A DNA stretch of 64,000 bases, taken from IMG/VR virus record IMGVR_UViG_3300036820_000001, one strand, 5' to 3'. This DNA comes from a virus. Numbering within the stretch: position 1 is the first letter of the stretch; every line of letters starts with the position of its first letter. A model generated the notes under the pieces. It did not search any database and was not told the origin of the DNA. It saw only the letters and a list, made by a program, of their open reading frames with translations. Below are positions 1 through 64,000 of this stretch, piece after piece. A program made the translations under genes and the position numbers.

Positions 1-252
1 CTGAACATGCTGCCTGCATCGCCTACGCGGATCACTGGAGGGGTGCAGCCGACTGTGGGCGCTGTCAACCGCGCAACGCGCGAGCCCGCTCACACCAGGA
101 GCGCTGCGGCGCAGGCGACTGCAAGCGGCCAGGGCACCAATGTGACGTTCGGGGACATCAACATCACGAACCCGCGGCCTGAGGCGGCCAGCACGTCGCT
201 GACGCACGCGACGCAGAGGGCCACGTTCCTGGCGGGGAGGCAGCTCGGATGA
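1..252 (+). CDS. tail tape measure protein, C-terminal fragment (5' end outside window)
   Basis: Frame is open from nt 1. ATGA overlap with the next ORF at 249-252. Lies directly upstream of the Dit-like and giant tail genes. Product inferred from synteny only. Confidence 0.4.
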   Translation: MNMLPASPTRITGGVQPTVGAVNRATREPAHTRSAAAQATASGQGTNVTFGDINITNPRPEAASTSLTHATQRATFLAGRQLG

Positions 253-1130
253 CCAACACAACCGACGAGTACTGGAGCTGGAATGGCGTTAGCCTGAATC
301 AGCCCTGGTGGAATATCGCGAGCTTCGGCGGCAGCCGCCAGGACCTGCCGCTGCTGCGCGGTCAGAACTACCCTGTGGCTTACCGGGCTGGCCAGATATG
401 GAGGGCCAAGCAGCCTGACCAGCGGGTGATCACGCTGAGCATGTGGGCGGCTGGCATCGACCAGACGAGCGGCGGGCCGGCGGCTGACCAGCGGCTCGCG
501 TTCAATAACAACTTCCAGCAGCTGCGGTCGATGTTCTGGGTGCAGGGAGTGCAGGGGAGCGCGCTCGGCTTCCTCACTCGCCGCTGGTGGGTGACGCAGA
601 GCGGCAGCACCAGCCTGGTGGTGGCCAACGCGCTGGCCGAGGTCGCTGGCACGCTGGAGCCGACTATGAGCGGCCGGACCATGGCCAACCTGAGCGTGGA
701 CTTGCTGCTGCCTGACCCGTACTTCTACGGCAACCAGCAGATCAACGGCGTGGCTGCCAACGGAAGCGGCACCATCACCAACCCTGGCGATGCTGCCAAC
801 GGATTCGGGCAGGCTGCTGGCCAGGGCGGCGTCCCGTTCTTCATGAACCTGTTCGGGCCGCTGACGGCTCCCATCGTCATCACCAACCAGACGGCTGGGG
901 TGAGCTGCACGGTGGGCTACACGATCGCCGCGGGCAAGTCGCTGGTGCTGGACATCCTGAGCTACACGGCTTACGACCAGAACGGCACCAGTCAGCTGGG
1001 GAACGTCACGCACGCTGGAGCCCGGCCGTGGATGATCCTGCTGCCGGGCATCAACGTGATCTCGGTGGCCACGGGCAACGGGGGCGACTCGGGTTCAGTC
1101 GATGTTTACTTCCAGCCGCCGTACTTGTAG
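249..1130 (+). CDS. distal tail protein (Dit-like) / siphovirus tail component
   Basis: 293-aa ORF with high GC3, translationally coupled to the upstream ORF. Fits TMP-Dit-Tal synteny. Resembles phage tail family proteins by eye (unverified). Confidence 0.55.
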   Translation: MTNTTDEYWSWNGVSLNQPWWNIASFGGSRQDLPLLRGQNYPVAYRAGQIWRAKQPDQRVITLSMWAAGIDQTSGGPAADQRLAFNNNFQQLRSMFWVQGVQGSALGFLTRRWWVTQSGSTSLVVANALAEVAGTLEPTMSGRTMANLSVDLLLPDPYFYGNQQINGVAANGSGTITNPGDAANGFGQAAGQGGVPFFMNLFGPLTAPIVITNQTAGVSCTVGYTIAAGKSLVLDILSYTAYDQNGTSQLGNVTHAGARPWMILLPGINVISVATGNGGDSGSVDVYFQPPYL

Positions 1131-1138
1131 CGCAAACG

Positions 1139-1145
1139 CCGATAG
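1139..1145 (+). promoter_or_regulatory. CCGATAG motif (family B), 33 nt upstream of ATG 1179
   Basis: Intergenic. CCGATAGACT gives a TAGACT -10-like hexamer. Spacing to the ATG is the same 33 nt as the copies at 17164 and 56258. Confidence 0.35.
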
Positions 1146-1178
1146 ACTGGCGTATATCGACTAGGGAAGGGCACGCGC

Positions 1179-2192
1179 ATGAGGTACTCACCAAGGCACG
1201 TCTACCAGAGGGCCAAGGGCCTTCCGCGGCGTGTGAAGGCGACGGCGATTCTCGTAGTCGCGGCTGGCCTCGTGGTCGGCGCGACCGGTCTGGCGAGCGC
1301 GGCGAACGCGCCCAGCGGTACGACTTCCAACACCAGCGGCGAGGCTGGCTACTACGTCAATGAGGCCAACAACTGGCACATCAGGGACGCGCACGCCAAG
1401 TTCACCATCACGCAGGCAATGGAGAACATGGGCGGCGGCGCGGCTGGCGAGGTAAGCGCGGTCGGCACTGAGCTGTGCAACCCTGAGACCAGCGTGGCTG
1501 CGCAGATCGGCCTCGTCTACCTGCCTGGAGTCGGCGCGGACAGCACTCCCACGTTCGAGGTGCTGGGCAACTTCGGGACGCTCACCAGCACGGTCGGCGC
1601 GGCTGACCCATGCGTGCAGGATGGCGTTCTCGCCACCGGCCCGACCAACGGGGCCATCCAGCTAGCCGGGGCTGACGGGCTGGCGAACGGCACCACGCCT
1701 CAGGAGCTGGGCACCACTGGCGTGTACGCGACGGCTCCGTCGAGTACGGACGCGGCCAGGGACTCGATGCCGCTGGCAGTCGGTGACAGCGTGGTGGTGG
1801 ACGTCTACTATGACGCGCTGAGCAAGTCGCACCACCGGGCGCTGCAGTACACCCTGAACGTCTACAACGCGGCTGGCGCGAGCCTCGGGCAGAGGACGTT
1901 CATCCAGTACGTGACCACTGGCGTGGGCAACGGCCAGGAGCAGTTCTATGAGGCCGGGATCGGCGTCAATAGCACTGCGGCACCGACGCTCACAGCGCCC
2001 GCGGACAACCCGCTGGCGGACTTCAGCGACGCCACGTTCACCAACTACGACGACGCCAACCACAGCGCGTTGGAGAGCGGCTGGGACCTGGTGGAGGCGC
2101 AGACGGTCAACGGCGGCGGCCAGGTGACGCTGGCACCGACCGTACCGGTAGGTAACAGCTTCAACATGGTGATAGGCAGCGAGTCGTCGTAA
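1179..2192 (+). CDS. secreted protein, possible concanavalin-like / G1-peptidase-like fold
   Basis: N-terminal basic stretch plus hydrophobic helix plus ASAANA (signal-peptide-like). RBS GGGAAGGG upstream. The fold suggestion rests only on weak motif resemblance (AGYY, VGDSVVVDVYY, LADFSDATFTN). Confidence 0.6.
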   Translation: MRYSPRHVYQRAKGLPRRVKATAILVVAAGLVVGATGLASAANAPSGTTSNTSGEAGYYVNEANNWHIRDAHAKFTITQAMENMGGGAAGEVSAVGTELCNPETSVAAQIGLVYLPGVGADSTPTFEVLGNFGTLTSTVGAADPCVQDGVLATGPTNGAIQLAGADGLANGTTPQELGTTGVYATAPSSTDAARDSMPLAVGDSVVVDVYYDALSKSHHRALQYTLNVYNAAGASLGQRTFIQYVTTGVGNGQEQFYEAGIGVNSTAAPTLTAPADNPLADFSDATFTNYDDANHSALESGWDLVEAQTVNGGGQVTLAPTVPVGNSFNMVIGSESS

Positions 2193-2245
2193 TCCGCCCG
2201 TAGAGACCTGAGGAGTCCAAGCGGTGGAAGGGCAGGAGCTATCCG

Positions 2246-2280
2246 AGTGGGCTGGCCGCCATGGGGCGTGCCAGCCCACT
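2246..2280 (+). terminator. strong GC hairpin after the secreted-protein gene (factor-independent terminator candidate)
   Basis: AGTGGGCTGGC-CGCC-atgg-GGCG-t-GCCAGCCCACT, about 15 bp of stem, 54 nt after the stop. There is no clear U-tract, which is common in actinobacteria. Confidence 0.5.
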
Positions 2281-2303
2281 GGGCATTGCGTCAAACTCAT
2301 CTA

Positions 2304-2310
2304 CGATAGG
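2304..2310 (+). promoter_or_regulatory. CGATAGG motif (family B) just after the terminator hairpin
   Basis: CTACGATAGGC is an 11-mer identical to the copy at 30411-30421. It lies 19 nt upstream of ATG 2329. Confidence 0.3.
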
Positions 2311-2328
2311 CCGTGGAAGCAGGCCTGG

Positions 2329-2448
2329 ATGAGGCGCTACCACCTTGTGTGCACCCGCTGTCGCCTGCACATCGAGGAGCCGCTGTGGCTCGACCAGTCG
2401 AACCCGCAGCTGAGCAGTCTGGTGACGATCGAGCGCGGGGGAATCTGA
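2329..2448 (+). CDS. small hypothetical protein (39 aa, CxxC)
   Basis: ATG-initiated 3' part of track ORF 2224..2448. GC3 is very high from here on. The upstream part of that ORF overlaps the hairpin. Confidence 0.35.
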   Translation: MRRYHLVCTRCRLHIEEPLWLDQSNPQLSSLVTIERGGI

Positions 2449-2454
2449 CCCACG

Positions 2455-2958
2455 ATGGATCATCCGCGCTGCACGCTCAATGGATGCCAGTGGGAGGCGC
2501 TGGGCCTCAATAAATGCGCGCCTGAGTACTGCGTAGAGGTGCACACGGCGTCGGACAAGAAGATCATCGAGGCGGCTCAGAAGGACGCCCAGCAGGTGGC
2601 GGGATCGTCTGCGCAGAGGATGAGCAGCGCTGCGTTCGCGGCTGCTATGGGGCAGCACCATCTGTGCGGGATGGCGATGAACGCGCCTGAACGCCTGGTC
2701 GAATCTGCTGACGTGAGCAGAGCTGATGACTTGGGCAATGTCATCTCTGATATGACAGGGCACTTCGCGCCGTCAGACTGCTCCAGAGGTATCGCCCAAT
2801 GGGTCGAGCCGCCTGCAATTACGGTATACGAGTGCCCGAGCTGCGGTAATAGCTTCTCAGTGCCTGACAGCTACGCCACCATAGTCCTATGCCCGTGTGA
2901 CGCATCCCTGCCGACTGGCATCGTCTGTCATAGGCGGGTGACACCCGATGAGCGGTGA
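2455..2958 (+). CDS. Cys-rich hypothetical protein
   Basis: 167-aa ORF in a locally low-GC stretch (about 50% at 2701-2760). C-terminal CPSCG..CPC motifs. Stop region overlaps the tail gene start by 11 nt (2948-2958). Confidence 0.5.
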   Translation: MDHPRCTLNGCQWEALGLNKCAPEYCVEVHTASDKKIIEAAQKDAQQVAGSSAQRMSSAAFAAAMGQHHLCGMAMNAPERLVESADVSRADDLGNVISDMTGHFAPSDCSRGIAQWVEPPAITVYECPSCGNSFSVPDSYATIVLCPCDASLPTGIVCHRRVTPDER

Positions 2959-5900
2959 GGGCTGGGAGGTATACGTATACGAGGGTCCGAGCGCCAGCAA
3001 CGGCTACGGTGCCCTCCTGGCTGTAGTGCCGTACTGGCAGTCTCTGAGCGTGGCACCGCTAGGCGGGGCGCAGGGATCTCAGGGGGCCGGGCAGATCACG
3101 CTCAGCCTGCAGAACCCAGCATTGAACCAGCCGCCCTACACGCCTGACACCACGCCGGTGCTGGCGAAAGAGACGCTGTGGCAGGCAAGGCGCGACGGCG
3201 AGGTCATCTTCGAGTTCCTGAACCAGACGGCCACCAGGACCACGGTCAGCTCAGACGAGACGCGCACCGTCACGGTCACCGGGCCGGATACTTCACAGGT
3301 ACTGAACTGGGCCATGGCGATGCCGACCGGGTGGACGCCGAGCCAGACCACGTTCGTGAGCAAGACCAGCACCATCACGCAGTTCGAGACTTACGCCGCG
3401 GACGGCGTGACGCTCCTGCCTGACTTGGAGCTGTGGAACCGGACCAACAGCGCTGCGGGGCCGACCAGCCCGACCGGCTTCCCCAACTACGGCTACAACA
3501 GCGACACCAACACGCAGATAGGCACCGGGTCGGTTGCCTGCATCCCGAGCGACGGGTACGTCAACGTCGAGCTGAACCCCGGCGGCTCCTACCTCGGCGG
3601 CGGGACGTTCGACTTCAGTAACAGCTCGTTTAGCTGCAGTGTGGCTCCTGCGACGCTGAACGCGGATCAGGCTGACCAGGGGTACACCGACGTCACCAAC
3701 CTGACCGACTTCACCGAGATCATCGTCAAGGCGGGCACGGGCAGCGGCTACGCCTCCATCGCGCTGGGGTACGCGCAGTTCTACTGCCAGTACCAGGACG
3801 TCAACGGCGTCGTGACCACGCACGTCATCAGCCCCGGCCGGGTGGGCGAGGACAGCGGGTACAACCCCGCTACCGGCACGAGCACGGCTTACTCCTCCTC
3901 CACTGCGCAGTACTGGCGGCTCAGCTGCGACGTGCAGAGCGGCGGCACGCTGCTGTTCCGGTGGTGGACTTCTCCTGACGACGCGACGTGGACGCTGCAA
4001 TGGAGCCTTACTGAGGCTGCAGGGCTGTGGGACGTGACCAACGTCGATGTCTACCTCGGCGGGAGCTACAGTACTGCAAGCGCGGCTTACGCGCAGTTCA
4101 CATCGCCCAACGGCGAGGTCGAGGTCAGCCCGAACATGGGGCCGGTATACCTCTCCAAGCCGATCTTTGCGGTATACCAGGACCTGCTGTTCAGGGCGCA
4201 GGACCGGGGGACGCTGCCGTTCGTCAGCCTTAGCTTCGACCAGCTTATCGACAGCGGCGGGCAGCCGTGGACGGACGAGTGGAGCATTCAGGTCGCGGTC
4301 GGGTCTGACTTGCTGAGCCTTATCCAGAACTACGGCGGGGCGATCGACGCCGACTGGATGATGCTGCCCGGCTATGTGCTGGAGGTCGGCAACCAGGGAA
4401 CGCTGGGCACGGACTACAGCGGCACCATCGTGTTCCACGAGGGCGAGAGCACGCAGTACGGGCGGACGCAGGACCGCAGCCAGCTATACAACGTCGCTGC
4501 GGCGCAGGACGTTGACGGGCAGATCCACGGCTACACCAACCCCTCCTCGATCACGCAGTGGGGGCAGCGGGAGATCTTCGTGGCGTCCGCGGGCACCATG
4601 GATGAGGCATCGACTGCGCAGACCGCGCAGGCTGCGGTGCAGCAGTACGGGCAGGAGACCGACGCGCGGGTCTTCCAGATTCCCCCGGCCGCGCCTGGCA
4701 AGACGCCGTTCACGGACTTCGGCATCTGGGACTGGGTGGGCATCGAGCGCGGCGACTTCGGCGCCATCGAGGCGCAGCGCGTGGTCGGCATCACCTACAC
4801 GATCGACCAGGACGGGAACGAGTCCTGCGAGCTGATCATCCAGACCTACCGGCAGGTGATGATCCAGTACCTGCAGTACCTGGTGAACAAGCTCGGCGGG
4901 CAGGCGGCTTCCACGCTGGGAGCGTTCTCGCTGGGCACGACCGGGCCTATCGTCGGCACCAGCCCGGTATCGCTGCCGAGCGCGCCTGCATCCTCGATCG
5001 GCAAGGCGACCGGGGCTTCTAGTGCGGTAGGGCTTACGGTGGCTTCTCCGCTGGCTGCAGCGGTGGCTGCATCCATTCAGGGGACTGCACCTGCAACTGC
5101 ACCTGCACCGGGGCAGCCGGCGACGACTGAGGTCATCCCCGGCAGCATGCTGGTCAGCAACAGCGTGCCGCAGACTGCACTTAGCTTCACCCTCGCGACG
5201 GGCGCGCTGGTCACCTTCTCGGGTACTGCACCGGCCGACCCGAACGTGGGCGACCTGTGGTACGACTCCTCGGCTGGCAACCAGCTCTACCAGTGGACTG
5301 GCACGAGCTGGCAGCTGTACCAGTTCGGCGCGAGCGCCATAGCTTCTGGGAGCCTTACCACCACGCAGCTGAGCGCGACCGCGGGCATCACCGCCGGGCA
5401 GGTCGCGTTCCACGCCACGGACATCGGCGGCATCCAGACCTACGTGCAGAGCACGGCTCCGAGCGGCACCATCGCCGCTGGCAGCCTGTGGTACGACACC
5501 GCGTCCGCCAACGAGGTCTACATCTACGAGTCGGGCAGCTGGACCAGCTACGCGCCCGGCGCTGGCGGGGTGAACTTCACCGCTGCGCAGATCGGCGGCG
5601 TCGAGGTCTACGTGCAGGGCACGGCTCCCAGCGGCACGATCAACACGGGCAGCCTGTGGTATAACACCTCGGCTGGCAACCAGCTCTATATCTACCAGAG
5701 CGGCAGCTGGACGCTGTACCAGTTCAGCAGCGCGGCTATTGCCGCGGGCGGGGTGGCTGCTAGCAATGCTGGGTTCGTGGCGCAGTCCATCGGCGGCACT
5801 GGAGTGTTCGTTGCCTCCTCCGCGCCTTACGACTGGAGCCTGACGCCGAGCGCGGGCACGACGAGCACGTTCACCACGGCTGGGTCTGTCCTGACGAGCG

Positions 5901-8653
5901 CCACCCCGCTGGCGCTGGGCGACACGTTCACCGACGTCACCAACGCTCGCGGCGGCCCGTTCACGGTCACGAGCATCACGCCGAGCGGCAGCAACGTCAT
6001 CGTCGGCTTCACTCCGACTGCATCGTCCTCGATCAGCACCGGCGACACGCTGCACGGCAACACCAACGGCAACATGTGGTTCAACAGCGCGAGCGGCTAC
6101 CAGCTGAGCACCTGGAGCGCTGGCGTCTGGACGGCTTACCAGTACGGTACCTCCGCCATAGCTGCAGGGGCGATCACCGCCACGCAGATCGCATCGAACA
6201 CGATCACGGCCGGGCAGATCCTGGCTGGCACGATCACTGGCTCCCTCATAGCTTCGGGCACCATCCAGGCGGGCAACATCCAGAGCGGCACCATCACTGC
6301 GACGCAGATCGCCGCCAACACGATCCTGGCCGCCAACCTGGTGAGCGGCATCGTCGTGGCCGGGATCGTGGACGCGACGACGATCACTGGCGCGAGCGTG
6401 GTCGCGGACGGCGCTGCCGGGCAGCTGCTGATCTACTCGGGCACGCCGCAGACCGGCAACCTGGTGGGCAGCTGGAGCGGGCAGGCTGGCACGGACGGCT
6501 TCAGCAACCCGTATCCGGCTGGCCTGCAGGTGCTGAGCGGCGCGATCACCGGCGTTGACCTCGACTCGACCAACATCACCAACTCGTCCATGGACAGCAC
6601 GAGCACGCTGACGGGCACGGCGATCACGCAGGCTCCGATCAGCGGCGGCTCCATGATCGAGACCGAGATAACGTTCGACTCCACGGACGGGTGGCTGCTG
6701 GCTTACACGAGCACCACCACCACGATCACCGAGAGCAGCAACGGCAACTACACGTTCACGCCGCCTGCTGGGGTGACCACCTGCAGCGTCACCTGCACTG
6801 GCGCTGGGGCTGGCGGAGGCGGCGGCACCACCAGCAACGGCGGCGAGTCTGGCGGGGGCGGCGAGTGCGCCAGCAACCCGAACCTGCCGGTCGTGCCGCT
6901 GGCGACGTACGGGTACGTGGTCGGCAACGGCGGCGGAGGCGGCTCGACCGGGAACGCGGGCGGCAACGGCGGCGACTCCTACTTCAACGGCGGCCCGTAC
7001 GCGCACGGCGGCCAGGCTGGCTACGGCGGCACGGGAGGCGCTGGCGGAACGGGATCGAGCGACCCTATCCACAAGAACGGCGGGGCTGGGCAGAACTCGG
7101 GGTCTGGCACGGGCGGCGCTGGAGGCGGCGGCTCGGCTGGCACGGTGAACGGCGGCGGGCAGGCGACTGTGCCCAGCGGCTCGACCGGATCGGCTGGCGG
7201 CGTGGCTGGCACTGGAGGCGGCGCGGCTGGAGGCCATGGCGGCAACGGGGCTGCGAACGGCAGCAACGGCAACTCGCCTGGTGCGGCTGGGGGTGGCGCT
7301 GGGGCGGCGTCTGGTGTGGTCGCGTTCTCGCAGACGTTCGACGCGACCAGCAGCAAGAGCTACTACGGGTCCGACGCTTCCAACGGTGACGCCAACGGCA
7401 CGAGGGCGAGCAACAGCACCATCTGGCAGGGCGGCGAGCTGGCGACGGGGGGCAGCGCCAACGGCACGCAGAAGGCTGCCTGGCTGTTCAACAGCAGCGC
7501 CATCCAGGCTGCGTGCGTGGGCGTCACCGTCTCGCAGATCAACTGCATCATGTCCAACCAGCACAGCTGGTACGGCAGCGGCATGACCGTGCAGCTGCGC
7601 GGCTGGCCTGCTTCCAAGGGCAGCAGCCTGCCGAGCACGTGGGACGGCACCGGGGCGACTGCGCTGACGCAGTTCAACGTGGACGAGGGCGAGCGCATCA
7701 CGGTGCCGCTCTACAGCAACACGGTCGCGCCGGTCCAGTTCCCGAACGGCACGCTGATCGGGTTCACGATCGGGCCTGGCCCGAGCAGCTGGGACCTGAG
7801 CTACTACGGCTACTTCAACGGCACGGGATCGGGCAGCGAGGCTCTGCAGCTGGAGGTCATCGGCACCACCGGGTCGGCTCCGACCCAGGCGGGCGCTGGC
7901 GCTGACGGCGAGGTCGTGATCACCTACACCAGCGGGTCCACGCTGGTGGCCGCGGTCAGCCCTGAGGCGTTCACCGACCAGTACAGCAACGCCATCGCCG
8001 CGGGCATGATGAGCACCGCCTACACCCTCATCGGCGGGTCGGCTCCGAGCACGCCTGCGAGCGGCAACGCGGCGCTGTGGGCGTCGAGTGCGGGCACGGC
8101 GTCGGTCACCAGCGACAGCGGGCAGACGGGCACGCTGGACTTCTCGCAGACCGACGCGGCCACGCACAGCAACAGCAACGCTGGCACGCAGCTGCTGACC
8201 AAGGCGTGGACGATCGACGCGAATGACGCCAGCGTCGGCACGGTCTACGAGATCTTGGTCCCGTTCAACGCGCAGTACGAGTCCGAGACGATCCAGCTGC
8301 GGCCTCAGCTGAACGGCTCCAATACCTCGGGTGACAGCGGCGGCGACATCACCGGCTCGGCGTCGTGGTCGGCTGGCGCTGGCCTGACGGGCTGGGCGCG
8401 GTTGTTCGTGCAGATCATCACCACTGGCACCGGCGGCACGGCCAACTTCTTCTGGGAGGCGCACCTGGGCCTCAACAGCACGCGCTCGACCGGCACCAAC
8501 ACCAACTTCATGAACCTGAGCGCTCAGAACACGGGCGTCACGTTCAACACCACCGTGTCCAACACGATATCGCTGGTGTCGATCTTCGGCGCGTCGGCCG
8601 CCAGCCAGTTCGTGACCGGCGAGGGAAGCACGTTCACACGGAAGGGTCCGTAA
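2948..8653 (+). CDS. minor tail protein (Tal-like N-terminus, fibre repeats, glycine-rich domain)
   Basis: 1901 aa. Four copies of the G-x-(L/M)-W-(Y/F)-(D/N)..N/Y-x-L/V-(Y/S)..G-x-W motif (nt ~5249-6145). I-x-A-x-x-I beta-helix-like heptads at 6150-6400. GGxGG-rich block at ~6800-7320. Confidence 0.85.
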   Translation: MSGEGWEVYVYEGPSASNGYGALLAVVPYWQSLSVAPLGGAQGSQGAGQITLSLQNPALNQPPYTPDTTPVLAKETLWQARRDGEVIFEFLNQTATRTTVSSDETRTVTVTGPDTSQVLNWAMAMPTGWTPSQTTFVSKTSTITQFETYAADGVTLLPDLELWNRTNSAAGPTSPTGFPNYGYNSDTNTQIGTGSVACIPSDGYVNVELNPGGSYLGGGTFDFSNSSFSCSVAPATLNADQADQGYTDVTNLTDFTEIIVKAGTGSGYASIALGYAQFYCQYQDVNGVVTTHVISPGRVGEDSGYNPATGTSTAYSSSTAQYWRLSCDVQSGGTLLFRWWTSPDDATWTLQWSLTEAAGLWDVTNVDVYLGGSYSTASAAYAQFTSPNGEVEVSPNMGPVYLSKPIFAVYQDLLFRAQDRGTLPFVSLSFDQLIDSGGQPWTDEWSIQVAVGSDLLSLIQNYGGAIDADWMMLPGYVLEVGNQGTLGTDYSGTIVFHEGESTQYGRTQDRSQLYNVAAAQDVDGQIHGYTNPSSITQWGQREIFVASAGTMDEASTAQTAQAAVQQYGQETDARVFQIPPAAPGKTPFTDFGIWDWVGIERGDFGAIEAQRVVGITYTIDQDGNESCELIIQTYRQVMIQYLQYLVNKLGGQAASTLGAFSLGTTGPIVGTSPVSLPSAPASSIGKATGASSAVGLTVASPLAAAVAASIQGTAPATAPAPGQPATTEVIPGSMLVSNSVPQTALSFTLATGALVTFSGTAPADPNVGDLWYDSSAGNQLYQWTGTSWQLYQFGASAIASGSLTTTQLSATAGITAGQVAFHATDIGGIQTYVQSTAPSGTIAAGSLWYDTASANEVYIYESGSWTSYAPGAGGVNFTAAQIGGVEVYVQGTAPSGTINTGSLWYNTSAGNQLYIYQSGSWTLYQFSSAAIAAGGVAASNAGFVAQSIGGTGVFVASSAPYDWSLTPSAGTTSTFTTAGSVLTSATPLALGDTFTDVTNARGGPFTVTSITPSGSNVIVGFTPTASSSISTGDTLHGNTNGNMWFNSASGYQLSTWSAGVWTAYQYGTSAIAAGAITATQIASNTITAGQILAGTITGSLIASGTIQAGNIQSGTITATQIAANTILAANLVSGIVVAGIVDATTITGASVVADGAAGQLLIYSGTPQTGNLVGSWSGQAGTDGFSNPYPAGLQVLSGAITGVDLDSTNITNSSMDSTSTLTGTAITQAPISGGSMIETEITFDSTDGWLLAYTSTTTTITESSNGNYTFTPPAGVTTCSVTCTGAGAGGGGGTTSNGGESGGGGECASNPNLPVVPLATYGYVVGNGGGGGSTGNAGGNGGDSYFNGGPYAHGGQAGYGGTGGAGGTGSSDPIHKNGGAGQNSGSGTGGAGGGGSAGTVNGGGQATVPSGSTGSAGGVAGTGGGAAGGHGGNGAANGSNGNSPGAAGGGAGAASGVVAFSQTFDATSSKSYYGSDASNGDANGTRASNSTIWQGGELATGGSANGTQKAAWLFNSSAIQAACVGVTVSQINCIMSNQHSWYGSGMTVQLRGWPASKGSSLPSTWDGTGATALTQFNVDEGERITVPLYSNTVAPVQFPNGTLIGFTIGPGPSSWDLSYYGYFNGTGSGSEALQLEVIGTTGSAPTQAGAGADGEVVITYTSGSTLVAAVSPEAFTDQYSNAIAAGMMSTAYTLIGGSAPSTPASGNAALWASSAGTASVTSDSGQTGTLDFSQTDAATHSNSNAGTQLLTKAWTIDANDASVGTVYEILVPFNAQYESETIQLRPQLNGSNTSGDSGGDITGSASWSAGAGLTGWARLFVQIITTGTGGTANFFWEAHLGLNSTRSTGTNTNFMNLSAQNTGVTFNTTVSNTISLVSIFGASAASQFVTGEGSTFTRKGP

Positions 8654-8946
8654 TGTCGGTAGGGAACCAGGGGTCGGCTGACTCGGTGAGCCAGTCGCTG
8701 ACCAACTTCGCGCTCGGCATGAGGCAGGTCATGCAGAGCATCGCCAACCTGAACACGTTCGTCAACGGGCAGGGCACCGGGCAGGCCACGCTGGAGGCCC
8801 TGGGCTACAGCAGCGAGGACGCCACCACCGCGCTGGCCGACCTCGCGTACCTGAACACGGTGGCCGGGGTCTACTTCGGCACCGCGACGCAGGCGAGCGA
8901 GTTCAACTTCAACAACCAGCTCGCGCCGCTGTGGGGCGGGCAGTAG
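8653..8946 (+). CDS. hypothetical protein, paralog of 31992..32303 (fibre-associated, chaperone-like position)
   Basis: The ATG overlaps the TAA of the tail gene. 97 aa. Shares LE(A/T)(L/M)G(Y/F)(S/T)..DAT..(L/F)(A/T)..A with the 103-aa ORF at 31992. Confidence 0.6.
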   Translation: MSVGNQGSADSVSQSLTNFALGMRQVMQSIANLNTFVNGQGTGQATLEALGYSSEDATTALADLAYLNTVAGVYFGTATQASEFNFNNQLAPLWGGQ

Positions 8947-8959
8947 GTAGCAAAGCGCC

Positions 8960-9259
8960 ATGGCGGAGAAGTGGGAGCACTGCGACTGGCAGGGCAGCTG
9001 CATGACGATGCCGCGGTGGGTCGTGTCGGTCGGCACGCGCAGGACCGACCGGCAGCTGTCGTGCGCCCGGCACCTGAGCTACACCTGCACGGCGCTGCTG
9101 ATGGCTGAGGGCCGCGAGGGCGCGATGCTGGTCGTCAGGAGGGCGTTATGCGGGAGGCTTACGGGCGGGTGTACTGCACCGACTCTTCGCATGGCGAGGG
9201 GGAGCACAACAGGGGCTGCATCCCGCCTGCCGACCCGCTGGACGCGGCGCTGCGGCTGA
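8960..9259 (+). CDS. hypothetical protein
   Basis: Track ORF. The first ~60 aa look coding. The last 112 nt overlap the next gene. Confidence 0.4.
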   Translation: MAEKWEHCDWQGSCMTMPRWVVSVGTRRTDRQLSCARHLSYTCTALLMAEGREGAMLVVRRALCGRLTGGCTAPTLRMARGSTTGAASRLPTRWTRRCG

Positions 9260-9387
9260 TCCGCGCCATCTACGGCTTGTGCTCGCTGTGCGACGTCACG
9301 CAGGACCACGAGCACGACCAGGCCGAGTACGACCGGATGACGGGAAAGGGGCGGCGCGATGGTGTCAGACGAGACGCTGGAGACTGA
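9148..9387 (+). CDS. hypothetical protein
   Basis: ATG preceded by an AGGAGGG RBS. Confidence 0.5.
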   Translation: MREAYGRVYCTDSSHGEGEHNRGCIPPADPLDAALRLIRAIYGLCSLCDVTQDHEHDQAEYDRMTGKGRRDGVRRDAGD

Positions 9388-9628
9388 CAGCGGCGAGGGC
9401 GAGGTCCACCTCGGGTGGCTGGTGCCGGGCACGGTCGTCTGCCTGGGCGCGGGTCCGATGCGCATGCGGCTGACGATCGAGGAGGCGCGCGACCTGACCA
9501 GCCGGATGAACGCGCTGCTGCGGAACCCGGTCCACCGCGGCGGGCAGTGCGGGTGCGAGCCTCCGGCGCGGTCGGAGGTAGATGAGGCCGTCATCGCGGC
9601 CAGGCAGCAGTTCAGGGGAGGGTTCTGA
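9359..9628 (+). CDS. hypothetical protein
   Basis: 89-aa track ORF with high GC3. Confidence 0.5.
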   Translation: MVSDETLETDSGEGEVHLGWLVPGTVVCLGAGPMRMRLTIEEARDLTSRMNALLRNPVHRGGQCGCEPPARSEVDEAVIAARQQFRGGF

Positions 9629-9629
9629 G

Positions 9630-9797
9630 ATGGGCGGAGTAGGCGGGACGCTGAGCGCGGTGGCGCTGGGCGTGTTCATCGGCGGGGTGGCTGCGGCCGG
9701 GCTGCTGGCGGCCCTGTTCTGGTGGGAGCAGAAGACGCGGCGCGAGAAGATGGACGCCGAGTACCGGGAGCTGTGCGAAAAGAGCAGCGCGCGGTGA
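9630..9797 (+). CDS. small single-pass membrane protein
   Basis: The ATG lies 2 nt after the upstream stop. Has a hydrophobic helix (LSAVALGVFIGGVAAAGLLAALFWW) followed by a charged tail. Confidence 0.55.
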   Translation: MGGVGGTLSAVALGVFIGGVAAAGLLAALFWWEQKTRREKMDAEYRELCEKSSAR

Positions 9798-10060
9798 GGC
9801 GGGGGCTGCCCGCCCGGCTGCGCATCTGGTGGGGCTACCACGACCCGGCGCGCAGGTGGCGCGGGAGGGCGTCCAAGTGGCACCCCGGCCTGCCGCACCA
9901 CGAGGTGACGTGCACGTACGAAGAGGCTATCGCGGTCCTGAGCAGGCGCGAGCTGGCGTCGATGCTGGCCGAGGTGCGCCTGCCCGAGTGGGTCTTATCC
10001 CGATATCAGCAGTACCCAAACAGGAGAGGCGTCAAATGTCCATCGCAATCACGTCAGTAG
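9794..10060 (+). CDS. hypothetical protein
   Basis: GTGA overlap start inside track ORF 9722..10060. Confidence 0.4.
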   Translation: MRRGLPARLRIWWGYHDPARRWRGRASKWHPGLPHHEVTCTYEEAIAVLSRRELASMLAEVRLPEWVLSRYQQYPNRRGVKCPSQSRQ

Positions 10061-10386
10061 TGTTCAACCAGGGCGGCGCTTACAACGCCGGGGACACGAT
10101 CCAGATGACCGTTGACTACACCGAGACCGACTTCACGCCCGGCCCGGATCAGCCCGCGCAGGACACGGTGAACGTCACCGTCGCCAACGCCGCGGCGGCC
10201 ACTGCCACGGCCGACGCGCAGACCATCACCATCACGTCGGCGGGAGGACCGGTCCCGAGCACGCCAACGGTGACCGTGACCGACTCCGGGGGCAGGACGT
10301 GGACGGTGACGTCCAACACGCAGGTCGGCCCCACCGCGGACGACGGCAGCTCGGTGTGGGAGGCCGTAGTCACCGCAGTGGCGTGA
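10036..10386 (+). CDS. hypothetical protein (Thr/Val-rich, beta-sandwich-like)
   Basis: ATG after an AGGAGAGG RBS, in frame with track ORF 9829..10386. Confidence 0.55.
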   Translation: MSIAITSVVFNQGGAYNAGDTIQMTVDYTETDFTPGPDQPAQDTVNVTVANAAAATATADAQTITITSAGGPVPSTPTVTVTDSGGRTWTVTSNTQVGPTADDGSSVWEAVVTAVA

Positions 10387-10553
10387 GCGTCGCGACTGCG
10401 CGGGCCGTGTTCGAGGTCACCTCGCACCGGGTCCGGCTGTGGCACGGGCGGTGGCGCTGGTTTCCGGTCACCGCCCGGTACGAGGTGAGGGTGCGGGCGG
10501 AGAACCACCCGCACCGGGAGCATCCATGGTGGGAGAGGCATGACGATCGTTAA
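10383..10553 (+). CDS. hypothetical protein
   Basis: GTGA overlap start. 56 aa. Confidence 0.35.
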   Translation: MSVATARAVFEVTSHRVRLWHGRWRWFPVTARYEVRVRAENHPHREHPWWERHDDR

Positions 10554-10633
10554 GCGTGTCTGGGCCGGTATCAAAGCGTGGTTCGCAAAGCTGCGCTCGC
10601 AGCTGAGGGACACGGACGGAATCTAGGGGGAGC

Positions 10634-10867
10634 ATGCACATGGTGGTAGCGGCAAAGGCAGTCGTGGCGGCAGCGGTGGTGGCTGCGTCAGTGTTCGGGG
10701 GCGTCACCGTGGCGAGCGCGTCACCGGCGAGGGTGGTACCGGCCAACGGCAGCGGCGGCATGGGAGCGTCGCACTACAACCCGTACGCCGACCAGCCGAT
10801 GGGGCTTCCCGAGAAGCCTTACGTCCCGCCTCAGGTCAAGGACGTCGGCCCGAACTTCTGGAAGTAG
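10634..10867 (+). CDS. small secreted protein
   Basis: GGGGGAG RBS. Signal-peptide-like N-terminus ending ASASP. Confidence 0.6.
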   Translation: MHMVVAAKAVVAAAVVAASVFGGVTVASASPARVVPANGSGGMGASHYNPYADQPMGLPEKPYVPPQVKDVGPNFWK

Positions 10868-10874
10868 GGAAGCC

Positions 10875-11189
10875 ATGGCGGGGCTTATCGTGTGGATGGT
10901 CATCAGCACGTTCCTGGGGTTCTGCGGGTTTGTTGACTGCCTGGCGCAGCCTTCGGGCGCGTACCGGACGGCGGGGAAGTCCAAGGCCGTCTGGGCGCTG
11001 GTGACCTTCGTCGGCATGATCTCGCTGGTGGGCGGGGTCGCGACCTGGCTGCTCTACAGCTACGGCGGCACGAGGCGCGCGCTGGTGCGCAACGGCGGCT
11101 ACAACCGGCCGAGCAGGGAGAAGCGCATCCGCGAGATGCGGCGGCAGGTCAACCGCGAGGACGCGGCCCAGCGCCACTGGGACGAGTAG
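10875..11189 (+). CDS. membrane protein (DUF2516-like)
   Basis: Two hydrophobic helices flank FVDCLAQPSGAYRTAGKSKAVW, which resembles the DUF2516 signature as I recall it (unverified). Confidence 0.6.
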   Translation: MAGLIVWMVISTFLGFCGFVDCLAQPSGAYRTAGKSKAVWALVTFVGMISLVGGVATWLLYSYGGTRRALVRNGGYNRPSREKRIREMRRQVNREDAAQRHWDE

Positions 11190-11202
11190 ATCGGGGGAGT
11201 GC

Positions 11203-11586
11203 ATGATCAGGAAGGTGATCGGGCTGGCCGCCGCGGCACTGACGGCGGCTGGCCTGGCGGCGGGGCTGAGCGGGTGCGCTGGCTCGCTGGGCACGGTGTC
11301 CAAGACGTACAAGTGCACGCAGGTCGTCAACGGTAAAAAGGTCCCGGCGTACTGCATGCAGGACAGCAACGGCAACAACTTCTACGTCAGCTACCTGCTG
11401 TGGCGGCAGATGACGACGGGGCAGCCTGAGCAGCGCTACCTGCCTGCGACGTACTGGAGCGACACCTCGCACGAGCCGGCCGACGACGACGTGCCTGCAG
11501 CCGACCACGCGGTCAGCCACAGCGTGTTCGGCGGCGATGACGGGGGTGACGGCGGGGACCACGGGTTCAGCGGCGGGGACCGCTAA
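11203..11586 (+). CDS. lipoprotein
   Basis: Signal peptide with lipobox L-S-G-C (LAAGLSGCAGS). Confidence 0.7.
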   Translation: MIRKVIGLAAAALTAAGLAAGLSGCAGSLGTVSKTYKCTQVVNGKKVPAYCMQDSNGNNFYVSYLLWRQMTTGQPEQRYLPATYWSDTSHEPADDDVPAADHAVSHSVFGGDDGGDGGDHGFSGGDR

Positions 11587-11587
11587 G

Positions 11588-11797
11588 GTGACGGACGGCG
11601 GCGCTCGCGTCTGGGTGGAGGCTTACCCGGGCGCGGGCGCTTGGCATGAGACGTGGTGCCTGGTGGCGCGGCACCCCGATAATTCCAAGTGGGGCGCGGA
11701 CGGGTTCCCGTGGTGCACCTGCAGGAGGACTGGCGATGATCAAGAGGCTGCTGGCGTGGCTGCGAGCGCCGAGGATGACCAGCGCGCAGCTGGTTGA
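11588..11797 (+). CDS. hypothetical protein
   Basis: GTG start 2 nt after the upstream TAA, in frame with track ORF 11537. Confidence 0.35.
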   Translation: MTDGGARVWVEAYPGAGAWHETWCLVARHPDNSKWGADGFPWCTCRRTGDDQEAAGVAASAEDDQRAAG

Positions 11798-11876
11798 CTG
11801 GTGCTACGCGGCGGCGGACTTCGACGTGTTCGGGGGTGACGACGATGAGGAGCCTGCTGCGGAGGGTCTGGGCTAG
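11736..11876 (+). CDS. hypothetical protein
   Basis: Internal ATG of track ORF 11646. 46 aa with an acidic tail. Confidence 0.35.
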   Translation: MIKRLLAWLRAPRMTSAQLVDWCYAAADFDVFGGDDDEEPAAEGLG

Positions 11877-12078
11877 GGGCCTGTACCCGATATGGGATTA
11901 CCTCGGGTGGGCGGCGCAGCCCAAGCGCGACCCGGTGTGCCCGTGCAGGATGTGCATGATCGAGCGCGGCGAGGTCGTGCCTCTGCTGCCGCTGGAGGCG
12001 GCCAGCCTGCCCGTGACGGACCCGCGCCACCGGTGCGTGCAGGGCGTGTGCGACGATCACGCTGGACCCGCGTCGTGA
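11845..12078 (+). CDS. hypothetical protein (CPCRMC motif)
   Basis: ATG inside track ORF 11794. Confidence 0.4.
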   Translation: MRSLLRRVWARGLYPIWDYLGWAAQPKRDPVCPCRMCMIERGEVVPLLPLEAASLPVTDPRHRCVQGVCDDHAGPAS

Positions 12079-12350
12079 GCACTGCGGCCGACTGGGAGGT
12101 CTACGCGGGCGTCAACGCCAAGGGCGCGCTGGTGCTGACGTTCAAGTGCCCGGACTGCGGCGAGCAGGTGACCGCGGTCAAGAGCGGCGACGGGTCGGTG
12201 CCGCTGCACATATTGGTTAAGCAGCTGTTCATCGGCGGGATTCGCGCGGGGGACATCGTGGCGAGCGCCCAGCACCTGGACAGCGAGCACGTGTGCGACC
12301 CGTTCGCCAATGACGGCATCATCCACGTGAGCGGCGAGGACGAGCCGTGA
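12075..12350 (+). CDS. hypothetical protein (CPDC zinc-ribbon-like)
   Basis: GTGA overlap start inside track ORF 11892. Confidence 0.5.
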   Translation: MSTAADWEVYAGVNAKGALVLTFKCPDCGEQVTAVKSGDGSVPLHILVKQLFIGGIRAGDIVASAQHLDSEHVCDPFANDGIIHVSGEDEP

Positions 12351-12586
12351 CGCACTGGAATGCGACCGAGCGCAAGCTGAGCCCAGGGTCGTTCGCGTGC
12401 ATGGCGCTGGTGTGGCTGGAGCCGACTGACCGCGCTCTGGCAGGATGGGCACCGCAGACGTACCCGCAGATCAGGGACCAGAAGTCGGGCGAGGACTTGA
12501 TTCACTGGCTGGAGAACCAGGTCATGATGACGCTGGCGGAGACGGGCGACTTCGCCGGGAACAGAGTGGACACGAGGCTTAGATGA
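12347..12586 (+). CDS. hypothetical protein with EPTDRALAGW segment
   Basis: Track ORF with a GTGA overlap start. Shares a ~35-nt coding segment with 44428..44553. Confidence 0.5.
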   Translation: MTHWNATERKLSPGSFACMALVWLEPTDRALAGWAPQTYPQIRDQKSGEDLIHWLENQVMMTLAETGDFAGNRVDTRLR

Positions 12587-12750
12587 CGGCAAAGAGGACA
12601 AGGTACCCGGTGCGGTTCGACTGCAGCCACGTGCGCGTGTTCGGCGCGAGCGGGCACCCGGTGCTGGGCGAGCGGGTGTGGTGCCCGGACTGCCTGCGCA
12701 TCGTCACGGTGACGGCCATGGGCCACCAGAGCGTCCGCGTGGCGCGGTGA
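12583..12750 (+). CDS. small zinc-ribbon-like protein
   Basis: ATGA overlap start. 55 aa with C..H..CPDC. Below the track length cutoff. Confidence 0.4.
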   Translation: MTAKRTRYPVRFDCSHVRVFGASGHPVLGERVWCPDCLRIVTVTAMGHQSVRVAR

Positions 12751-12908
12751 CCAAGGCCGAGCTGAGGCGGCTGTACGTGGCCGCTCGTAGTGCGTACGCG
12801 AGTGACGAGTGCGCCGAGACCACCGAGTACGCCAACGCCCTCGACACGATGCTGTGCAACTACTTCGGGATGCCGCTGGCCGACCTGGTGCCTGAAGACG
12901 GCTTCTAG
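12747..12908 (+). CDS. hypothetical protein
   Basis: GTGA overlap start inside track ORF 12678. Confidence 0.4.
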   Translation: MTKAELRRLYVAARSAYASDECAETTEYANALDTMLCNYFGMPLADLVPEDGF

Positions 12909-12955
12909 CGGTATAAGTATGCGGTACACGTACTGACATACCGTAGGGGGAGCTT

Positions 12956-13756
12956 ATGCCACTCAAGACCAGCGTCTACCTGAACGATGACATCGTGGAG
13001 CGGTGGAAAGCGACCGGGGTCAGCCTGGCCGAGCTGGTGAGACGGGGGCTGGACGCGGGAGGGCCGCTGCCGGGGCTTACTCCGCCGATGGCCGCGACCG
13101 AGATCAACCTGGCGCTGCCTGACCACGTGACGCAGCAGGTCGAGGCGCTGGTCGAGTCGGCGCAGCGCGTGCGGGACGCCAACCTGGACGTCTGCCACGC
13201 CACCGAGGAGACCGGCAAGGCGGTGAACACGGCCACCGAGCAGCTCGGCACGCTGCTGGGGCTGCTGCGCGACCAGGGCTACGTCATCGTCCCGAAAGCG
13301 GAGCTTACGGCGCAGCTGCAGTCGCTGATGACGATGGCGGCGTCGGGCCTGCAGGCGGGGGACTACCGGCTGGTGAAGATAGAGCAGGACGACGGCGCTG
13401 AGCGCAGGGCTGCCATGACGGCGGACATCGAGGAGCGCTACGGGCCGGGGTGCGAGACTGACTCCCCGGCTTACGCGCACCTGGTGTCAGGTGCTCCGGA
13501 GTTCGAGGTGCACGGCACCATGACGGGTCATATGGACGTGGCGGCCGACGCTGAGGCGATCCGCAACCTGGCTGCGGACAAGGCCGAGACCGACCGCAAG
13601 TGGGCCGCGGTTCACCCGGACGTCCCTGGCGTGTCGTTCGCGCCTGGAGGAGTCGTCGGCGGCCCGCCGTTCACGCACACCACTGACGACGGGCGCGAGT
13701 TCCGGAGCGACTGGGAACAGCCTGAGCTGCCGATGCGCGGGGGGATCGAGCCGTGA
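12956..13756 (+). CDS. ribbon-helix-helix (CopG/Arc-like) N-terminal domain protein
   Basis: MPLKTSVYLNDDIVERWKATGVSLAELVRRGL fits the RHH beta-alpha-alpha pattern. Preceded by an AT-rich 47-nt gap. Confidence 0.6.
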   Translation: MPLKTSVYLNDDIVERWKATGVSLAELVRRGLDAGGPLPGLTPPMAATEINLALPDHVTQQVEALVESAQRVRDANLDVCHATEETGKAVNTATEQLGTLLGLLRDQGYVIVPKAELTAQLQSLMTMAASGLQAGDYRLVKIEQDDGAERRAAMTADIEERYGPGCETDSPAYAHLVSGAPEFEVHGTMTGHMDVAADAEAIRNLAADKAETDRKWAAVHPDVPGVSFAPGGVVGGPPFTHTTDDGREFRSDWEQPELPMRGGIEP

Positions 13757-14325
13757 CGGCCAAGCAGGGGGAGGGCCGGTGCCCGCACCCGCTCAAGGAA
13801 CGGCGTCCGGCTGGACCGGGCAAGGTCAAGTGCCGCAAGTGCAGCCGGGTGTTCAGGCCGCGCGGGGCGCGGGTCACGCACGGCACCTACCAGGGCTACA
13901 GCCGCCATCTGCGCGAGCGGGCGGGGAAGTGGATGTTCCCCATCGAGGGCGACTGCGGGTGCGCTGAGGCCGCCACCGCGTGGCGGCGCGAGTACACCCG
14001 GCGGCCGGAGGCTCTGCAGGCGGTCCGGGTCCGCGGGCTGGCGAGGGCTGAGGCGCTGGCGCGGCTGCGGCGGATTCACCCTGGGATGTACGCGCAGTTC
14101 TACCGCGAGGAGATCGAGAAGCGCGGCGGGGCCGAGATCAGGCAGCACCATAGCATCCCGTCGTGGGAGGACCTGCTGGGGCGGCTGGTCAAGGCGTCGC
14201 TGGAGCGCGACCTCGATAGCATGAACGAGCGCATCGCGCACGGGTGGGCCACGGCGCGGGAGCTGGAGGTCATGCGGCTGATCACGCGGCTGCGGGTGCT
14301 GCTGGCCAACGGCGGCAGGGTATAA
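13753..14325 (+). CDS. hypothetical protein, Cys-rich N-terminus (HGTYQGYSRH motif)
   Basis: GTGA-coupled. CPHP..CRKC..HGTxxGY..H motifs are common in actinophage DNA-binding-like proteins (from memory). Confidence 0.6.
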   Translation: MTAKQGEGRCPHPLKERRPAGPGKVKCRKCSRVFRPRGARVTHGTYQGYSRHLRERAGKWMFPIEGDCGCAEAATAWRREYTRRPEALQAVRVRGLARAEALARLRRIHPGMYAQFYREEIEKRGGAEIRQHHSIPSWEDLLGRLVKASLERDLDSMNERIAHGWATARELEVMRLITRLRVLLANGGRV

Positions 14326-14370
14326 ATAGGAGAACGCCGCAGGGGTGGCCCCCGTAACCTCAGCGGCGGC

Positions 14371-14402
14371 CCCGGTCGCGTACCCCCCGTATCGCGGCCG
14401 GG
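14371..14402 (+). terminator. hairpin, terminator candidate
   Basis: CCCGGTCGCG / CGCGGCCGGG, a 10-bp stem (one G-U pair) with a 12-nt loop, followed by CACCTTACTTTC. Confidence 0.4.
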
Positions 14403-14426
14403 GCACCTTACTTTCAGGAGAGGGCA

Positions 14427-15152
14427 ATGAGCTTCAGCTGGGACAGGCAGCGCGAGATCGAGATGCTGCGGATGGCTCTGGCGAGTGAGCGGGACCGGAT
14501 GCGGGCCTGGGACTACCAGGATCACCGGCGGTGGGACCGCGAGGACAACCCGTTCCGGCTGGCGTCGGAGAACCGCCTTCTGACCGGCGAGACGCCGGGC
14601 GTGTGGGCGGCGTTCGGGACCATGGCGTCGGATATCGCGGCGCAGGGGTTCTACCTCGGCAACGTGGTGCACCAGCACGAGGACGTCGAGGTCGGCACGT
14701 ATGTCATCAGCGAGCCTGAGCGGCCGCCGGCCAGCACGGTGCAGCATCACGAGGGCAGGCCGGACAGCGAGATCGTCGGCGCGGACGAGAACGGGGATGC
14801 GGTCTACGCTGAGAAGCGGGAGTCGGAGCTGCGCCTGATCGAGATGGGCATGATCAGGCGGCTGGGCGAGGCTGGTTATGAGTCGCCGTGGTACATCGGC
14901 CCGGCTGGCGGCGTGGACGGCGGGGCCGAGGAGTACTGGCGCTGGCGCAAGGCGCGGGACGCGTACGTCGTGGACCCCACTGACGACAAGCGGGACGCGA
15001 TGCTGGCCGCGGTGACCATGGAGACGCCGCCGCTGGCGAGCGACTTCGGGTGGCCGCGGCGCAGGAGGTCGGACAAGTCGGCGGCCATGCTCGCGGTCGC
15101 TGTGCTGGCGGTCGTGTTCACGGTCATGTCGCTGGCGATGGTGATCGGATGA
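14427..15152 (+). CDS. tail-anchored membrane protein
   Basis: AGGAGAGGG RBS. C-terminal helix AAMLAVAVLAVVFTVMSLAMVIG. Confidence 0.6.
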   Translation: MSFSWDRQREIEMLRMALASERDRMRAWDYQDHRRWDREDNPFRLASENRLLTGETPGVWAAFGTMASDIAAQGFYLGNVVHQHEDVEVGTYVISEPERPPASTVQHHEGRPDSEIVGADENGDAVYAEKRESELRLIEMGMIRRLGEAGYESPWYIGPAGGVDGGAEEYWRWRKARDAYVVDPTDDKRDAMLAAVTMETPPLASDFGWPRRRRSDKSAAMLAVAVLAVVFTVMSLAMVIG

Positions 15153-15772
15153 CGTCGATCTCGCGCACGATACGGAACGTCGGCGCTGCGGCGGCGATCT
15201 CGGCGCAGGCGATGAAGCTGGGCGCGTCGCAGAACTACGGCGAGATGCGCGAGGCTCTGGCGCTGGTCATGGCCGAGCGGCCGCGGGTGATGGCAGAGAT
15301 CGGGTGCGACCGCGGAGGCACGCTGTTCGCGTGGACGCGGGTGTGCCCGGAGGTGTACGGGATCACCCTGGAGGCCAACGCCGACTCGGGCGGCGCGCGG
15401 TGCGAGGAGCACGGGGCGTTCGTGCGCTACGGGGACAGCCACGACCAGCGGCAGATCGACTGGCTGCGGGACAGCATCGGCCTCGAGAAGCTGGACATCC
15501 TGGTCATCGACGGCGATCACCACCTGGAGGGGGTGCTGGCTGACCTCGGCGCGTACGGGCCTATGGTGCGGGCTGGCGGCCTGATCATGATGCACGACGT
15601 GGCGGCGACGCAGTTCCCCGAGGTTCACGTGCACAAGGCGTGGGGGCTGTTGCGGGCGCGGCTGCGCACCACGCAGATCGGGGACGTTCTCGGCTGGGGG
15701 ATCATCAAGGTGCGCGAGGACGATGACATCGCCGCTGCGGCGGCGGAGGTGGCGGGGGAGCTGGGTGTCTAG
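15149..15772 (+). CDS. class I SAM-dependent methyltransferase (CmcI/Methyltransf_24-like)
   Basis: ATGA-coupled. Motifs EIGCDRGGTLFAW, LVIDGDHHLEGVLADL and GGLIMMHD. Confidence 0.75.
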   Translation: MTSISRTIRNVGAAAAISAQAMKLGASQNYGEMREALALVMAERPRVMAEIGCDRGGTLFAWTRVCPEVYGITLEANADSGGARCEEHGAFVRYGDSHDQRQIDWLRDSIGLEKLDILVIDGDHHLEGVLADLGAYGPMVRAGGLIMMHDVAATQFPEVHVHKAWGLLRARLRTTQIGDVLGWGIIKVREDDDIAAAAAEVAGELGV

Positions 15773-15873
15773 GCACGACCCGCGCCACCCTGGCTACTGC
15801 TGGTGCCGGTGGGCGTGGTCAGGCGGCAGATGGTCACCGGCGGCGCGGGACGCGGACAGCCCGGACGGGGTTG

Positions 15874-15880
15874 CCGATAG
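15874..15880 (+). promoter_or_regulatory. CCGATAG motif (family B), 8 nt upstream of ATG 15889
   Basis: CCGATAGGTA-cggcc-ATG. The 10-mer and the spacing are the same as at 31977. Confidence 0.35.
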
Positions 15881-15888
15881 GTACGGCC

Positions 15889-16911
15889 ATGACGACGATT
15901 AGCCCTCCGGTCCACCCGGAGCTTGACTACTCTGGGAGGCCGTTCGCGGCTCCCAACCCGGCGCTGCTCAGCAGGAGCTGGCGGCTGAAGCGCGGCGGGC
16001 TGCTCGCGCCGGCTGCGTACTCGGTCGTTACGACGGACCTGAGCACGTCGGCGGCGGTGCTGTTCGGGCAGGACTCCACGCAGGTGTCCGAGCTGACGGC
16101 CGGGCTGGCTGTCTACGCGGGGTACAACTTCGGCGGGTTCGCCAACTGGCAGGAGCTGGTGGCGCGGTTCCTCAAGAGCGGCGCGCGGCTGGTGTCGATC
16201 ACCCCGGCCGTGACCAGCGGGAGCGCGGTGCTGGACATCGAGCCCGGTAACGCGAGCCCATCGGCGGCTCCGTCCTTCCAGCGCATCCACTTCACCGGCG
16301 AGATCACCAGGCCGACGTACTACTGCTCGGCCGGGGACACGCAGGCGGTCATCAACGCGCTGAGCGGGGCCGGGTTCGCGCGGGACACGTACTACATCTG
16401 GAGCGCGCACTGGATTGGCGAGCACATCTGCTCCCCGGCCACGTGCGGCTACCCGCAGGCGGACGCCACCCAGTACGACAGCATCAGCGCGTACGATAGT
16501 GACGCGTTCTACGCGTACATGTTCGCCGCGGTCAAGCCGCCTGCTCCGCCGACGCCGCCCAAGCCACCGGCCCCGGCTGCCTGGAGCTACCCGGCTCCGC
16601 AGCACCTGACCGCGACCGGCGGGGAGACGAGCGTCCGGCTGAACTGGGTGCGCAACCTCGGCGGCCACCCCATCCCGGATCACTACGTCGTGTGGATCTA
16701 CAAGCCGGGGCCGACCACGGCGGCGAACCTGGCTGGCACCGGCACGTCCAAGTACCCGCGCAGCTCGATCGCCGGGGACGCGGTGACGTGGGAGGGCGGC
16801 GGCCTGGAGCGGAACGTCAAGGGCTACACGGTGCACCTGAGCGCGTCGGGCGAGGGCGGCGAGCACCTCGGCAAGGACGTGTTCGCTAAGGCCACGTTCG
16901 ACACCAACTAG
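15889..16911 (+). CDS. putative cell-wall hydrolase (glycoside-hydrolase-like TIM barrel) with Pro-rich linker and FN3-like domain
   Basis: VLDIEPGN, YYIWSAHW and ADATQY resemble GH25/DUF1906-type lysins. PPAPPTPPKPPAP linker. SVRLNW..YVVWIY is FN3-like. Start chosen at the ATG (a TTG at 15871 is possible). Confidence 0.55.
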   Translation: MTTISPPVHPELDYSGRPFAAPNPALLSRSWRLKRGGLLAPAAYSVVTTDLSTSAAVLFGQDSTQVSELTAGLAVYAGYNFGGFANWQELVARFLKSGARLVSITPAVTSGSAVLDIEPGNASPSAAPSFQRIHFTGEITRPTYYCSAGDTQAVINALSGAGFARDTYYIWSAHWIGEHICSPATCGYPQADATQYDSISAYDSDAFYAYMFAAVKPPAPPTPPKPPAPAAWSYPAPQHLTATGGETSVRLNWVRNLGGHPIPDHYVVWIYKPGPTTAANLAGTGTSKYPRSSIAGDAVTWEGGGLERNVKGYTVHLSASGEGGEHLGKDVFAKATFDTN

Positions 16912-17126
16912 CCGGTGTGCGAGTCCCTGCCCTTGGCTCCGTCCGACGACTGGATGACGGCCTTGAGCAGGGTCGGCCGGACGTACTGGTACCACTCCCA
17001 GCTGACGACGACGGCCGCGGGCATGCCGTGGTAGGTGATCAGCGAGGGCGACTCTGCGGCGGCGTCGCTGATGATCGTTCCGAGGTGGGCGCGGGCGGCT
17101 TCGGTGGTGTAGGTGTTCATGCTCAT
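16908..17126 (-). CDS. type II antitoxin, Phd/YefM family (no cognate toxin gene found)
   Basis: MSMNTYTTEAARAHLGTIISDAAAESPSLITYHGMPAAVVVSWEWYQ matches the Phd/YefM N-terminal fold pattern. High GC3 on the minus strand. Stop shares CTAG with the converging gene. Confidence 0.75.
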   Translation of the reverse strand: MSMNTYTTEAARAHLGTIISDAAAESPSLITYHGMPAAVVVSWEWYQYVRPTLLKAVIQSSDGAKGRDSHTG

Positions 17127-17145
17127 GGGCTACAGGCTAGCTTAA

Positions 17146-17165
17146 GGAAGTGCTGCCGTACTTCC
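17146..17165. promoter_or_regulatory. inverted repeat in divergent intergenic region
   Basis: GGAAGT-gctgccgt-ACTTCC between the antitoxin start (17126) and the + gene start (17204). Possible operator. Confidence 0.3.
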
Positions 17166-17170
17166 GATAG
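17164..17170 (+). promoter_or_regulatory. CCGATAG motif (family B), 33 nt upstream of ATG 17204
   Basis: CTTCCGATAGGG is a 12-mer identical to 56255-56266. Confidence 0.35.
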
Positions 17171-17203
17171 GGACGGGTGACTTCGGAGACCGCGGGAGAG
17201 ACC

Positions 17204-17983
17204 ATGCCACTGACCAAGGATGACATCGCTCAGATCCAGCAGGCGTACAAGGCTGGCGTGAGGCGCGGCCGGATGGACATCGGGGCTGACGTGCAGGGGG
17301 CTACCGGCTTCTCGATCGCCCACGTCGCCAAGTACTCGCCCGACCAGACCGCGTACGCCATGCGGAGGTTCGAGGCTGATGTGTCGAACCGGCGCGGCCG
17401 GGACGTGCGGTCGCTGCTGAAGGGCAGCCGCAAGCCGGTGCTGAAGCTGACCGGGGCCGAGTTCGACCGGTACTTCCCGCGCGGCCCGGAGGACGGCGAG
17501 GTCACCAACGCGGGCAACATCTTCGTGGCGCAGGGCCTCACGAACCTGGTGTCACTGTGGATGGGTCTCACTGGCACGGCAATCAACCCGCTCGGTGTCA
17601 CCACGGCGACGCCGGTGTGCGGTGTCGGCACCGGCACCTCGACACCGGCCACCTCGGACACGGCGTTGCTGGGCAACGGCACGGCGGTCGGCGCGTACTA
17701 CCAGATCTTCGACTCCACCGTGCTGGCCACCACGACCACCAACGGCGTCCTGGTGGGCACGTCCACCTACGCGTCGGCCAACGCCAACTTCGCGTGGAAC
17801 GAGTGGTGCTGGGCGACCGGCCGCGGCCTGGTCACCGCGGGCGACAACCTCACCGCTACGTCGGGATCGCCGTTCGCCACCGCGTCTAGCAACGCGATGG
17901 TCAACCACAAGACCGGCGTCGCGCTCGGCACCAAGGCGTCCGGGTCCAGCTGGGTCTTCTCCACCACGTTCACCATCAGCTAG
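17204..17983 (+). CDS. putative virion/tail fibre-like structural protein
   Basis: GGGAGAG RBS. C-terminal two-thirds is Thr/Gly/Ala/Asn-rich, as in fibre proteins. The structural assignment is an inference. Confidence 0.6.
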   Translation: MPLTKDDIAQIQQAYKAGVRRGRMDIGADVQGATGFSIAHVAKYSPDQTAYAMRRFEADVSNRRGRDVRSLLKGSRKPVLKLTGAEFDRYFPRGPEDGEVTNAGNIFVAQGLTNLVSLWMGLTGTAINPLGVTTATPVCGVGTGTSTPATSDTALLGNGTAVGAYYQIFDSTVLATTTTNGVLVGTSTYASANANFAWNEWCWATGRGLVTAGDNLTATSGSPFATASSNAMVNHKTGVALGTKASGSSWVFSTTFTIS

Positions 17984-18015
17984 GGGCACGCGGCTGAGCC
18001 CAGGGAGGCCGCGCT

Positions 18016-19590
18016 GTGCCGATCACTGAGGACATATCACAGCCGGGCGAGGTGCACGGCGTCGGCGTCAGCCCGTCATGCGTGACGCTGAAGTTCAGCC
18101 CGCCTGGCAAGTCGCTGATGCTGGCGCTGGTCACGGCGTACACGCAGAGCGCGGGCGCACCGTCATTGTCTGTGTCTGATAGCGGCAGCCACACCTGGAC
18201 GCTCGGCCCGTCGCGTGCCAACGGGCGGCTGCTGTCGGCCATCTACTACACGTACCTGACGTCGGCCCCTGGCAGTATCACCATGACCGCGACGGACTCA
18301 TCGGGGCAGGAGTGCGTCATCCACCTGACGCCGCGGGTGCTGAACGGCTGCACGAGCACACAGTCCGGGCAGAAGGTGAACAACAACGGCTACTCGCGCG
18401 TCCCGCAGGAGCCGATCACGCCGGGGTCCAAGCTGTCCACGGTCTACATCGCGGCTCTGATGGACGCCCAGCAGGCGACGGTGACGCCGCTGAGCACCAC
18501 GTTCCCCAGCCATACGTACAACATCTCCGAGATCCCCACCTGTCACCTGGCCGGGCGGTCGCTGACGGGCACTGCCTCGGCTGAGAACCTGGGGTGGACG
18601 GTCAGCGGCGCGGCCAACTGGGCACTGTCGGCCATGGAGATCCAGAACGCCGACGTTCCCATCAGCAGTGCTGACACCGGTACCGGCGGAGATACGAGCG
18701 GCGTGACGGTTAAAGCGCGGGTGCCGTCATCGGACGCTGGGACGGGCCTGGAGCTGATCAGGGGCGCGACTGGGACGGGCGCGGCCTTGTTCATGTTCTC
18801 GACCGACACCGGGCACGGCACGGACGCCACTGGCGTAATTACGCAGGTGTACCACGACCTCGGCAGCACGGACGCGGGCGCTGGCGTTGAGGGGTCGGTG
18901 CCGCCGCCGCTGGTGCGCCTGCCGACGCAGTTCGAGTTCGGCACCGGCAGCGAGTTCAGCTTGTACCCGCCCCTGGCTGAATACCCGTCGCTGGGCAACT
19001 TCGGCCCGCTGATGGAAGGGTTCAGCCTCGACCGGGCGGCCATGCTGAACGGCGCGACCGGAGTCGAGAGCGGGCAGCTATATGCCGCGCAGCAGATCAC
19101 CATCACGCCGGACATGACGGTCACGGACCTGATGTCAGATGACTATCACTACGGCATGTGGGTCAACCTGAACAAGGCGGCGCTGCAGGTGACCGAGGGG
19201 TTCCTGCCGTTCACGACGCTGGCGTCCATGACTGGGCTGTCGATCTCCAGCTTCGGCGCGAGCCCGCTGGACTACTACGCGATGCCACTGTGGACGCAGT
19301 ACCAGCACAACCGCAAGGCGGTGCCCATGGCGTTCCGCATGCAGTCACGGGACGGGTACGGCCACTCGCGGGCGCTGGTGTTCGTGCTGTACGCGGTCCA
19401 GCTGGCGGTCATGGACTTCACCGGCACGGTCTACAAGACTGGCCTGGGCGTGAGCTACAGCGGCACGGTGGTGTTCAGCAGCGTCGATGAGGTCGGCAAC
19501 GCGCTGGGGCGGCAGCAGATCGGGCGCATCGTGTCGCAGGCGGGCAACCAGGTCGGCGCGCTGTCGGGCATCCAGTTCCAGGGCAGCTAG
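18016..19590 (+). CDS. fibre-family protein (N-domain shared with 32330 ORF, four S-x-D-x-G-T-G repeats)
   Basis: 524 aa. SSADTGTGGD, SSDAGTGLE, STDTGHGTD and STDAGAGVE cores. The N-terminal ~190 aa resemble the duplicated N-domains of the 1477-aa ORF. Confidence 0.7.
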   Translation: MPITEDISQPGEVHGVGVSPSCVTLKFSPPGKSLMLALVTAYTQSAGAPSLSVSDSGSHTWTLGPSRANGRLLSAIYYTYLTSAPGSITMTATDSSGQECVIHLTPRVLNGCTSTQSGQKVNNNGYSRVPQEPITPGSKLSTVYIAALMDAQQATVTPLSTTFPSHTYNISEIPTCHLAGRSLTGTASAENLGWTVSGAANWALSAMEIQNADVPISSADTGTGGDTSGVTVKARVPSSDAGTGLELIRGATGTGAALFMFSTDTGHGTDATGVITQVYHDLGSTDAGAGVEGSVPPPLVRLPTQFEFGTGSEFSLYPPLAEYPSLGNFGPLMEGFSLDRAAMLNGATGVESGQLYAAQQITITPDMTVTDLMSDDYHYGMWVNLNKAALQVTEGFLPFTTLASMTGLSISSFGASPLDYYAMPLWTQYQHNRKAVPMAFRMQSRDGYGHSRALVFVLYAVQLAVMDFTGTVYKTGLGVSYSGTVVFSSVDEVGNALGRQQIGRIVSQAGNQVGALSGIQFQGS

Positions 19591-19651
19591 CCAGCTGGAA
19601 TACCTGACGGTCGTCAAGGGTTATACGTAGTGCAAGGCCGCGGGGGCGGCC
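19591..19651 (+). promoter_or_regulatory. family A promoter/operator element, copy 1, plus leader hairpin
   Basis: CCAGCTGGAATACCTGACGGTCGTCAAGGGTTATACGTAGTGCAAGG followed by the GGCCGC-gggg-GCGGCC hairpin. Starts right after the TAG at 19588-19590. Confidence 0.6.
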
Positions 19652-19665
19652 GGATCGGGGGAGAC

Positions 19666-19794
19666 ATGCTGAGCGTCCTGCACCGGGTTCACGAGAGCGT
19701 CTGCAACGTCGTTGACCGCGTTCTCTACGCCATCGAGGGCGACACCTCGGGTCTCCCGGCCGAGCTGGGGCAGCTCGCTGCGGCGGCGCTATGA
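19666..19794 (+). CDS. hypothetical protein (42 aa)
   Basis: GGGGGAG RBS and ATG. Ends in an ATGA overlap. Below the track cutoff. Confidence 0.4.
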   Translation: MLSVLHRVHESVCNVVDRVLYAIEGDTSGLPAELGQLAAAAL

Positions 19795-19958
19795 CCGCCA
19801 GGTTCACGGCGCTGATGACCGCGGACGGACGCAAGTACGGCGTCTGGGACTCCGAGCGGAAGGAGTACCGGGGCGATCTCGCGTTCTTCACCGAGTCCGA
19901 GGCGGACACCGCCGCGGACCTACTGAATGAGGTTCTATGCCAAGGGGGAACGGTATGA
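19791..19958 (+). CDS. hypothetical protein (55 aa)
   Basis: ATGA-coupled at both ends. Confidence 0.45.
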   Translation: MTARFTALMTADGRKYGVWDSERKEYRGDLAFFTESEADTAADLLNEVLCQGGTV

Positions 19959-20167
19959 CTGCTTACCTGACGGAAGAGGTCGCTGAGGTGCCTGTGCGCA
20001 AGGGCGCGCTCGTCACCGAGCTACCGCCGGACAACCCGGAGGTGTGCGACGCGTGCCAGGCACCGGCGGCGTTCCGCGTGACGGTGACGGCCGGCGACCT
20101 GACGTTCTGCGGCCATCACGCCCAGGCGCACGGGTTCACGCAGTCGCACGCCAGCTGGAATACCTGA
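19955..20167 (+). CDS. hypothetical protein (CDAC..FCGHH motif, DUF7455-like)
   Basis: ATG inside track ORF 19937. The stop lies inside family A copy 2. Confidence 0.55.
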   Translation: MTAYLTEEVAEVPVRKGALVTELPPDNPEVCDACQAPAAFRVTVTAGDLTFCGHHAQAHGFTQSHASWNT

Positions 20168-20197
20168 CGGTCGTCAGGCGTTACACTAGACGCAGGG
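20151..20197 (+). promoter_or_regulatory. family A promoter/operator element, copy 2
   Basis: CCAGCTGGAATACCTGACGGTCGTCAGGCGTTACACTAGACGCAGGG. Contains a perfect CTGACG-gt-CGTCAG inverted repeat. Confidence 0.6.
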
Positions 20198-20290
20198 GGC
20201 AACAGAACAGCGGAGAAACCGGCGGAATCGCAACCACAGCGCCACATAAGTCATAACCAGCGCAAAGTGGGACGCCCGCCGGAAGATGGC

Positions 20291-20366
20291 GGCGATCGGG
20301 AGCGGTCTCCTGGTCAATGGCCGGCGCTAGGGTACGCGCCATCCGGTTCGACACCGGCGTTCGCCA
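20291..20366 (+). ncRNA. tRNA-like structured element (non-canonical; speculative)
   Basis: Acceptor-like stem GGCGATC/GTTCGCC (6 of 7 bp). A T-arm, CCGG-TTCGACA-CCGG. The D-arm and anticodon-arm equivalents have wrong loop sizes. Confidence 0.15.
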
Positions 20367-20370
20367 CTGA

Positions 20371-20400
20371 GGGGAGGGCGTACAGCCCTCCCCGGGGAGG
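20371..20400 (+). promoter_or_regulatory. three-part SD / anti-SD hairpin ahead of ATG 20406
   Basis: GGGGAGGGC-gtaca-GCCCTCCCC-GGGGAGG. The middle arm can pair either with the upstream copy or with the real RBS. Confidence 0.4.
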
Positions 20401-20405
20401 TAGTC

Positions 20406-20717
20406 ATGCGGGATCTCGACATGTCCGACGTGGAAGGGGACGCGCAGCGGATGAGGGACGGGTGGACGACGTTCACGACGGTCAACGGGGTCCGGCACGC
20501 GGTGCCGCCGACCGGGCCGTGCGCGACGTGCGGGAAGGGGCACTGCCGGGAGAGCCACCAGGGGTCGTTCTGCGGCGGGTACCACTGCCCCAACTGCGAC
20601 GCGCGGTCGGAGGTGCCGTTCGACTGCCGGTGCGGGGCCGGGCGGGCCAACCACGTGCTCCTGATCCCCTGCGAGGTCAAAGAGTGCGACTGTCATCTAC
20701 CCAGCTGGAATACCTGA
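20406..20717 (+). CDS. Cys/His-rich (zinc-binding-like) protein
   Basis: 103-aa track ORF with several CxxC and CxC pairs. The stop lies inside family A copy 3. Confidence 0.6.
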   Translation: MRDLDMSDVEGDAQRMRDGWTTFTTVNGVRHAVPPTGPCATCGKGHCRESHQGSFCGGYHCPNCDARSEVPFDCRCGAGRANHVLLIPCEVKECDCHLPSWNT

Positions 20718-20763
20718 CGGTCGTCAAGGGTTATACATAGTGCAAGGGGGTCGCGGGGACCCC
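20701..20763 (+). promoter_or_regulatory. family A promoter/operator element, copy 3, plus leader hairpin
   Basis: CCAGCTGGAATACCTGACGGTCGTCAAGGGTTATACATAGTGCAAGG followed by the GGGGTC-gcggg-GACCCC hairpin. Confidence 0.6.
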
Positions 20764-20783
20764 AGCAGACGGGGGAAACAGAG

Positions 20784-21044
20784 ATGATCGGCTTCACCGC
20801 CACCGCCCAGGATGTCAATCTCCAGGCCGCGTTCGCGCGACTGCCGGGCCGGTTCGAGGGCTTCCTCGCCAGCCTGCAGCAGGCGGCGGATGAAGAGGCG
20901 CTGCGCCAGCTGGTGCCGTTCGGGTTCACCTCGACCACCCGCCGCATCGTCATCGCCAAGTTAGGGGGCCAAAGATGTTCAGTCACAGCCCGTACGTTGC
21001 GGGATACAGCTTCTGCGCCGACATTTACTGCCCGGCGTGCCTGA
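20784..21044 (+). CDS. hypothetical protein
   Basis: GGGGGAAACAGAG RBS region and ATG. The last 70 nt overlap the next gene. Confidence 0.45.
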   Translation: MIGFTATAQDVNLQAAFARLPGRFEGFLASLQQAADEEALRQLVPFGFTSTTRRIVIAKLGGQRCSVTARTLRDTASAPTFTARRA

Positions 21045-21412
21045 TCGACTCGATGATCGCACGGGGCAAGGCGAGCCCGGCGGCACGGGACATGGACGCC
21101 GAGGACGCGCTCGACATGATCGCCGCGGCCATCCCCGGACTCGACCGGATGGACGAGAAGTCGTTCGACAGCGGTGACTTCCCCAAGGCGATCCTGTCCA
21201 GCAGCGCGCACGGCGACTGCACCCCCGAGGACGGGTGCAGCGACCGGTGCTGCGGGTGCGGCGGGTTCCTGGGGACCGACTCGTGCTACCCGCAGCCGTC
21301 CTACGACGACTACGACCCCCACTCGGCCGAGAACGAACCGGAGTGGGATGATGCCTTCAGCGCGCGGTGGAGCACCGCGGGCACGCTGAGCGACGACGGG
21401 AGGCCGTTCTGA
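20975..21412 (+). CDS. hypothetical protein (Cys-rich, acidic)
   Basis: 145-aa track ORF after a GGGGGC RBS. Confidence 0.6.
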   Translation: MFSHSPYVAGYSFCADIYCPACLIDSMIARGKASPAARDMDAEDALDMIAAAIPGLDRMDEKSFDSGDFPKAILSSSAHGDCTPEDGCSDRCCGCGGFLGTDSCYPQPSYDDYDPHSAENEPEWDDAFSARWSTAGTLSDDGRPF

Positions 21413-21621
21413 TGTCGGAGAAGGACACACGGCGCGTGTTCGTCGCGCTGATGAACTACGCGGACCTGAAGACGCGCGAGTCGCGGCGGCGCACGTACGC
21501 GGGGCCGGACATGGCCGAGACGCGCAAGGGTCTGCGGCAGGACGCCAGGGCGGCCGAGAACCTGGCTCGCGACATTCGCGCCGGTCACATCGCGCTAGTG
21601 GACCTGAGGGAGTTGTTATGA
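21412..21621 (+). CDS. hypothetical protein
   Basis: TGATG overlap start inside track ORF 21367. Confidence 0.55.
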   Translation: MSEKDTRRVFVALMNYADLKTRESRRRTYAGPDMAETRKGLRQDARAAENLARDIRAGHIALVDLRELL

Positions 21622-21803
21622 CGCGCAGGCGGAGGATGGGGTGCGGCTACTACGTCGCCCTGTGGATCATGTCGTGGGTGCTGTGCATGGTGCTGGCACC
21701 GGTGGTGTGGGGACTGTGGGCGATGGGGGTGCCCATCATGTGGGGGGCCACGATCGTGGTGGCGACGGTGTTCCTGACGGTGGCGTTCCGGCGGAAGCGG
21801 TAG
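21618..21803 (+). CDS. small membrane protein (two helices)
   Basis: ATGA-coupled. Hydrophobic segments YYVALWIMSWVLCMVLAPVVWGLWAMGVPIMWGATIVVATVFL. Confidence 0.6.
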   Translation: MTRRRRMGCGYYVALWIMSWVLCMVLAPVVWGLWAMGVPIMWGATIVVATVFLTVAFRRKR

Positions 21804-21849
21804 CCTGGGGAATGCTTGACAGTCGTCAGGAGTTATAGATAGCGTAGGG
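21804..21849 (+). promoter_or_regulatory. family A promoter/operator element, copy 4 (diverged)
   Basis: CCTGGGGAATGCTTGACAGTCGTCAGGAGTTATAGATAGCGTAGGG. TTGACA, then an 18-nt spacer, then TAGCGT. Confidence 0.55.
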
Positions 21850-21871
21850 CGCAACAGAGAGGTGGGGGAAC

Positions 21872-22099
21872 ATGGAGCGCGACGACAGGCCGGTGCGGAC
21901 CGCGGTCATCCAGCGGAGCGACGCGGGCTACCCGTCCGCGGAGACGGTGGAACGGTACATGCCCAGCGGCTACCAGGTCAGCGGCGTCTCGGACACCGAG
22001 GTGGTCATCAGCGGGAAGGACTACGCCGGGTGGACGATGGACAGCTACGTCATCCCGCGCCTGGCGTCGGGCATGATCTTCGCCAGGGAGGTGCTCTGA
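21872..22099 (+). CDS. hypothetical protein
   Basis: GAGGTGGGGG RBS. 75 aa. Confidence 0.6.
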   Translation: MERDDRPVRTAVIQRSDAGYPSAETVERYMPSGYQVSGVSDTEVVISGKDYAGWTMDSYVIPRLASGMIFAREVL

Positions 22100-22329
22100 T
22101 GACCGACTTCATCGACGCCATCATGGCGTTCGAGAGCGGCGAACTGGATGACGCGGGCATCATCGAGCTATTCCAGCACCTGGTGGACAGCGGCGTGGCG
22201 TGGCAGCTGCAGGGCAGCTACGGGCGCACTGCGACGGCGCTGGTCGAGGCCGGCCTGGTCACGTGGCCGGAGCCTGAGGGCGCTGGCGAGCACGATCCGG
22301 CTGGCCACGGCATGGGGGGAACGTCTTGA
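22099..22329 (+). CDS. hypothetical protein (conserved phage ESGELDD..LFQHLVDSG motif)
   Basis: TGATG-coupled. I recall this motif from small actinophage proteins (unverified). Confidence 0.6.
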   Translation: MTDFIDAIMAFESGELDDAGIIELFQHLVDSGVAWQLQGSYGRTATALVEAGLVTWPEPEGAGEHDPAGHGMGGTS

Positions 22330-22808
22330 GCATCATCGAGAGTGTCTACGTCATCTACGATGCGGACGTCGAGGGCGAGCACTCGGAGCAGCTGATCGAG
22401 CAGATGAGCCCGGAGCACCATCTGCCCGCTGGCTACGGCGACGGCGAGGGTCCGTACGGGCGCGAGGGCAGGGAGCCGCGGCAGGCGGTCGGGGCCAAGT
22501 TCAAGCGCACCGAGGGCAACGACCAGTTCGAGTACGAGGTGCCCGAGGGCACCGTCACCGCGCACGCAAAGTGGGTGGCGGAGCTGACCGAGGCCGAGTG
22601 GCGGCTGTTCGCGGACGCGTACCTCATCGAGCTAGACGAGCACGGCGCACCGGCCGAGTGTGAGCAGACGCTGGGGTCGCTGACCGAGTACGGCATCATC
22701 CCGGCTGTGTCGGTGGATCTGGCTGAGGGGTGGCAGGACGGGCGCACGCATGCCGAGGTGGTCCACGCGGGCGCGTACGTCAGCATCTCGGGGGAGGAGC
22801 CGGAATGA
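22326..22808 (+). CDS. hypothetical acidic protein
   Basis: TTGA overlap start. 160 aa. Confidence 0.55.
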   Translation: MSIIESVYVIYDADVEGEHSEQLIEQMSPEHHLPAGYGDGEGPYGREGREPRQAVGAKFKRTEGNDQFEYEVPEGTVTAHAKWVAELTEAEWRLFADAYLIELDEHGAPAECEQTLGSLTEYGIIPAVSVDLAEGWQDGRTHAEVVHAGAYVSISGEEPE

Positions 22809-23236
22809 CCAACAGGGTGACGCTGACCGGGGTCCTGGTCAAGCACGTCGGGCACTCGCTGCGGCCGGGCACGGAGTACGCCGTCCCGGCTGGCCGGGTG
22901 TACGGTACGCCGCGGCTGCAGTTGTGGTGCGAGAATTGCAAGGCGCGGGTGTGGGACGAGCCTGTGGGCGCGCAGCGCGAGAGCAGCAGGAGCAACCGGG
23001 TTGACGGGCCGGTGGCCGTGGGCGATCTTGAGTTCGCCCGGGGCGACAAGGTGACCGGCGTGTCCAACGACGGCCGGACGGTCGTGACTGGGCACATCGC
23101 CCACTTCGAGCGCGACGGCGGTGTCATTTACGCCTGCGTGGGCTACGAGCGGCAGCGGGTCGGCATGTTCGCGACCTTGCTGGACGTGACCCGGCTGTCG
23201 ATCGCCCACCCGGAACTGCCGTGCGGGCGGGCATGA
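22805..23236 (+). CDS. hypothetical protein
   Basis: ATGA-coupled start inside track ORF 22730. Confidence 0.6.
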   Translation: MTNRVTLTGVLVKHVGHSLRPGTEYAVPAGRVYGTPRLQLWCENCKARVWDEPVGAQRESSRSNRVDGPVAVGDLEFARGDKVTGVSNDGRTVVTGHIAHFERDGGVIYACVGYERQRVGMFATLLDVTRLSIAHPELPCGRA

Positions 23237-23709
23237 GGACCGAGGCCGACCGCGAGCGCCGCAAGAGGTTCTTGTGGGACATTATCGCGGCTGGGTGGAC
23301 GACGGGCAGCGTGTCGGACGAGTACGCAGAGCTATGCGGAAGGGGCAGGGCGGCAGTGGACATGGGATACGAGAACGGCGACTCGATCGTCTACGCGGAA
23401 TCGGTGGACAAGCGGATTGACGCCATCCAGAGTGCCGACGTGATCGATGACGATGAGGCCGACGAACTGCAGTGGCTGCTGCAGTTCCGGCAGGACGCAC
23501 GCGACGCGGTGCACGTGTGGGAGCCGCCGGTCAGCTTCGTCTGCGAGACGTACTGGGACAAGTACGCCGAGGAGAAGGCTGTTGACATCTACGGGCGCGA
23601 GGCGGTGGAGTCGGTCTACTTCAACCTGGCGGGGTACTCGGCTGACCTCATGGAGGGTTACGAGGAGATCGACTTCAACGGCACCACGTACTACGGGGAC
23701 GGCCGCTAG
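23233..23709 (+). CDS. possible ArdA-like anti-restriction protein
   Basis: Acidic 158-aa protein. The C-terminus (YFNLAGYSADLMEGYEEIDFNGTTYYG) resembles the ArdA C-terminal pattern. Low-confidence product call. Confidence 0.55.
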   Translation: MRTEADRERRKRFLWDIIAAGWTTGSVSDEYAELCGRGRAAVDMGYENGDSIVYAESVDKRIDAIQSADVIDDDEADELQWLLQFRQDARDAVHVWEPPVSFVCETYWDKYAEEKAVDIYGREAVESVYFNLAGYSADLMEGYEEIDFNGTTYYGDGR

Positions 23710-23756
23710 CCAGCTGGAATACCTGACGGCCGTCAACCGTTATACCTAGTGCAAGG
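23710..23756 (+). promoter_or_regulatory. family A promoter/operator element, copy 5
   Basis: CCAGCTGGAATACCTGACGGCCGTCAACCGTTATACCTAGTGCAAGG. The core TGACGGCCGTCA is a perfect 12-bp palindrome. Confidence 0.6.
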
Positions 23757-23787
23757 CCGCGGGGGGTCCGGGGCCGGGGGAGGGAAA

Positions 23788-24153
23788 ATGACCGACCGCT
23801 TCTTCTACATCATGAGCGAGGCGCACACGTCGGCTGTGGTCTACCGGAAGTCCGGCCCGTTCGTCGTCGCCCAGTCGGCTGAGTACCAGACCGCGCGGAA
23901 CATCGCCCGGAGCGAGTCGCGCGAGACTTCTGGCAGCTACACGGTCATTCCGCCCGCCGACTCTAAGATCCAGCCCGAGACGTTCGGCAACGGCGTGTCG
24001 GAGGGCTACGTGGCGGAACTGGCCGAGGACGCCCTGCGGGTGCTGGCGGAGGTGACGCGGTTATGGCCCGGAGCATCGAGGAGGTCAGGGAGCAGCTGGA
24101 GCGGGAGGCCGCGGCCGGGTTCGCGGCCATGGGGCTGGACCCGGAGACCATGA
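23788..24153 (+). CDS. hypothetical protein
   Basis: GGGGGAGGGAAA RBS. The last 91 nt overlap the next ORF and look non-coding. Confidence 0.5.
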   Translation: MTDRFFYIMSEAHTSAVVYRKSGPFVVAQSAEYQTARNIARSESRETSGSYTVIPPADSKIQPETFGNGVSEGYVAELAEDALRVLAEVTRLWPGASRRSGSSWSGRPRPGSRPWGWTRRP

Positions 24154-24430
24154 TGTACCCGTTCGGGCGCGAGCAGGCGGAGGAGACGGACCGGGATGTC
24201 TACGGTCGCTGCCGGATGCGCCTGGGGGCGAGTCAGCGGAAGAATACTGCGAGACGCTGCCCCAGTTCATCTGCAGTGACGGGCTGATCGGGTGCAACGA
24301 CTGCTGCCAGCCCATGTATTACTGCCTGAACGACGACAACTGGCACCACGTGGACCCGGAGCAGGAGTGCTTTCTAATAGCGTGCGAGTGCAAGGAATGC
24401 CTCGCTGAGATGATGGGGGAAATGGCATGA
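24063..24430 (+). pseudogene. Cys-rich protein gene split over two frames (frame break at G5 run 24224-24228)
   Basis: Frame 0 has high GC3 up to ~24230. After that, frame -1 carries the coding signal (AEEYCETLPQFICSDGLIGCNDCCQP...CECKEC) but has no start codon upstream of Met 24314. Confidence 0.4.
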
Positions 24431-25020
24431 CGCAGCGAACAGAGCAGTTCCCGATCCAGCCGAGCCCGGAGCCGCCGCCACGGCGGCACTGGAAGCGGTG
24501 GGTAGCGGGCGGGGCGGTCGGCGTGGTCGTCCTGGTGGCGGGCATCTCGATCGCCAACGCGGGCAGCCACCCGGCAGCGCCAGCAGCGCCGAGGGCGACT
24601 ACATCGGCCCCGGCCATGCCTTCGGCCACGCTAGCGGCACCAGTGCCGTCCACGGCGGCACCAGCGCCCGCTGCGCCTCCGCCACCGGCCAACACGGCAC
24701 CGGCGATGACGAGCGACCAGCAGCAGGCTGTGCAGTCGGCGCAGGGCTACCTGACGGACGGCGAGGGGTTCAGCTACGCAGGTCTCCTGCAGCAGCTGAC
24801 TTCGGCCGCGGGCGACGGGTTCAGCAACGCCGACGCGACGTTCGCCATCAACTACCTCAACCCCAACTGGGATCAGCAGGCGGTCGAGTCGGCCCAGGGC
24901 TACCTGGACGACGGCGAGGGGTTCAGCAAGTCCAGCCTGCTCCAGCAGCTGACCTCCACCTACGGCGAGGGCTTCACCAACGCCCAGGCCGAGTACGCCA
25001 TCAGCAAGACGATGGGCTAG
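24427..25020 (+). CDS. membrane-anchored protein with two Ltp-like (host cell surface-exposed lipoprotein) repeats
   Basis: N-terminal TM helix, Pro/Ala linker, then two units Q-Q-A-V-x-S-A-Q-G-Y-L..GEGFS..LLQQLTS..G(D/E)GF(S/T)NA(D/Q)A.(F/Y)AI matching the Ltp repeat pattern. Confidence 0.75.
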   Translation: MTQRTEQFPIQPSPEPPPRRHWKRWVAGGAVGVVVLVAGISIANAGSHPAAPAAPRATTSAPAMPSATLAAPVPSTAAPAPAAPPPPANTAPAMTSDQQQAVQSAQGYLTDGEGFSYAGLLQQLTSAAGDGFSNADATFAINYLNPNWDQQAVESAQGYLDDGEGFSKSSLLQQLTSTYGEGFTNAQAEYAISKTMG

Positions 25021-25029
25021 GAGACGCAG

Positions 25030-25164
25030 GTGAGGACGCGGTACCGGTTCGTGGCCCGTATCGGCAGGCACTACGTGTGGGAGAGCGTCCTGCCGATCGG
25101 GCCGAGGGAGTCGCGGCACGAGCGGATCGTGTGCGGCGTGGATTGGTTCTGGGGGCGACGGTGA
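25030..25164 (+). CDS. hypothetical protein (44 aa)
   Basis: GTG start. Ends in a GTGA overlap with the next gene. Confidence 0.3.
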   Translation: MRTRYRFVARIGRHYVWESVLPIGPRESRHERIVCGVDWFWGRR

Positions 25165-25574
25165 GCGAGCAGTACGCGCCTCACCACGGGGCGAGGCCGC
25201 ACCGCGGCGCGCGGCAGCGGTGGTCGTGGCAGAAGAAACTGATCGCGTGGGCGGTGGCGGTCTTCATCGCGCTCATTGTCATCACGGTGATCGGGGCCAA
25301 CGTGTCCCCGGCTAAGCCCGCGCCGCGGCCGGTGACGCACTCAGGCCCGGTGCTGGACACGGTGCGGGTGCCGGACGTAATCGGCATGCCCCAGGCGATT
25401 GCGCAGCGGGTGCTGAAGGACGACGGGTTCAGCATCGGGCTGGTCACGCCGGTCATCTGCGGCAAGATCCTCTGGGTGCAGCGACAGAGCCCGGCGGCGG
25501 GGATGATGATGCCGGCCGGGATGGCGGTGAGCGTGGCGTCGTCGGTCACGCCGCCGCACTGCAAGTGCGCTTAG
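25161..25574 (+). CDS. PASTA-domain membrane protein
   Basis: TM helix LIAWAVAVFIALIVITVIG, then VRVPDVIGMPQAIAQRVLKDDGFSIGLV..VQRQSPAAG..GMAVSV, which is the PASTA pattern. Confidence 0.65.
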   Translation: MSEQYAPHHGARPHRGARQRWSWQKKLIAWAVAVFIALIVITVIGANVSPAKPAPRPVTHSGPVLDTVRVPDVIGMPQAIAQRVLKDDGFSIGLVTPVICGKILWVQRQSPAAGMMMPAGMAVSVASSVTPPHCKCA

Positions 25575-25589
25575 GCGGTACCTCCGGGC

Positions 25590-25691
25590 ATGACAGTGGA
25601 GGACTGGAAGTCGCTGGAGCCGCTGATCTGGTGGGCGTCGTTCGCGCTGATGGCGCTGGCGACGTGGCTGTACTTCAGGAGCCACCGGTGA
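25590..25691 (+). CDS. small membrane protein (33 aa)
   Basis: ATG. Hydrophobic segment LIWWASFALMALATWLYF. Confidence 0.3.
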   Translation: MTVEDWKSLEPLIWWASFALMALATWLYFRSHR

Positions 25692-25705
25692 CCGAAAGTA
25701 AAGGT

Positions 25706-25867
25706 ATGAGGCAGCAGCAGGCCCGGAAGGGCCAGCGAGCCACCAGGCGATCGTCGGCTGACAGGGATGCCGAGGAGAGCGAGCGCCCGGTGTTCTACGA
25801 CCCGCAGATACGGGCCGCGAGGCAGGCCAGGAAGCGACGGCGGCAGGAGCATTCCCCGATTACATAA
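25706..25867 (+). CDS. small highly basic protein
   Basis: ATG after AAAGG, in frame with track ORF 25565. Confidence 0.35.
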   Translation: MRQQQARKGQRATRRSSADRDAEESERPVFYDPQIRAARQARKRRRQEHSPIT

Positions 25868-25900
25868 GGGGAGGGGCAGTCTGCTGGGAGGTGAGCCTCC

Positions 25901-26476
25901 GTGCTCATCACCGACTCAGACCTCGGTCGCGGCCAGGAGGGCGACACCGAGGGCGCGGTTGACTCCGACGCTGCCACCGGGGCGGACACCGAGTCGCGTC
26001 AGATCATCGTGGCGGACGCGGACAGCGGCGTCGCCATCTCCGGGTCGGCCAGCGTCTTCGTCCTGGCTTACATCGCGTCGGACATCGACGGCGGCACCGG
26101 GGCCGAGGCCTGGAGCACGGCGGCGGGCAAGAGCGACGCGGACGCTGGCACCGGGGCGGACGTGCACGCGCTGCTGTACGCGCCAGCGGACGTGGACGCG
26201 GCCACCGGGGCTGAGGAGCAGTGGTACGCCATCGGGGTGTTCCCGTTCCCGCCACCGTGGCTGTTCGGCCCCAGTGGCGGGCTGCGCGTCGTCTGGCACT
26301 ACGAGATGCGGCGGGACATGGCCACGCTGGAGTTCCCGTCCGACTCGGACGCGGGCGGCGGGGCTGAGGGCAACGGGCCGACCGCCGTCGTCACGCAGCT
26401 GGTAGCCGGGGTCGAGGTGACCTGCGCCAAGGCCAGGGAGGCTGCGCTGGTGCTCCTGGTCGAGGAGATGGCGTGA
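25901..26476 (+). CDS. stand-alone copy of the C-terminal module of the following 1311-aa protein
   Basis: 191 aa that align along their whole length with aa ~1098-1311 of 26473..30408 (QEGDTE, DIDGGTGAE, LYAPA, FPPPWLF.PSGGLRVVWH). Confidence 0.65.
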   Translation: MLITDSDLGRGQEGDTEGAVDSDAATGADTESRQIIVADADSGVAISGSASVFVLAYIASDIDGGTGAEAWSTAAGKSDADAGTGADVHALLYAPADVDAATGAEEQWYAIGVFPFPPPWLFGPSGGLRVVWHYEMRRDMATLEFPSDSDAGGGAEGNGPTAVVTQLVAGVEVTCAKAREAALVLLVEEMA

Positions 26477-29400
26477 CAACCAGGGTCGGGGCGTTCCTCA
26501 ACCCGTCTGCGATGGGGTTCGCGGCGTTCACCGACTGGACGAGCGCGGCCAGCACATGGAGCGGCTGGACGGGCACCGGCACCCCCACGGTCACCCGGTC
26601 GTACCAGGGCACTGGACCCTGGACCATCGGCTCTGATATGACGGCGATGATCGCGGCCGGGTGCAAGATCCTCATCAGCATGACCCCGGCCTACAACCCG
26701 GTCAGCTCGACCGACTACGCCAATATCCAGTCGTTCATGGAGGCGCTGGTTGCGGCCGGGGCCGACTGCGACGTGTGCATCTGGTCGGAGCCGTACTACA
26801 ACGGGCTGACGTCGGCCCAGTACATCGCCGCGGTGCAGTACTACGGGCCTGCGATCCGGCCGTATTACCCAATGTCATTCCAGACCGCCAACGGGTCGGT
26901 GGTGCACAACAGCGAGGCTTCGTACTATCCCGGTGACGCTTACGTGGATAAGGTCAGCACGGACTACTACGCGTCTGGCTACGTGGCCGGGGACAGGCTC
27001 ACGACCATTGCTGCTGTCGCGTCGGGGGCGTCGCCGCCCAAGCCGTTCTGCCTGTGGGAGATCAACGGGTCACCGGCCAGCACAGGCCAGTCGCAGGCTA
27101 ATGTCACCGCGTTCTTCGAGTACGTGCAGTCGTTCATGCTGGGGCAGGTCGCGGCGCAGCTTCCGATCGGTGATATCTGCCTGTTTAACGGCGCGCCTGG
27201 TGAGAGCGTGTTCGGCTGCGACGCCATCGAGGAGGCGAGCTTCGAGGGCGGCAACGGCAACTGGCTGGCGGCAGGCAACACCTCGGTTGCCAACAGCTCT
27301 GCGCAGCATCATTCTGGTGCTGACTGCCTGGCGGTCACCTGCACGGGATCGACCCCGGCTCAGATCGCGTCGTGCATCGCCACCGCCTACGCCACCGAGA
27401 TGCTGCCGGTCGCGGTCGGGGACAGCGTTGACGGCGCTATATGGGTGCGCGCAGCGGCCACGTCGCGCACGGTCACCTGCCAGGTCCAGTGGTACACATC
27501 GACCGGCACGGAGATCAGCGTCACGGCTGGGACTGGCGTGGCGGACTCCACCTCGGCGTGGACGCAGGCTGTCATATCCGGGGCGGTCGCTCCGGCGACG
27601 GCGGCTTGGGCGCGCCTGTTCCCGGCTATCGCTAGCGCCGCCGCGAGCGAGGTCCACTACTTTGACGACGCCGAGCTGCGGGACGTCGAGGGGGACAACC
27701 CCAATAACACGACCACCATCGAGTTCGGCTGGGACTACCGGATCGCCTTGTTCCAAGCGCTGTACGAGGCGCTGAACACGCAGCCGCCGCTGGCGCAGAC
27801 GCCGGCGTCCCCTGGCAGGGCTGTCCCTGGCGCGGCCACTCCTGGGCTTATTCCGTCGTCGTCCAAGTCCAGCTCGGACAGCGGCACCGGGGCTGAGTCG
27901 CAGCGGATAGCCACCGAGCGCCTGTTCAGCTCGGACAGCGGCACCGGGGCTGAGACGGGGATTATCCCGCTGCCCAAGATGGCGACGCTGGTCGAGAACT
28001 TCAGGGCCAACGACTTCAGCGCGGTGTGGGGCAACTCGTACGGCACGTACAGCTGGTCACCGGGCAGCGCGGCCATCCAGTGCGACACGGGCTACAGCTC
28101 TGCCCTGGGCAGCACCGTCAACTACGACCTGACCAGCTCATCGATCTACGTGGGCATCGCTCCGTACATCGCGACCAGCTCAGCGACGTTCCTGTTCCTG
28201 ACCAGCAGCACCGGCAACGCGATTATGTTCGGGCAGACGGGCGTTAACCTGGCTGTCTACAAGGCAGTCGCTGGCGTCCAGACGTCGCTATTCACGACCA
28301 CGTACAACGCGACTAGCCATGCCTGGTGGCGGATCAGGGAGTCCGCGGGCACGGTGTTCTTCGACACCGCGCCGGACGGGGCGACATGGACCAACCAGTA
28401 CAGCACGGCGGACACCACGTTCTCTGGGACGGTCCTCACCGCGCTGCAGGTTGACATCCAGCCTGGCGACTACGGGTCGGACCCGACTGGCACCACGTAC
28501 CTGTACGCGGTCAACTCGCCCAGGCTGCAAGCATCGACGGACGCGGGCACCGGGGCGGAGACTTACGTCCTGACGGCTCGCACGCCGAGCGCGGACAGCG
28601 GCACCGGGGCTGACGCGCAGAGCATGACCGCCAGGGTGCCCAGCGCTGACGCTGGCACTGGTCTGGAGGCGCAGAGCCTGATCGCCAAGGTGCCCAACCC
28701 GGACAGCGGCACCGGGGCCGAGACGCAGACGGTCATCGAGTCCCTGGCCAGCGCCGACGCTGGCACTGGCTTGGAGGCGCTGGCGCTGACGGCTAGCCTG
28801 GCCAGCGCAGACGCTGGCACCGGGGCCGAGCTGCAGGCGCTGACGATTCCCAGCGCAGACGCGGGCGCTGGTACGGAGACGCAGGCGCTTACGGCCAGGC
28901 TGCCCAGTTCCGACGCGGGCACCGGTGCGGACGCGCAGAGCGTCCGGCTGCCCAGCTCTGATATTGGTACCGGGGCCGAGCTGCAGGTGCTCACGGCGAG
29001 GGTGCCCAGCTCTGATAGCGGTACTGGGGCCGAGCAGCAGGGCATCGCGCTGGCCAGCTCGGACAGCGGCACTGGGGCTGAGGCCCAGGCTGTGGCTGCC
29101 ACCGCGCTCGTGTCCGACGTGGACAGCGGCGTGGGCGTTGACACGGAGAGTGTCAGCAGCGGCTCGATGCTCGTCAGCGACACGGACGCGAGCTTCACCA
29201 GTTACGAGGTGGAGTCGGGCCTCGGGCGCATCCCCAGCTCGGACGCGGCCACTGGAGCTGAGGTCCTGGCGATTCGCGTCGTCGTGTTCGACGGCGGCAC
29301 CGGGTCCGAGTCGCAGTCGTCTCGGGCGTCGATGTCCAACGCGGACTCCGGCACCGGCGCGGACGCTCAGGTCCTGACGCTGGCGTCGTCGGACACTGGC

Positions 29401-30408
29401 ACCGGGTCTGAGCTGCAGGCCACTGCCGACTCCATATCCGATGTGGACGCCGGGACCGGCGCGGACGTGCAGGTTCTCCGGCTGGCCGACGTGGACGCTG
29501 GCACGGGTGCGGACACTGGCCTGCTGACGGCGCTGGCGCGAGACACGGACGCGGGGCTGGGCGCGGACGCGGATACGCTGATGGCGCTGGAGACTGGCGC
29601 TGACGCCGGGCTGGGCGTGGACGCTGGCTTGCTGCGCGCGCTGGAGTCCGACCTTGACGCCGGGCTGGGCGCGGACGCGGCCACGCTGCCGGCTGTGCGG
29701 GTCAGGGACGCCGACGCGGGTACCGGTACGGAGACGCAGTTCTACGAGCCGTCCGGCACGATGTTCATCGTCAGCGCCGACTCGGGGCGCGTGCAGGAGG
29801 GCGACACTGAGGCCGCGGTCGGCTCGGACTTCGCCACCGGGGCGGACGCGCAGTCCCCCATGGTCGTGGTCCCGCCACCGGGCGCGGACCTGGCTACGGG
29901 GGCTGAGTCGGGCAGCTTCGTCGTCCTGGTCAACGCGCTGGCGGACATCGACGGCGGGACCGGGGCTGAGTCGTGGGCCACTGCGGGAGGCAGGGCTGAC
30001 CTCGATAGCGGCGATGGCGCGGACTCGCAGCTGTCGCTTTACGCACCGGCTGGCGCGGACGGCGGCACTGGCGGCGAGCCCGGCGCTTACCAGCTGGGGA
30101 TCTGGGCGTTCCCGCCGCCGTGGCTGTTCAATCCGAGCGGCGGGCTGCGGGTCGTCTGGCACGAGGGGCAGCCGGATGAGGTGGTGGTCCGCGAGTGGGA
30201 GGGCGAGTTCACCCGCCACCTGGACGCGGCGCAGCGGTTCTACGAGATCATCAGGGACTCGGACTCGCTGGAGTTCGTGTCGGACGCCGACGCGGCGGCT
30301 GGGAGCGACGTGAGCGGGCGGACGGCCAACGTCGCGGTGTGCGTGTTCGGGCCTGATATGGTGCAGCTGGTCAGCGGCGTGCGGATCGTCTGCGGGGTGC
30401 CCAGCTAG
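26473..30408 (+). CDS. fibre/depolymerase-like protein: GH26-like hydrolase + CBM4_9-like + LamG-like + S-x-D-x-G-T-G repeats + C-module
   Basis: YYPGDAYVDKVSTDYY and LWEINGS are GH26-like. FEGGNGNW..VHYFDDAEL is CBM-like. HAWWRIRESAGTVFFDTAPDGATW is LamG-like. About 30 repeat cores. Confidence 0.85.
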   Translation: MTTRVGAFLNPSAMGFAAFTDWTSAASTWSGWTGTGTPTVTRSYQGTGPWTIGSDMTAMIAAGCKILISMTPAYNPVSSTDYANIQSFMEALVAAGADCDVCIWSEPYYNGLTSAQYIAAVQYYGPAIRPYYPMSFQTANGSVVHNSEASYYPGDAYVDKVSTDYYASGYVAGDRLTTIAAVASGASPPKPFCLWEINGSPASTGQSQANVTAFFEYVQSFMLGQVAAQLPIGDICLFNGAPGESVFGCDAIEEASFEGGNGNWLAAGNTSVANSSAQHHSGADCLAVTCTGSTPAQIASCIATAYATEMLPVAVGDSVDGAIWVRAAATSRTVTCQVQWYTSTGTEISVTAGTGVADSTSAWTQAVISGAVAPATAAWARLFPAIASAAASEVHYFDDAELRDVEGDNPNNTTTIEFGWDYRIALFQALYEALNTQPPLAQTPASPGRAVPGAATPGLIPSSSKSSSDSGTGAESQRIATERLFSSDSGTGAETGIIPLPKMATLVENFRANDFSAVWGNSYGTYSWSPGSAAIQCDTGYSSALGSTVNYDLTSSSIYVGIAPYIATSSATFLFLTSSTGNAIMFGQTGVNLAVYKAVAGVQTSLFTTTYNATSHAWWRIRESAGTVFFDTAPDGATWTNQYSTADTTFSGTVLTALQVDIQPGDYGSDPTGTTYLYAVNSPRLQASTDAGTGAETYVLTARTPSADSGTGADAQSMTARVPSADAGTGLEAQSLIAKVPNPDSGTGAETQTVIESLASADAGTGLEALALTASLASADAGTGAELQALTIPSADAGAGTETQALTARLPSSDAGTGADAQSVRLPSSDIGTGAELQVLTARVPSSDSGTGAEQQGIALASSDSGTGAEAQAVAATALVSDVDSGVGVDTESVSSGSMLVSDTDASFTSYEVESGLGRIPSSDAATGAEVLAIRVVVFDGGTGSESQSSRASMSNADSGTGADAQVLTLASSDTGTGSELQATADSISDVDAGTGADVQVLRLADVDAGTGADTGLLTALARDTDAGLGADADTLMALETGADAGLGVDAGLLRALESDLDAGLGADAATLPAVRVRDADAGTGTETQFYEPSGTMFIVSADSGRVQEGDTEAAVGSDFATGADAQSPMVVVPPPGADLATGAESGSFVVLVNALADIDGGTGAESWATAGGRADLDSGDGADSQLSLYAPAGADGGTGGEPGAYQLGIWAFPPPWLFNPSGGLRVVWHEGQPDEVVVREWEGEFTRHLDAAQRFYEIIRDSDSLEFVSDADAAAGSDVSGRTANVAVCVFGPDMVQLVSGVRIVCGVPS
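28531..29735 (+). repeat. in-frame tandem array of S-x-D-x-G-T-G-x-E/D units (approximate bounds)
   Basis: Periodic GAC-GCN-GGC-ACC-GGG-GCN-GAG cores every ~39-48 nt. Imperfect and coding. Confidence 0.8.
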
Positions 30409-30414
30409 TGGCTA

Positions 30415-30421
30415 CGATAGG
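30415..30421 (+). promoter_or_regulatory. CGATAGG motif (family B), 8 nt upstream of ATG 30429
   Basis: CTACGATAGGC-tgagat-ATG in the 20-nt gap after the 1311-aa ORF. Confidence 0.35.
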
Positions 30422-30428
30422 CTGAGAT

Positions 30429-31373
30429 ATGGCGCTTACGGCAACTCTGGAGATCTTCGGCAACCAGTGCTCCTGCGTGGCCACGGGCACATATGGCACC
30501 ACTACGCCGGCCGCTGGTACCAGTGAGAGCTGGGTCATGGGGACTGGGTACACGACGTTCCCGACGCCGCAGGACAGTGTGTTTCCGAACACGTTCTTCC
30601 GAATCGTGGACCCGGCCGCGCCATCGGAGATTATGGCGGTGGTCACGGGGGGCGGCGGGTCTTCGTCGTGGACGGTGATTCGTGGGGTTGAGGGTACTGT
30701 CGTCGCGCACTCGGCTCTGGCCACTTATGACATGGTGATCAGCGCAGGTACGCTGCAGAACCTGAAGCAAGCGTCTAATGCGGTGACGACACCAGTGACG
30801 ATCACGACCAGCACTACGGAGACTGTGCTGGCTACATATACTCCCACGGCTAATGACCTTGAACTCGGGGCTACATTCGAGGCGCTGGCGTTTGGATCGA
30901 TTACCGCGCATGGTGGCACGGCACGCGGGAACCTGGGGTTCAATCTTTACTGGGGCGGGTCTGGATCGGCTGGCGGTGCGTTTACATCTACGGGGTCTAC
31001 CAAGCTGGCCAGCCTGGTGCAAGGCACCAATATGCCCTTGTTCACTGTGACTACGGTGGTGGCTGGAGCTAGTTTTGATGTTAACGGGCAGGTTACTATC
31101 CAGGGCCTCTCAGCAGGTGTGGTGACATCGGCCGCGGCTAACATCAACTGCTTCTACGGGCCGTATAACTCTAGTAATAGCCTGGTTGCGGCCAGTGGTA
31201 TGCAGAGTGCTGTGGCGTCTAATAATGGCGCAGCTGCGGCCAGCTCTGGCTCGGCGGTGACGGTCAGCGGGGCCAGCTCGACGTCTCCTCTAATTCTTAC
31301 TGCGGTGTGGACGTCTGGGTTCACTGTCTATGGAATTACGGCTACTGCGCCGGTTATCTACAGGGTGGCGTGA
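30429..31373 (+). CDS. tail fibre-like protein (low-GC island)
   Basis: 314 aa, Thr/Ser/Gly/Ala-rich. Local GC is about 52% (31 of 60 at 30721-30780). Confidence 0.7.
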   Translation: MALTATLEIFGNQCSCVATGTYGTTTPAAGTSESWVMGTGYTTFPTPQDSVFPNTFFRIVDPAAPSEIMAVVTGGGGSSSWTVIRGVEGTVVAHSALATYDMVISAGTLQNLKQASNAVTTPVTITTSTTETVLATYTPTANDLELGATFEALAFGSITAHGGTARGNLGFNLYWGGSGSAGGAFTSTGSTKLASLVQGTNMPLFTVTTVVAGASFDVNGQVTIQGLSAGVVTSAAANINCFYGPYNSSNSLVAASGMQSAVASNNGAAAASSGSAVTVSGASSTSPLILTAVWTSGFTVYGITATAPVIYRVA

Positions 31374-31987
31374 TGACTCGTCTGGTATGTATGTATGGTG
31401 GTGACTATCCGTTCGAGTCGGATCTGGACCCGAGGGTGAAGGCGGCGCTGGAGAAGTACGCTCCCCAGGTGGGGTTGGAGGTCGAGTGGGTTGACACAAA
31501 GCCCAGTAGACAGATATACGCTGATGAGATGGAAAAGCGGTGGAACGGCACCGAGGACCTGATTATCGTTGAGCAGGACAAAGAGATATTCATGGATACT
31601 CTGCCTAGTTTGCTAGGATGCCGTGAGCCGTGGTGCGGGTACACGTTCTGGCAGAACCCGGAGCCGCACACTAACTTGGTGATCGGCGGGTTCGGGGTGA
31701 CTAAGTTCAGCGCGCAAGTGCAGACGTGGTTCCCGGTGTCGGCGTTCCGTGGTAAGGATCAGGTTGGCATTGACCGGAGGTTCTACGATTACCTCATCAA
31801 GAATCACCGGTTTGGCATCCACTTGCACGGCAGCGTGGTGCATCACCATGTCTACGAGCCGCGGCCGGAGTCGGTGCGCCGTTATGTCCGTATGTTGCGC
31901 GAGCGTGGAGTGATCGCTCCGTCTCTCGCGCCACCGGCGCTAGACCCCGGTCTGCTGCCTGGTAGCTATCGTCTGCCCGATAGGTAG
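31373..31987 (+). CDS. possible GT-A-type glycosyltransferase
   Basis: TGATG-coupled. DLIIVEQDKEIFMDTLPSLL resembles the GT2 DxD-region pattern. Low-confidence product call. Confidence 0.6.
   Translation: MTRLVCMYGGDYPFESDLDPRVKAALEKYAPQVGLEVEWVDTKPSRQIYADEMEKRWNGTEDLIIVEQDKEIFMDTLPSLLGCREPWCGYTFWQNPEPHTNLVIGGFGVTKFSAQVQTWFPVSAFRGKDQVGIDRRFYDYLIKNHRFGIHLHGSVVHHHVYEPRPESVRRYVRMLRERGVIAPSLAPPALDPGLLPGSYRLPDR
31977..31983 (+). promoter_or_regulatory. CCGATAG motif (family B), 8 nt upstream of ATG 31992
   Basis: CCGATAGGTA-gaggc-ATG. Overlaps the last codons of the upstream gene. Confidence 0.35.
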
Positions 31988-31991
31988 AGGC

Positions 31992-32303
31992 ATGGCGATC
32001 TTCACCTCTGGCATCACGCAGGCGTACGTGACCAACAACGCCCAGGCCAAGCTGGCGGCGCTGCGCAATGCCCTGGAGGATGTGGAGAACTTCTACGAGT
32101 GGCTGTCGGCGTACGCAGAGTCTGACCTGGAGACGATGGGGTTCACCACGGCTGACGCGACGGCGATATTCACGGCGTTCGCTGACGCCAACGCGCTGTA
32201 CCAGATCTACACCACCGGGCTGCCGCCGGGGACGTACCCGCAGCCGGCCAGTGCCTACGTGTACGCGGCGAGCCAGCGGGTGATCATCGGGCCGCTGAGC
32301 TAG
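31992..32303 (+). CDS. hypothetical protein, paralog of 8653..8946
   Basis: 103 aa. Shares the LETMGFTTADATAIFTAFADANAL-type segment with the 97-aa ORF at 8653. Confidence 0.65.
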   Translation: MAIFTSGITQAYVTNNAQAKLAALRNALEDVENFYEWLSAYAESDLETMGFTTADATAIFTAFADANALYQIYTTGLPPGTYPQPASAYVYAASQRVIIGPLS

Positions 32304-32329
32304 GGCTTCCAATCTGACGGGAGGCCGCC

Positions 32330-35300
32330 ATGGCGTGGTCACGCCTCCAGTCCAACAGCGCGACCAACAGCAGCGGGAACGCGTCGGTCGCGTATACCAG
32401 CAACCTGACGTCCGGCTCGGTGATGATCGCCATCGTCGGCCTCAACAGCGATGATGCGGTTCTTGGTACTGCGTGCACGGTCAAGGATAGTAACAACAAT
32501 GCATTCACGTTCCTTGGCGGTAACGTAGCGGCTGGGTGGGACTTCCTCGGGGTGTATGTGCTGGCCACCCCGTCCGGGGACGCTGGTACTAAGCCGACTA
32601 TTACCGGCACATTCAATGTCACGGATAACTTCGGCTGGGTTATCCTCGTGCAGGAGATATCAGGGATTAGCGTCACACCGGACGGCACCCTGGCAGGCAA
32701 TAGCGGGAGCGGAACGCCTGCGACGCTGGGTGCGTACTCGGACACCGCGTCTAATGAATACCTGCTCGTGGTCTACGGTGACGCGGCTGGTAACGCGACG
32801 GCGACTACGCCGACTGGCTACACGGCTGACCCATCCAATAACAGCGGCAGCTTCAACTTCGACCTGTTTGTGTTTTATAAGAACTCGACCGGTGGCACTG
32901 AGTCCGCGTCCATTACCACGAACACGTCTGGTGACTGGTCTACCACGGTCGTGGCTCTTAAGCTGGCTGGCGGGACGTCCATCTCCAGCTCGGATAGCGG
33001 GACTGGGTCTGAGCTAGGCACCGTGTCTGGCCCGGTTGATGTCACGTGGAAGCCGACGACGCTTAACGGCACCAACACTCTGACGTCCACGTCGTTCACG
33101 CCCAGCCCTAATGTGCTGCTGGTCGCCATCGGCGCGGTATGTAACGGCAACGGACTGACCACTACCAGCTTCACGCTGACGGGGACGGGGCCTCAGACAT
33201 GGACCCAGCTTCTGTTTGCTAACGATGGGTCCGGTGCAGGTGGCGGGTCAGCCGTATGGGTGTCGGACTCGGGGTCTTCCCCGGCCAGCCAGACTGTTAC
33301 TGTTACTGCGCTGCCGTCCACGGTCACGGACTGTGACGTCATGATCTTCGAGGCTGTGGGCGCTGCTGACGCGGCTGCGCAGATAGCTCAGGCGGCGCTG
33401 AATGGGCAGACTGCGACTGGCACGCAGTCCGGTATCACCATTACCCCGGCGCAGACGGGATCGATGCTGGTGGGTGCCTGTGGTCAGGCACCGGCGACTG
33501 CGTTTGTGGTGGATGGCGTAATCACTGACACTTTTGCCGCGCCTGCCAAGGGCGCCAATAACGGGTATGCGACGGCGTTCTACGCCATAGCCAGGACGAC
33601 GGCCGGGGTTGCGGTTACCTTTGGCGCGACCGCTACTCGTAATAAGTCAGCCTTCACTGGCGTAGAGATCATCCCGCCGGCTCCGTCGCCATTGCCGATG
33701 ACGGCGGCGAGTCCTGGCAAGGCTGTGCCTGGCGCAGTTAGCCCGGGAGTTATCCCGGTGTCAGGCGGCGGATCGACTCCCAAGTCCAGCTCGGATGCGA
33801 GTGCCGCGGGGGCGGACGCGCAGGCGCTGACCGCGAGGGTGCCGAGCGCGGATACGGGCACCGGGGCCGAGCTGCAGGGCGTTCACGAGATCATCCCGGA
33901 AGCTGGGCTGGACACCGGCGCTGGCCTGGAGACGCAGGCGCTCACGGCCAGGGTGCCCAGTACGGACGCTGGCACTGGGACCGAGCTGCAGGCGCTCACG
34001 GCGTTCGTGCACGACTCGGACAGCGGCACGGGCCTGGAGACGCAGAGCGTCGTCCAGTTTAACCAGGTGGCATCGCCTGACTCTGGGGCCGGGCTAGAGG
34101 CGCAGGGCGTCATAGCATCCGTATCCGGCTCGGACACGGGCACTGGAGCGGACGCGCAGGCGCTGGGCGTCGCTGGGGCGGACAGCGGGTCGGGCGCTGA
34201 CGCCGGGCAGGTGCGAGCAGCCCTGTTGTCGGCTGACGTTGGCACTGGAGCTGACGCCCAGCAGATCGGCGTGGCGAGTTCTGACAGCGGAGCGGGGGCG
34301 GATGGTACCGGGACGGTATCTGCCCGGCTGAGTTCGGCTGACACCGGCACCGGTGCTGAGGCGCAGTACGTGCTGGTCACCTCGGCTGATGCTGGGACGG
34401 GGGCTGAGACTGGCGTTATCGTTGCGACGCTGGCCGGTGCCGACTCTGGGTCTGGGACTGAGGCTCAGTACGTCGGGGTGGCCAGCGCTGACGCAGGCAC
34501 CGGCCAGGAGGCTGGGCAGGCTAACGCAGTCGTGCTGGCCGCGGACTCGGGTACCGGGGCTGAGGCGCAGATCATCGCGGTGGCTTCGTCTGACGCTGGG
34601 CTGGGTGGTGACGCTGGCACTGCGACTGAGACCATCCCGGTGGCCAGCGCCGATACTGGGCACGGTGCTGAGACCGGCGTTGCCGCGGCCAGCCTGGCGG
34701 GATCGGACAGTGGCACCGGGGCGGACGCCCAGGGCATCGGCCTGTCTGCGCTGGACGCTGGCACTGGGGCTGAGACTGGCGTCGTCACGGCTGCCCTGGC
34801 TGGCCAGGACGCGGGCACCGGATCTGATGCGCAGGCAGTATTGCTGGCGTCGGCTGACGCGGGCACTGGCGCTGACGCCGGGCAGTCGTCGGCCAGGCTG
34901 GCGGCAGCGGACAGCGGGTCGGGCGCTGAGCTGCAGATCGTCGGGGTGTCCTCGGCCGACGCTGGGTCTGGGCTGGACGCTGGCGCTGAGGTCAGCACCA
35001 CACCGGTGTCTGGCAGCGACGCGGGGTCTGGGGCTGAGGCGCAGTTTGTCGGCGTCAGCGGGCTGGACGCGGGCACCGGGGTGGAGGCGGTCAGCGACCT
35101 CGACCGGCTGAACTCGCTGGACACCGGGCAGGGCACGGAGGCGCAGTTCGTCGGCGTCCGTGGGCTGGACGCGGGGACTGGAGCGGACGCGGGCTCTGTC
35201 TTCGAGACCATCCCGGTGGCCGGGTCGGATACCGGCGCTGGCGCTGAGGCTCAGGTCATCCTGGTGGCTAGCGCGGACGCTGGCACGGGTGCGGACGCGG

Positions 35301-36763
35301 GCAGCCCGTTCGAGATCATTCCGGTGGCTGGGTCCGATACGGGTAGCGGCAGTGCAGCTCAGACTGTTCGGGTTAACGCGAGTGACGCTGGCACTGGCCA
35401 GGAGGCGTCCAGCGTCGCAGCGGCGGCGGCGGGGGCCGACGCGGGCACCGGGGCGGACCAGGGCGTCCAGCTTGGCCTGGCAGGGCTGGAGGCGGCATCC
35501 GGGGCCGACGCTGGCACTGTCGTCGCATCGGCCGCTAGCGCGGACGCGGGCACTGGCGGCGAGGCCTGGAGTGTCATCCTGCCGCTGGCCGACGCAGGCA
35601 CCGGGGCGGAGTCTCAGGCGCTGCTCGCCCGGCTGGCGGACAGCGACCTCGGCACGGGCGCGGACAGCGGGACGGCCAACAGGTCGGGCAGCCCGTCCGA
35701 CAGTGACCACGGCACCGGCGCTGAGGCGCAGACGGTCACCGCCCGGCTGGCGGACAGCGACCTCGGCATGGGTGCTGAGGCCCAGCAGACTGGCGTGATG
35801 GTCACCGGTGCTGACGCTGGCATCGGGGCTGAGGCACAGCACGAGGCGGTGGCCGCGGCCGACTCCGGGTCCGGCTCCGAATCGCAGTTCACGCGGGTCA
35901 GTTCGGCCGACGCTGGGTCTGGCGCTGAGGCGCAGACGGTCGTCGAGCAGATGGCCGGATCGGACAGCGGCACCGGAGCCGAGTTGCAGAGCGTCCGGCT
36001 GCCGAGCGCAGACGCTGGGACTGGCGCTGAGGCGCAGTCGCTGGCGGCTAGGCTGGCTGACTACGACCTCGGCCAGGGCACGGACACCGGGCAGGTGATC
36101 GGGCAGTCCGTGCAGGTGTCCTCCTCGGACGCGGGCACTGGCGCTGACCTGACTGGCCAGCTGGGGCTGGCATCAGCGGACGTAGGGTCCGGGGCTGAGG
36201 CTCAGGTCATGCTGGGCCGCCCGGCTGACGCCGACACTGGCACCGGCACGGACGCGGGGCAGCAGACGGGCCACCCGGCGGACGCGGATCACGGAGCTGG
36301 CGGCGACCTGACTGGCGCGGTCGGGCTGGCGTCGGCTGACACGGGCACTGGGGCCATGGCGCAGGCGATCGGCCTCGCGGGGTCCGACGCGGCGGCCGGG
36401 CTGGAGTTCTGGGGCATCGTTGCGCACCTGTTCGACCTGGACAGCGGGGCGGACACGGAGTTCGGGTTCGTCCCTGGGCTTATCCAGTTCGTGTCCGACT
36501 CGGACGCTGGCACCGGGGCGCAGGGCTACGCCATCGGGCTGCGATTGTCGGACGCGGGCACCGGGGCGAGCACGGAGGCGGTGCCCGGCCAGTCTCTGGA
36601 TGTGGGCGATTTCGACTCCGGTCACGGTGTGGATGGCCTCTGGTACACGTGGGGGACTGGCTGGGGGGCCATCATCTTTGACCTGCAGATCGTGGCGGCG
36701 CAGATCAGCCAGGATGCGGCTGGTGAGGCGCAGCTGGTGATGCTGGCTGAGCCACCGTCCTAG
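32330..36763 (+). CDS. giant fibre-family protein (two N-domains + ~55 S-x-D-x-G-T-G-x-E repeats)
   Basis: 1477 aa. The N-terminal ~450 aa are a tandem duplication of a domain also found in 18016..19590. The rest is the repeat array. Confidence 0.85.
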   Translation: MAWSRLQSNSATNSSGNASVAYTSNLTSGSVMIAIVGLNSDDAVLGTACTVKDSNNNAFTFLGGNVAAGWDFLGVYVLATPSGDAGTKPTITGTFNVTDNFGWVILVQEISGISVTPDGTLAGNSGSGTPATLGAYSDTASNEYLLVVYGDAAGNATATTPTGYTADPSNNSGSFNFDLFVFYKNSTGGTESASITTNTSGDWSTTVVALKLAGGTSISSSDSGTGSELGTVSGPVDVTWKPTTLNGTNTLTSTSFTPSPNVLLVAIGAVCNGNGLTTTSFTLTGTGPQTWTQLLFANDGSGAGGGSAVWVSDSGSSPASQTVTVTALPSTVTDCDVMIFEAVGAADAAAQIAQAALNGQTATGTQSGITITPAQTGSMLVGACGQAPATAFVVDGVITDTFAAPAKGANNGYATAFYAIARTTAGVAVTFGATATRNKSAFTGVEIIPPAPSPLPMTAASPGKAVPGAVSPGVIPVSGGGSTPKSSSDASAAGADAQALTARVPSADTGTGAELQGVHEIIPEAGLDTGAGLETQALTARVPSTDAGTGTELQALTAFVHDSDSGTGLETQSVVQFNQVASPDSGAGLEAQGVIASVSGSDTGTGADAQALGVAGADSGSGADAGQVRAALLSADVGTGADAQQIGVASSDSGAGADGTGTVSARLSSADTGTGAEAQYVLVTSADAGTGAETGVIVATLAGADSGSGTEAQYVGVASADAGTGQEAGQANAVVLAADSGTGAEAQIIAVASSDAGLGGDAGTATETIPVASADTGHGAETGVAAASLAGSDSGTGADAQGIGLSALDAGTGAETGVVTAALAGQDAGTGSDAQAVLLASADAGTGADAGQSSARLAAADSGSGAELQIVGVSSADAGSGLDAGAEVSTTPVSGSDAGSGAEAQFVGVSGLDAGTGVEAVSDLDRLNSLDTGQGTEAQFVGVRGLDAGTGADAGSVFETIPVAGSDTGAGAEAQVILVASADAGTGADAGSPFEIIPVAGSDTGSGSAAQTVRVNASDAGTGQEASSVAAAAAGADAGTGADQGVQLGLAGLEAASGADAGTVVASAASADAGTGGEAWSVILPLADAGTGAESQALLARLADSDLGTGADSGTANRSGSPSDSDHGTGAEAQTVTARLADSDLGMGAEAQQTGVMVTGADAGIGAEAQHEAVAAADSGSGSESQFTRVSSADAGSGAEAQTVVEQMAGSDSGTGAELQSVRLPSADAGTGAEAQSLAARLADYDLGQGTDTGQVIGQSVQVSSSDAGTGADLTGQLGLASADVGSGAEAQVMLGRPADADTGTGTDAGQQTGHPADADHGAGGDLTGAVGLASADTGTGAMAQAIGLAGSDAAAGLEFWGIVAHLFDLDSGADTEFGFVPGLIQFVSDSDAGTGAQGYAIGLRLSDAGTGASTEAVPGQSLDVGDFDSGHGVDGLWYTWGTGWGAIIFDLQIVAAQISQDAAGEAQLVMLAEPPS
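33785..36636 (+). repeat. in-frame tandem array of S-x-D-x-G-T-G-x-E/D units with a ~33-35-aa super-repeat (approximate bounds)
   Basis: Cores such as SADAGTGAE, GSDSGTGAD and SADTGTGAE. Two flavours alternate at 34380-35480. Confidence 0.85.
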
Positions 36764-36780
36764 CACCCGATTGCAGAGAC

Positions 36781-37095
36781 GTGACGCTCTACGTCGGGAT
36801 GAACATAGACCTCAAGGTCCGCGGCACGGACGGCTTCACGCGGAAGATCATCGCGGACGCCGGGTGCACCATTAACCTGTTCGCTCCGCCCAAGAACCCG
36901 CAGGAGAACCCGGCCGACCGGGAGGACCCTGACTACGTGGCCACGGCGACATACGACACGCCCAGTCGCTACTACATCGCCACCGTCCCCACGACTGGGT
37001 GGGTACCGGGAACGTGGTGGATGCAGGGCATCATTTCGGGCGGGTCGGAGAACTACTACGCGTTCGACTTCGAGAGCTTCACGCTAGAGCCCTGA
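36781..37095 (+). CDS. hypothetical protein (beta-sandwich-like)
   Basis: 104-aa track ORF with a GTG start. Confidence 0.55.
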   Translation: MTLYVGMNIDLKVRGTDGFTRKIIADAGCTINLFAPPKNPQENPADREDPDYVATATYDTPSRYYIATVPTTGWVPGTWWMQGIISGGSENYYAFDFESFTLEP

Positions 37096-37217
37096 CAGTT
37101 GCCAGAGGTGTGCCTATCGGCGTACCATCCGTTTAACCGTGCGTGCACGAGCAGCCTGTTGATGCCGCGGCGCGGCCTTCCCCCAGAGCCACCGCATGCA
37201 CGTCAGGAGTACGTTTA

Positions 37218-37580
37218 ATGGGCCTCGTCCGTCGTGAGCCGGTACTGATGGTGGGGGCTGGGCTTAACGGCCTCATCCTCATGTTCTTCGCGTTCTTCCC
37301 TGGGTTCCACCTGACGTCGGCTGAGCTGGCGGCGATCGGGACCATCTCCACGGCGCTGTGCGCGCTGGTCGGGGCGTTCCTGACCACCCCTCCCAACCAG
37401 GGGATCATCTCGGCATCCATATCTACGATACTGGTGGCGGCTGCGGCGTTCGGGCTGCACCTGAGCCCGCACACCATCGCCGTGGTGGCGGCCGGGATCG
37501 TCACGGTGATGAGCTACTTGCTGCGGCACAACGTGTCGCCGGTGGTCGGGCAGGCACCCGCCCCGGCCGGGAAGCTGTAG
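37218..37580 (+). CDS. multi-pass membrane protein (holin-like candidate)
   Basis: CAGGAG RBS 8 nt upstream of the ATG. Three to four hydrophobic helices. The holin role is an inference. Confidence 0.6.
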   Translation: MGLVRREPVLMVGAGLNGLILMFFAFFPGFHLTSAELAAIGTISTALCALVGAFLTTPPNQGIISASISTILVAAAAFGLHLSPHTIAVVAAGIVTVMSYLLRHNVSPVVGQAPAPAGKL

Positions 37581-37590
37581 GCGGCGCGGC

Positions 37591-38304
37591 ATGTCCCAGC
37601 CAGCGATTAGCGCTATTCCGCTTGCCGTGCCTGAGCAGGAGCAGGTGTTCCTGGTGGTCGGCGGCGTGATGCTCAGCGTCAACATGGTCACCGAGGCGCG
37701 CGAGATACTGACCGAGGCACCGGGCCTGATGGTGCGGCAGCCTCTCGCCCGATACCGCAACCCGCTCGCGCTGTGCGACTACCACAGCGAGGCCGCGCCG
37801 TACCGGGGCAAGTTCTACGCGTCGCTGACGTTCACCGGGCGCGGCGCGGCGGGCCGACCGGCCACCAAGCACGCGTTCATGCACGCGCTGCGGGTGCGAT
37901 CGGAAGAGGCGATGCGGGACGCGCCGCTGATAGCGGCGATGCCCATGGCTGCAAGGGCTTACGAGGCGATGGCCACGGACGTCAGCTACGTGATGGCCAT
38001 GTCCAAGATGGCGGTCGGCATCCTCCAGAAGCAGCACTCGTGGCGGCTGCGGTCGGAGCTGCGGCAGGCGCAGCAGACGGCGGCGGCGGAGTGCGCCAAG
38101 CAGGCCGGTGAGTTCAGCTGCGATAACAAATCAGCGTGCGGCACGGGCGCTTGCCGGTTCGCGTGCGGCATCTACAAGTCCGTGACAGCGCCCGCTGGAG
38201 ACGGGAAGACGGCCCGCCCTGCCAACCACGGGGGCGGGCCGTACGCGTCGGACACGGCGCTGGCCGAGCTGGAGCGGCTGCAGCCGTTCCGGCTGCCGGC
38301 GTGA
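37591..38304 (+). CDS. hypothetical protein
   Basis: 237-aa track ORF. Confidence 0.6.
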   Translation: MSQPAISAIPLAVPEQEQVFLVVGGVMLSVNMVTEAREILTEAPGLMVRQPLARYRNPLALCDYHSEAAPYRGKFYASLTFTGRGAAGRPATKHAFMHALRVRSEEAMRDAPLIAAMPMAARAYEAMATDVSYVMAMSKMAVGILQKQHSWRLRSELRQAQQTAAAECAKQAGEFSCDNKSACGTGACRFACGIYKSVTAPAGDGKTARPANHGGGPYASDTALAELERLQPFRLPA

Positions 38305-38396
38305 GCGAGACGGTAGAAAACCCTCGTGGTGCCCTCCGTGGTTTACACCGAATACGAGTCGGCGGAAACGGGGGCAAAGAGGGTGGGGGAAGCTGC

Positions 38397-38735
38397 ATGG
38401 TGACTTATAACTACTACGTGGACCGGACGGACGGCAGCAAGCACACCGGCCTCTACAACGGGCCGGACGCCGCGGACGCGATGGCGGCCTGGAGCAGGGC
38501 CGTCACGGCTGGCCACGAGTACGTGATGATCGAGGCGCTGCGCGAGAAGCCTCCGCTGCCGCCCCCGGAGTTCGCTGAGACGGCTGCGCAGACGCTGGAC
38601 ATCGAGCCGGTGAAGGACAAGCTGCTGAGCGCGCACCACGCCACGACGCGGGACGGAGACCCCATGAACATCGTCTGCAGCTGCGGGTACGACGGGTGGC
38701 CGTGCCCCTATAAGAGCCCGGCGGCGACGCCATGA
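38397..38735 (+). CDS. hypothetical protein
   Basis: ATG after the GGGTGGGGGAAG RBS region, in frame with track ORF 38136. Confidence 0.55.
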   Translation: MVTYNYYVDRTDGSKHTGLYNGPDAADAMAAWSRAVTAGHEYVMIEALREKPPLPPPEFAETAAQTLDIEPVKDKLLSAHHATTRDGDPMNIVCSCGYDGWPCPYKSPAATP

Positions 38736-38932
38736 CGCTGGATGAGGCCAAGGCGGCGGTCGAGCGGGACATCCGGCGCAAGATTGAGGCGGGCGAGCCG
38801 CTGGCCGGGGAGCTGCTGCCGAAGGACCCGGTGCGGATCGACGTGGTTGGCCGGGCACCATGGGACATGCAGGTGCGGGTCGTGTACGCCGACCGCGCGC
38901 CGTTCTACTTCGACGTCACGGAGGCGCGCTGA
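38732..38932 (+). CDS. hypothetical protein
   Basis: ATGA-coupled track ORF. Confidence 0.5.
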   Translation: MTLDEAKAAVERDIRRKIEAGEPLAGELLPKDPVRIDVVGRAPWDMQVRVVYADRAPFYFDVTEAR

Positions 38933-39375
38933 TGGAAGAGGGATCGCACGGGGTCGAGACTGAGGCGGTCGAGAAGTTCGGCCCGGACGGGCAGCCGCTG
39001 ACCGACGTCGGGGACCTGACGTCGGAGCAGATCAGCTCGCTGATCAAGCGGGCGCAGGCCATGTCGGTGATGAGCCGGGTGAAGTCGCGGAAGCTGCTGC
39101 GGTTCGCGCCGCCCGACCGGAACATCCTGCCGCCCCCGGAGATGGACCCGCTGCCGCCCCGGCTGCTGGGCACGACGCCGTTCACCACGCAGGCGGAGCC
39201 GCCGGAACCGGAGCGCGGGGGCACGTTCTTCTACTGCCCGTGGGCGGAGGACCGGACCGAGCACGGCCGGGTGACCCACTGGGCGTGCGGCGTCCTCAAG
39301 CCCGGCTGGGCCACCGGCACCCGGTTCCGCACCGAGGCTGCCTACCGGCGGCACTGGAGGCGTCAGCATGCCTGA
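38932..39375 (+). CDS. hypothetical protein
   Basis: TGATG-coupled start inside track ORF 38860. Confidence 0.55.
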   Translation: MEEGSHGVETEAVEKFGPDGQPLTDVGDLTSEQISSLIKRAQAMSVMSRVKSRKLLRFAPPDRNILPPPEMDPLPPRLLGTTPFTTQAEPPEPERGGTFFYCPWAEDRTEHGRVTHWACGVLKPGWATGTRFRTEAAYRRHWRRQHA

Positions 39376-39829
39376 GACGATGCCCGAGGCCGGGAGCAGC
39401 GGGCCGAACCCGTGCGGGCACCACCGGCCGTGCCGGATGGCAGCGCATGACCCGAACCCGCCAGCGCGGCTAGACCGGGAGCACGGTGTCTCGTTCAGCG
39501 GGCAGCCCATCAGCTACCCGGCGACGGTTCCCGGCGAGGTCGAGGTGCGGCGGGATCTCCCGGCGGTCCCTGAGTACGACCAGAGCCCGCAGTGGGTGCT
39601 GGTCGGGATAGACCTGGGGAATCAGGTAGGGGTGCTGGCGTCATCGTCGCTGACGACGGCGCAGCTGACCCGGAAACGGGACATGGTGATGAAGAAATCG
39701 CCCTGGGGCACGATGCGGGTGGAGGAGACGCACTGCGCGCTGGTGACCCAGTTCACCGACTTCACGTTCATCCGCGGCGACTCGTTCATCGATGTGATGC
39801 GGACGGTGGCGGAGGTGTGGCACCCGTGA
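39368..39829 (+). CDS. hypothetical protein
   Basis: 153-aa track ORF. Confidence 0.55.
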   Translation: MPETMPEAGSSGPNPCGHHRPCRMAAHDPNPPARLDREHGVSFSGQPISYPATVPGEVEVRRDLPAVPEYDQSPQWVLVGIDLGNQVGVLASSSLTTAQLTRKRDMVMKKSPWGTMRVEETHCALVTQFTDFTFIRGDSFIDVMRTVAEVWHP

Positions 39830-39951
39830 AGATCAAGATCACCATCAACATGAAATGGCCCAGGCTGCTGCGCAGGCGGCCCAAGCGGCGGTGCTGCGGC
39901 GAGTGCCCGGCCGGGGCGTGCTGGAAGTTCGACCGCGGGGAGAGGCCGTGA
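39826..39951 (+). CDS. small basic Cys-rich protein
   Basis: GTGA overlap start. 41 aa. Confidence 0.3.
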   Translation: MKIKITINMKWPRLLRRRPKRRCCGECPAGACWKFDRGERP

Positions 39952-40058
39952 GGGCCTGGACGGACTGGACCGGGCACGACTGGGAGGCCTGCTACCCCAA
40001 GCCATGCGAGTGCGGATGCCCTGGGTGCACGGACCTGCGAGAGCGGGGGGTTCACTGA
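39948..40058 (+). CDS. small Cys-rich protein
   Basis: GTGA overlap start. 36 aa (CECGCPGC). Confidence 0.3.
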   Translation: MRAWTDWTGHDWEACYPKPCECGCPGCTDLRERGVH

Positions 40059-40537
40059 TGACCATCCCTGGCGAGACGGGGCGGCAGATGAACTCGGCGG
40101 TCAGCTGGGCGCTGCGGAACCTGCAGCAGTTCGGGGTCGAGCAGGAGGGGTCGCGCACCGCGGCCGACGTGCTGTTCGAGCTGTGGCGGCACGGCTACGC
40201 GGCCGGGACGCGGGACGAGAAGTCGGCTGAGAACAAGATCCGGCGCGCTCAGCCGCCTGGTGCGGTGCGGGCGGCGATGAGCGGGGCGCAGGCCGAGGCG
40301 GCGGCCGAAGAGGGCTGGGAGTGGGGCACTGGCCTGGGGCTGAAGCCGGGGCAGGCGTTCCGGTTCGGCGGGTGCGACACGGGGCGGCCGACCGTGGACC
40401 GCCACGCGGTAGTGTCCAGCGTCGCGCCGCACTTGCGGATGTGCCTGTCGGACACTGGCGAGCGGGTGCGGGTGCCGGTGATGTTCTGGATGAACACGGA
40501 GGGGGCGGAGGATGACAACGGACCAGCGGCCGCCTGA
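40058..40537 (+). CDS. hypothetical protein
   Basis: TGATG-coupled start inside track ORF 40004. Confidence 0.55.
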   Translation: MTIPGETGRQMNSAVSWALRNLQQFGVEQEGSRTAADVLFELWRHGYAAGTRDEKSAENKIRRAQPPGAVRAAMSGAQAEAAAEEGWEWGTGLGLKPGQAFRFGGCDTGRPTVDRHAVVSSVAPHLRMCLSDTGERVRVPVMFWMNTEGAEDDNGPAAA

Positions 40538-40606
40538 GGCCGAAGAGGACAAGCAGGAGCGCGAGCCGCTGCGGTGGCCCGACCGGATCGGCCTGGTGCA
40601 CGGCGA

Positions 40607-40849
40607 GTGAGCGCGGACACGGAGTTCAACGCGCTGGGAAAGCCGGTGCCGACGATACGCCAGGTGGCGGCGCTCGACTGTGCGGTGGACGTGATGGGGG
40701 TGGACCCCAAGCTGGCCGACCCGGTGATCAGGGACGCGGCGCGCTACATCGAGCTGGACAAGCCGTGGCAGGCGCTGCAGGTCCTGCGCAACATCGTGGA
40801 CCTGACCGGCGCTTACCGGCTGATGGCGGTGATGTGCACGGATGCCTGA
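40607..40849 (+). CDS. hypothetical protein
   Basis: GTG start inside track ORF 40574. A 32-aa ORF at 40512..40610 may precede it. Confidence 0.45.
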   Translation: MSADTEFNALGKPVPTIRQVAALDCAVDVMGVDPKLADPVIRDAARYIELDKPWQALQVLRNIVDLTGAYRLMAVMCTDA

Positions 40850-41120
40850 GTGCAAGCACGAGATCGATATAGCCACCTGCGGGGACTGCACGCCGCGCCA
40901 CGGGGCTGAGCCCGCGACGGTCGGTCCCCGCAGGTCGGGTTACGGGCGGGGCACGCTGGGGCCGTGGTTCACGGCCAGCCTGGACGGCGACTGCTCCGGC
41001 CCGTGCGGCGGGGAGATCTGGGAGGGCGACCGGATCAGGTCGGACGGCGAGGGCGGGTGGCTGTGCTCGGACTGCGGGCGCGACGCCGAGGACGACGAGA
41101 GGGTGCCGAGACTGTGGTGA
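40842..41120 (+). CDS. zinc-finger-like protein
   Basis: Track ORF with CGDC..CSGPCGG..CSDCG motifs. Confidence 0.55.
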   Translation: MPECKHEIDIATCGDCTPRHGAEPATVGPRRSGYGRGTLGPWFTASLDGDCSGPCGGEIWEGDRIRSDGEGGWLCSDCGRDAEDDERVPRLW

Positions 41121-41320
41121 GGTTCTGGTGGCGGCTGACGGTGGTCGCGTCGATCCCGGTGTTCGCGGTCGCGTACGCCGCCTGCGCGGCCCTCATGCTG
41201 CCGCTGGCGGTGGCTGGGTTCCTGGCCATGGCGGACGCGATGCTGGGCATGGCGCTGTGGTTCGCGGTGTCGGACACCTGGGACGCGATGACGGAGCGGG
41301 CGAGGGGGGAGCGGTGGTGA
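41117..41320 (+). CDS. small membrane protein
   Basis: GTGA overlap start. Two hydrophobic helices. Confidence 0.5.
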   Translation: MRFWWRLTVVASIPVFAVAYAACAALMLPLAVAGFLAMADAMLGMALWFAVSDTWDAMTERARGERW

Positions 41321-41814
41321 GCGGGGAGCCGTACGACTACGGGGACTATGCGCGGCTGGCGGCGGCCGGGGAGCGGGCTAGCCTTGCGGACTCGTTCACG
41401 GAGGCTGCTGACGCGGACCGGCTGTGGGCGGCGTCTACGGCGCTGCCGTCGCACGAGCAGATCATGACCATGGCGCACGCGGCTGCGTCGGCGCAGAGCC
41501 AGCTGGAGTACTACGCGCACATGACCGAGCAGATGGGCTTGGCCGCGGTCGCGATGGACGGGTTCGCGGGCACGTTCGCGACGCAGGACGAGCTGGCGCA
41601 GTTCTGCGAGCCGCTGCCGGAGCCGAATCCGGGCGACACCGCCGAGGAGCGCTACTACCGGGCTGCGTCGCGGTGGGAGACGCGGTGCTCACAGAGACAG
41701 CGGTGGCGGGTGAAGTGGCACGGGATGTCCTGCGTCTGCCGCGGGTGCCTGGACGCCGACTTCATCGTCTACATCTACGAGGACATCGAGCAGCTGGAGG
41801 TGCGGGGCTTGTGA
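41317..41814 (+). CDS. hypothetical protein
   Basis: GTGA overlap start inside track ORF 41128. Confidence 0.55.
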   Translation: MSGEPYDYGDYARLAAAGERASLADSFTEAADADRLWAASTALPSHEQIMTMAHAAASAQSQLEYYAHMTEQMGLAAVAMDGFAGTFATQDELAQFCEPLPEPNPGDTAEERYYRAASRWETRCSQRQRWRVKWHGMSCVCRGCLDADFIVYIYEDIEQLEVRGL

Positions 41815-42374
41815 CCCAGATGGACCTGGACATGTATACCAAGGCCGTCTACGCGATCAACGTGTCGAACGGCTGGCGGGACAACCCGGAGGAGAAGGAC
41901 CCCACCTTCGCTGAGGCGATGATGCTGCTGGTCACCGAGATGGCCGAGGCGTGCGACGCGTGGCGGAGGTGGGGGTTCGATGACGCCACCGAGCCGGGCT
42001 GGATCTACGCCAAGGGCAAGCCGCCGCCTAAGCCCGAGGGGGTCGGGTCGGAGTTCGCGGACATCCTCATCCGGCTGCTGGACGACTGCCACCTGTTCGG
42101 GTTCAAGCTCTCCAACGGGGTGCCGTGGGCACCGGTCGAGGGGACGCGGGCGTCGCTGATGGGGGCCATGTGGAACCTGACCGGGCTGGCGGTCAAGGCG
42201 GGCGAGGCGCACACGTTCGGCAGCCAGGCTGAGGTGGCGGGCCTGATGACCACGCTCTACCGGCACCTGGCCGGGTACGCGCAGGTCTACGGGATCGACC
42301 TCCGGGCCGAGGTCGATCGCAAGCTGGAGTACAACGCGACCAGGGGGTGGCGGCATGGAGGCAAGAGGATGTGA
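41811..42374 (+). CDS. MazG-like nucleotide pyrophosphohydrolase
   Basis: LLVTEMAEACDAWRR, EFADILIRLLD and DRKLEYNATRGWRHGGK fit the MazG all-alpha NTP-PPase pattern. Confidence 0.7.
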   Translation: MTQMDLDMYTKAVYAINVSNGWRDNPEEKDPTFAEAMMLLVTEMAEACDAWRRWGFDDATEPGWIYAKGKPPPKPEGVGSEFADILIRLLDDCHLFGFKLSNGVPWAPVEGTRASLMGAMWNLTGLAVKAGEAHTFGSQAEVAGLMTTLYRHLAGYAQVYGIDLRAEVDRKLEYNATRGWRHGGKRM

Positions 42375-42666
42375 GCTGGACCCGGCTGCGCTGTGGTTCT
42401 CGCAGTTCATCCCGTACAAGCCGGCTGGCTGGGAGCACGACCAGTGGTGCTGGCGGCACTGGGCACCGTGCCCGCTCTACGACGCCAACGGCATCGCGGC
42501 CAGCCTGGAGGTGATGGCCACCTGGCGGAGCGCGCACGTTCCCCTGGGCACGACGTTCGCTGAGGCCAACGTGCTGATGGCGGAGGCCGGGAAGCTGTGC
42601 TGCGCGCTGGGGGACGACGCCATGTTCCGGGTCTGGGGGCGGAACGGGCCTGAGAGGTCATCGTGA
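42355..42666 (+). CDS. hypothetical protein
   Basis: Track ORF. Confidence 0.5.
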   Translation: MEARGCELDPAALWFSQFIPYKPAGWEHDQWCWRHWAPCPLYDANGIAASLEVMATWRSAHVPLGTTFAEANVLMAEAGKLCCALGDDAMFRVWGRNGPERSS

Positions 42667-42971
42667 GGCCGATGCCGTCTGAGTGGTTCACGCCCGGCGA
42701 GCCCGCGGAGCGGGTGGTGGCCATGCTGGCGGAGGGGTTCTGCCCGTTCGAGAAGATGACGGCGCTGGACGGCACCGGCCTGTGCCGCGACTGCGGCGGG
42801 TGCTGGGAGCTGGTGCGCTCGCCGGGTGACCGGGTGACGGGGTTCTCGGTATGCTGGCGGGACACGCGGCTGCCGGACGAGAGGTCCACGACGATCTCGG
42901 CCTACCCGTTCGGCTGGCTGGCGCAGGCGCGGCTGGATCAGGAGGGGGCGCGGCGGGCATGGGACCGGTGA
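42663..42971 (+). CDS. hypothetical protein
   Basis: Track ORF with a GTGA overlap start. Confidence 0.5.
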   Translation: MRPMPSEWFTPGEPAERVVAMLAEGFCPFEKMTALDGTGLCRDCGGCWELVRSPGDRVTGFSVCWRDTRLPDERSTTISAYPFGWLAQARLDQEGARRAWDR

Positions 42972-43219
42972 GGCGGCACGACTGCCCCGCGTGCGGGCGC
43001 AGCCATCCGGACGAGAGGCAGCGCGAGCGGCTGCCGGACGGGAAGCGGACGCCGGGCACCAGCGACTGGTGCGAGTACGCTGGGTGCCATCACCCGGCGC
43101 TGGGCGAGCTGCGCGCGCACTACTCCGGCCACCCGCTGCCGTGGTCGATGTGCGCTGACCACATCCGCCCGGCCGCGCACCCGTCCGACCTGAGGAGATG
43201 GCTGGTGCTGTGGCGATGA
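42959..43219 (+). CDS. hypothetical protein (CPACG motif)
   Basis: ATG after a GGAGGGGG RBS. A GTG at 42968 is an alternative start. Confidence 0.45.
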   Translation: MGPVRRHDCPACGRSHPDERQRERLPDGKRTPGTSDWCEYAGCHHPALGELRAHYSGHPLPWSMCADHIRPAAHPSDLRRWLVLWR

Positions 43220-43455
43220 CGGCCTGCCTGTGCACGGCCAACGCGACGGTGACGGTGGAGTGGGAGTGCCGCCACGGGCACAAGGGCTATGCTGCTCTGT
43301 GCAGGGAGCACGGGGCCATCCACGTGGCCGCGCTGATGTCCGGGGACATCCGGTGCGGGGCGTGCAGGAAGCGGGACGGGACAGAGGCCGCGGTCGTGCT
43401 CCGGAAGATCAACGGCAAGCCGGTGGGGAACCGGGCGGGGAGGCAGGTCTTGTGA
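43216..43455 (+). CDS. hypothetical Cys-rich protein
   Basis: ATGA overlap start inside track ORF 43198. Confidence 0.5.
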   Translation: MTACLCTANATVTVEWECRHGHKGYAALCREHGAIHVAALMSGDIRCGACRKRDGTEAAVVLRKINGKPVGNRAGRQVL

Positions 43456-43598
43456 AGCAGGTCTACGTGGCCAAGGGGTCTGAGGTGCTGGCGCTGCGGA
43501 GGCGGGTGCGTGACCTCGAGAAGTCGATGGCGGAGCTGGAGGACCGGGTGGCCGACCTGGAGCTGTCGCAGGACGGTAAAGTGGAGGACGGGACTTAG
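43452..43598 (+). CDS. small coiled-coil protein
   Basis: GTGA overlap start. 48 aa. Confidence 0.4.
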   Translation: MKQVYVAKGSEVLALRRRVRDLEKSMAELEDRVADLELSQDGKVEDGT

Positions 43599-43613
43599 CT
43601 GCAGGGTGGGGAC

Positions 43614-43811
43614 ATGGGCATGTCATGGCGTCAGGCGCGCGAGGCGCTGACGGACTCCGGGCGCGGAGCGAACGAGGCGCAGGACATTCTTGACGACCTG
43701 GCTCACTTCCCCGATAGGTCGTTCAGCTACGCCGCGGACGGCGGCGTGCGCTGGCTGTCGTACGCGGGCCTGGAAGCCGGGCAGCCGGTCTACGCGTCGG
43801 CCGGGCGCTGA
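43614..43811 (+). CDS. hypothetical protein
   Basis: Track ORF. Confidence 0.5.
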   Translation: MGMSWRQAREALTDSGRGANEAQDILDDLAHFPDRSFSYAADGGVRWLSYAGLEAGQPVYASAGR

Positions 43812-44018
43812 GGTGGTAGCACTGTGGTGTGCCCGGGTGTGGTGCCAGGGGATAGCCCTGGACGAGGTTCTGGCGGTCTGCGCGACTCCGGCCGTCACAT
43901 GGAGGGTCTCGTTGAAGTACCGGGCACCGGCGATGAGGGAGGGGCGGCGCACTGCTGGCCGCGCTTGCAGGGGCGTGGCTGAGCCGCTTACCGTCCCTCC
44001 CGATTCGCGGGGGGCGCC

Positions 44019-44417
44019 ATGCCGCTAGCGCACCTGTGGTTCTTCGAGTGCGACGTGATCAACTGCGGGCAGGAGTTCATGTCCTACCGCGGCACCGCGC
44101 TGGCGGCGCGCTACGAGGCCCGGCACGCGGGGTGGTCATCGACCGACTGGCGGACCGAGAACGGCCTGTGGTTCTGCGAGAAGCACGCCGACGTGGGCGC
44201 GCTGATGGTGTGGGAAGAGGAGCGCTACAACCCGGCTGACCACGAGACGTGGTGCCCGCGGCGGCGCGGCAGCAGCTGCCAGTGCAAGGCGCACACCCCC
44301 AGCCTGCATGACCGGGCGCTGGGGGTGTCGCTGGACCGGAACATCGTGAACGTGCCGCTGCCGGACGTGATCAAGCTGCCCCCGGAGGCGGTGGAGGAGA
44401 TCGGTGAACAGCACTAA
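44019..44417 (+). CDS. hypothetical Cys-rich protein
   Basis: 132-aa track ORF. Confidence 0.6.
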   Translation: MPLAHLWFFECDVINCGQEFMSYRGTALAARYEARHAGWSSTDWRTENGLWFCEKHADVGALMVWEEERYNPADHETWCPRRRGSSCQCKAHTPSLHDRALGVSLDRNIVNVPLPDVIKLPPEAVEEIGEQH

Positions 44418-44427
44418 GGCGGTGGTC

Positions 44428-44553
44428 ATGCTGATGACGGTCGAGCCGACTGACCGGGCGCTGGCCGGGTGGCAGCCGTTCGACCGCACCTGGCTGACGC
44501 AGCACTACCACGGTGAGGACACGCTGCACCTGGTGGAGGTGAGGGGCGGATGA
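44428..44553 (+). CDS. small protein with EPTDRALAGW segment
   Basis: 41 aa, ending in an ATGA overlap with the helicase gene. Segment paralogous to 12347..12586. Confidence 0.4.
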   Translation: MLMTVEPTDRALAGWQPFDRTWLTQHYHGEDTLHLVEVRGG

Positions 44554-46328
44554 CGACGGCGCTGGACCCGAGGCGGATGCGGCCGGACATGATGCAGGGC
44601 GTCGCCAACGTCGTGCAGTCCAGCTACGATATAGAGCTGCCGCACATGGAGCCGTGGAACGACCGGCCCTGCCCGGCCCACGCCGAGCTGACGGCCGGGT
44701 GCAGGCGGTGCGGGGTGAAGCCACGGCGGCACCAGCGCATCGGGATCACCTGGCTGTACCTGACGCCGCGGGCGGGGCTGTTCGACTCGACCGGGCTGGG
44801 CAAGACGGTGCAGTGCGCGGGGCTGCTGTCGCTGCTGCTGGGGAACGGCGAGATCGGCACCTTCGCCCAGCACTCGCGCAAGGGCCTGATCATCGCGCGG
44901 GCGGCCACCATCGCGCAGTGGCAGGCCGAGCTGGCGCGGATGGTCCCCGACCTCATCACCATCGCCGTCACCGGCACGGCGGCCGAGCGCGGGCGCAAGC
45001 TGGCGCGCGATGAGTGGGAGGTGGCGCTGATCGGCCCGGAGATGCTGGCGTCCAAGGTGGCCAAGGGAGCCGACCAGCTGTCGCATCATGACATCGGCAC
45101 GGTCATCTGCGACGACATCGACTGCCTGCGCAACGCCAACAAAACCTCGCGTACGATAAAGGAAATCTGCGACAAGGCCGACCGGGTGGTGATCGCCACC
45201 GCGACGCCGCTGGACAAGAAACTGACCCAGCTGTACGACCTCGGCACGATCCTCGGCTGGCGCAGCTCGCTCGGCTCGCGGCAGGAGTTCCAGCACCGCT
45301 ACGTCAACATGGAGCGGGTCTACTACACGCCCAAGCTGAAGCCGACGCGGTGCCGGTGGTGCAAGGCGTTCCTGGTGGCCGACCACGCCAACAAGCTGTG
45401 GGTGGACTCCAAGACAAAGGCGTCCGGGCCGTGCCCGGCGCGGCCGACCGACGCGCACTTCCCGCTGAGCAGGATCACGCCCGGCCCAAAGTTCACCGAG
45501 CAGGAGAAGGGCGTCAACCCGGAGCGGGTGGCCGAGTTCCGGCAGCGCATCGCGCCGCTGGTGCTGCGGCGGACGGCCGACCAGTGTGATGACATCCAGA
45601 TGCCGGGCGTTATCGCCTCGCAGGTCTGGCTGACGCTGGGGCCTGAGCAGGCGCTGCGGTACATGGAGCTGCGCAAGGGCGTCCTCACGCGGATGGACCA
45701 GACCGGGAACAAGGTCAGCACCACCGAGGCGCAGGCGGCGTTCATGCGGGCGCGGCAGATCGTGAGCGGGCTGGCCACCCTCGATACTGGCAGGACCGGT
45801 GAGTCGGCCAAGCTGGATTGGGTCACGGAGGCGCTGAGCGGCGATCTGAGCGGTGAGCCGGTCGTGGTCTACAACTACTTCAGGCCGACGCTGGCGGACC
45901 TGTCAGCGCGCCTGACGGCGGCCGGGATCGCCAACGTGCGGATCTGGGGGGAGCAGCACGCGAGCGAGCAGGCGCACGCCATCGCTGCGTTCAACTCCGG
46001 GGCGGCCAACGTCATCCTCATCACTGACGCGGGCGGGATGGGGCTGAACCTGCAGAAGGCTCGGCGGCTGGTCATCTGCGACCCGCCGGTCAGCGCCGGG
46101 CGGCAGAGCCAGCTCATCGGGCGGATCAAGCGGGACTCCAGTGCGCACGAGACGGTCTACGTGCAGCAGCTGCTGTGCGAGGACGCGCCGGTGGACAAGG
46201 CCATGGCCGAGATGCTGGCGGGCGAGGCGGTGATGTCCGCCGCGGTGCTGGACGCGGGCACCCTGGCCAGCGAGTGGGACTGGGCCGACGACCCGGAGTG
46301 GATGATGCGGGCGGTGGCCGGTGCCTGA
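44550..46328 (+). CDS. SNF2-family (DEAD/DEAH-like) helicase/ATPase
   Basis: Motifs DSTGLGKTVQ (I), VICDDID (II), ATATPL (III), GGMGLNLQ (V) and QLIGRIKR (VI). Confidence 0.85.
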   Translation: MTTALDPRRMRPDMMQGVANVVQSSYDIELPHMEPWNDRPCPAHAELTAGCRRCGVKPRRHQRIGITWLYLTPRAGLFDSTGLGKTVQCAGLLSLLLGNGEIGTFAQHSRKGLIIARAATIAQWQAELARMVPDLITIAVTGTAAERGRKLARDEWEVALIGPEMLASKVAKGADQLSHHDIGTVICDDIDCLRNANKTSRTIKEICDKADRVVIATATPLDKKLTQLYDLGTILGWRSSLGSRQEFQHRYVNMERVYYTPKLKPTRCRWCKAFLVADHANKLWVDSKTKASGPCPARPTDAHFPLSRITPGPKFTEQEKGVNPERVAEFRQRIAPLVLRRTADQCDDIQMPGVIASQVWLTLGPEQALRYMELRKGVLTRMDQTGNKVSTTEAQAAFMRARQIVSGLATLDTGRTGESAKLDWVTEALSGDLSGEPVVVYNYFRPTLADLSARLTAAGIANVRIWGEQHASEQAHAIAAFNSGAANVILITDAGGMGLNLQKARRLVICDPPVSAGRQSQLIGRIKRDSSAHETVYVQQLLCEDAPVDKAMAEMLAGEAVMSAAVLDAGTLASEWDWADDPEWMMRAVAGA

Positions 46329-47034
46329 CGAGAAGCCCATCGACCCGCCGATCGACCAGCTGATGCAGCAGCTCATCGTGCAGGCGCGGGCTGTCGCGTG
46401 GCGGCACTGGCACGGAGCGCCGTACGTGCTGGAGTTCGAGGAGCTGGTCAGCCTGGCTTACAAGGGGCTGACCGAGGCGGCGGCGCGGTGGGAGGTCTAC
46501 TGCGAGAAGAACGGCTACGACCCCTCCTGCACGAGGTACTTCAGCGCGTACTGCCTGCGTAGGATGAACGGGAGCATCCTCGACTACATGCGCGGCCAGG
46601 ACTGGGTGTCGCGCACCGTCCGCAACCGCGCTCGCGCGCTGCGGGAGGCGGGCCAGGACCAGGGCGCGTCGGAGGCGCAGCTGTCGGAGGGCAGCGGGCT
46701 GACGCGCGAGCAGGTGAACGACACCCTGGCCGCCATGAACAGGCGGCCGGTCGGGTTCGACCCCATCGAGCACGACGTCACCGACGCGGCGGACACCGAG
46801 TCGCACGCGGTGGTGGACGACCTGCTGGCGGGGGCGGTGCAGGTCATGGAGGGCATGCCGCTGGCGACGCAGTTCAGCATGTGCCTGACCTTCTACTACG
46901 GGATGACAGTGCGGCAGGCGGCTGAGACGATGGGGATGGCACCGGAAGAGGTGACGGTGCTGCAGCAGCAGGGCGTGCTGGCGGTGCACGAGGCGCTGGC
47001 GCGGGCGGCGAGGGGCCGGGATGAATTACCCTGA
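46321..47034 (+). CDS. sigma-70 family sigma factor (group 3, SigF/FliA/WhiG-like)
   Basis: Region 2: LAYKGLTEAAARWE..YFSAYCLRRMNGSILDYMRGQDWVSRTVR. Region 4 HTH: LTFYYGMTVRQAAETMGMAPEEVTVLQQQGV. Confidence 0.75.
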   Translation: MPDEKPIDPPIDQLMQQLIVQARAVAWRHWHGAPYVLEFEELVSLAYKGLTEAAARWEVYCEKNGYDPSCTRYFSAYCLRRMNGSILDYMRGQDWVSRTVRNRARALREAGQDQGASEAQLSEGSGLTREQVNDTLAAMNRRPVGFDPIEHDVTDAADTESHAVVDDLLAGAVQVMEGMPLATQFSMCLTFYYGMTVRQAAETMGMAPEEVTVLQQQGVLAVHEALARAARGRDELP

Positions 47035-47182
47035 GCGCGAGCGGCTGCCGGTGCCGCAGAAGGTCTACTGCCTGGGGTGCGGGGCCGAGACGTACTCGGT
47101 CAGCTTCATCTGCGGCACGTGCACGATCACGGGCATGACTGAGACGGGATGGATGATGCCACATGGGCCTGACGCAGACTGA
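47021..47182 (+). CDS. small zinc-ribbon protein
   Basis: ATG. 53 aa with CLGC..CGTC. Below the track cutoff. Confidence 0.4.
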   Translation: MNYPERERLPVPQKVYCLGCGAETYSVSFICGTCTITGMTETGWMMPHGPDAD

Positions 47183-47666
47183 CCGGGCGGCCGGGGCACA
47201 GTTCAAGTTCCGGGCGCAGCACGCGCTCGACTGTCTGTGGGTGGAGAACCGGGCGGCGGCGCAGTGCAGCCCGCAGGTGCGGTTCTACCGGCACGAGTGC
47301 CCGGCGGTGGACGGGCGCACCCGGTCGGTCCGGCTGGAGGACAGGACGTACACCAGCCCGGAGATGTGGGTGGACTGGAATAAGGGGAACCCCCAGGTCT
47401 ACAGCGAGGCGCAGGCGAACGAGCGGCTGGCGCGCGGCATGGTGGCCGAGTACGAGACGGTGCTCGCGGGCCGGTTCGCGTTCACCTGGAAGACCGGGGA
47501 GTGCAAGCACTGCCACCTGACGGTGATGTCCCGTGAGGGGGTGCTGAAGGACCTGCGCCCGGCGGTACGAGACAAGGACAAGGCGGGGGACCTGGCGGTC
47601 TTCGCGCAGGGTCCGCTGGACGTGACGCTTACCCCGGCCATTAAGAGGGAGCACGACCTCATATGA
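47163..47666 (+). CDS. hypothetical protein
   Basis: 167-aa track ORF. Confidence 0.55.
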   Translation: MGLTQTDRAAGAQFKFRAQHALDCLWVENRAAAQCSPQVRFYRHECPAVDGRTRSVRLEDRTYTSPEMWVDWNKGNPQVYSEAQANERLARGMVAEYETVLAGRFAFTWKTGECKHCHLTVMSREGVLKDLRPAVRDKDKAGDLAVFAQGPLDVTLTPAIKREHDLI

Positions 47667-47950
47667 ATAAGTACCTGAGCATGGCCATCTGGTACACGGC
47701 GCTGGTGCTGTTCCTCGGATCGTTGTACGTGTTCGGGGTGGCGTCGGTGAACCTGACGGCGGTCCTGGTGTGGGTGGGAACCACGCTTATGGCCGGGCTT
47801 GCGGCGTACTCGGCTCAGGCTCGGGCGGCGCGGATTGAGAAGCGCTACCGTGAGCTGTGGAGTGAGCGGTGCGAGCTGTCGAACCAGATTCCCGTGCTGC
47901 GGCACGAGCTGGGCGAGATGCAGAAGCAGCTGGACGGAGGAGAGCTGTGA
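47663..47950 (+). CDS. membrane protein with coiled-coil tail
   Basis: ATGA-coupled. Two hydrophobic helices. Confidence 0.55.
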   Translation: MNKYLSMAIWYTALVLFLGSLYVFGVASVNLTAVLVWVGTTLMAGLAAYSAQARAARIEKRYRELWSERCELSNQIPVLRHELGEMQKQLDGGEL

Positions 47951-48537
47951 ACCGGTGGGACCCGGACGCGCGGCCGAACAAGGACGCTGAGGCGGCCGTC
48001 AACGAGCACGGCGAGAACATCGTCCCCATCGAGGCGGTGATCAGCGACAAGAACTCCAAGAGCCTGCACAAGCAGGCCGAGCTGACTGAGCAGATCCTGG
48101 CCGAGCGGCGCTCGCGGGCCAAGGAGCCGGTCCACATGGAGGGCCTGAAGCCGATCCCGGACGCGCTGCGGTCCACCCTGCCCGGCGCGGGCGTCATCCC
48201 CGGCGGGCCGGAGGCCATGGGCCTGGCACCGTCGATGCGGCGGGCCATCCCGGCTCCCTACCAGCGGGACCGGATCTCGATCGACCACCACGGCAAGACG
48301 TGGGGCTACATGAAAGCGTCGGACGTGCAGCCGGGGGACATCGTGGTGGACTTCGGCAAGATCCACATGGCAACGGGGTTCGTCGAGCACGACACGGATT
48401 TCAGCAGCCGCGGGCGGCCGATCGTGGCCACCCGCGAGGGGATCAAGCTGACCAACATCGCTGGGGACTTCCGCGACTTCGACTCGCAGGAGCAGCTGCG
48501 GGTGTTCCGGGTGCACGACGCCGCGGAAGACACGTAG
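47947..48537 (+). CDS. hypothetical protein
   Basis: GTGA overlap start inside track ORF 47869. Confidence 0.55.
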   Translation: MNRWDPDARPNKDAEAAVNEHGENIVPIEAVISDKNSKSLHKQAELTEQILAERRSRAKEPVHMEGLKPIPDALRSTLPGAGVIPGGPEAMGLAPSMRRAIPAPYQRDRISIDHHGKTWGYMKASDVQPGDIVVDFGKIHMATGFVEHDTDFSSRGRPIVATREGIKLTNIAGDFRDFDSQEQLRVFRVHDAAEDT

Positions 48538-48750
48538 GTGTGGCCGTACTTCCTTGACCGCGTGCTGCCGGGGCTGATCACCTCGGCTATCGCGATCTTC
48601 GGGTTCAACACGCTGCAGGGGCGGATGTTCCGGCGCGACCTGCGCGACCAGACTAACGAGCTGAAGAGACATATGAGCGGGGAGGGCGATGACGACTCCT
48701 CAGGAGCCGGGGACGACGGTCCTGGCGGCGATCCTGCCGGGGAGGGCTGA
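48538..48750 (+). CDS. hypothetical protein (N-terminal TM helix)
   Basis: Track ORF. The last 62 nt overlap the helicase gene. Confidence 0.45.
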   Translation: MWPYFLDRVLPGLITSAIAIFGFNTLQGRMFRRDLRDQTNELKRHMSGEGDDDSSGAGDDGPGGDPAGEG

Positions 48751-50176
48751 CCTGCTGGAGTCGGCCATGCGGCGGCTGCGGCCGGTGCACTTCGGCGGGC
48801 AGGTCAACCCTCAGCTGTTCGCGCTGCTGGGGCGCTACCTGGACATGACCGGCGAGGTGATGACCAGGGCGGCGCTGCAGGGGTTCCTTGAGCAGCAGCG
48901 GTCGCAGGCGGGCACCGTGGCGATGTACCTGGAGGTCTACGACCAGCTGGCGGGCACGCAGGCCACGGACGGCGAGTTCGGGTGGGCGGTCGAGCGGCTG
49001 CGCGAGGTGGCGTCGGAGCAGGCCACTGGCGAGGCGCTGAGCGCGGCGTACGAGATCCTGACGCGCGGCGTGGAGGACAAGAACGGCGAGCGCGTGGTAG
49101 GCCCGGAGGCGGCCCGCCTGCACGTCCTGGAGCGGTTCGCGGCGATTGACGTGGAGCTGAACCAGTCCGAGTCCCCCGAGGGGGACATCCGGCAGGAGCA
49201 GAGCCAGATCATCGGGCGGTTCATGAAGTCGGTCGAGGGCCGCAAGCGGCAGGGCGGGCGGACCGGAATCGGCACCGGGGTGGCGGCGATCGATGACCTG
49301 CTCGGCGGCGGGCTGGGGAACGGGGAGCTGGCCCTGGTGGCCGGGTTCAGCAGCTCGGGCAAGACCAGCCTGTGCGTGTCCACCGCGTGGCATGCGTGCG
49401 TGGCGCAGGGTAAGAACGTCGTGTTCTTCACCAGCGAGACGCTGCGGCCCCAGGTCGTTAACAAGCTGATCGCCCGGCACAGCCGCCATCCGCAGTTCGA
49501 TATGGAGCTGCCGGACGGGATCGACAGCAAGCGGATCAGGGAGGGGTCGCTGAGCGGCCCCGAGATCGCCGCCTACAGCGAAGTGCTGCGCGACTTCACC
49601 GATAACCCCGCTTACGGAAAGTGCTACGTGGCGCAGGTGCCGTGGGGCGCGACCATCGGGCAGGTGCGGTCCCGGCTGAGCCGGATCGGCCACCTGTTCG
49701 AGGTGCACCTGTGTATCATCGACTACCTCGGCCTGCTCAACTCTGATAGGAAGCGCGACACCTCGCACGAGGAGACGGCGCAGATCGTCAAGGACACCAA
49801 GGCGATGGCGGCCACGCACGAGGGCGGCACCGGGGTGCCGTGTATCAGCCCGTGGCAGGTCAACCGGCCTGGCCGGGACCGGGCGCTCAAGGAGGGCAGC
49901 TACGCGGGCATCGACCTGGCCGGGTCGGCCGAGGCGTTCAACACGCCGGACGTGGTGCTCACGCTGCTGGAGCCGGCCAAGATCGAGAACCCGCGGGCGT
50001 GCCCGGTCAAGGGTGAGCTGCTGAAGAACCGGGACGGGCCGCGCGGCGCGGTCATCCCGCTCAAGATCGACTACGCGACCAGCTTCTTCCGGTGCGAGGA
50101 CGGGGGGTCCGTCTCCGCGCCTGGGGAGGTAATGATGAACAGCGCGGCTGACATCGGCACGCTGATGGGGGGATGA
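48689..50176 (+). CDS. DnaB-like replicative DNA helicase
   Basis: Walker A GFSSSGKTS and Walker B LCIIDYLGLL. Has a RecA-like C-terminal domain and a DnaB-like N-terminal domain. Confidence 0.85.
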   Translation: MTTPQEPGTTVLAAILPGRADLLESAMRRLRPVHFGGQVNPQLFALLGRYLDMTGEVMTRAALQGFLEQQRSQAGTVAMYLEVYDQLAGTQATDGEFGWAVERLREVASEQATGEALSAAYEILTRGVEDKNGERVVGPEAARLHVLERFAAIDVELNQSESPEGDIRQEQSQIIGRFMKSVEGRKRQGGRTGIGTGVAAIDDLLGGGLGNGELALVAGFSSSGKTSLCVSTAWHACVAQGKNVVFFTSETLRPQVVNKLIARHSRHPQFDMELPDGIDSKRIREGSLSGPEIAAYSEVLRDFTDNPAYGKCYVAQVPWGATIGQVRSRLSRIGHLFEVHLCIIDYLGLLNSDRKRDTSHEETAQIVKDTKAMAATHEGGTGVPCISPWQVNRPGRDRALKEGSYAGIDLAGSAEAFNTPDVVLTLLEPAKIENPRACPVKGELLKNRDGPRGAVIPLKIDYATSFFRCEDGGSVSAPGEVMMNSAADIGTLMGG

Positions 50177-50177
50177 C

Positions 50178-50408
50178 ATGCGCAGGACGTGGAAGCTGGC
50201 GGCTGACCCGATCCGCCGCCGCGGGAGCGAGAGCAGGCGCGAGATCGTGGAGTTCGACGGGGACCGGCGGTCGGTGGTGGCCGTGGTGAGCGACTCGGAC
50301 GCCATGGACGTGCTGGACCTGATCAAGCGGGTGTACCAGGACGGGCGGGAGGACCTGGCCGAGGACCTCGAGAACGAGCGCCGCATGCGGGACGCCGAGC
50401 GCGCCTGA
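50178..50408 (+). CDS. hypothetical protein
   Basis: Track ORF. Confidence 0.5.
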   Translation: MRRTWKLAADPIRRRGSESRREIVEFDGDRRSVVAVVSDSDAMDVLDLIKRVYQDGREDLAEDLENERRMRDAERA

Positions 50409-50956
50409 TGCCGGGCATGATCCAGGCAGCCAACGACGGCGTGACCATGGAGCAGGCGTGCCGGTGGGCGGAGGTGGAGATCCCGGAGGGGTTCGGCAAT
50501 CGCAAGACGTGGTGTCCGTTCGGTCACATCGCCCACCCGGACGGCGGCACCGAGGCGGCGCTGCGGATCTACGAGGACACCAACAGCTGCTACTGCTTCG
50601 CCTGCGGCCGGGCGTGGCGGCCGGTCAGCCTGCTGGCGGAGTACTGGGACTGCACCCGGACTGAGGCGGCCGAGCGGATGATGAAGATGGCGGGGATCAC
50701 CCTGCCTGACTGGCGCGACCGGTGGGCGGCGCTGCAGTACGAGCCGCCGCCCGGCACCGACACCCTGGCCGAGGCGCTGAAGACGTGGTGCGCGCGAATG
50801 CGCGGGCCGTCGTGGGAGAGGGAGCAGTTCGAGGAGCGGTTCGCGGCTCCGCTGGCAGCCTGTTTCGGTGTGCTCCCGGCGGTTTCAGACGCGCGGGACG
50901 CGGTAGAGTGGCTTGACGGTTGTAAATTGATTATGGAGCCACTGCTAAGGGGCTGA
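50408..50956 (+). CDS. primase-type CHC2 zinc-finger protein (no TOPRIM domain recognised)
   Basis: WCPFGH..(19 aa)..CYCFACG fits the CHC2 zinc-finger pattern of DnaG-type primases. Confidence 0.6.
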   Translation: MPGMIQAANDGVTMEQACRWAEVEIPEGFGNRKTWCPFGHIAHPDGGTEAALRIYEDTNSCYCFACGRAWRPVSLLAEYWDCTRTEAAERMMKMAGITLPDWRDRWAALQYEPPPGTDTLAEALKTWCARMRGPSWEREQFEERFAAPLAACFGVLPAVSDARDAVEWLDGCKLIMEPLLRG

Positions 50957-50962
50957 GGTTGA

Positions 50963-51232
50963 GTGCCAACGGACACAGCAGACGCGCTGCCCGATCTTCC
51001 CGGGGTGGTATCAATTTCGCTGGCGGCGGAGATGCTGGAGGTAAGCCGGCAGACGGCGCACCAGATGGTCAAGAGCGGCCAGCTGAAGGCGTGGCGGGTG
51101 AGGTCGGCCGGGAACGATCGGCCGGTGGTGGTAGACGAGAGCGACGTGAAGAAAATGCGCCGCAAGCGCACGCGGGTGGTGGCGGTTATCCCAACCGTCC
51201 ACGACATGCCCGGCCTGGACGAGATGAGCTGA
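50963..51232 (+). CDS. helix-turn-helix DNA-binding protein (MerR/excisionase-type HTH)
   Basis: ISLAAEMLEVSRQTAHQMVKSGQLKAWRV matches the HTH_17 pattern. Confidence 0.6.
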   Translation: MPTDTADALPDLPGVVSISLAAEMLEVSRQTAHQMVKSGQLKAWRVRSAGNDRPVVVDESDVKKMRRKRTRVVAVIPTVHDMPGLDEMS

Positions 51233-51404
51233 GCGACCCGGCTGAGGTGTTCGCGGCGACGCCCATCATGGCGCAGCTGGCGCGGGAGTGGTCCCGGCGC
51301 GACGAGACGGGGACCAGGACGGTGGTCGGGCTGGCCAACCGGGTGCCGTTCGATGAGACGCTCGGGCGCGGTCAGGACCCGACCATGCCGGACATCCCGG
51401 CTGT

Positions 51405-52124
51405 CTAGAGCAGCGAGAAGATCGAGTCGGCCACGCTGGCGCGCACGTCGGAGTCGGTGACGGCCGGGCGCTCAAACTCCTGCGAGTAGTAGTCGGCCGC
51501 GGCCACCGCGCTCGGGATGATGTTGAGGGTGCTGACGGCGCTGCCGAACCTGCTGTTGTAGACCAGGATCTCGCTCAGCTGCTTGTTCAGGTCGGCGGTC
51601 GGGTTGCCGGTCACGTACCCGGCCGGGAGCGGGGTCCAGCCGATCAGGCCGCCTCCGCCGTCGCCCTCGGACTCCGGGTTCCCGGCTGACTCCCCGGCGA
51701 TGCAGGCCACGATCCCGGCTGCGGCGGCGCGAGAGTACCCGTGCGCGACCAGGAACTTGGCGATCGTCAGGTAGTTGTCGCTGCTGGCGACCACGGCGGC
51801 TGAGCTGGCGGTCGCGGGGACGATCACCACGGCGGCCTTGGCTGGTGCTTTGCAGCTGAGGCTGAGGCGCTGGCCGGTGAGGATCAGGTTGGGGTCGGAG
51901 CCGATCACCTTGCGGTTGGCGGCGTAGATGCCCTGCCAGTCGGATGCCTTGCCGCAGTGCGACTGGGCGATCTGGGACAGGGTGTCGCCGCTGTGCACGG
52001 TGTAGGTGGAGGCCAGCGCTGGCACCGACCCGGCGATGACGGCTCCGGTGGCGATCACTCCGGTGGCGGCGGTCTTGGAGACCTTGCTGGGCGGCTTCGG
52101 CTTCGCGTGTCGTCCGCGGTACAT
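51405..52124 (-). CDS. secreted LysM-domain peptidoglycan hydrolase (phage-tail-lysozyme-like C-domain)
   Basis: AAGGAG RBS. Signal peptide. LysM segment YTVHSGDTLSQIAQ..ILTGQRLSL. C-domain IACIAGESAGNPESEG..GGGLIGW. Start trimmed to the MYRGRH methionine. Confidence 0.8.
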   Translation of the reverse strand: MYRGRHAKPKPPSKVSKTAATGVIATGAVIAGSVPALASTYTVHSGDTLSQIAQSHCGKASDWQGIYAANRKVIGSDPNLILTGQRLSLSCKAPAKAAVVIVPATASSAAVVASSDNYLTIAKFLVAHGYSRAAAAGIVACIAGESAGNPESEGDGGGGLIGWTPLPAGYVTGNPTADLNKQLSEILVYNSRFGSAVSTLNIIPSAVAAADYYSQEFERPAVTDSDVRASVADSIFSLL

Positions 52125-52231
52125 CGGTACTCCTTGTGGGAGGGCCGTTTCGGGGGCATGGAGACGGCAGGGGAGAATTATGTTTGACATGAGTTATATC
52201 GGCTAGCGGGAGAACTGACTTGCGCTTCACG

Positions 52232-52516
52232 ATGCCGGTCACGCCGGACTGGAATGAGCTGTGCCTGACGGTGGCGTCGTCGCGCGGTGGCGACCCCTAC
52301 CCGGTAGTGCTAGGTACTGAGGGGTGGGCGTGTCCGTGCCGCGGGTTCCAGTACCACCGCCGATGCCGTCACACGGTGACGTGCGCAGGCTGGTGGACCG
52401 CGGTCATCCCTCCATGTCGACTGCCTGAATTATTTGACGACTGTCAGGCGTTGGTGGTAACGTTCTGTCCTGTAACTAGTTCAGAAGGTGGGGGGCATGA
52501 CACGGGAAATCTTTAA
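52232..52516 (+). CDS. SWIM zinc-finger protein
   Basis: CPCRGFQYHRRCRH is the SWIM signature CxCx(n)CxH. The 3' end runs through family A copy 6. Confidence 0.55.
   Translation: MPVTPDWNELCLTVASSRGGDPYPVVLGTEGWACPCRGFQYHRRCRHTVTCAGWWTAVIPPCRLPELFDDCQALVVTFCPVTSSEGGGHDTGNL
52424..52466 (+). promoter_or_regulatory. family A-related promoter/operator element, copy 6 (diverged)
   Basis: CCTGAATTATTTGACGACTGTCAGGCGTTGGTGGTAACGT. TTGACG, 18-nt spacer, TAACGT. The core TGACGACTGTCA is the exact reverse complement of the copy 4 core. Confidence 0.5.
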
Positions 52517-52805
52517 GGTCAGCGAGGTCGCGCCTGACCCTGGCCGGGTGTTCTACACCATCACGGCGGAGGACGTCAACAAGACGCACATCAGCACGTC
52601 GGTGGGCAAGATCCCGGTGGGCGAGGTCATGGGGCGGGTGCTCAAGGTGGACGTGGGCAAGCGGCTGTACCGGGTGCCCAACAACGCGCGGGACTCGTGG
52701 TTCTGGCAGGTCGAGAACGACCGGCAGCTGAGGGAGCGGCTGGCGCGGGGGCGGATGGCTGACGGGCCGCGCTCTGGCCCTGACGGCGCGGGCGGCCATC
52801 CGTGA
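52497..52805 (+). CDS. hypothetical protein
   Basis: GGTGGGGGG RBS and ATG, inside track ORF 52488. Confidence 0.55.
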   Translation: MTREIFKVSEVAPDPGRVFYTITAEDVNKTHISTSVGKIPVGEVMGRVLKVDVGKRLYRVPNNARDSWFWQVENDRQLRERLARGRMADGPRSGPDGAGGHP

Positions 52806-53413
52806 CCAACATGACGGTCCGGCCCAACGGACCATGCGCGCAGTGCCCGTACCGGCGCGACTGCCCCAGCGGCGTCTGGGACAAGTCCGAGTACGACAAG
52901 CTGCGCAAGTACGACGGGACCATCGCGCAGCAGGCGATGGCGGGCGCGCACCAGGTGTTCATGTGCCACCAGTCGGACGGGAGGATATGCGCGGGCTGGG
53001 CTGGGTGCCACGACATGCGCGAGACTCTGGCCATGCGGCTGCACTGGCTGAGCGTGGAGGGGTCGGTGTTCACCTACGAGTCGCCGGTCCCGCTGTTCGC
53101 GTCGGGGGCCGAGGCCGCGGATCACGGGCAGCGTGAGATCGACGCGCCTGGTATTGAGGCTGAGGCGGCCATCGAGAAGATCGTCAAGGTGCGCGAGGCG
53201 CGGGGGAACCCGGTCAAGTTCAAGGAGGACGTGGTGTACGAGGGCCTGCTGCGCAGCTACGAGAACGGACCTCGGATCTGGGACGCGGTGGCGGTCCTGC
53301 CGGGTGTATACGAACTGGAGGACCGGGGACTCATCGAGCCGGTCGGGTGCAGCGGGGCGTACCAGCTGACCGGGGCTGGGCGCAAGGCGCTGCGGAATAG
53401 TTCACAATTGTAA
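52802..53413 (+). CDS. hypothetical protein with Cys-rich N-domain (CAQCPYRRDC..CH..CAGW)
   Basis: 203-aa track ORF. Confidence 0.6.
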   Translation: MTNMTVRPNGPCAQCPYRRDCPSGVWDKSEYDKLRKYDGTIAQQAMAGAHQVFMCHQSDGRICAGWAGCHDMRETLAMRLHWLSVEGSVFTYESPVPLFASGAEAADHGQREIDAPGIEAEAAIEKIVKVREARGNPVKFKEDVVYEGLLRSYENGPRIWDAVAVLPGVYELEDRGLIEPVGCSGAYQLTGAGRKALRNSSQL

Positions 53414-53440
53414 AGCGTTCTAGTCGGTGGAGGGGGCAGG

Positions 53441-53710
53441 ATGACAGACATGATTTACCTGTGCGATTGGCTGCAGGAGAATGGGTTCCAGCTACGCACT
53501 GCGCTGAATGGCTGGGATATGTACGACTGCGGGCATGTCCGCGTCCTCATCGAGGACACCGACGTCACGGTGTGCGTGTTCGAGCCGGGGCGGGCGCGGA
53601 TACCCGACTGGGAGGCGCGGTTCAGAGGAGCGCCTGCGCAGCCGGTGATCATTCCAACCATCCAGCTGGCGCTGGACACGGTGCGGGCAGCGATGCTCCC
53701 GCAGGACTAG
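53441..53710 (+). CDS. hypothetical protein
   Basis: GGAGGGGG RBS. 89 aa. Confidence 0.55.
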   Translation: MTDMIYLCDWLQENGFQLRTALNGWDMYDCGHVRVLIEDTDVTVCVFEPGRARIPDWEARFRGAPAQPVIIPTIQLALDTVRAAMLPQD

Positions 53711-53723
53711 GAGGGGTAAGCAC

Positions 53724-54056
53724 ATGCAGGAGATGGACCTGGACCCGACCCTGGCGTTCACGGCTCTGATAGAGCTGGCCCCGGAGCTGAGCGGGGAGCG
53801 GTCGGCGCAGTGGAAGCGCGACTTGATGGCGGCGTGGTACGCCCAGGATCGGGTCACGAACTTCTGGAAGTTCGCCCGGCAGTGGGCGTTCGAGCGCAAG
53901 ATGCACGAGGCCACCGACCGGCTGACCACGGACCTCGCCGCGGCGGGGGACGTCGAGGAGAAGCGCAACCGGGCGTGGGGCAAGTACTCCGCGGAGCGGC
54001 TGGAGGCGGCGGAGTCGTGCTTCGGGCCGCAGCCGGTCAGGATGCAGCCCTCATGA
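53724..54056 (+). CDS. hypothetical protein
   Basis: GGAGGGG RBS. 110 aa. Confidence 0.55.
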   Translation: MQEMDLDPTLAFTALIELAPELSGERSAQWKRDLMAAWYAQDRVTNFWKFARQWAFERKMHEATDRLTTDLAAAGDVEEKRNRAWGKYSAERLEAAESCFGPQPVRMQPS

Positions 54057-54169
54057 TCGTCATATGGCTCATCGTCTGGTGGATCCAGAAATTCCCGCAC
54101 GTGGAGTGGTTCGGCCCGGTGTGGAATACCTGGGGCATCACTCTCCTGATCTCGATCTGCCTGCTATGA
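54053..54169 (+). CDS. small membrane protein (38 aa)
   Basis: ATGA-coupled. MIVIWLIVWW..ITLLISICLL. Confidence 0.35.
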   Translation: MIVIWLIVWWIQKFPHVEWFGPVWNTWGITLLISICLL

Positions 54170-54444
54170 GCCAGGGCAGGTGCGCGGGATGCGGCGCGAC
54201 GGGCAGCGTGGCGCTGATGCGCGAGCACACGCGGTACTGCCCGGAGTACGCGGATCTGTTCAAGGCCGAGCCAATGCGCGCGCTGGAGCCTGGGGTAGAG
54301 TACGCCCGGTGGGCGGACGAGCAGCGGGCGGACGACCGGGCGGAGCACCGCGAGGGGGCCATCGCTGAGGCCGACCGGCGGCGGGCGGTGCAGGCCGAAC
54401 GGTGGAAGACGCCGGATGATTTGCTGGGGGGACCTGATGCCTGA
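54166..54444 (+). CDS. hypothetical protein
   Basis: ATGA-coupled start inside track ORF 54064. Confidence 0.5.
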   Translation: MSQGRCAGCGATGSVALMREHTRYCPEYADLFKAEPMRALEPGVEYARWADEQRADDRAEHREGAIAEADRRRAVQAERWKTPDDLLGGPDA

Positions 54445-54613
54445 TGAGAGCCGGGTGGTGAGCCGCTACCATCCGCCGGACACGTCGGACAAGCGCGACG
54501 ACGAGTCCTACTTGGAGTACTGGGACCGCAGGCGCGCTGAGATGCATGGCCCGGACTGCGACTGCGTGGTCTGCCGGCTGGCAGCCTGGGGTATTGGGGA
54601 TGAGGGGCTATGA
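54437..54613 (+). CDS. hypothetical protein
   Basis: ATG inside track ORF 54416. Confidence 0.45.
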   Translation: MPDESRVVSRYHPPDTSDKRDDESYLEYWDRRRAEMHGPDCDCVVCRLAAWGIGDEGL

Positions 54614-55017
54614 CAGACGAGACTCCGCGCAGCGCGGCTCTGCACGCGGCGCGGGAGCGCCGGATGGCTGAGTGGTTCAAGGACCGGCGCTGGCGGGTGT
54701 GCACGGAGCTGGGCTTCGAGCATGACGACATGGTGGTGCGCAACGGCGAGCTGTGGGTCAAGAACGGCAAGGTCTTCAAGACGCCGTTCGGGAACAAGGG
54801 CACTCACGGCTACATCCTGCAGGAGGTCAACCCTGACACGGGGCTGGACGTGTGGGACGACAAAAAGCACGAGCCCAGCAGGGCGCCGTTCGGCTGGGTT
54901 ACCATCAAGCACGCGGACGAGATGTTCCCCGGCTCCATAGTCGAGGTGCCACCCCGGCCGTACGGAAAGCGCGGCGGAGTGTCCGCGGCGCGGGACACAG
55001 AAGGTGGGGACAAATGA
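54610..55017 (+). CDS. hypothetical protein
   Basis: ATGA-coupled track ORF. Confidence 0.55.
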   Translation: MTDETPRSAALHAARERRMAEWFKDRRWRVCTELGFEHDDMVVRNGELWVKNGKVFKTPFGNKGTHGYILQEVNPDTGLDVWDDKKHEPSRAPFGWVTIKHADEMFPGSIVEVPPRPYGKRGGVSAARDTEGGDK

Positions 55018-55187
55018 CCAACGGAGAGCTGATCGCGGAACTGTCCAAGCTGGACGCGGACCTGCCGGTCACGGCGGGAGAGGACGGCGTGGACGTCACC
55101 GGCGCGGTCAAGTCGGACTACTCCGACGACGCGGGCAGTCATGACTGCGTGTACCTGTACCTAGCGGATGGAGATGAAGAACTGTGA
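55014..55187 (+). CDS. small acidic protein
   Basis: ATGA-coupled. 57 aa. Confidence 0.45.
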   Translation: MTNGELIAELSKLDADLPVTAGEDGVDVTGAVKSDYSDDAGSHDCVYLYLADGDEEL

Positions 55188-55594
55188 GCAGCAACGCCGA
55201 GAACCCGGCAGTGGTCGAACTGCACGGGAAGGGGGTCTCTGAGGGCGAGATCGTCAAGACGCTGGGCCTGACCCGGCACGTCGTGCGGACGGCGATCGTC
55301 TACGAGCAAGGCCGCCTGGCTGGCCGGGAGGAGATGATCAAGGCTGCGGCTGAGGCCGTGCCCGCGGAGGTCGTGGCCGCGGCCGAGACGGGGGCGCGCG
55401 ACGTGGCGCAGGCGGCCACCGGCAAGTCCCCCTGGGAGACGCACATCGAGGCGCTCATCAGGGAGATCCAGCAGCACATCGAGGCGGGCGAGCACGTGCC
55501 CGAGGCGGAGCTGCGGAAAAAGTTCAGCGTCAGCAGCACGGCGCTCTACAAGTACCGGGCGGTCGCTGCTGACCGCGCGCACCGGGGGGCCTGA
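55184..55594 (+). CDS. helix-turn-helix DNA-binding protein
   Basis: GVSEGEIVKTLGLTRHVVRTAI (resolvase-type HTH), plus a second HTH-like segment KFSVSSTALYKYR. Confidence 0.55.
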   Translation: MSSNAENPAVVELHGKGVSEGEIVKTLGLTRHVVRTAIVYEQGRLAGREEMIKAAAEAVPAEVVAAAETGARDVAQAATGKSPWETHIEALIREIQQHIEAGEHVPEAELRKKFSVSSTALYKYRAVAADRAHRGA

Positions 55595-56091
55595 TGGAAA
55601 ACCTGGGCCTGGACTTCACGGTCGGCAGCGTGCGGTGGTCTGCCTGGGTGGACGCGGACGGCCGGTTCGTCGCCAGCACCTCGGCTGACATCGGGGACGT
55701 GCGCGCGGACACCTACGCGCAGCTGAAGGAAACCGCCAAGGTCCGGGTCAGCCAGGCCAAGACCAAGGTCGATGTGCCCTACGCGTACCTGAGCCGCAGC
55801 AGCGGCAGGATCAAGCACGGCTCGGCTACCGGCATCCACGGGTCCAACAAGAACATCCTGGCTGTCGAGGGCGGGGTGAAAAAGCAGCTGGACCGGTACG
55901 CGGGCAAGGAGTACTTCAAGCCGCCGTCGCCGGAGGACGCCGCGGACCTGGAGCAGGCTGTCAAGACCAGGGACGCGGCCCAGGCCGAGATGGCCCGGAT
56001 CATGCAGAAGTACCAGTTCTCGCAGGGCATGCGGACGGCGGTCGAGAATGCCGTCACCGAGGCCATGCAGCCGAAGGCTCCGGAGGAGTGA
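55594..56091 (+). CDS. hypothetical protein
   Basis: TGATG-coupled track ORF. Confidence 0.55.
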   Translation: MENLGLDFTVGSVRWSAWVDADGRFVASTSADIGDVRADTYAQLKETAKVRVSQAKTKVDVPYAYLSRSSGRIKHGSATGIHGSNKNILAVEGGVKKQLDRYAGKEYFKPPSPEDAADLEQAVKTRDAAQAEMARIMQKYQFSQGMRTAVENAVTEAMQPKAPEE

Positions 56092-56264
56092 GCCGGGAGC
56101 TTCAGTGGCAGGTGCACGCCACATCCCCCACCGGCGCGGTCATGGTATTCGGGGTGCCCGCGCCGGATGGCGACCAGGCCATGGCGCTGGCCATGGAGCG
56201 GCTGCCGTTTGATCCGAGCGCTATCAGCGTCACGCAGATACCCGACCGCCCGCGCTTCCGATAG
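56088..56264 (+). CDS. hypothetical protein (58 aa)
   Basis: GTGA overlap start. The stop TAG lies inside the CCGATAG motif. Confidence 0.4.
   Translation: MSRELQWQVHATSPTGAVMVFGVPAPDGDQAMALAMERLPFDPSAISVTQIPDRPRFR
56258..56264 (+). promoter_or_regulatory. CCGATAG motif (family B), 33 nt upstream of ATG 56298
   Basis: CTTCCGATAGGG is a 12-mer identical to 17161-17172. Confidence 0.35.
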
Positions 56265-56297
56265 GGCACGGCACAACGCAGCTACGCGACAGGTGGG

Positions 56298-57215
56298 ATG
56301 ACGTCAATGATCGATGACGGTGTTCTGGCTCCAGCCAGCACGGACGAGATGTTCAGGCAGTATTACGGCTACGTCAGGCGGATCGTGGCCAACACTCCGG
56401 CGATCCCGGCGCAGGACGCCGAGGACGTGGCCATGGAGATCATGACCCGGCTGGTGGAGCGCGACGTGCTCGGGATGTTCGACCCCCAGATGAAGTTCGC
56501 GCACGAGGGCCAGCAGATGCAGGCCAAGTTCCGGACCTTCCTCACGGCGCAGGTGGCGCTGTACGTCAAGGGGCAGCGGGACCGGCTGGGCAGGCAGCGC
56601 AAGCATGAGGCGGTCGTGCTGGACGCGCCGGTGCCGGGGGCGGAGGGCACCCACCTGCTGGACCTGTTCGGCGGGGCTGAGGACGACATGGCCGACCTGG
56701 ACGCGGCTGAGTGGATCAGGCAGGCGCGTGGGTTCCTGGCCACTGTCCCGCCGCGGTCGGCGCAGGACCGGTGCGACCTGGTGCGGCTGTTTGACGCGCT
56801 GATTGACCAGATGTCCCGCACGGGGCGGGTGAGCACGTCGGAGACGGCGCAGTCGCTCGGCGTCACCTCGGCTGTGACCAGCCGGTGGCTGCAGTGGATG
56901 CGGCAGAACCTCCGGCAGCAGGCGGTGTTGTCGGCGCGGGTCACGATCGACGGCGAGACGTACACTATGGCGCACTGCCGCCAGGCGGCGGCGCTGCTGC
57001 GGGCGCGCAAGGGGGCTCCGCACGTCAGGCAGCCGCTGGCGGCGGCGGGTAACCCGCTGGCGCTGATGAACTACCACAAGATCGCCCGGTACGAGCGGGC
57101 CACCTATCCGGAGTGCGAGGTGCCCCCCATGCACAAGGGGAAGGGCCACTACGCGCCGCACGTGCTGAACGCTGTGGTGCACCACCTGGAGCGCGTGGCA
57201 CCGGCTCCCGCGTGA
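56298..57215 (+). CDS. second sigma-70-family (ECF-like) protein with C-terminal extension
   Basis: Region 2-like: FRQYYGYVRRIV..DAEDVAMEIMTRLVE..FRTFLTAQVALYVKGQRDR. Region 4-like HTH: VSTSETAQSLGVTSAVTSRWLQWMRQNL. An ATG at 56307 is an alternative start. Confidence 0.55.
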   Translation: MTSMIDDGVLAPASTDEMFRQYYGYVRRIVANTPAIPAQDAEDVAMEIMTRLVERDVLGMFDPQMKFAHEGQQMQAKFRTFLTAQVALYVKGQRDRLGRQRKHEAVVLDAPVPGAEGTHLLDLFGGAEDDMADLDAAEWIRQARGFLATVPPRSAQDRCDLVRLFDALIDQMSRTGRVSTSETAQSLGVTSAVTSRWLQWMRQNLRQQAVLSARVTIDGETYTMAHCRQAAALLRARKGAPHVRQPLAAAGNPLALMNYHKIARYERATYPECEVPPMHKGKGHYAPHVLNAVVHHLERVAPAPA

Positions 57216-58063
57216 CGTTCGTGGGCGGTGAGGTGACCTGCCCCAAGATCGGCCATGACCGGTGCCGGGAGGCGCTGCAGCTGGAGCTACCGGCGCAGCC
57301 CGTGCTGATGCTTGGGCCCGAGTCGATTGGCAAGTGGCTGATGGCCACCTGGCTGGCCAGCTACCACGCGCCGTGGTTCAACCAGTGGGTGCGGGCCGAG
57401 CCGCGGATCTCGCATATACGCGAGCTGCGCAAGTTTCTGACCACGCACCCGACGCCCAGCTCTCTGGGGTCCGGGTGCAAGGTCATCGTGGTCAACCTGG
57501 ACGGGGCGAGGACGCCGGCGGTGCAGAACGCGCTGCTCAAGGAGCTGGAGGAGCCGCCGGACTTCGCCCGGTTCCTGCTGGTCAGCTCGACGTCGCCGCT
57601 GCCCACGATATCGAGCCGGTGCATCATCTGGAGGCTGGGCGAGCTGACTGACGCCGAGGTGTCGCGGGTGCTGGTCATGCGCGGCATGTCCGAGAAGGAC
57701 GCCGCGGTCATTGCTCCGGCTGGCCGCGGGCGGGTGAAACCGGCGCTGGACGTGGCTGAGCGGTTCCGACCGGCGCGGGCGGCGGTGCTCGGCGTGGTGC
57801 GGGCCATCAACGGGAGGGACCGGGACCTGCTGGAGCGGGTGGTCAAGGGCTGGGGGGACACGGAGGACTGGATGCTGCGCGAGCTGTTCGGCGCTGCGGC
57901 GTCGGGGCGGCCCACTCCCCTGTTCAGTAGCACTGAGAGGCAGCTGATCGGCCGCACCGTGGCGCGCAAGGGCATAGCCTTGCTGGCGGCTAGCGGGCAG
58001 GCGAGGCCGGCGGCTTCGGTTCGCGCCCTGGCGGGCGTGCTGATGACGGAGGGCAGGACATGA
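57212..58063 (+). CDS. DNA polymerase III delta'-like clamp-loader subunit
   Basis: NALLKELEEPP, LPTISSRC (SRC motif) and a degenerate P-loop LGPESIGKW. GTGA overlap start inside track ORF 57113. Confidence 0.7.
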   Translation: MTFVGGEVTCPKIGHDRCREALQLELPAQPVLMLGPESIGKWLMATWLASYHAPWFNQWVRAEPRISHIRELRKFLTTHPTPSSLGSGCKVIVVNLDGARTPAVQNALLKELEEPPDFARFLLVSSTSPLPTISSRCIIWRLGELTDAEVSRVLVMRGMSEKDAAVIAPAGRGRVKPALDVAERFRPARAAVLGVVRAINGRDRDLLERVVKGWGDTEDWMLRELFGAAASGRPTPLFSSTERQLIGRTVARKGIALLAASGQARPAASVRALAGVLMTEGRT

Positions 58064-58470
58064 CGGATCAGCCAGAGCAGCAGGAGCCGGATTACGCGGC
58101 GGACATCGCGGAGCTGGAGGCCAAGCACGCCCAGCTTGCGTGGCAGAACGTGCAGGAGGTCGAGGCCATCGCCCAGTTCGGCGTGATGGTGGACCCGTCC
58201 AGCATCAACCGGCTGCGCATCGACACGTTCATCGCGTACGTGTTCCGGCGGATGGGCAACGTGAACGAGGACATCCGCAAGATCCTCACCTGGCAGTTCG
58301 AGATCGACTTCGAGGAGAAGTTCGGGGAGCAGCTCAAGGAGGTCAAGGGCGAGGCGCGCAAGGCGGTGCTGGGGATGGGCGGGCAGGTGTCCCCGGAGCA
58401 GATGCAGAAGATGTGGGGCAACGGAAACGGACACGGCGAGCCCGGCCCGGGCGGCCTGTTCCGGGGGTGA
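58060..58470 (+). CDS. hypothetical protein
   Basis: ATGA-coupled track ORF. Confidence 0.55.
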   Translation: MTDQPEQQEPDYAADIAELEAKHAQLAWQNVQEVEAIAQFGVMVDPSSINRLRIDTFIAYVFRRMGNVNEDIRKILTWQFEIDFEEKFGEQLKEVKGEARKAVLGMGGQVSPEQMQKMWGNGNGHGEPGPGGLFRG

Positions 58471-58473
58471 GCT

Positions 58474-59424
58474 ATGGGCAGTTACAAGCAGTGGGCTGCG
58501 TCGTTCGCCAAGAACGGCCCGGCGCGCGTGACGTGGGTGTGCGGGCGGGAGCGGGTGCTGGTCAGCGAGGTCGTTGACTCGGTGGTCCGCGGCGTGTCCC
58601 CGGACTACGTGGAGGTGTACGCGGCCGGGCGGGACCGGGAGCCGGATATCTGGGAGGCGGCGCTGTCCAGCTTGTCGGTGCAGACGCGCGTGGTCATCGT
58701 GCGCAACGTCGCCGCGCTCAAGGCGTGGGGGCACCTGCACGCCTGGCTGCGGGAGCGGCCGAGGCACATCTACCTGGTGTTCGATGACGACCGCGAGGAC
58801 TTCCCGCGCGATGACGGGCAGCTCGGCGTGCCGCTGACCTGGCTGCGGGACACGACTCTGGGCCAGCTGGTGCGGTGCTCAGCGCTGGACCCGGTGGACG
58901 CGGTGGCGTGGGCGCAGCGGCAGCTGCCTGGCCTGGAGGACTGGCAGGCGCGGCGGCTGCTGGAGCGGGCGTCGGGCAGCCTGTCTGAGGTGCGCACGGT
59001 GCTGGCCAAGGCGCGCATGCTCGGCGGGATCAACGACGCGGCCATCGACATGCTGTGCAGCGAGCTGCCGGGCGACTTCGCTGACCGACTGATTCTGGGG
59101 GACCGGCGCGGGGCGATGCTGGCGGCGGACTCCATGGGGCAGGACGGGCTCGGGTTCTCCCTGGGCCTGCTGGCGTCGCGGCTGGAGACCCTGGGCACAC
59201 TGCACCGGGCGGCGCGGGACAACGTGAGCCGGCGTGACGTGACGGCCAAGCTAGGCGTCCCGGCCTTCCTGGCGCAGAAGTACGCGGGCGTCGCCAAGGA
59301 CTACGGGGAGGAGCGCGTGGCGCGGTGCTGGGTCACGCTGGTGGCGGTCGAGGACGCGTACCGGTCGGGTAAAGCGACGGGCGCTGCTGAGGTCCTGGTC
59401 GTGTCGTGGTTAGGTAGTACCTGA
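58474..59424 (+). CDS. possible DNA polymerase III delta (HolA)-like protein
   Basis: Size, position next to the delta'-like gene and overall helical-domain pattern only. No sharp motif. Confidence 0.45.
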   Translation: MGSYKQWAASFAKNGPARVTWVCGRERVLVSEVVDSVVRGVSPDYVEVYAAGRDREPDIWEAALSSLSVQTRVVIVRNVAALKAWGHLHAWLRERPRHIYLVFDDDREDFPRDDGQLGVPLTWLRDTTLGQLVRCSALDPVDAVAWAQRQLPGLEDWQARRLLERASGSLSEVRTVLAKARMLGGINDAAIDMLCSELPGDFADRLILGDRRGAMLAADSMGQDGLGFSLGLLASRLETLGTLHRAARDNVSRRDVTAKLGVPAFLAQKYAGVAKDYGEERVARCWVTLVAVEDAYRSGKATGAAEVLVVSWLGST

Positions 59425-59425
59425 T

Positions 59426-59767
59426 ATGACAGTAACTAGCGACGATTCCAGGTTCTGGCGTGTCTACCGGACTGAGTGGTCGGTGGTGTACGTCAGCGAT
59501 AGTGATGGCGAGGCCGGGAAGCAGGAGTGCCTCAAGAGGTTCGAGGAGTCTTTCCGCGACTCGGGCCATTTCATGGACTGGAGGGTGGTGGCGTGGAGCG
59601 AGTCCGACCCGGACGGCTGGGCGTACATGCTGGAGCTGCAGCAGCCTGTGCTCAAAGGCGAGTACCGCGACCGCCCCACTGCGCTGATCCATGCGCGAGA
59701 GATCGGGGGCAAGGCGATCATGGAGGGGAGCCGGGAAGACACGAAGATCAGGCGGAAGACCGGGTGA
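59426..59767 (+). CDS. hypothetical protein
   Basis: Track ORF. Confidence 0.55.
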   Translation: MTVTSDDSRFWRVYRTEWSVVYVSDSDGEAGKQECLKRFEESFRDSGHFMDWRVVAWSESDPDGWAYMLELQQPVLKGEYRDRPTALIHAREIGGKAIMEGSREDTKIRRKTG

Positions 59768-60117
59768 GTTTGCGCCGGTGGGTGCAGCGCGCACGTCGCG
59801 CTGAGCGGAGGGTGTCTGAGCTGGAGCGGGAGTGCGGTATGACAGCGGAGCTGTCCGCTCGGGCGATGAGCATGCTGTCTGATGAGCAGCTGCTCTTGCT
59901 GCGGGTCGAGATGATGACGGCCCCGGACAGCCAGCCTGCGACGGTAGGAGAGCTGCGCATCCTGCGAGAGGAGATTGACGAGTCCAATGAGCGAGAATTA
60001 CGGGTGGTCACGCAAGTGCCCGGTGTGCTCGGCTCCGCCTGCGCTGCGTGGCGACGGCTACCGGTGCAGGTGCTCGCTGGCGGCGCGAATGAACGCGGTG
60101 CGCAGGTCCCGGCCTGA
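59764..60117 (+). CDS. hypothetical protein (3' part doubtful)
   Basis: GTGA overlap start inside track ORF 59527. The tail overlaps the next small ORF. Confidence 0.4.
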   Translation: MSLRRWVQRARRAERRVSELERECGMTAELSARAMSMLSDEQLLLLRVEMMTAPDSQPATVGELRILREEIDESNERELRVVTQVPGVLGSACAAWRRLPVQVLAGGANERGAQVPA

Positions 60118-60154
60118 GGGAGCGCGGCGCAAGCGGCGACGGCTGGCCGCGTGA
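59987..60154 (+). CDS. small zinc-ribbon, basic protein
   Basis: ATG. 55 aa with CPVC..CRC. Ends in a GTGA overlap with the polymerase start. Confidence 0.4.
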   Translation: MSENYGWSRKCPVCSAPPALRGDGYRCRCSLAARMNAVRRSRPEGARRKRRRLAA

Positions 60155-62802
60155 CCGCGGCGGCCAACACCGGCTACGTCACCAGCTCGGAGGAGCTGTC
60201 GGCCATGGCGGTCAAGATGGTCAGCGTCGGGCGGCCGATCTCCCTCGACTGCGAGACGGGGTACGAGGGCGAGGCGCGCAGCTACAAGAACACCAGCCCG
60301 TCGCTGCACCCGGAGGAGTCCGTCCTGGCCGGGTTCAACTTCACCAACGCGGCGAGCTGGGCCAGGTATGCGCCGGTGTTCCATGACGAGACGCGCTACA
60401 ACCTGGACCCGCGGCGGGCGGCGGAGGCGCTGTGGCTGATATGCAGGTCGGGCCTGGTGGTCGTACACAACGCGGACATGGAGGAGCGCACGCTGTCGCG
60501 GTTCCTGCTGCGCTACCTGGGCGACCACCCGGAGTATGGGTCTGCGGTGCGCGCGAGCAGGGGCTACTTCCCGCTGCGGTCGGACACCATGATGGAATGC
60601 CACGCCCTGGCGCAGTGGCGGTCGATCGCCCTGAAGTCGCTTAGCTGGGACGTGTTCGGCTACAAGCAGACTGAGCTGATCGAGCTGTTCAACGAGGTGG
60701 TGTACGGGCAGCAGGGCAAGAAACTACCGGCGAACAAGCGCTACCAGCTGCGGTTCAACCTGCTGGACCCGTCTGACCCCAGGGTGTTCGGCTACGCGTG
60801 CGATGACGCCATCCAGACCTGGCGGCTGCACGACCGGCACTACGAGTCGGTCAAGGACAACTTCATCTACTGGCTGGAGATGAACGTCTGGCCGATCGTG
60901 TGGGCCATGGAGGATGAGGGCCTGGAGGTTGACTGGGACTTCCTCGATGAGGCCAAGGTGCGGGCCAGGGTGTTCCACGCGCGGATGCAGGGCGGCATGC
61001 AGACGCACCTGACCGAGCGGCTCGACCGGATCGTCAAGTTCAACCCGAACAGCTTCCAGCAGATCGGCAAGATTCTGTACTCGCCAGCGCCTGAGGGCCT
61101 GGGCCTGCGCACGCACATCATGACCAAGGGCAAAAAGGACGGCTCTGATAAGAAAATGTCCACCAGCGCCATCGCGCTCAAGGGACTCGGGGCCGACACG
61201 TTCGTCAAGCGGCTGCAGGACTACCGGGGTATGTCCAAGCTGCTGGGCACCTACCTGGAGACGTTCCGGCGCGAGTTCGGCTGGTGCGAGTGCGGGCGGG
61301 CGCACTGCCACCTGCTGCCGCACGGCACCTTCACCGGCCGGTTCAGCTCGTCCGACTTCAACTACCAGAACCTGCCCAAGAAATACCACTACGAGTGCGA
61401 CGGCGAGACGTTCGACTTCAACTTCCGCGACTGCGTGACGGTGCCGGACGGCTGGTGGGGGATGGGGTTCGACATCAGCCAGGGGGAGCTGCGGATCATC
61501 GCGGCCGAGGCGGGCGAGCAGGCGATGCTGGAGGCGTTCGGCCGCGGCGAGGACCTGCACGCCCTGACGGCTTCGCGGCTGCTGCACATCACCGTGGATG
61601 AGGTCTACGCGGGGGGCGAGCTGTTCGGCAAGCCGTGGAACCCGGACAGCGGCGGGTTCCGGCCGTTCGGCAAGACGATGAACTTCGCGCTGGGCTACCA
61701 GCTGACGGTGCAGGGCCTGGCCGACCGGCTCGCGTGCGAGGTCGATGAGGCGCAGGAGGCGTGGGACGGGTACTTCGCCGCCTACCCGGCCATCGCCGCG
61801 TGGACGCGGATGACGGTGGCGGACTCCAAGGTCAACGGCTACACCATGAGCCGGCTGGGGCGGCGCCATCCGATCTGGGCGTACGGGGCGGGCAAGGACT
61901 GCAAGTGGTGCCGCCCTGGGTACATGTGCAAGCAGCACCGGGCCGAGTACGCGGGCGGCGAGCGCACCGCGGGCAACGCGCCCATCCAGGGGGCGCTGGC
62001 GGACATGATGAAGCTGATCATGATCCGCTGCCACGCGGCTCTCAAGGCGGCCGGGCTGCTGGACAGCGTGCGCCTGGTCATGAACATCCACGACGCGCTG
62101 GAGTTCTACGTCCGTAAGGACGTGGCTCCGCAGCTGGTGATCGACGTGCTGACCCCGGCCATCGTCGCCAAAACTGAGTGGACGGCGCACTGGCCGGTGA
62201 TGCAGCCTGACTGGCACATGTTCCAACGGTGGGGGTCGCAGACTGAGCTGAAGCTGGACGAGAACAACCAGCTGATCGGGCTCGGGGCTGTCCTCGATAT
62301 CGGGATGCAGGAAGAGGATGATGAAGAGGATGACGCGGATGCGCCCTTGGCTCCCGCTACGCCGGGCACGCTGGCTGACGCGGCGTCGGCGGCGCATGTA
62401 ACCGACCTGCCCACGGCCGGCGAGGCGGCTTCCCGGGCGGCGCGCGCTCCGCACGTCGGCATGGTGGTCATCCGGGTGGCGGAGATGCCGGACATGGCGT
62501 CATGGCAGCGGTTCCTGCTGCTGATGGCGGAGTCCCCTGGCCCGAACGTCCTGCTCTTGCAGACGCCGGCTGGCTCCACCACGATCAGCTCCGGGTCATC
62601 GCTGTCCCCGGACGACTCGGCCAGGATCAGCGTCGTGCTCGGCGGGGCTGAGGTGTTCTGGGACACCGCGACGGTAGACAATGATGCGCTGGCCGATGGG
62701 CTGTCGCTGTTACGGGAGGTGGGGGCATGGAAGTCAGGCAGGGGATCGCCACGCAGTACGGGGCGGAGAAGTTCGACGTCACGCTTGACGAGACGGATCT
62801 AG
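60151..62802 (+). CDS. family A DNA polymerase (Pol I-like) with 3'-5' exonuclease domain and acidic C-terminal extension
   Basis: Exo motifs ISLDCET, VVHNADMEE and YACDDA. Pol motif A DISQGELRIIA, motif B RPFGKTMNFALGYQ, motif C VMNIHDALEF. Confidence 0.9.
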   Translation: MTAAANTGYVTSSEELSAMAVKMVSVGRPISLDCETGYEGEARSYKNTSPSLHPEESVLAGFNFTNAASWARYAPVFHDETRYNLDPRRAAEALWLICRSGLVVVHNADMEERTLSRFLLRYLGDHPEYGSAVRASRGYFPLRSDTMMECHALAQWRSIALKSLSWDVFGYKQTELIELFNEVVYGQQGKKLPANKRYQLRFNLLDPSDPRVFGYACDDAIQTWRLHDRHYESVKDNFIYWLEMNVWPIVWAMEDEGLEVDWDFLDEAKVRARVFHARMQGGMQTHLTERLDRIVKFNPNSFQQIGKILYSPAPEGLGLRTHIMTKGKKDGSDKKMSTSAIALKGLGADTFVKRLQDYRGMSKLLGTYLETFRREFGWCECGRAHCHLLPHGTFTGRFSSSDFNYQNLPKKYHYECDGETFDFNFRDCVTVPDGWWGMGFDISQGELRIIAAEAGEQAMLEAFGRGEDLHALTASRLLHITVDEVYAGGELFGKPWNPDSGGFRPFGKTMNFALGYQLTVQGLADRLACEVDEAQEAWDGYFAAYPAIAAWTRMTVADSKVNGYTMSRLGRRHPIWAYGAGKDCKWCRPGYMCKQHRAEYAGGERTAGNAPIQGALADMMKLIMIRCHAALKAAGLLDSVRLVMNIHDALEFYVRKDVAPQLVIDVLTPAIVAKTEWTAHWPVMQPDWHMFQRWGSQTELKLDENNQLIGLGAVLDIGMQEEDDEEDDADAPLAPATPGTLADAASAAHVTDLPTAGEAASRAARAPHVGMVVIRVAEMPDMASWQRFLLLMAESPGPNVLLLQTPAGSTTISSGSSLSPDDSARISVVLGGAEVFWDTATVDNDALADGLSLLREVGAWKSGRGSPRSTGRRSSTSRLTRRI

Positions 62803-63047
62803 TGCGGCTGGCCAACGAGTACGGGTTCTACGCCACGCCAGGTGAGAACGGGATCGACATCAAGAGTGCGTTCGTGCTGCTCACGCTGGAGGCGGAGCGG
62901 TTCGTGCTGGTGCAGTCCCCCAAGTTCGGCCGGGACGTGGCGGTGGTTCGCAGCCAGCTGGTGGACAACCGGGAGCAGTTCGCGCAGGTCCTGGTCGGTG
63001 TCACCGGCCTGGAGCTGGAGGAGTGCAGGAAGCGGGCTGGTCTGTGA
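62727..63047 (+). CDS. hypothetical protein
   Basis: Track ORF with a GGGAGGTGGGGG RBS. Overlaps the last 76 nt of the polymerase gene. Confidence 0.5.
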   Translation: MEVRQGIATQYGAEKFDVTLDETDLVRLANEYGFYATPGENGIDIKSAFVLLTLEAERFVLVQSPKFGRDVAVVRSQLVDNREQFAQVLVGVTGLELEECRKRAGL

Positions 63048-63562
63048 CCGAGCCTGCACCGCCGCCGTCGCTGGAGGAGCAGGCGGCCAACTGCAAGGCC
63101 AACGCCGAGCACTGGCGCGGCCTGGTCAAGGCGGCGTTCGCGCAGGCGCGCGAGACGGGAACGCTGATGGCCTACCGGCAGGCGCTGGAGTACGTGCGCG
63201 CGGTGCAGGACAACATGGAGGAGTACGTCTCGCTGGCCATATCGGTCCGGGGCGCGCTCGGCCGGGGGGCGATGGACGCCCAGCTCACCTACGATGAGGC
63301 GTGGGCGCAGCAGGCCGACCTCCACAGCAGGACCGGCGTGCGCCGCGGCGAGGAGATGGAAGGGCCGCGCGAGCGCTACGCCCGGTGGGACGTTAAGGTG
63401 TTCGCGCAGCTGCGGGCGGCCCGGCAGGCGGAGAAGCAGAAGGCTCTGGCGCAGGAGCTGCTGGACGACATGTGGCTGCGGTACCGTGCTATCAACGCGA
63501 CGCGCGAGGACATCGCCCAGGTGCTGCGCAGCTACGCGTTCGAGTCCAGCTTGGAGCGGTGA
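63044..63562 (+). CDS. hypothetical protein
   Basis: GTGA overlap start inside track ORF 63023. Confidence 0.55.
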   Translation: MTEPAPPPSLEEQAANCKANAEHWRGLVKAAFAQARETGTLMAYRQALEYVRAVQDNMEEYVSLAISVRGALGRGAMDAQLTYDEAWAQQADLHSRTGVRRGEEMEGPRERYARWDVKVFAQLRAARQAEKQKALAQELLDDMWLRYRAINATREDIAQVLRSYAFESSLER

Positions 63563-63729
63563 TGGACGTACGGAGCACGGTGGACCTGCCTAACGGCGGG
63601 ACGATGACGGTCGGGCTGGACAACGGGACGATGAGCGCGCACTACACCGGGCCGGTGTCGCGGGCGGTGGCGCTGATGATCATCCGGGAGAACTCGGCCA
63701 AGGCACCGACCGACCTGGTTGAGGGATGA
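63562..63729 (+). CDS. hypothetical protein (55 aa)
   Basis: TGATG-coupled start inside track ORF 63472. Confidence 0.4.
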   Translation: MDVRSTVDLPNGGTMTVGLDNGTMSAHYTGPVSRAVALMIIRENSAKAPTDLVEG

Positions 63730-64000
63730 AGTGCGCCGAGTGTAAGCGGGACATCCGCCGCGGCGTGGAAGAGGCCAAGCGGGTGGAGTACCGGCGGCAG
63801 CCTGACCAGACGGTCAAGGTGTTCGGCTACCAGATGCCGGACGGCTCGCTGGAGGCGGCGACGGGCATCCTGGTCAAGGTCATCCACTCCAAGCACTACT
63901 GGGCGCAGCACAAGGCGCAGCAGCGCGGCGGGCCGCACGCGGGCGGGGCGATCACGGCGTACGAGGACGACGACTCGATAGAAAAGCCATTATGGGAGAC
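63726..64000 (+). CDS. hypothetical protein, 3' end outside window (CAEC zinc-ribbon-like N-terminus)
   Basis: ATGA-coupled ATG. The frame stays open to the window edge. Confidence 0.5.
   Translation, partial: MKCAECKRDIRRGVEEAKRVEYRRQPDQTVKVFGYQMPDGSLEAATGILVKVIHSKHYWAQHKAQQRGGPHAGGAITAYEDDDSIEKPLWE

Follow-up and report, generated by a model that had tools for sequence, protein, structure and literature searches.

What does a short, repeated CCGATAG-like box do in front of so many genes of an uncultured phage, and what reads it? The window analysed here, the whole 64-kb stretch of DNA, belongs to a 139.6-kb contig, has 68% G+C and carries nearly all its genes on the + strand; only two well-supported genes, one of them 51405-52190, lie on the minus strand. 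On the tail side there are a Dit-like protein (249-1130) and a tail protein of 1901 aa, accompanied by two giant fibre-like proteins rich in repeats and by a lysin-like protein (15889-16911; many of its homologues contain the peptidoglycan-binding domain PG_binding_1). The genes of the replication module code for an SNF2 helicase, DnaB, a clamp-loader-like protein and a family-A DNA polymerase. The homologues of the lysin-like protein come from non-syntenic phages in which translation of the gene is coupled to that of its neighbour, and they are uninformative about the box. A megablast search with 15-19 kb of the window returned no DNA-level match among GenBank phages, and the best phage protein match, the helicase of Microbacterium phage Magritte, shares only 29% identity. 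Relatives at 57-76% protein identity are confined to soil metagenomes and Logan assemblies, and the related loci used below were gathered by way of homologues of two proteins, 17204 and the sigma-like 56298 (genes are named by their first position). IMG/VR scans with the single proteins 15889, 18016 and 1179 found no relatives. Scans for known RNAs (Rfam, tRNA) came back empty, and a generic search for sigma-70 promoters and terminators over 1-20 kb of the window gave nothing above background.

We propose that the (N)CCGATA(G/A) box is probably the composite -10 of sigma-28-class (FliA/SigD/WhiG-type) promoters in this phage lineage. We put the probability of this reading at about 0.68, a figure that covers the class of promoter and excludes which sigma factor reads it.

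Frequency and location of the box in the window

The sites are collected in Table 1. On recheck, the coordinates and spacings reported in an earlier note on this DNA were all correct (GATAG-N8-ATG at 15889, 30429 and 31992; GATAG-N33-ATG at 1179, 17204 and 56298), as were the 10-, 11- and 12-mers said to be shared among sites and the presence of a minus-strand copy at 37113-37121; the terminator hairpin placed before 2304 is real (2246-2281, -40.7 kcal/mol, z=-4.3). Three sites are new to the list: CCGATAGG at 43711, CCCGATTG-N7-GTG at 36766 and GCCGATAT at 52196-52203 on the minus strand. GCCGATAT is also the -10 form of B. subtilis sigma-D. The site at 43690..43717 may fall within a weak 65-aa ORF. 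Across the window the box takes the form GCCGATAG three times, T/CCCGATAG four times, ACGATAG twice and GCCGATAT once; the exact canonical GCCGATAA has no copy in the window. The phage form carries G at the last base, and the first G of GCCGATAA is often replaced by T, C or A. The genes downstream had been described as late-type, which is right for part of the copies; others stand in front of the helicase/sigma operon (43711) and of the block with sigma, clamp loader and DNA polymerase (56258).

Table 1. Box copies, associated elements and sigma-like genes in the 64-kb window (SD, Shine-Dalgarno sequence)
Feature	Position	Strand	Remarks
GCCGATAG box	1138..1145	+	7/8 to GCCGATAA; 33 nt to ATG 1179; gene with its own SD (GGGAAGGG)
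ACGATAGG box	2303..2310	+	directly after strong hairpin 2246-2281; heads tail-protein genes 2455/2948
GCCGATAG box	15873..15880	+	8 nt to ATG 15889 (lysin-like gene, weak SD); predicted +1 at 15888/15889
TTAAGG, -35-like partner	17142..17147	+	TAAG at N16 from the 8-mer; kept in 7/9 orthologous regions
TCCGATAG box	17163..17170	+	33 nt to ATG 17204; CCGATA invariant in 9 orthologous intergenic regions
ACGATAGG box	30414..30421	+	8 nt to ATG 30429
CCCGATAG box	31976..31983	+	8 nt to ATG 31992; inverted repeat with CTATCG at 31966-31971
Degenerate CCCGATTG	36766..36773	+	7 nt to GTG 36781; orthologous L084 site is CCCGATAG-N9-GTG
GCCGATAGG	37113..37121	-	intergenic gap; no minus-strand gene downstream
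TTGACG-N15-CCGATAG(G) (CCGATAGG at 43711)	43690..43717	+	precedes tightly packed 44019-48537 block with sigma-28-like gene
FliA/WhiG-family (sigma-28-like) sigma gene	46321..47034	+	candidate reader of the box
GCCGATAT	52196..52203	-	7/8 to GCCGATAA; directly upstream of minus-strand gene 51405-52190
TCCGATAG box	56257..56264	+	42 nt to ATG 56307 (ECF-like sigma gene)
ECF-like sigma gene (predicted fold)	56307..57215	+	downstream of box 56257..56264

The earlier note had named a lack of enrichment over a third-order Markov model as a ground for refutation, and the counts do not refute the motif. Under this model CCGATAGG is expected 0.74 times and is found six times (0/300 runs), and [CA]CGATAGG is found nine times against 1.27 expected (0/300 simulations); dinucleotide shuffles give 1.27 for CCGATAGG, and none of 100 reached six. 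The signal is weaker under a fifth-order model, which reaches the observed count in 6/300 runs (2%). The bare words CGATAG and GATAG are not enriched in the window, and CCGATAGG ranks 70th of 17,154 8-mers, below words that stem from protein repeats in the fibre genes. By itself, the enrichment is not overwhelming. Location adds to it: eight of the nine [CA]CGATAGG copies are intergenic or lie at gene ends, in the last codons, and seven of these eight are co-oriented with the genes.

We considered whether an A+T-containing word might simply gather between the genes, where the DNA of this GC-rich genome is richer in AT. Such chance over-representation would agree with the flat counts of GATAG and CGATAG, with the rank of CCGATAGG, and with the finding that two distances are each hit by at least three copies in about 2% of random placements. 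It is extremely improbable given the replication in eight related loci and the invariance of the box at orthologous sites in otherwise diverged spacers, both described below. The motif is convincing because of its location together with this replication, and we conclude that the CCGATAG motif is real.

Conservation in related phages and the register of the box

For the replication we took eight metagenomic loci of related phages for which public gene calls exist, 125 kb in all without the window, and ranked every + strand 7-mer in them by intergenic enrichment. CCGATAG came out as the top word, with 10 of its 13 copies in the 7.8% of positions that are intergenic (p=1.9e-9), and CCCGATA was third; both stand above most Shine-Dalgarno words. 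The box also recurs at defined genes. CCGATA(G/A) lies upstream of four of five orthologues of the ECF-like sigma gene, 77 to about 100 nt from the start. Against a promoter reading, the relative L003 carries a sigma-28-like orthologue, yet its ECF-like sigma gene lacks an upstream box. Also against it are minus-strand copies with no gene to serve, at 37121 in the window and at 12160 in L088. Scanning IMG/VR with the pattern CTTAAGG-N15-17-CCGATAG gave at least 119 matches, none with a homologue of the 17204 gene, and we set these aside as chance matches in a huge collection.

The register was read from an alignment of nine upstream regions of the 17204 family (57-72% amino-acid identity). The spacers have diverged, and the only invariant blocks are the TT..G of TTAAGG, CCGATA and a GGAGG ribosome-binding site. 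What follows TAG runs through G, G, A, T, T, T, C, C and A, while CC and CGA are constant. The proposal that TAGGnn forms a -10 hexamer does not survive this comparison, since the two bases after TAGG are not conserved among orthologues and CCGATA is invariant. Conservation centres on (N)CCGATA(G/A), which in one gene family has TAAG ahead of it at N15-17. The broader claim that the box is a promoter element keeps its footing, in that the box is strand-specific, intergenic, conserved at orthologous sites and a fixed 15-17 nt from TAAG in that family; what had to be changed is the register.

This core resembles a known promoter class, in which 15-16 bp separate the -35 from the -10. '-35 TAAA; -10 GCCGATAA' is common to actinobacterial WhiG (PMC8325347), and a second description gives 'T(A/C)AA; N16; GCCGATAA' with the central CGA as its most conserved part (PMC12871210). 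The box set shows the -10 of this class with its conserved central CGA, including exact copies of canonical GCCGATAA at orthologous sites in L090 and L093. The match rests on the specific word, because a mismatch-tolerant scan for the canonical sigma-28 consensus is not enriched in the GC-rich window (16 against 14.4 expected); the -10 alone with up to one mismatch gives 31 against 30.5. A TAAA-like -35 is absent from most window sites. TAAG stands at N16 from the 8-mer in the 17204 family, with N15 in L089 and N17 in L090 (7/9 orthologues), the L084 orthologue has TACA in its place, and beyond this family the non-orthologous site at 12996 in L086 has CTAAGG at N16 from the box. TTAAGG is also part of a palindrome, CCTTAAGG, adjoining a divergent Phd/YefM-like gene, and could instead be an operator. 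A -35 role is tentatively favoured over an operator-only role because L090 retains TTAAGG-N17-CCGATAA though its divergent Phd-like gene has moved away.

The same palindrome bears on another explanation, in which the box itself would have nothing to do with any sigma factor and would instead be bound as an operator by a DNA-binding regulator of the phage, or mark a site of RNA processing. Actinobacteriophages often have short, conserved repeats between genes to which no role has been assigned (PMC7302621), and the inverted pair at 31966-31983, the minus-strand copies in gene-free gaps and the adjoining palindrome would all suit a protein-binding or processing site. The box is, however, asymmetric, and nearly every copy runs in the direction of the gene that follows it; both its sequence and its -35 spacing agree with a known sigma class that has a gene on this genome, and the tight class of sites 7-9 nt before starts would be left unexplained; we regard this explanation as improbable.

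Little probability likewise attaches to recognition by the host primary sigma factor, with TAGGnn serving as an actinobacterial sigma-A-type -10 (TANNNT with the extended -10 G, cGaTAGnnn) and the 8-nt class giving leaderless mRNAs. G-N-TA is the extended -10 pattern of actinobacteria, and the G-N-TA of the box fits it; a true TANNNT is present in some copies (TAGGCT at 30418, TAGACT at 1143, TAGAAT in L086), and the TANNNT-N5-7-ATG of the Phd-like gene suggests that leaderless starts are used in these phages. In most copies, though, the hexamer ends in A, G or C, there is free variation in the bases that follow TAG, and TANNNT does not account for the invariant upstream CC and CGA. The geometry is also wrong: TTAAGG or TTGACG would be separated from TAGNNN by 19-20 bp, more than a -35 allows, and the hexamer would end just 5 nt from the ATG.

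Distance from the box to the start codon

Distances from box to start are bimodal. In the short class, gaps of 8, 8, 8 and 7 nt separate the box from 15889, 30429, 31992 and 36781 in the window, and gaps of 9, 8 and 9 nt separate it from L084 20034, L086 13011 and L089 2221 in the relatives. The 8-nt spacing of the earlier note is thus borne out as a class of 7-9 nt, with seven sites in four phages. Pairing of the short-class genes with the SD is weak (-2.0 to -5.8 against a median of -8.2 kcal/mol). The other well-supported sites lie 31-90 nt from the start, and their genes have their own SD. The pattern is blurred by weak CGATAG sites, at 63976 and in its orthologues, that have a gap of 10-12 nt to a start.

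A second quantum of 33 nt had also been proposed. Orthologues of 17204 have the box at 33, 36, 39, 41, 44, 38, 40, 38 and 43 nt. For the sigma-like gene, the start is most likely to be read at 56307 in place of 56298; the SD at 56307 is better (-8.2 against -3.9), and the public gene caller uses this start (302 aa). From 56307 the distance is 42 nt, and in the orthologues it is 77-90 nt. The agreement at 33 nt is coincidental.

The open complex on P. aeruginosa fliC has the box at -15 to -8 (PMC12784957). On this numbering, a gap of 7-9 nt between box and ATG would have transcription begin at the start codon itself or 1-2 nt ahead of it. It is plausible, judging from the spacing, that the mRNAs of the 8-nt class are leaderless or carry a 1-2-nt leader. 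The idea of leaderless mRNAs in this class is compatible with the spacing and the weak SD, and its original register, TANNNT, gives way to a sigma-28-type box. The short class would resemble the leaderless mRNAs of actinobacteria, whose TANNNT -10 lies a few nt before A/GTG, in its putative promoter element 7-9 nt before the start and its weak or absent SD; it would differ in that the phage box is of sigma-28 type, not TANNNT, and in that a 1-2-nt leader is as likely here as none. In the same phages, the divergent Phd-like gene shows the canonical TANNNT-N5-7-ATG arrangement of leaderless genes.

Short distances to starts could alternatively point to translation. A 'Shine-Dalgarno only' role of the box was ruled out for the long-distance sites, where the box lies 33-90 nt upstream and a separate strong GGAGG is present. 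Another version is an element like the start-associated sequence (SAS), placed where the ribosome binds, recognised by RNA or protein and promoting initiation or re-initiation of translation. The box shares GATAGG with the SAS GGGATAGGAGCCC of Cluster K mycobacteriophages and Cluster EF Microbacterium phages, and both are asymmetric, occur in a single orientation and stand a few nt before some starts. In the Cluster K SAS the upstream stop codon can lie inside the element (PMC3203893), and the TAG stop of the upstream gene lies inside the box at 56258, at L084 20018 and at L089 2206; the L084 box, moreover, runs into a good SD (GATAGGAG). The SAS is, in contrast, a 13-bp repeat with an AGGAG core, always 3-7 bp from a start, and the box is not such a repeat: conservation covers 7-8 bp, only GATAGG of the 13-mer is common to both, AGGAG is missing from most copies, and the best-conserved boxes are 33-90 nt from the start with a separate GGAGG. 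Weak SD pairing of the 8-nt genes also speaks against a translational role, as does the confinement of the SAS to non-structural genes, given that the boxes mostly precede tail, lysin and fibre genes. We rate an SAS-like function as very improbable.

Candidate readers and the transcription units they would define

The composite -10 reading is joined by a matching gene on the same genome. The product of 46321-47034 aligns to the NCBIfam profile FliA_WhiG (TIGR02479) with E=2.3e-15, residues 15-217 covering profile positions 2-214 of 224. Its score of 57 bits is far below the curated cut-off of 189.6, and Pfam Sigma70_r2 and r4 are sub-threshold. Judged by sequence, it is a divergent relative of FliA/WhiG and not a family member by NCBI's rule. 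It also matches the E. coli FliA structure 6pmi_F (E=3.7e-7), where ILDYMRGQDWVSRTVR aligns with MLDELRSRDWVPRSVR. This stretch preserves LD..R and DWV.R.VR, and at the positions of D81, R84 and R91 of E. coli FliA the aligned residues are identical. Koo et al. reportedly described, in 2009, roles of D81 and R84 of E. coli FliA in reading the composite -10. In the P. aeruginosa open complex, the equivalent of R91 contacts the extended -10 GC (PMC12784957).

The earlier note had suggested one of two phage sigma factors as the possible reader. The 46321-47034 product, being FliA/WhiG-like, is the natural candidate; the second differs in kind and is ECF-like by its fold. The AlphaFold model of 56307-57215 (pLDDT 84.8) has ECF sigmas as its best four PDB matches and as most of its top 20 (E 2e-3 to 0.3, low TM), among them SigE, SigH, SigL, AlgU, SigW and BldN. 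A search against TIGR02937 gave E=5e-4, and Pfam gave no match. By predicted fold, then, 56307-57215 would encode an ECF-like sigma. We had entertained the box as a -10 for this sigma and dropped the idea after 46321-47034 proved FliA/WhiG-like and the box fitted the sigma-28 class.

Under the composite -10 reading, a sigma-28-family RNA polymerase holoenzyme would recognise the box, assisted at some promoters by a TAAG/TAAA-like -35 15-17 bp upstream. The reader would most plausibly be the phage's own 46321-47034 product or, failing that, a host WhiG/FliA homologue. Transcription would start about 7-8 nt past the box, so that a box 7-9 nt from the start (15889, 30429, 31992, 36781) would yield a leaderless mRNA or one with a 1-2-nt leader, and a box 31-90 nt away (1179, 17204, 56307) a normal leader with its own Shine-Dalgarno. 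The targets would be tail, lysin and fibre genes, the operon with the sigma-28-like gene and the ECF-like sigma gene. As likely units we count 1179 with what follows it, the tail genes that come behind the hairpin 2246-2281, the lysin-like gene, the 17204/18016 pair, the fibre genes 30429 and 31992/32330, 36781, and the 56307 block (ECF-like sigma, clamp loader, polymerase); the 44019-48537 block, with the sigma-28-like gene itself, is probably a unit too, and TTGACG at N15 before the 43711 box may give entry to a host sigma. That the sites fire as promoters, where exactly transcription starts and which sigma is used are what we infer from sequence.

The likeness to FliA/SigD/WhiG promoters lies in the CCGATA core with its CGA, in a candidate -35, TAAG or TACA, that precedes the box by 15-17 bp in one family and also at a single site elsewhere, in the presence of a sigma-28-family gene on the same genome and in a box-to-start spacing that fits -15..-8. 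There are also differences. The phage box usually ends in G, not A, its first G is often T, C or A, and most copies are without a -35; the phage sigma is very diverged (57 vs 189.6 bits), and several of the promoters would give leaderless mRNAs. The phage targets are structural, lysis and replication genes, as opposed to flagellar, pilus and sporulation genes. A phage precedent is 7-11, for which phage-specific promoters were inferred from a conserved intergenic motif with a TGATGT core (PMC4331800). There, too, comparison of intergenic regions connected a short core motif before middle or late genes with a phage sigma gene; the motif and the type of sigma are different, and in the present phages the motif is tied to a well-characterised sigma class.

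If correct, this reading would provide a readable transcription map, with gene units, probable leaderless genes and the driving sigma, for a large uncultured phage lineage with mostly unannotated proteins. It would also mean that a phage has turned a flagellar/sporulation-type sigma specificity to the expression of its structural and lysis genes. The reading is not conceptually new, since sigma-28 promoters, leaderless mRNAs in actinobacteria and phage sigmas that have a promoter class to themselves are all known already; the novelty most likely lies in a known type of signal in a new phage lineage.

One could go further, tentatively, to a two-sigma programme in uncultured actinobacteria-type phages of about 140 kb. 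The sigma-28/WhiG-like protein would read CCGATAG, giving several leaderless late mRNAs, one box would drive the ECF-like gene, the ECF-like sigma would in turn read GGAAT-N18-GTT(ATAC), and the G-ending box might insulate the phage promoters from any host WhiG/FliA. As a whole we consider this scheme rather doubtful. Its second element, of about 40 bp, occurs six times in the window against 0.22 expected, with copies at 19597 and 21809 among them, and is strongly conserved in relatives. The actinobacterial SigH/SigR consensus is GGAAT-N18-19-GTT (PMC10012870), which the window element fits; that the ECF-like sigma reads it is speculation. The GGAAT-N18-GTT(ATAC) elements precede clusters of small genes.

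A second promoter-like element

Besides the box, (N)CCGATA(G/A), which we read as a putative sigma-28-class -10 element, another conserved and longer promoter-like element was found, of the form GGAAT(A/G)NNTGAC(G/A)NNCGTNANNNGTTATACNTAGTGCAGG, with small genes standing downstream of its copies. This GGAAT-N18-GTT element was counted six times against 0.22 expected, and agrees with the consensus given for actinobacterial SigH/SigR (ECF), GGAAT-N18-19-GTT (PMC10012870); TTGACA/CTGACG is also present within it. Its reader may be the ECF-like sigma encoded by 56307-57215 (+), classed by predicted fold, or else a host SigH.

Coordinates of the features in the window and in related metagenomic phage loci (L numbers, each with its own coordinates)
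Feature	Window	Relatives	Strand	Pfam E
GGAAT-type element	19597-19660, 20157-20215, 20707-20770, 21809-21870, 23716-23785, 53394-53419	L002 2447/3739; L088 14086/15908/16884; L090 9422; L092 4595/7153		
Hairpin GCCCGGTCTTCTTGGCCGGAGCCGGGC, ECF-like sigma gene leader		L092 9955-9985; L093 2690-2720; L002 about 5990-6020		
Small divergent Phd/YefM-antitoxin-like gene	16908-17126		-	1.2e-6
Weaker (A/T)CGATAG	63976-63981	L003 15743; L092 17377; L093 10740		
CTCTGATA	2745, 26631, 28956, 29010, 49741, 53764, 61143		+	

Leaders and divergent starts

Between the box and the Shine-Dalgarno (SD) sequence of the ECF-like sigma gene, the hairpin GCCCGGTCTTCTTGGCCGGAGCCGGGC is kept in three relatives, with a compensatory change in L002 (GCCTGG...CCAGGC); such a leader structure may have a regulatory role. 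The hairpin is missing from the window's leader, which is shorter.

The family of the window gene starting at 17204, which has the box upstream, has a conserved neighbour, the Phd/YefM-antitoxin-like gene (window, L004, L005, L086, L084, L089 and L090). A canonical TANNNT (TAGCCT, TAATCT or TAGAAT) lies 5-7 nt upstream of the start of this neighbour and an SD is absent (window region 17127-17150), by sequence a textbook leaderless arrangement; the palindrome CCTTAAGG directly adjoins the hexamer.

Window 52125-52547 is a divergent control region of 420 bp, with GCCGATAT on its minus strand facing gene 51405-52190, and -35-like hexamers TTGACA (about 52174) and TTGACG (about 52434) on the + strand upstream of 52488/52548.

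Putative fibre segment, further box-related sites and repeats

Across 30400-33700 G+C falls to 61-63%, and GC3 is lower over 30429-31373, 31373-31987 and the beginning of 32330-36763. These drops suggest that a fibre/host-range module was acquired here recently. Of the three boxes lying 8 nt before an ATG, two are located at the segment's gene junctions. Together with the box at 31978, a minus-strand copy makes up the inverted repeat CTATCG-N6-CGATAG (31966-31983); this could be two sites placed back to back, or an RNA hairpin of 6-7 bp at the end of gene 31373-31987. The weaker (A/T)CGATAG, kept 10-12 nt upstream of ATG across four genomes, could be read either as a promoter box or as a junction that contains an SD, and the window copy may lie inside the reading frame beginning at 63726.

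The word CTCTGATA is present in 7 window copies against about 0.3-0.5 expected, 7/7 on one strand and, as it appears, mostly within coding regions. The window's most over-represented k-mers stem from two giant proteins, of 1311 aa (26473-30408) and 1477 aa (32330-36763), in which a degenerate ~18-aa unit (..SSDSGTGAE..) recurs dozens of times and makes up the protein; similar repeats are also found in many of the distantly related loci.

Follow-up and report, generated by a model that had tools for sequence, protein, structure and literature searches.

Candidate promoter–operator cassettes ahead of small-gene clusters in a phage encoding an ECF-like sigma factor

Introduction

The locus considered here raises the question of why nearly the same element should recur ahead of one cluster of small genes after another, and of which sigma factor would read it. 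The stretch analysed, referred to as the window, comprises 64,000 nucleotides of the IMG/VR virus record IMGVR_UViG_3300036820_000001, and belongs to a phage of ~140 kb with a host of the high-GC Gram-positive (actinobacterial) type. Seven copies of a promoter-plus-operator cassette of ~45 bp precede its small-gene clusters. An earlier note on this DNA had described six of them as co-regulated early promoters of the sigma-70 type, each carrying an operator for a dimeric regulator. As judged from their sequence, the elements are very probably promoter–operator cassettes. However, rather than plain host sigma-70 early promoters, they probably constitute a transcription switch run by the phage, since their invariant bases fit an ECF promoter and the phage holds an ECF-like sigma factor of its own.

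Copies of the element and their genetic context

Five copies start at 19591, 20151, 20701, 21803 and 23710 on the + strand (W1 to W5), and a diverged one at 52424 (W6). The 47-mer quoted in the earlier note for four of these sites is found without mismatches at 19591 and 20701 and with three mismatches at 23710, where shuffled sequences predict none. The copy at 20151, on the contrary, is identical over its first 26 nt, beyond which the sequence differs (GGCGTTACAC-TAGACGCAGG) and 1 nt is missing, and is therefore a member of the family rather than an instance of that 47-mer. The two copies described as diverged are genuine, with PWM scores of 40.6 (W4) and 36.5 (W6) against a background maximum of 9.5. 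All six sites thus belong to the family, to which a degenerate seventh copy at 53394 (W7, score 23.7), absent from the earlier note, has to be added; in the related contigs L007, L015, and L156, the orthologous site is occupied by a full copy. Four metagenomic contigs of related phages carry related copies, and the comparison below covers 16 copies drawn from five contigs.

W1 (19591–19637) contains GGAAT at 19597–19601, the palindrome TGACGGTCGTCA at 19605–19616, GTT at 19620–19622, and TAGTGC at 19628–19633. The same order is found in W2 (20151–20196; GGAAT from 20157, palindrome at 20165–20176, GTT at 20180–20182), which is 1 nt shorter before its TAGACG, and in W3 (20701–20747; GGAAT from 20707, palindrome at 20715–20726, GTT at 20730–20732). 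W4 (21803–21849) bears GGAATG from 21809, TTGACA-N18-TAGCGT, the palindrome TGACAGTCGTCA at 21817–21828, and GTT at 21832–21834, fitting the sigma-A and ECF patterns alike, while W5 (23710–23756) has GGAAT from 23716, a palindrome at 23724–23735, and GTT at 23739–23741. In W6 (52424–52470), TGAAT starts at 52426, and the palindrome TGACGACTGTCA at 52435–52446 accompanies TTGACG-N18-TAACGT, with the -10 at 52458–52463. Finally, W7 (53388–53430) keeps GGAATA-N17-GTT (53394–53419), but its palindrome now reads TCACAATTGTAA and its TAG is 3–4 nt closer.

All copies lie on the coding strand, with a Shine-Dalgarno sequence and a start codon following 21–245 nt downstream. The claim that every copy starts at or over the stop codon of the upstream gene stands for W1 to W5, where these codons adjoin or fall within the element. 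Indeed, the 5' parts of W2 and W3 encode the SWNT* C-termini of the genes at 19937–20167 and 20406–20717, the two ORFs for which this ending had been noticed. It does not extend to W6, which is read through by a conserved small SWIM-zinc-finger ORF (52220–52516) and whose annotated neighbour (51405–52190) is on the opposite strand. Likewise, a GC-rich leader hairpin and a ribosome-binding site had been described; the latter is present downstream of all copies, whereas hairpins follow W1 (GGCCGC-GGGG-GCGGCC, 19636–19651), W3 (20747–20763), and W5 (23755–23775), only slightly above shuffles (z about -1.6 each), and GC-rich hairpins are missing at W4 and W6.

The operons led by the cassettes consist of short genes, mostly orphans, all on the + strand. 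W1 precedes three genes (19666–20167) of 42, 55, and 76 aa, the last one encoding a DUF7455 protein. The W2 unit (20197–20717) starts with a 205-nt untranslated leader—spanning 20200–20405 and bearing a hairpin at 20371–20393—followed by the Cys-rich 103-aa gene at 20406–20717. Four genes follow W3 (20784–21803) and five follow W4 (21872–23709), while the W5 unit (23788–25164, its downstream end being uncertain) includes the gene of an Ltp-type surface lipoprotein (24427–25020).

Conserved bases and promoter type

GGAAT and GTT, which sit outside the hexamers named in the earlier note, are present at a fixed N18 spacing in 16 of 16 copies from the five contigs, with a purine at position 6 in 15 of them. 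This count carries an ascertainment bias, as the copies L015 a and d and those of L069 and L156 were found by patterns containing both motifs; nevertheless, GGAAT-N18-GTT is also conserved in all 11 copies found without those bases in the query (W1 to W5, W7, three from L007, and L015 b and c). The remaining invariants of the 16 copies are a symmetric spacer palindrome, T.AC-N4-GT.A, and a TA located 17–18 nt after the TTGAC-like hexamer. GGAAYR-N16-18-GTT occurs seven times in the window versus 1.37 expected, and six of these occurrences correspond to copies of the element, in each case with N17 and on the + strand. The resulting GGAAT(R)-N17-GTT coincides exactly with the SigH/SigR (ECF) consensus of actinobacteria: GGAAYR-N17-GTT for SigH of M. 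tuberculosis (PMC4803200) and GGAAT-N18-19-GTT for SigH of C. glutamicum (PMC10012870).

W7 favours the ECF reading: it has lost TGAC/GTCA and its TAG is shifted, yet the ECF-like bases are retained. A start ~7–10 nt past its GTT would leave a leader with a Shine-Dalgarno sequence, whereas a sigma-A start would fall inside or past the latter. From these sequence comparisons, an ECF-type core is modestly favoured for the cassettes. Four relatives share another conserved site, GGAATG-N12-CGGTAnCAT, ahead of a 452–527-aa gene, and this second site is also found in the present phage, just past the window end (L020:11257). Since it holds GGAATG without GTT at the ECF spacing, GGAAT might be the site of another factor.

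The sigma-70 assignment of the earlier note suits W4 and W6 (TTGACN-N18-TAnnnT), which are the only matches to TTGACN-N16-18-TAnnnT in the window. It is weaker for the rest of the clustered copies, where the -10 is TAGTGC or TAGACG, lacking the T at -7 that W4 preserves, and CTGACG is the -35 in four of the five. This T is the most conserved base of the actinobacterial -10 element (consensus TAnnnT). Among the 16 copies, it is missing from 12 (e.g., TAGTGC, TAAGTG) and kept in four, W4, L007 a and c, and L156 a, which have proper sigma-A hexamers. The copies may hence be open to a sigma-A or a dual sigma-A/ECF reading.

The palindrome and its candidate binding proteins

TGAC-N4-GTCA occurs seven times versus 1.1 expected, six of them inside the copies. 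As the earlier note had stated, it is perfect over 12 bp in W5 (TGACGGCCGTCA), and the cores of W4 and W6 are exact reverse complements. The half-sites are conserved symmetrically, with positions 10 and 19 relaxed and 11/18 and 12/17 invariant, and in the relatives the palindrome is found at varied positions around promoters, in L153 as a pair 52 bp apart. Both features back the proposal that the element contains an operator to which a dimeric protein would bind, the palindrome behaving in these comparisons as a putative operator. AA at positions 3–4 and TT at positions 25–26 are also related by the dyad, so that part of GGAAT...GTT could represent an extended operator.

The first candidate for operator binding, a plausible one, is an HTH_17 DNA-binding protein (50963–51232, + strand), whose gene is found in every relative with the palindrome. 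A weaker second candidate is a 136-aa protein (55184–55594, + strand) with two HTH-like segments and sub-threshold GntR/HTH_11 matches, observed only in the phage of the window and in L007. The product of gene 12956, also put forward in the earlier note, bears no DNA-binding signature.

An ECF-like sigma factor of the phage

A gene that had gone unnoticed, at 56307–57215 (+ strand), belongs to a string of same-strand genes and follows W6 at a distance of 3.9 kb and W7 at 2.9 kb. Its product of 302 aa, which appears to comprise σ2 and σ4 domains and a C-terminal extension of ~95 residues, matches TIGR02937 (sigma70-ECF) end to end with an E of 5.6e-4, although its 19.6 bits are below the curated cutoff of 42.9 and Pfam gave no match; a homologue reaches an E of 2.3e-8. 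An identical protein is named 'sigma24 family' by JGI. The AlphaFold model (pLDDT 79.6) retrieves from the PDB almost exclusively ECF sigma factors, including M. tuberculosis initiation complexes, E. coli sigmaE, AlgU, SigH, SigL, and SigW. On these profile and model-based matches, the protein is ECF-sigma-like, and is regarded as a diverged member. Homologues are encoded by all relatives examined (L008, L153, L154, L157, L158, and Magritte gp60). On the other hand, GGAAT-N18-GTT was found only within the subclade nearest to this phage, where the sigma is at least 71% identical, the other relatives having been read ~10 kb to either side of the sigma gene.

Alternative readings

A role for the repeat as a structured RNA element within transcripts, or as a terminator at gene ends, can be given almost no credence. 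The start of copies at or over upstream stop codons and the GC-rich hairpins after several of them are consistent with such a role; however, these hairpins are downstream of the core and differ in sequence besides being missing from two copies, and the palindrome would give a 2-nt loop, with no U-tract. On neither strand is the 47-nt core more stably folded than shuffled sequences (z +1.1, -0.4, and +0.6), a terminator scan of 17–27 kb returned one site versus 2.2 expected, away from all copies, and a comparison with Rfam that admitted E values of up to 5 gave no match. Orientation on the coding strand, the downstream Shine-Dalgarno sequence, the unstructured core, and the lack of a U-tract support the promoter-type element that the earlier note preferred. 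It is also very unlikely that the cassettes are chiefly recombination linkers, with a secondary promoter role, through which small-gene modules are shuffled, deleted, and inserted, as documented for the PeSL elements of T4-type phages (PMC2839356). Short orphan genes flanked by cassettes, the SWNT* C-terminus acquired by two unrelated ORFs, and the 81% identity between W1 and W5 over 97 nt, leader included, speak for it. So does the gene content of the relatives, which changes exactly at copy boundaries: gene 53441 is present after W7 and L015 d and absent after L007 c, and copy number and intervening genes vary among the window, L007, and L156. Nonetheless, recombination alone leaves unexplained the invariance of GGAAT, GTT, T.AC/GT.A, and TA amid drifting neighbours, as well as the fixed orientation and start-codon distance. 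The linker idea is compatible with promoter models, not exclusive.

Among these, all copies could be host sigma-A early promoters with a -35 (C/T)TGACR overlapping the palindromic operator, a spacer of 17–18 nt and a -10 TAG/TAAnnn, GGAAT/GTT then providing additional contacts, for instance as part of an extended operator, as a UP-like element or as the site of an activator. This reading seems unlikely, although it draws on W6 together with the orthologous copies of eight relatives—all TTGACR-N17/18-TAnnnT with the palindrome—to which the clustered copies are clearly homologous, on the universal TA at the -10 position, and on the four complete hexamers. In addition, the GGAATG of the second site is 14 nt upstream of its TAnCAT -10, about one helical turn nearer than in the main motif, as would suit an activator acting together with sigma-A. 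Against it stand the absence of the T at -7 from most copies, the CTGACG hexamers, the start misplaced at W7, a sigma-70 scan of 17–27 kb that found nothing, and the invariant G1, G2, T5, and G24, for which dyad symmetry offers no explanation. Alternatively, the cassettes could be read by the host stress sigma factor SigH/SigR (ECF12), placing the small-gene operons in its thiol-oxidative/heat-stress regulon and leaving the phage sigma for other promoters, such as those of late genes. In actinobacteria, promoters for sigma-A and for sigma-H are known to overlap (PMC6338062). The exact match to GGAAYR-N17-GTT in sequence and spacing, the confinement of the motif to one subclade while the phage sigma is found in all relatives examined, and a WhiB gene on L015 that indicates an actinobacterial host agree with this proposal, which is nonetheless improbable. 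In unstressed cells, SigH/SigR is normally kept inactive by its anti-sigma factor, and dependence on it would therefore render phage expression conditional. Moreover, the extended motif was found in none of the host genomes among the 185,579 species searched, cellular genomes being devoid of it, so that there is no evidence for mimicry of a particular host promoter, and the phage's own ECF-like sigma is encoded directly downstream of W6 and W7.

Proposed mechanism and comparison with known phages

The preferred reading attributes the cassettes to the phage sigma factor. In W1 to W5 and W7, the core would be an ECF promoter with GGAAT(A/G) as -35 and (C)GTT as -10, their spacer giving GGAAT-N18-GTT, read by the host core RNA polymerase carrying the phage ECF-like sigma. 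The 12-bp palindrome in the spacer would act as operator, where a putative dimeric repressor would block the polymerase. The invariant TA, often a GC-rich hairpin in the 5'-leader, the Shine-Dalgarno sequence, and the start codon would follow 3' of the core. W6, in turn, would combine this operator with an ordinary promoter for the host sigma-A (TTGACG-N18-TAACGT), functioning as early entry point. Both W6 and W7 lie upstream of the same-strand string that includes the sigma gene, and the host sigma would thus make the first phage sigma, which would then fire W7, in a positive feedback, and W1 to W5 as a middle class. We infer initiation of transcription at the elements, the sigma responsible for it, its timing, and the protein that binds the operator, and the full model, including the phage sigma as reader, is proposed tentatively, at somewhat less than an even chance. 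The proposed W6/W7 arrangement, whose starts are deduced here from sequence, has a precedent in the phages phiEco32 and 7-11, where promoters for the host sigma and for the phage sigma are both located upstream of the phage's own sigma gene (PMC4331800).

Probable Promoter–Operator Cassettes in the Window

Seven copies (W1–W7) of a cassette of approximately 45 bp lie on the plus strand at 19591, 20151, 20701, 21803, 23710, 52424, and 53394, the first five forming a cluster. The 47-mer quoted in the earlier note occurs exactly at 19591 and 20701, and with three mismatches at 23710, where chance would yield none. The copy at 20151 is also a member of the family, identical over its first 26 nt, but it diverges afterwards with a 1-nt deletion. 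The two copies described as diverged are likewise real, the one at 21803 being approximately 65% identical and the one at 52424 scoring 36.5 bits with a position-weight matrix (PWM) of the cassette. The five clustered copies reach 40–51 bits, a seventh element absent from the earlier note (W7, at 53394) reaches 23.7 bits, and the rest of the 128 kb of both strands stays at or below 9.5 bits.

Most of the details reported for these copies hold up, such as the SWNT* C-termini of two ORFs, the perfect 12-bp palindrome of copy 5, and the core of copy 4, which is the exact reverse complement of that of copy 6. Stop codons abut or overlap copies 1–5 as claimed, but at W6 the ORF 52220–52516 reads through. 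Similarly, leader hairpins of 6–9 bp follow copies 1, 3, and 5, but none follows W4 or W6. Including three copies from related metagenomic contigs (L015 c, L015 d, and L007 c), these hairpins differ in sequence and are each modestly more stable than shuffles (z −0.8 to −2.1). It is highly probable, judging from the sequence, that the copies are promoter–operator cassettes. The earlier interpretation as promoters with an embedded operator is thus retained, whereas its sigma-70 assignment is doubtful and a putative phage sigma gene was overlooked.

The other reading named for the motif, a structured RNA repeat or a terminator, does not describe the cassettes. On neither strand is the fold of the 47-nt core better than that of shuffles, the palindrome would leave a 2-nt loop with no U-tract, and a terminator scan is blank at the copies. 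ARAGORN and Rfam (E up to 5) returned no tRNA and no Rfam family. W2 is separated from its gene by a 205-nt non-coding leader (20200–20405; fold z −2.0). Within it are CCGGTTCGACACCGG, which resembles a tRNA T-arm, and, at 20371–20393, a strong hairpin, and it has no tRNA or Rfam match.

The genes following W1–W5 are small Cys-rich and orphan genes, including those for a DUF7455 protein and an Ltp-type lipoprotein. The latter (24427–25020, in the unit downstream of W5) bears a pair of Ltp domains (Pfam Lipoprotein_Ltp, E 1.5e-29), and superinfection-exclusion proteins are known from this family. Near W6, a zinc-finger motif of the SWIM type, CPCRGFQYHRRCRH (Pfam SWIM, E 0.01), is encoded in the small ORF 52220–52516. 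The ORF is conserved but uncalled in relatives, in which it ends immediately ahead of the W6-type promoter; the window version runs through W6 and past the following start codon. Compared with the relatives, the only clear reverse-strand gene (51405–52190, minus strand), encoding a protein with LysM and phage-tail-lysozyme domains, is an insertion that separates the HTH_17 gene from the SWIM ORF; its L015 homologue lies on the plus strand.

Conservation among Related Phages

The window (66–70% GC, almost all of its genes being on the plus strand) comprises tail genes, genes for two giant repeat proteins, and a replication module that encodes an SNF2 helicase, a DnaB-type helicase, a clamp-loader-like protein, and a Pol I-type polymerase. 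The giant ORFs (26473–30408 and 32330–36763; 1311 and 1477 aa) consist of dozens of degenerate 48/54/102-nt repeats coding for (S/A)D(S/A)GTGAE-like units, and a similar repeat protein is found in the relative L143 (1780–2535). The sigma-like protein described below is encoded identically in a 139.6-kb JGI contig and in fragmented Logan assemblies, so the window is part of an uncultured phage of approximately 140 kb. A WhiB gene in the related contig L015 points to an actinobacterial host. The nearest cultured relative is the 133-kb Microbacterium phage Magritte, with approximately 31–38% protein identity, and megablast of window positions 19–24 kb against 50,697 phage records gave no match. 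Searches seeded with the DNA polymerase, DnaB, and the sigma-like protein retrieved about a dozen related contigs; a protein-seeded search with a 524-aa upstream gene retrieved none.

Full copies of the motif are present in several of these contigs: three in L007/L144, four within 4.1 kb in L015 (recovered independently as a repeat family), two in L156, and one in L069. By synteny, full copies in L007 (after a DUF6283 gene), L156, and L015 (before the homologue of the gene at 53441) are positional orthologues of W7. In an alignment of 16 copies, GGAAT and GTT are present in all of them at a fixed distance of 18 nt, and the same invariant bases are found in the 11 copies detected without GGAAT/GTT in the search pattern, the remaining copies being ascertainment-biased because both blocks were part of theirs. 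A purine occupies position 6 in 15/16 copies, and TA lies 5–6 nt past GTT in 16/16 (2 nt in W7), with the bases between the conserved blocks drifting.

Beyond this lineage, no copy occurs among 185,579 cellular species, each represented by its genome; the single match, in Halochromatium, is due to chance, so that no host or prophage source emerged. A scan of IMG/VR for exact occurrences of GGAATRCYTGACRGYCGTCA gave five matches, all of them in a single coding sequence (EEYLTAVNAY) from phages of 60% GC that are unrelated, and attributable to chance. Among the matches listed in a degenerate-motif scan of metagenomes, most are due to chance; the only ones that look like relatives are L069 and perhaps L063. 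The PWM has no matches in the more distant relatives L146–L150, and the motif is absent from positions 25–75 kb of Magritte and from a further 3.7 kb read on the upstream side of a 101-kb relative contig.

Sigma Factor Specificity of the Cassettes

The invariant GGAAT(R)-N17-GTT of the cassettes corresponds letter for letter to the SigH/SigR consensus, which is GGAAYR-N17-GTT in M. tuberculosis (PMC4803200) and GGAAT-N18-19-GTT in C. glutamicum (PMC10012870), GGAAYR-N17-GTT and GGAAT-N18-GTT denoting equal spacing. The −35 element GGAAY is present in the 16 aligned copies, followed by a purine in 15 of them, and W6, outside that set, has TGAAT; the spacing is rigid, with N17 after the hexamer in 6/6 window matches and in all copies of the relatives (N18 in W6); and the GTT of the −10 element is preceded by C in 9/16. 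The window has seven occurrences of this pattern, where 1.37 would be expected, and six of the seven are cassette copies.

The sigma-70 reading of the earlier note placed a −35 element at (C/T)TGACR and a −10 element at TAGnnn, and the 17–18 nt between them fit such a promoter. However, the −35 element is CTGACG in four of the five clustered copies (W1, W2, W3, and W5), and the final T of the −10 element, the hallmark of actinobacterial TAnnnT elements, is present in just 4/16 copies. TAnnnT is found only in W4, W6, L007 a, L007 c, and L156 a, the −10 region of W1, W2, W3, W5, and W7 being TAGTGC, TAGACG, or TAGTCG. TTGACR occurs in W4, W6, and most copies of the relatives, with TTCACA in W7, and the combination TTGACN-N16-18-TAnnnT appears only twice on both strands of the window, at W4 and W6. 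W7 has lost TGAC/GTCA and its TAG is displaced by 3–4 nt, but it keeps GGAATA-N17-GTT; as its Shine–Dalgarno sequence falls inside the leader only if transcription starts shortly past GTT, this copy represents a natural dissection of the two sets of elements. Taken together, the sequences tip the balance, by no great measure, towards an ECF-type promoter class for the clustered copies. W6 seems to belong to a class apart: its orthologues in L008, L145, L153, L154, L156, L157, and L158 all have TTGACR-N17/18-TAnnnT and keep the palindrome or a near-palindrome, mostly without GGAAT/GTT, so W6 is best read as an entry promoter for the host sigma-A.

Which sigma factor reads the ECF-type class is a separate question. 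A phage-encoded factor is a tentative answer, to which we give rather less than even weight; its homologues also occur in relatives where GGAAT-N18-GTT was not found within the approximately ±10 kb read around the sigma genes. Recognition by the host SigH/SigR, whose consensus the cassettes carry, is a live alternative. Alternatively, GGAAT could be recognized by some other factor that acts together with sigma-A, a reading prompted by a second conserved promoter-like site, GGAATG-N12-CGGTAnCAT, which shares GGAATG and has no GTT at the ECF spacing. This site is followed by a long CA-rich leader and precedes a gene of 452–527 aa, itself located before RecA; it is found in this phage at L020:11257 (~64279, just past the window end) and in four relatives (L154:13561, L156:17562, L157:18484, and L158:12045).

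A Putative ECF-Like Sigma Factor Encoded by the Phage

The candidate for a phage-encoded sigma factor is the product of 56307–57215. Sequence resembling the σ2 and σ4 domains was first noticed by eye in the L007 homologue of this gene (56298/56307–57215). Pfam detects no sigma factor among 80 window ORFs and gives this one no Sigma70_r2 or Sigma70_r4 match, PHROGs also misses it, and a profile search of the family against PDB sequences returned nothing. Its 38 metagenome homologues are unannotated or “hypothetical” save two labelled “sigma24 family”, the name that JGI gives to a protein identical to the 56307–57215 product and to one homologue, and the only homologue from a cultured phage, gp60 of Magritte, is annotated as “DNA binding protein”. 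The protein aligns with the whole of the sigma70-ECF model TIGR02937 (4–164 of 165; E 5.6e-4), at 19.6 bits against a curated cutoff of 42.9. Among its homologues, P0035 reaches 33.8 bits and a 44%-identical protein has an E value of 2.3e-8, still below the curated cutoff.

In an AlphaFold model built with 24 homologues (pLDDT 79.6), the protein is predicted to hold the two-domain σ2 and σ4 architecture and an additional C-terminal domain of approximately 95 aa. Foldseek matches of this model in the PDB are almost exclusively ECF sigma factors, including M. tuberculosis initiation complexes, sigmaE, AlgU, SigH, SigL, SigW, SigK, and CnrH. The top matches align over approximately 196 columns with a probability of ~1.0 and E values of 6e-4 to 3e-2, and their low TM-scores (0.2–0.4) are due to the domain orientation and the extra C-terminal domain. 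The predicted fold thus suggests that 56307–57215 encodes a putative, diverged ECF-like sigma factor. The gene has no promoter-like gap of its own and lies in a same-strand gene string, 3.9 kb past W6 and 2.9 kb past W7.

The Spacer Palindrome and Its Candidate Regulators

The spacer of the cassettes carries a palindrome, TGAC-N4-GTCA. Its conservation follows the dyad (T.AC-N4-GT.A): T9, A11, and C12 and the partners G17 and T18 are found in 16/16 copies and A20 in 15/16, so that the pairs 11/18 and 12/17 are invariant, and the paired positions 10 and 19 are equally relaxed, at 12/16 each. The palindrome occurs in both orientations and is independent of a fixed promoter position. In L153 (2073–2136), two TGAC-N4-GTCA lie 52 bp apart around a TTGACA...TATACA promoter, one of them past its −10 element, as is typical of repressors that bind cooperatively, and in L158 the palindrome abuts the ribosome-binding site. 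From these patterns, the palindrome appears to behave as an operator for a dimeric protein.

The HTH_17 gene (50963–51232) is present in every palindrome-bearing relative, which makes its product a candidate binding protein from co-occurrence alone, and the product of 55184–55594 is a further candidate regulator on the same ground. The 55184 and 12956 proteins have no informative PDB sequence matches, and a homologue search with the former returned only itself. Just upstream of the HTH_17 gene, a near-palindrome (TTGACGGTTGTAA, 50913–50925) falls within the part of the preceding gene that encodes its conserved WLDGCK peptide, and the corresponding sequence in L153, TGACGGTTGTCA, is a perfect palindrome. 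Either an autoregulatory operator or mere coding conservation could account for it. The sole TGAC-N4-GTCA outside the copies (TGACCGCGGTCA, 12169–12180) is found in what seems to be coding sequence and can probably be ascribed to chance, since 1.1 would be expected.

A Model for the Transcription Program

These elements can be arranged in a regulatory cascade. The host sigma-A would fire W6, and the downstream gene string would then be expressed, including the gene for the ECF-like sigma factor. This factor would act on W7, in a feedback, and on W1–W5, turning on the small Cys-rich and orphan genes, whereas a dimeric repressor bound to the spacer operator could shut down both promoter classes. 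A bolder proposal, which we regard as rather improbable, is that the phage ECF sigma factor and the host SigH/SigR share a promoter code, so that either could fire the operator-gated cassettes, which would also serve as recombination linkers shuffling small host-takeover genes: a three-in-one module undescribed for actinobacteriophages.

Actinobacteriophages of 100–140 kb from this lineage are almost unstudied, Magritte being the sole cultured relative found. If the model is true, the lineage would have a sequence-defined transcription program (a host-sigma entry promoter, a phage ECF-like sigma factor, an ECF-type promoter class, and a shared operator), and a family labelled “DNA binding protein” or “hypothetical” would be re-annotated as a sigma factor. 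It would also provide orthogonal sigma, promoter, and operator parts for high-GC Gram-positive hosts, and raise the question of whether the phage taps the SigH/SigR stress regulon of its host. Should the cassettes instead be sigma-A promoters of the ordinary kind that carry an operator, the result is a routine one.

Comparison with Known Systems

Like the cassettes, the stoperators of Cluster A mycobacteriophages and the start-associated sequences of Cluster K are short conserved motifs repeated near actinobacteriophage gene starts. Stoperators, which are scattered over the genome and bound by a repressor, are asymmetric sites of 13–14 bp that occur independently of promoters, and start-associated sequences are located at the ribosome-binding region; to our knowledge, neither resembles GGAAT-N18-GTT or TGAC-N4-GTCA.

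The SigH/SigR (ECF12-type) promoters of M. tuberculosis, C. glutamicum, and S. coelicolor have the −35 element GGAAT(A/G), the −10 element (C)GTT, and the spacing in common with the cassettes. Unlike them, the elements described here are found in a phage rather than in a host regulon, their spacer carries a conserved 12-bp palindrome instead of free sequence, approximately 15 more downstream bases (A.A..TA) are conserved, and the sigma factor that reads them may be phage-encoded.

The PeSL (promoter-early stem-loop) cassettes of T4-type phages are an analogue, not a homologue. Both combine a promoter, a G/C-rich stem-loop (here after some of the copies), and a Shine–Dalgarno sequence, and are repeated before small orphan genes in a plastic region, with the gene content of relatives differing at cassette boundaries (PMC2839356, PMC4122927). 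The motif-encoded ORF ends also recall PeSLs (PMC2839356), and the gene differences at copy boundaries together with the shared SWNT* ends suggest recombination between cassette copies. However, PeSLs are strong sigma-70 promoters in an AT-rich context with terminator-grade stem-loops (PMC2839356, PMC4122927), whereas the hairpins here are downstream leader structures of modest stability.

Diverged sigma factors of their own are also encoded by phages phiEco32 (gp36), 7-11, and SPO1 (gp28) (PMC4331800, PMC13401047), and such phage sigma cascades share with the window a conserved promoter motif repeated ahead of non-structural genes. In phiEco32 and 7-11, the sigma gene is preceded by both host-type and phage-type promoters (PMC4331800), a layout mirrored by W6 and W7. 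The phiEco32 motif is unrelated, however, being a single extended −10-like TAATGTATA rather than the two-block ECF type. In contrast to these three phages, the host phylum is different, no anti-sigma or host shut-off factor was identified here, and an operator is embedded in each promoter. The present phage would pair a sigma factor of its own with a promoter class that has built-in operators.

Follow-up and report, generated by a model that had tools for sequence, protein, structure and literature searches.

A candidate glycan-degrading phage fiber with a GH26-like enzyme at its N terminus and an acidic repeat stalk toward its C terminus

Analysis of a 64,000-nucleotide stretch of viral DNA (the window) pointed to a modular protein that we take, with a probability of about 0.6, to be a virion-associated glycan-degrading fiber of the depolymerase-type accessory kind, carried by a large phage (140 kb or more) whose host is a soil actinobacterium. 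A reading made earlier from the letters alone (the sequence-only reading) had called it a candidate depolymerase fiber with an N-terminal enzyme and with repeats toward the C terminus. That proposal is largely supported: the enzyme lies at the extreme N terminus and is followed by a stalk and a C-terminal module (C-module).

The open reading frame (ORF) listing of the window contains the 1311-aa frame at 26473 to 30408 on the plus strand, and the motifs quoted for it in the sequence-only reading were all found: YYPGDAYVDKVSTDYY at aa 151 to 166, LWEINGS at aa 194 to 200, FEGGNGNW at aa ∼257, VHYFDDAEL at aa ∼394, and HAWWRIRESAGTVFFDTAPDGATW at aa 616 to 639. Its third-position GC content (GC3, 0.86) is coding-like. 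It starts with GTG, 5 nt downstream of a Shine-Dalgarno sequence (GAGGAG), and the start overlaps the stop of the preceding gene (GTGA). A public gene call (P0011) places the start at Met14 instead. An antisense ORF of 643 aa at 28288 to 30219 was absent from the list of ORFs with coding-like GC3 and was dismissed as a high-GC artifact, and a scan for promoters and terminators gave results at chance level. When GenBank phages were searched by Megablast and tblastn, neither the gene nor its glycoside hydrolase (GH) domain nor its C-module had a relative among them. A cellular locus (L082) with 48% identity was broken across frames. Since scans of the whole 1311-aa protein against Pfam and PHROG gave no match, the protein was scanned segment by segment. 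Its features and those of the gene upstream are as follows.

25901 to 26476, plus strand: free-standing paralogue of the C-module, 191 aa, apparently translationally coupled to the fiber gene (identity, GTGA overlap)
26473 to 30408, plus strand: whole gene, modular fiber-like protein (ORF listing, GC3 of 0.86, Shine-Dalgarno sequence, GTGA overlap)
26473 to 27207, plus strand: GH26-like (β/α)8 barrel, β1 to β8, aa 1 to 245 (AF2, Foldseek, family profile, Glu conservation)
27220 to 27711, plus strand: β-sandwich carbohydrate-binding module (CBM), aa ∼250 to 413, in the β8-α8 loop (AF2, Foldseek, insertion lengths)
27721 to 27780, plus strand: terminal helix of the barrel, W-D-Y-R-I-A-L-F-Q-A-L-Y-E-A-L-N, aa ∼419 to 436 (motif in CBM-less relatives)
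27781 to 27957, plus strand: Pro-rich head-to-stalk linker PLAQTPASPGRAVPGAATPGLIP and the first two repeat units, at aa 469 and 488 (junction identity, repeat positions)
27958 to 28542, plus strand: third globular domain, aa 496 to 690, phrog_14065 family (PHROG, IMG/VR, Streptomyces phages)
28531 to 29757, plus strand: acidic repeat stalk, 22 units of 16 or 18 aa (motif count against shuffles, unit profile, TRF)
29761 to 30408, plus strand: C-module, aa 1097 to 1311, six degenerate repeat units, core FPPPWLFNPSGGLRVVWH (identity to ORF 25901 to 26476)

The enzyme domain is made up of aa 1 to 245 and aa 417 to 436. An AF2 model built on an alignment of 44 sequences showed eight β/α units with a pLDDT of 92.7 and a pTM of 0.91 for the barrel (a 10-sequence alignment had given a barrel pLDDT of only ∼25 to 45). 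When this model was compared with the PDB by Foldseek, ranks 1 to 8 were all GH26 enzymes, with 2ddx at a TM score of 0.71 (E = 3e-9), followed by other families of clan GH-A. Sequence profiles led to the same family. The 44-sequence family profile matched only GH26 chains down to an E value of ∼0.1, and these made up 44 of the 46 matches listed at E ≤ 1; the best was the Clostridium thermocellum lichenase (E = 1.8e-7). In this alignment, E106 and E196 pair with the Glu of H-E-A-N-G and of I-I-A-E-F in 2bvd, whose catalytic Glu residues we take to be E109 and E222. E106 lies just past the strand at 99 to 103 (after β4, in W-S-E-P) and E196 inside the strand at 192 to 198 (β7, in L-W-E-I-N) of the AF2 model. 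Among 112 relatives, E106 is kept in 111 and E196 in all 112, and D164 and Y166 of a GH26-type DxY motif are conserved alongside them. The alignment of the catalytic Glu residues to GH26 structures, which the sequence-only reading had put forward as a check, thus found both conserved and correctly placed. E106 is the putative acid/base and E196 the putative nucleophile. The GH26 signature around β6 is also present, as YYPGDAYVDxxxxDYY at aa 151 to 166, where YYPGDAYVDKVSTDYY pairs with YPGDNYVDYTSIDGY in 2bvd and also lines up with 12nx.

The resemblance to GH26 that the sequence-only reading had noted in the N-terminal ∼245 aa thus holds for profile, fold, and both Glu residues, but not at the Pfam threshold. 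The barrel scored 13.3 bits against a cutoff of 20.2 for the Pfam GH26 model (PF02156; E = 0.054), and strict membership of GH26 is therefore unproven. Only 6 of 44 relatives reached an E of ≤0.01 with this model, and no NCBIfam model matched the barrel. The acid/base Glu is preceded by Ser in this protein, by His in GH26 and in many relatives, and by Pro in a homologue, P0001. The barrel belongs to a divergent, uncurated GH26-related clade. Clustered at 50% identity, this clade has 323 representatives, most of which come from soil Actinomycetota. A tblastn search of 50,697 GenBank phages with the barrel returned none, even at E ≤ 1, and a search of the literature found no report of a phage GH26. 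The closest homologues, P0001 and P0002, are free-standing proteins of 430 aa without a stalk, and the P0001 gene lies directly upstream of a portal gene, not in a tail module. This suggests that the barrel module can function off a fiber.

Inserted in the barrel is a CBM. The sequence-only reading had placed a CBM4_9-like jelly roll next after the enzyme; the fold was borne out as that of families 4, 9, 16, and 22, but the module sits between β8 and the last helix of the barrel. Its part of the AF2 model has a pLDDT of ∼80, and the best Foldseek matches were CBM22 structures (4xup and 4xuo; TM score of 0.67 on the target, E = 3e-8), then CBM16 and CBM4, with TM scores of 0.6 to 0.67 across these CBM families; the central fiber of mycobacteriophage Douge was also among the matches. 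The match to Pfam CBM_4_9 (PF02018) was weak, at 14.3 bits against a cutoff of 25.9; a relative (P0006) has a precomputed match to this model. Among 48 family domains, the spacing between β8 and the terminal helix is bimodal, at 0 to 16 versus 161 to 167 aa, and in CBM-less relatives the motif D-[YF]-R-[IV]-x-L comes straight after β8. These data show that a CBM22/16/4-type β-sandwich occupies the β8-α8 loop, at the barrel's catalytic face.

The head is joined to the rest of the protein by a Pro-rich linker, and this junction is 51% identical (E = 7e-12) to the matching junction of the ORF at 32330 to 36763. The third globular domain then interrupts the repeat array: two units (aa 469 and 488) precede it and the rest follow, so the repeats do not start after this domain as had been proposed. 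Nor did the earlier label "LamG-like" stand, since none of 48 family members matched Laminin_G at E ≤ 0.1 and a PDB sequence search found no relative of the domain. A match to DUF1349, presumably a member of the concanavalin-like clan, was weak (8 of the 48 members; best E = 3.6e-4). All 48 members matched phrog_14065, however, and there are 113 relatives in IMG/VR. The domain also occurs in 11 Streptomyces phages, mostly in proteins annotated as minor tail proteins, and a divergent copy lies inside this phage's own Tal-like protein. It is thus a module of minor tail proteins from Streptomyces phages.

The stalk is built of acidic repeats with the consensus phi-[AP]-S-[AS]-D-[AS]-G-T-G-A-[ED]-x-Q-x-phi-x-A-x-phi, spaced mostly by 16 or 18 aa, and carries a net charge of −47 over 409 aa. 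The DNA repeats with periods of 48, 54, and 102 nt (TRF). The pattern D-x-[GADS]-x-G-x-[EDQ] occurs 30 times in the ORF, compared to 0.69 on average, and never more than 5, in residue shuffles. The ∼30 units reported earlier for 28531 to 29735 therefore apply to the whole ORF: 22 fall in the stalk span, 2 before the third domain, and 6 in the C-module. By pattern count, the repeat was also found in three more ORFs of the window, at 32330 to 36763 (50 units), 25901 to 26476 (6 units), and 18016 to 19590 (4 units), in line with the suggestion that the same stalk is used elsewhere. Beyond the window such repeats are rare, with related ones in only one GenBank phage and two IMG/VR loci, and the stalk had no match in PDB, Pfam, or NCBIfam. 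A likeness to staphylococcal SD-repeat adhesins was rejected as homology; the NCBIfam scores were far below threshold and the resemblance was compositional. The sibling protein of ORF 32330 to 36763 has the same junction and stalk with a different head and without a C-module. A PDB sequence search with its head gave nothing meaningful, and a resemblance of this head to the C-terminal half of a bacterial homologue, P0004 ("...LKLA"), was not significant (E = 0.75).

The conserved C-module that the sequence-only reading had noticed is real: it is 45% identical (E = 8e-53) to the protein of the ORF immediately upstream. Stand-alone homologues (P0163 and P0164) start at the equivalent Met. Since no Shine-Dalgarno sequence precedes the ATG at 29761, translation is unlikely to begin internally at Met1097. 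The C-module is a copy, fused to the fiber, of a gene that stands alone in other places, the one directly upstream among them. An IMG/VR scan with the C-module found nothing and a PDB sequence search nothing meaningful; it has no annotated relative, and no recognized anchor domain was found in the fiber protein.

The gene is encoded in the tail morphogenesis module. Upstream lie Dit (249 to 1130), a Tal-like Sipho_Gp37 protein, and an Ltp lipoprotein, the last being a superinfection-exclusion gene 1.5 kb from the fiber gene; downstream is the replication module. Some 25 kb separate Dit and Tal from the fiber gene, whose neighbors are repeat-stalk and fiber-like genes.

In the reading that we favor, the enzyme would use retaining double displacement to cleave a β-linked cell-surface polysaccharide (capsule, exopolysaccharide, or wall glycopolymer), and the third domain together with the nested CBM would hold the substrate. 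The repeats would form a β-rich stalk, possibly stabilized by metal, holding the head at a distance from the particle, and the C-module would anchor or oligomerize the protein. There is no N-terminal anchor, because β1 of the barrel begins at residue 5 and leaves no room for one. Anchoring at the C terminus would make the N terminus distal, the reverse of the usual fiber polarity. The fiber reading gains support from Ponzi gp58, in which the third domain is also combined with a glycosidase (GH46); counter to it are the sibling stalk protein without a C-module and the stalk-less closest homologues. These homologues, which are free and encoded outside tail modules, would rather suit a soluble enzyme, released at lysis or remodeling the host surface in the manner of a moron product, that clears extracellular or wall polysaccharide to help progeny escape or to block superinfection. 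The bacterial homologue P0004 appears by inspection to have a Tat-type signal (RRQALLG...), Pfam TAT_signal gives a weak match to one A3 member, and the nearby Ltp gene also fits this explanation. However, the start of β1 at residue 5 means that the protein has no signal peptide, the ∼400-aa repeat stalk and the tail-protein module would be hard to account for, and the gene sits amid those of other stalk proteins, with Dit and Tal upstream. A soluble enzyme is thus unlikely.

We consider it quite improbable that the protein decorates the capsid or neck, as a head fiber tethering the particle to polysaccharide matrices, since the gene lies so far downstream of Dit and Tal, among fiber-like genes and before the replication module, and since the third domain is present in the Tal-like protein too. 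Such a placement would nevertheless agree with Hiyaa gp13, which has the third domain and is encoded between capsid and head-to-tail adaptor genes, with the position of P0001 just upstream of a portal gene, and with C-terminal anchoring, which is unusual among tail fibers. Distinctly unlikely, finally, is a noncatalytic adhesin, in which a barrel without turnover would act together with the CBM as a lectin-type receptor-binding head. The sequence is far from curated GH26, the His before the acid/base is replaced by Ser, and binding-only domains are frequent in phage fibers, for example, in Douge. But both catalytic Glu residues and the DxY motif are retained and near-invariant in the 112 relatives, which argues for selection on catalysis, and the Pro in P0001 means that the residue before the Glu varies within the family.

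Comparison with known systems indicates how much of this is new. The barrel has in common with GH26 enzymes (clan GH-A; the compact nonmannanases CtLic26A, 2bvd/2bv9, and the Vibrio β-1,3-xylanase, 2ddx) the fold, the catalytic Glu pair, the signature Y-P-G-D-x-Y-V-D-x-x-x-x-D-x-Y, and a domain of ∼265 aa, but it is only ∼15% identical to them, falls under the PF02156 cutoff, has W-x-E-P in place of H-E-x-N-G, carries a CBM in the β8-α8 loop, and belongs to a phage fiber context. Tail-associated phage GH-A enzymes annotated as GH5 (for example, in Pseudomonas phage POR1 and uncultured Caudovirales; BFVD) share the TIM-barrel retaining fold (TM scores of ∼0.5 to 0.6) and likewise form part of large proteins of structural type, yet they are of another GH family, have no detectable sequence similarity, and differ in stalk and accessory domains. 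The third domain is shared with Streptomyces phages Ponzi (gp58, "glycoside hydrolase") and Hiyaa (gp13, "minor tail protein"). The Ponzi gene adjoins minor tail protein genes, but its GH46 enzyme is central, the third domain is C-terminal, and there is no acidic stalk or C-module. The Douge central fiber, gp20 (8zdp/8zdq), is likewise an actinophage fiber with CBM-fold domains, although it has no enzyme domain, is anchored by an N-terminal arm (the conventional polarity), and has another stem architecture. Its CBM-fold domains bind host glycans experimentally (PMC13033339). With classical tailspike depolymerases (the P22 tailspike and the Klebsiella K2-2 TSP, 8iq9) the shared concept is a virion-borne polysaccharide-degrading receptor-binding protein, but those are right-handed β-helices with an N-terminal particle-binding domain, whereas here a TIM barrel is N-terminal and the fibrous part C-terminal. 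The fiber protein gives a new form to the established theme of phage depolymerases and does not amount to a system of a different kind. A bolder proposal, which we regard as doubtful, is that the acidic D-x-G-x-G-x-E array is an undescribed fibrous fold, a universal C-anchored stalk on which this phage lineage exchanges unrelated N-terminal heads, with the small C-module protein as anchor or assembly partner. It would amount to a plug-in fiber system of reversed polarity, and the enzyme would found a new CAZy-level family of actinobacterial glycanases. Options for such a fold are a metal-stabilized β-solenoid or a β-spiral, and the heads would be the GH26-like enzyme with its nested CBM here and another in ORF 32330.

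Receptor-binding and depolymerase proteins of phages of soil Actinomycetota are, to our knowledge, almost uncharacterized. An enzyme at the N terminus would be a counterexample to the rule of an N-terminal anchor and C-terminal receptor binding, and the layout of head, linker, acidic stalk, and C-module would be a natural scaffold for head swapping. In the enzyme clade, E106 and E196 are testable, and the substrate could name a surface glycan that is used as a phage receptor.

The proposal that the fibre protein is a candidate depolymerase fibre proved largely right in its enzyme, its CBM, and its overall idea, whereas its LamG label is wrong or unproven and its domain order was imprecise. Virion-borne glycan depolymerases are an already known kind of protein, to which the fibre protein would belong. 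The genes concerned are as follows.

Window start: distal tail protein (Dit), phrog_33
2948-8653, plus strand: Tal-like protein, 1901 aa; Sipho_Gp37 sub-threshold (E=6e-4, aa 532-631)
24427-25020, plus strand: Ltp-type "host cell surface-exposed lipoprotein"; PF07553, E=1.5e-29, two repeats
25901-26476, plus strand: free-standing C-module paralogue, 191 aa, with its own Shine-Dalgarno sequence
26473..30408, plus strand: fibre ORF, 1311 aa (ORF listing)
32330-36763, plus strand: sibling protein, 1477 aa, 50 repeat units
Downstream of the fibre region: replication module with SNF2 helicase, DnaB, and family-A polymerase

The fibre ORF has the same third-codon-position G+C (0.86) as neighbouring genes. 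Its GTG start lies 5 nt behind a GAGGAG and shares bases with the upstream gene's stop codon (GTGA), whereas the public gene call (P0011) starts at Met14. Every motif quoted in the sequence-only reading was found in this ORF. An antisense ORF opposite the stalk (28288-30219, minus strand, 643 aa) is without coding-like GC3 and is best read as a high-G+C repeat artefact.

From a single sequence, the GH26 signal of the N-terminal barrel was marginal (Pfam, 13.3 bits versus a cutoff of 20.2; PDB, E=0.011). In an exhaustive profile search, the family numbered 323 representatives at 50% identity, of which 101 scored below 1e-30; most of the domains sit within proteins of 300 to 2300 aa, at positions that differ from one protein to another. 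Near-invariant in 112 full-length copies were the putative acid/base E106 (111/112), the putative nucleophile E196 (112/112), P72, Y124, D164, and Y166. Down to E~0.1, every chain matched by a 44-sequence profile was GH26, the best being the Clostridium thermocellum lichenase (Endoglucanase H, 2bvd/2bv9; E=1.8e-7). Among the PDB chains listed at E<=1, 44 of 46 were GH26 enzymes or fusion constructs bearing Endoglucanase H; the other two (E=0.23 and 0.89) were dismissed as noise. In the profile alignment, the Glu of the lichenase H-E-A-N-G motif, which we take to be the acid/base E109, aligns with the Glu of the family W-x-E-P motif, and that of I-I-A-E-F, presumably the nucleophile E222, aligns with the W-E-x-N Glu. 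The AlphaFold2 model, made with a deeper alignment, has eight beta/alpha units (pLDDT 92.7, pTM 0.91), with E106 just past strand 4 (99-103) and E196 on strand 7 (192-198). Foldseek against the PDB placed GH26 on top, namely, beta-1,3-xylanase 2ddx (TM 0.71, E=3e-9) followed by mannanases of the family, with the other clan GH-A families GH5, GH2, GH72, and GH30 behind. Because family profile, Glu alignment, predicted fold, and Foldseek ranking agree, the barrel is assigned as a GH26-like member of clan GH-A, a predicted two-glutamate retaining glycosidase. The N-terminal GH26-like, glycanase-like domain proposed earlier therefore stands by profile, fold, and both conserved glutamates, although it falls below the Pfam cutoff.

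The barrel clade is divergent and outside the reach of curated models; PF02156 reached E<=0.01 in only 6 of 44 members, and no NCBIfam model matched the barrel. It is concentrated in soil Actinomycetota (Thermoleophilia, Gaiellales, Solirubrobacterales, Dactylosporangium, Actinoplanes, and Streptomyces), and some members look secreted, the N-terminus of one relative (P0004) being Tat-like by inspection. A tblastn search of the barrel against 50,697 sequenced phages gave no match even at E<=1, and the nearest viral folds in BFVD were GH5-annotated proteins.

The CBM (residues ~256-405, model pLDDT ~80) matched CBM22, CBM16, CBM4, and CBM61 structures (TM 0.56-0.67 on target, E down to 3e-8). 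Also among the matches was the central fibre of mycobacteriophage Douge, whose CBM-fold domains bind host glycans experimentally (PMC13033339). The CBM4_9-like jelly roll expected after the enzyme is thus present in fold, but it is nested in the barrel, not simply next to it. A conserved helix, D-[YF]-R-[IV]-x-L-[WLY]-Q..Y.AL, lies 0 to 16 residues past strand 8 in ~30 family domains, whereas in 17 others, the fibre protein included, the same helix (D-[YF]-R-[IV]-x-L) lies 161 to 167 residues past it. This difference in spacing places the CBM in the beta8-alpha8 loop and therefore on the catalytic face, a position from which it might extend the substrate cleft. In the relatives P0023, P0030, P0036, P0037, P0054, P0057, P0068, P0074, P0075, and P0078, the barrel is split right after the nucleophile strand by insertions of ~70 to 240 residues (about 100 to 150 in most); this is a second nested-domain hotspot, separate from the beta8-alpha8 CBM site.

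For the third domain (aa 496-690), no test among those run supported the "LamG-like" label. A Pfam scan of the domain alone gave no match, Laminin_G was found in none of 48 family members, DUF1349 was weak (8/48, best E=3.6e-4), and a PDB sequence search returned no relative. phrog_14065, in turn, matched 48/48. The domain is a well-populated phage module, with 113 relatives in IMG/VR, usually N-terminal in their proteins, and with 11 Streptomyces phages that carry it in proteins mostly annotated "minor tail protein"; a glycan-binding accessory role is plausible. A divergent copy occupies aa 215-388 of the Tal-like protein (hhalign 96%, E=2.5e-9). In gp58 of Streptomyces phage Ponzi (L124, 2096-4579), the third domain stands behind a GH46 (chitosanase-family) domain (PF01374, E=1e-58), and the gene adjoins minor tail protein and lysis genes. 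The gene for Hiyaa gp13 (L123, 3756-7088), a "minor tail protein," is flanked by genes for the capsid and for head-to-tail adaptors, an unusual position for a tail protein.

The repeat pattern D-x-[GADS]-x-G-x-[EDQ] has 30 matches in the fibre ORF, far above residue shuffles (mean 0.69, maximum 5); spacing is mostly 16 or 18 residues, with TRF periods of 48/54/102 nt. The earlier figure of ~30 units at 28531-29735 fits the whole ORF, but the span itself holds only 22; two more (aa 469 and 488) come before the third domain, and the C-module has the remaining six, which are degenerate. The stalk, with the unit consensus phi-[AP]-S-[AS]-D-[AS]-G-T-G-A-[ED]-x-Q-x-phi-x-A-x-phi, has a net charge of -47 over 409 residues. 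No relatives of it were found in Pfam, PDB, or NCBIfam; among GenBank phages, Rhodococcus phage Madraxi alone had related repeats (gp8), as did just 2 of 2.9 million IMG/VR contigs. The repeat of one of these contigs (L120) is more hydrophobic, V-P-I-T-D-A-G-A-A-V-E-A-V-S-F-I-V, and would suggest a strand-turn-strand unit. There (6900-11188), a 422-aa protein consists nearly entirely of this hydrophobic variant of the ~18-aa D-x-G-x-x-x-E repeat, a further rare case of the stalk type. Two proteins precede it, one of 360 aa with the repeat at its end and one of 491 aa. We infer that the stalk is beta-rich and fibrous and possibly metal binding.

The sibling protein has the stalk in common with the fibre protein, as well as the Pro-rich junction between head and stalk (51% identity, E=7e-12), but its ~450-aa N-terminal head is unrelated to the fibre head, so the heads look exchangeable on a common stalk. 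The sibling head has no relatives in Pfam, PDB, or GenBank phages, and one repeat unit lies between its two sub-domains. The G+C content of the fibre heads (0.645-0.652) is slightly below that of the stalk. A low-G+C island at 30400-33400 (0.56-0.62 versus 0.69-0.73 in the flanking stalks) takes in the sibling head along with three small ORFs (30429-32303) and may have been acquired recently as a cassette.

The C-module (aa 1097-1311) is 45% identical to the upstream 191-aa gene product (E=8e-53). Two relatives, P0163 and P0164, are stand-alone homologues, the latter encoded directly after a 588-aa gene. Since the stand-alone proteins begin at the position equivalent to Met1097 and no Shine-Dalgarno sequence precedes ATG 29761, the C-module is an in-frame fusion of a once-separate gene. 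It could serve for anchoring, for oligomerisation or assembly, or as a tip; because there is no room for an anchor at the fibre N-terminus, a role as an anchor or assembly module is favoured. The upstream gene product may be a partner of stalk proteins in their assembly or anchoring.

Behind the Tal-like protein runs a long series of plus-strand genes, including three more proteins with the fibre-type repeat. Window G+C is ~68%, the upstream gene has been recorded on a 139,587-bp contig, and no close relative of the window was found among GenBank phages. The phage is a large, uncultured one of actinobacteria, and the fibre region is its tail-fibre module. The Ltp-type lipoprotein gene sits within this region; its product is likely a superinfection-exclusion moron and suggests a temperate lifestyle.

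Among 158 family proteins examined, the fibre protein is alone in having both the enzyme and a long stalk of this kind. In many ~1350-aa relatives, the enzyme is close to the C-terminus, the conventional layout; in others, it is close to the N-terminus. In one relative, P0010 (1392 aa), a jelly-roll or CBM-like N-terminus is followed by two GH26-like barrels in tandem and then by a C-terminal region resembling Sipho_Gp37; it is another actinophage-type tail protein with an enzyme of this clade. The closest homologues are 430-aa, stalk-less proteins in phage contigs. Because positions vary among relatives and the closest homologues are stalk-less, the enzyme-plus-CBM cassette is mobile, and its N-terminal placement ahead of an acidic stalk is particular to the lineage of this phage. 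The fibre protein is unusual in four respects: its enzyme belongs to an uncurated GH26-related clade that is new to phages, its CBM sits inside the barrel, its acidic repeat stalk is of a rare type, and its C-terminal module is fused, which implies a reversed fibre polarity.
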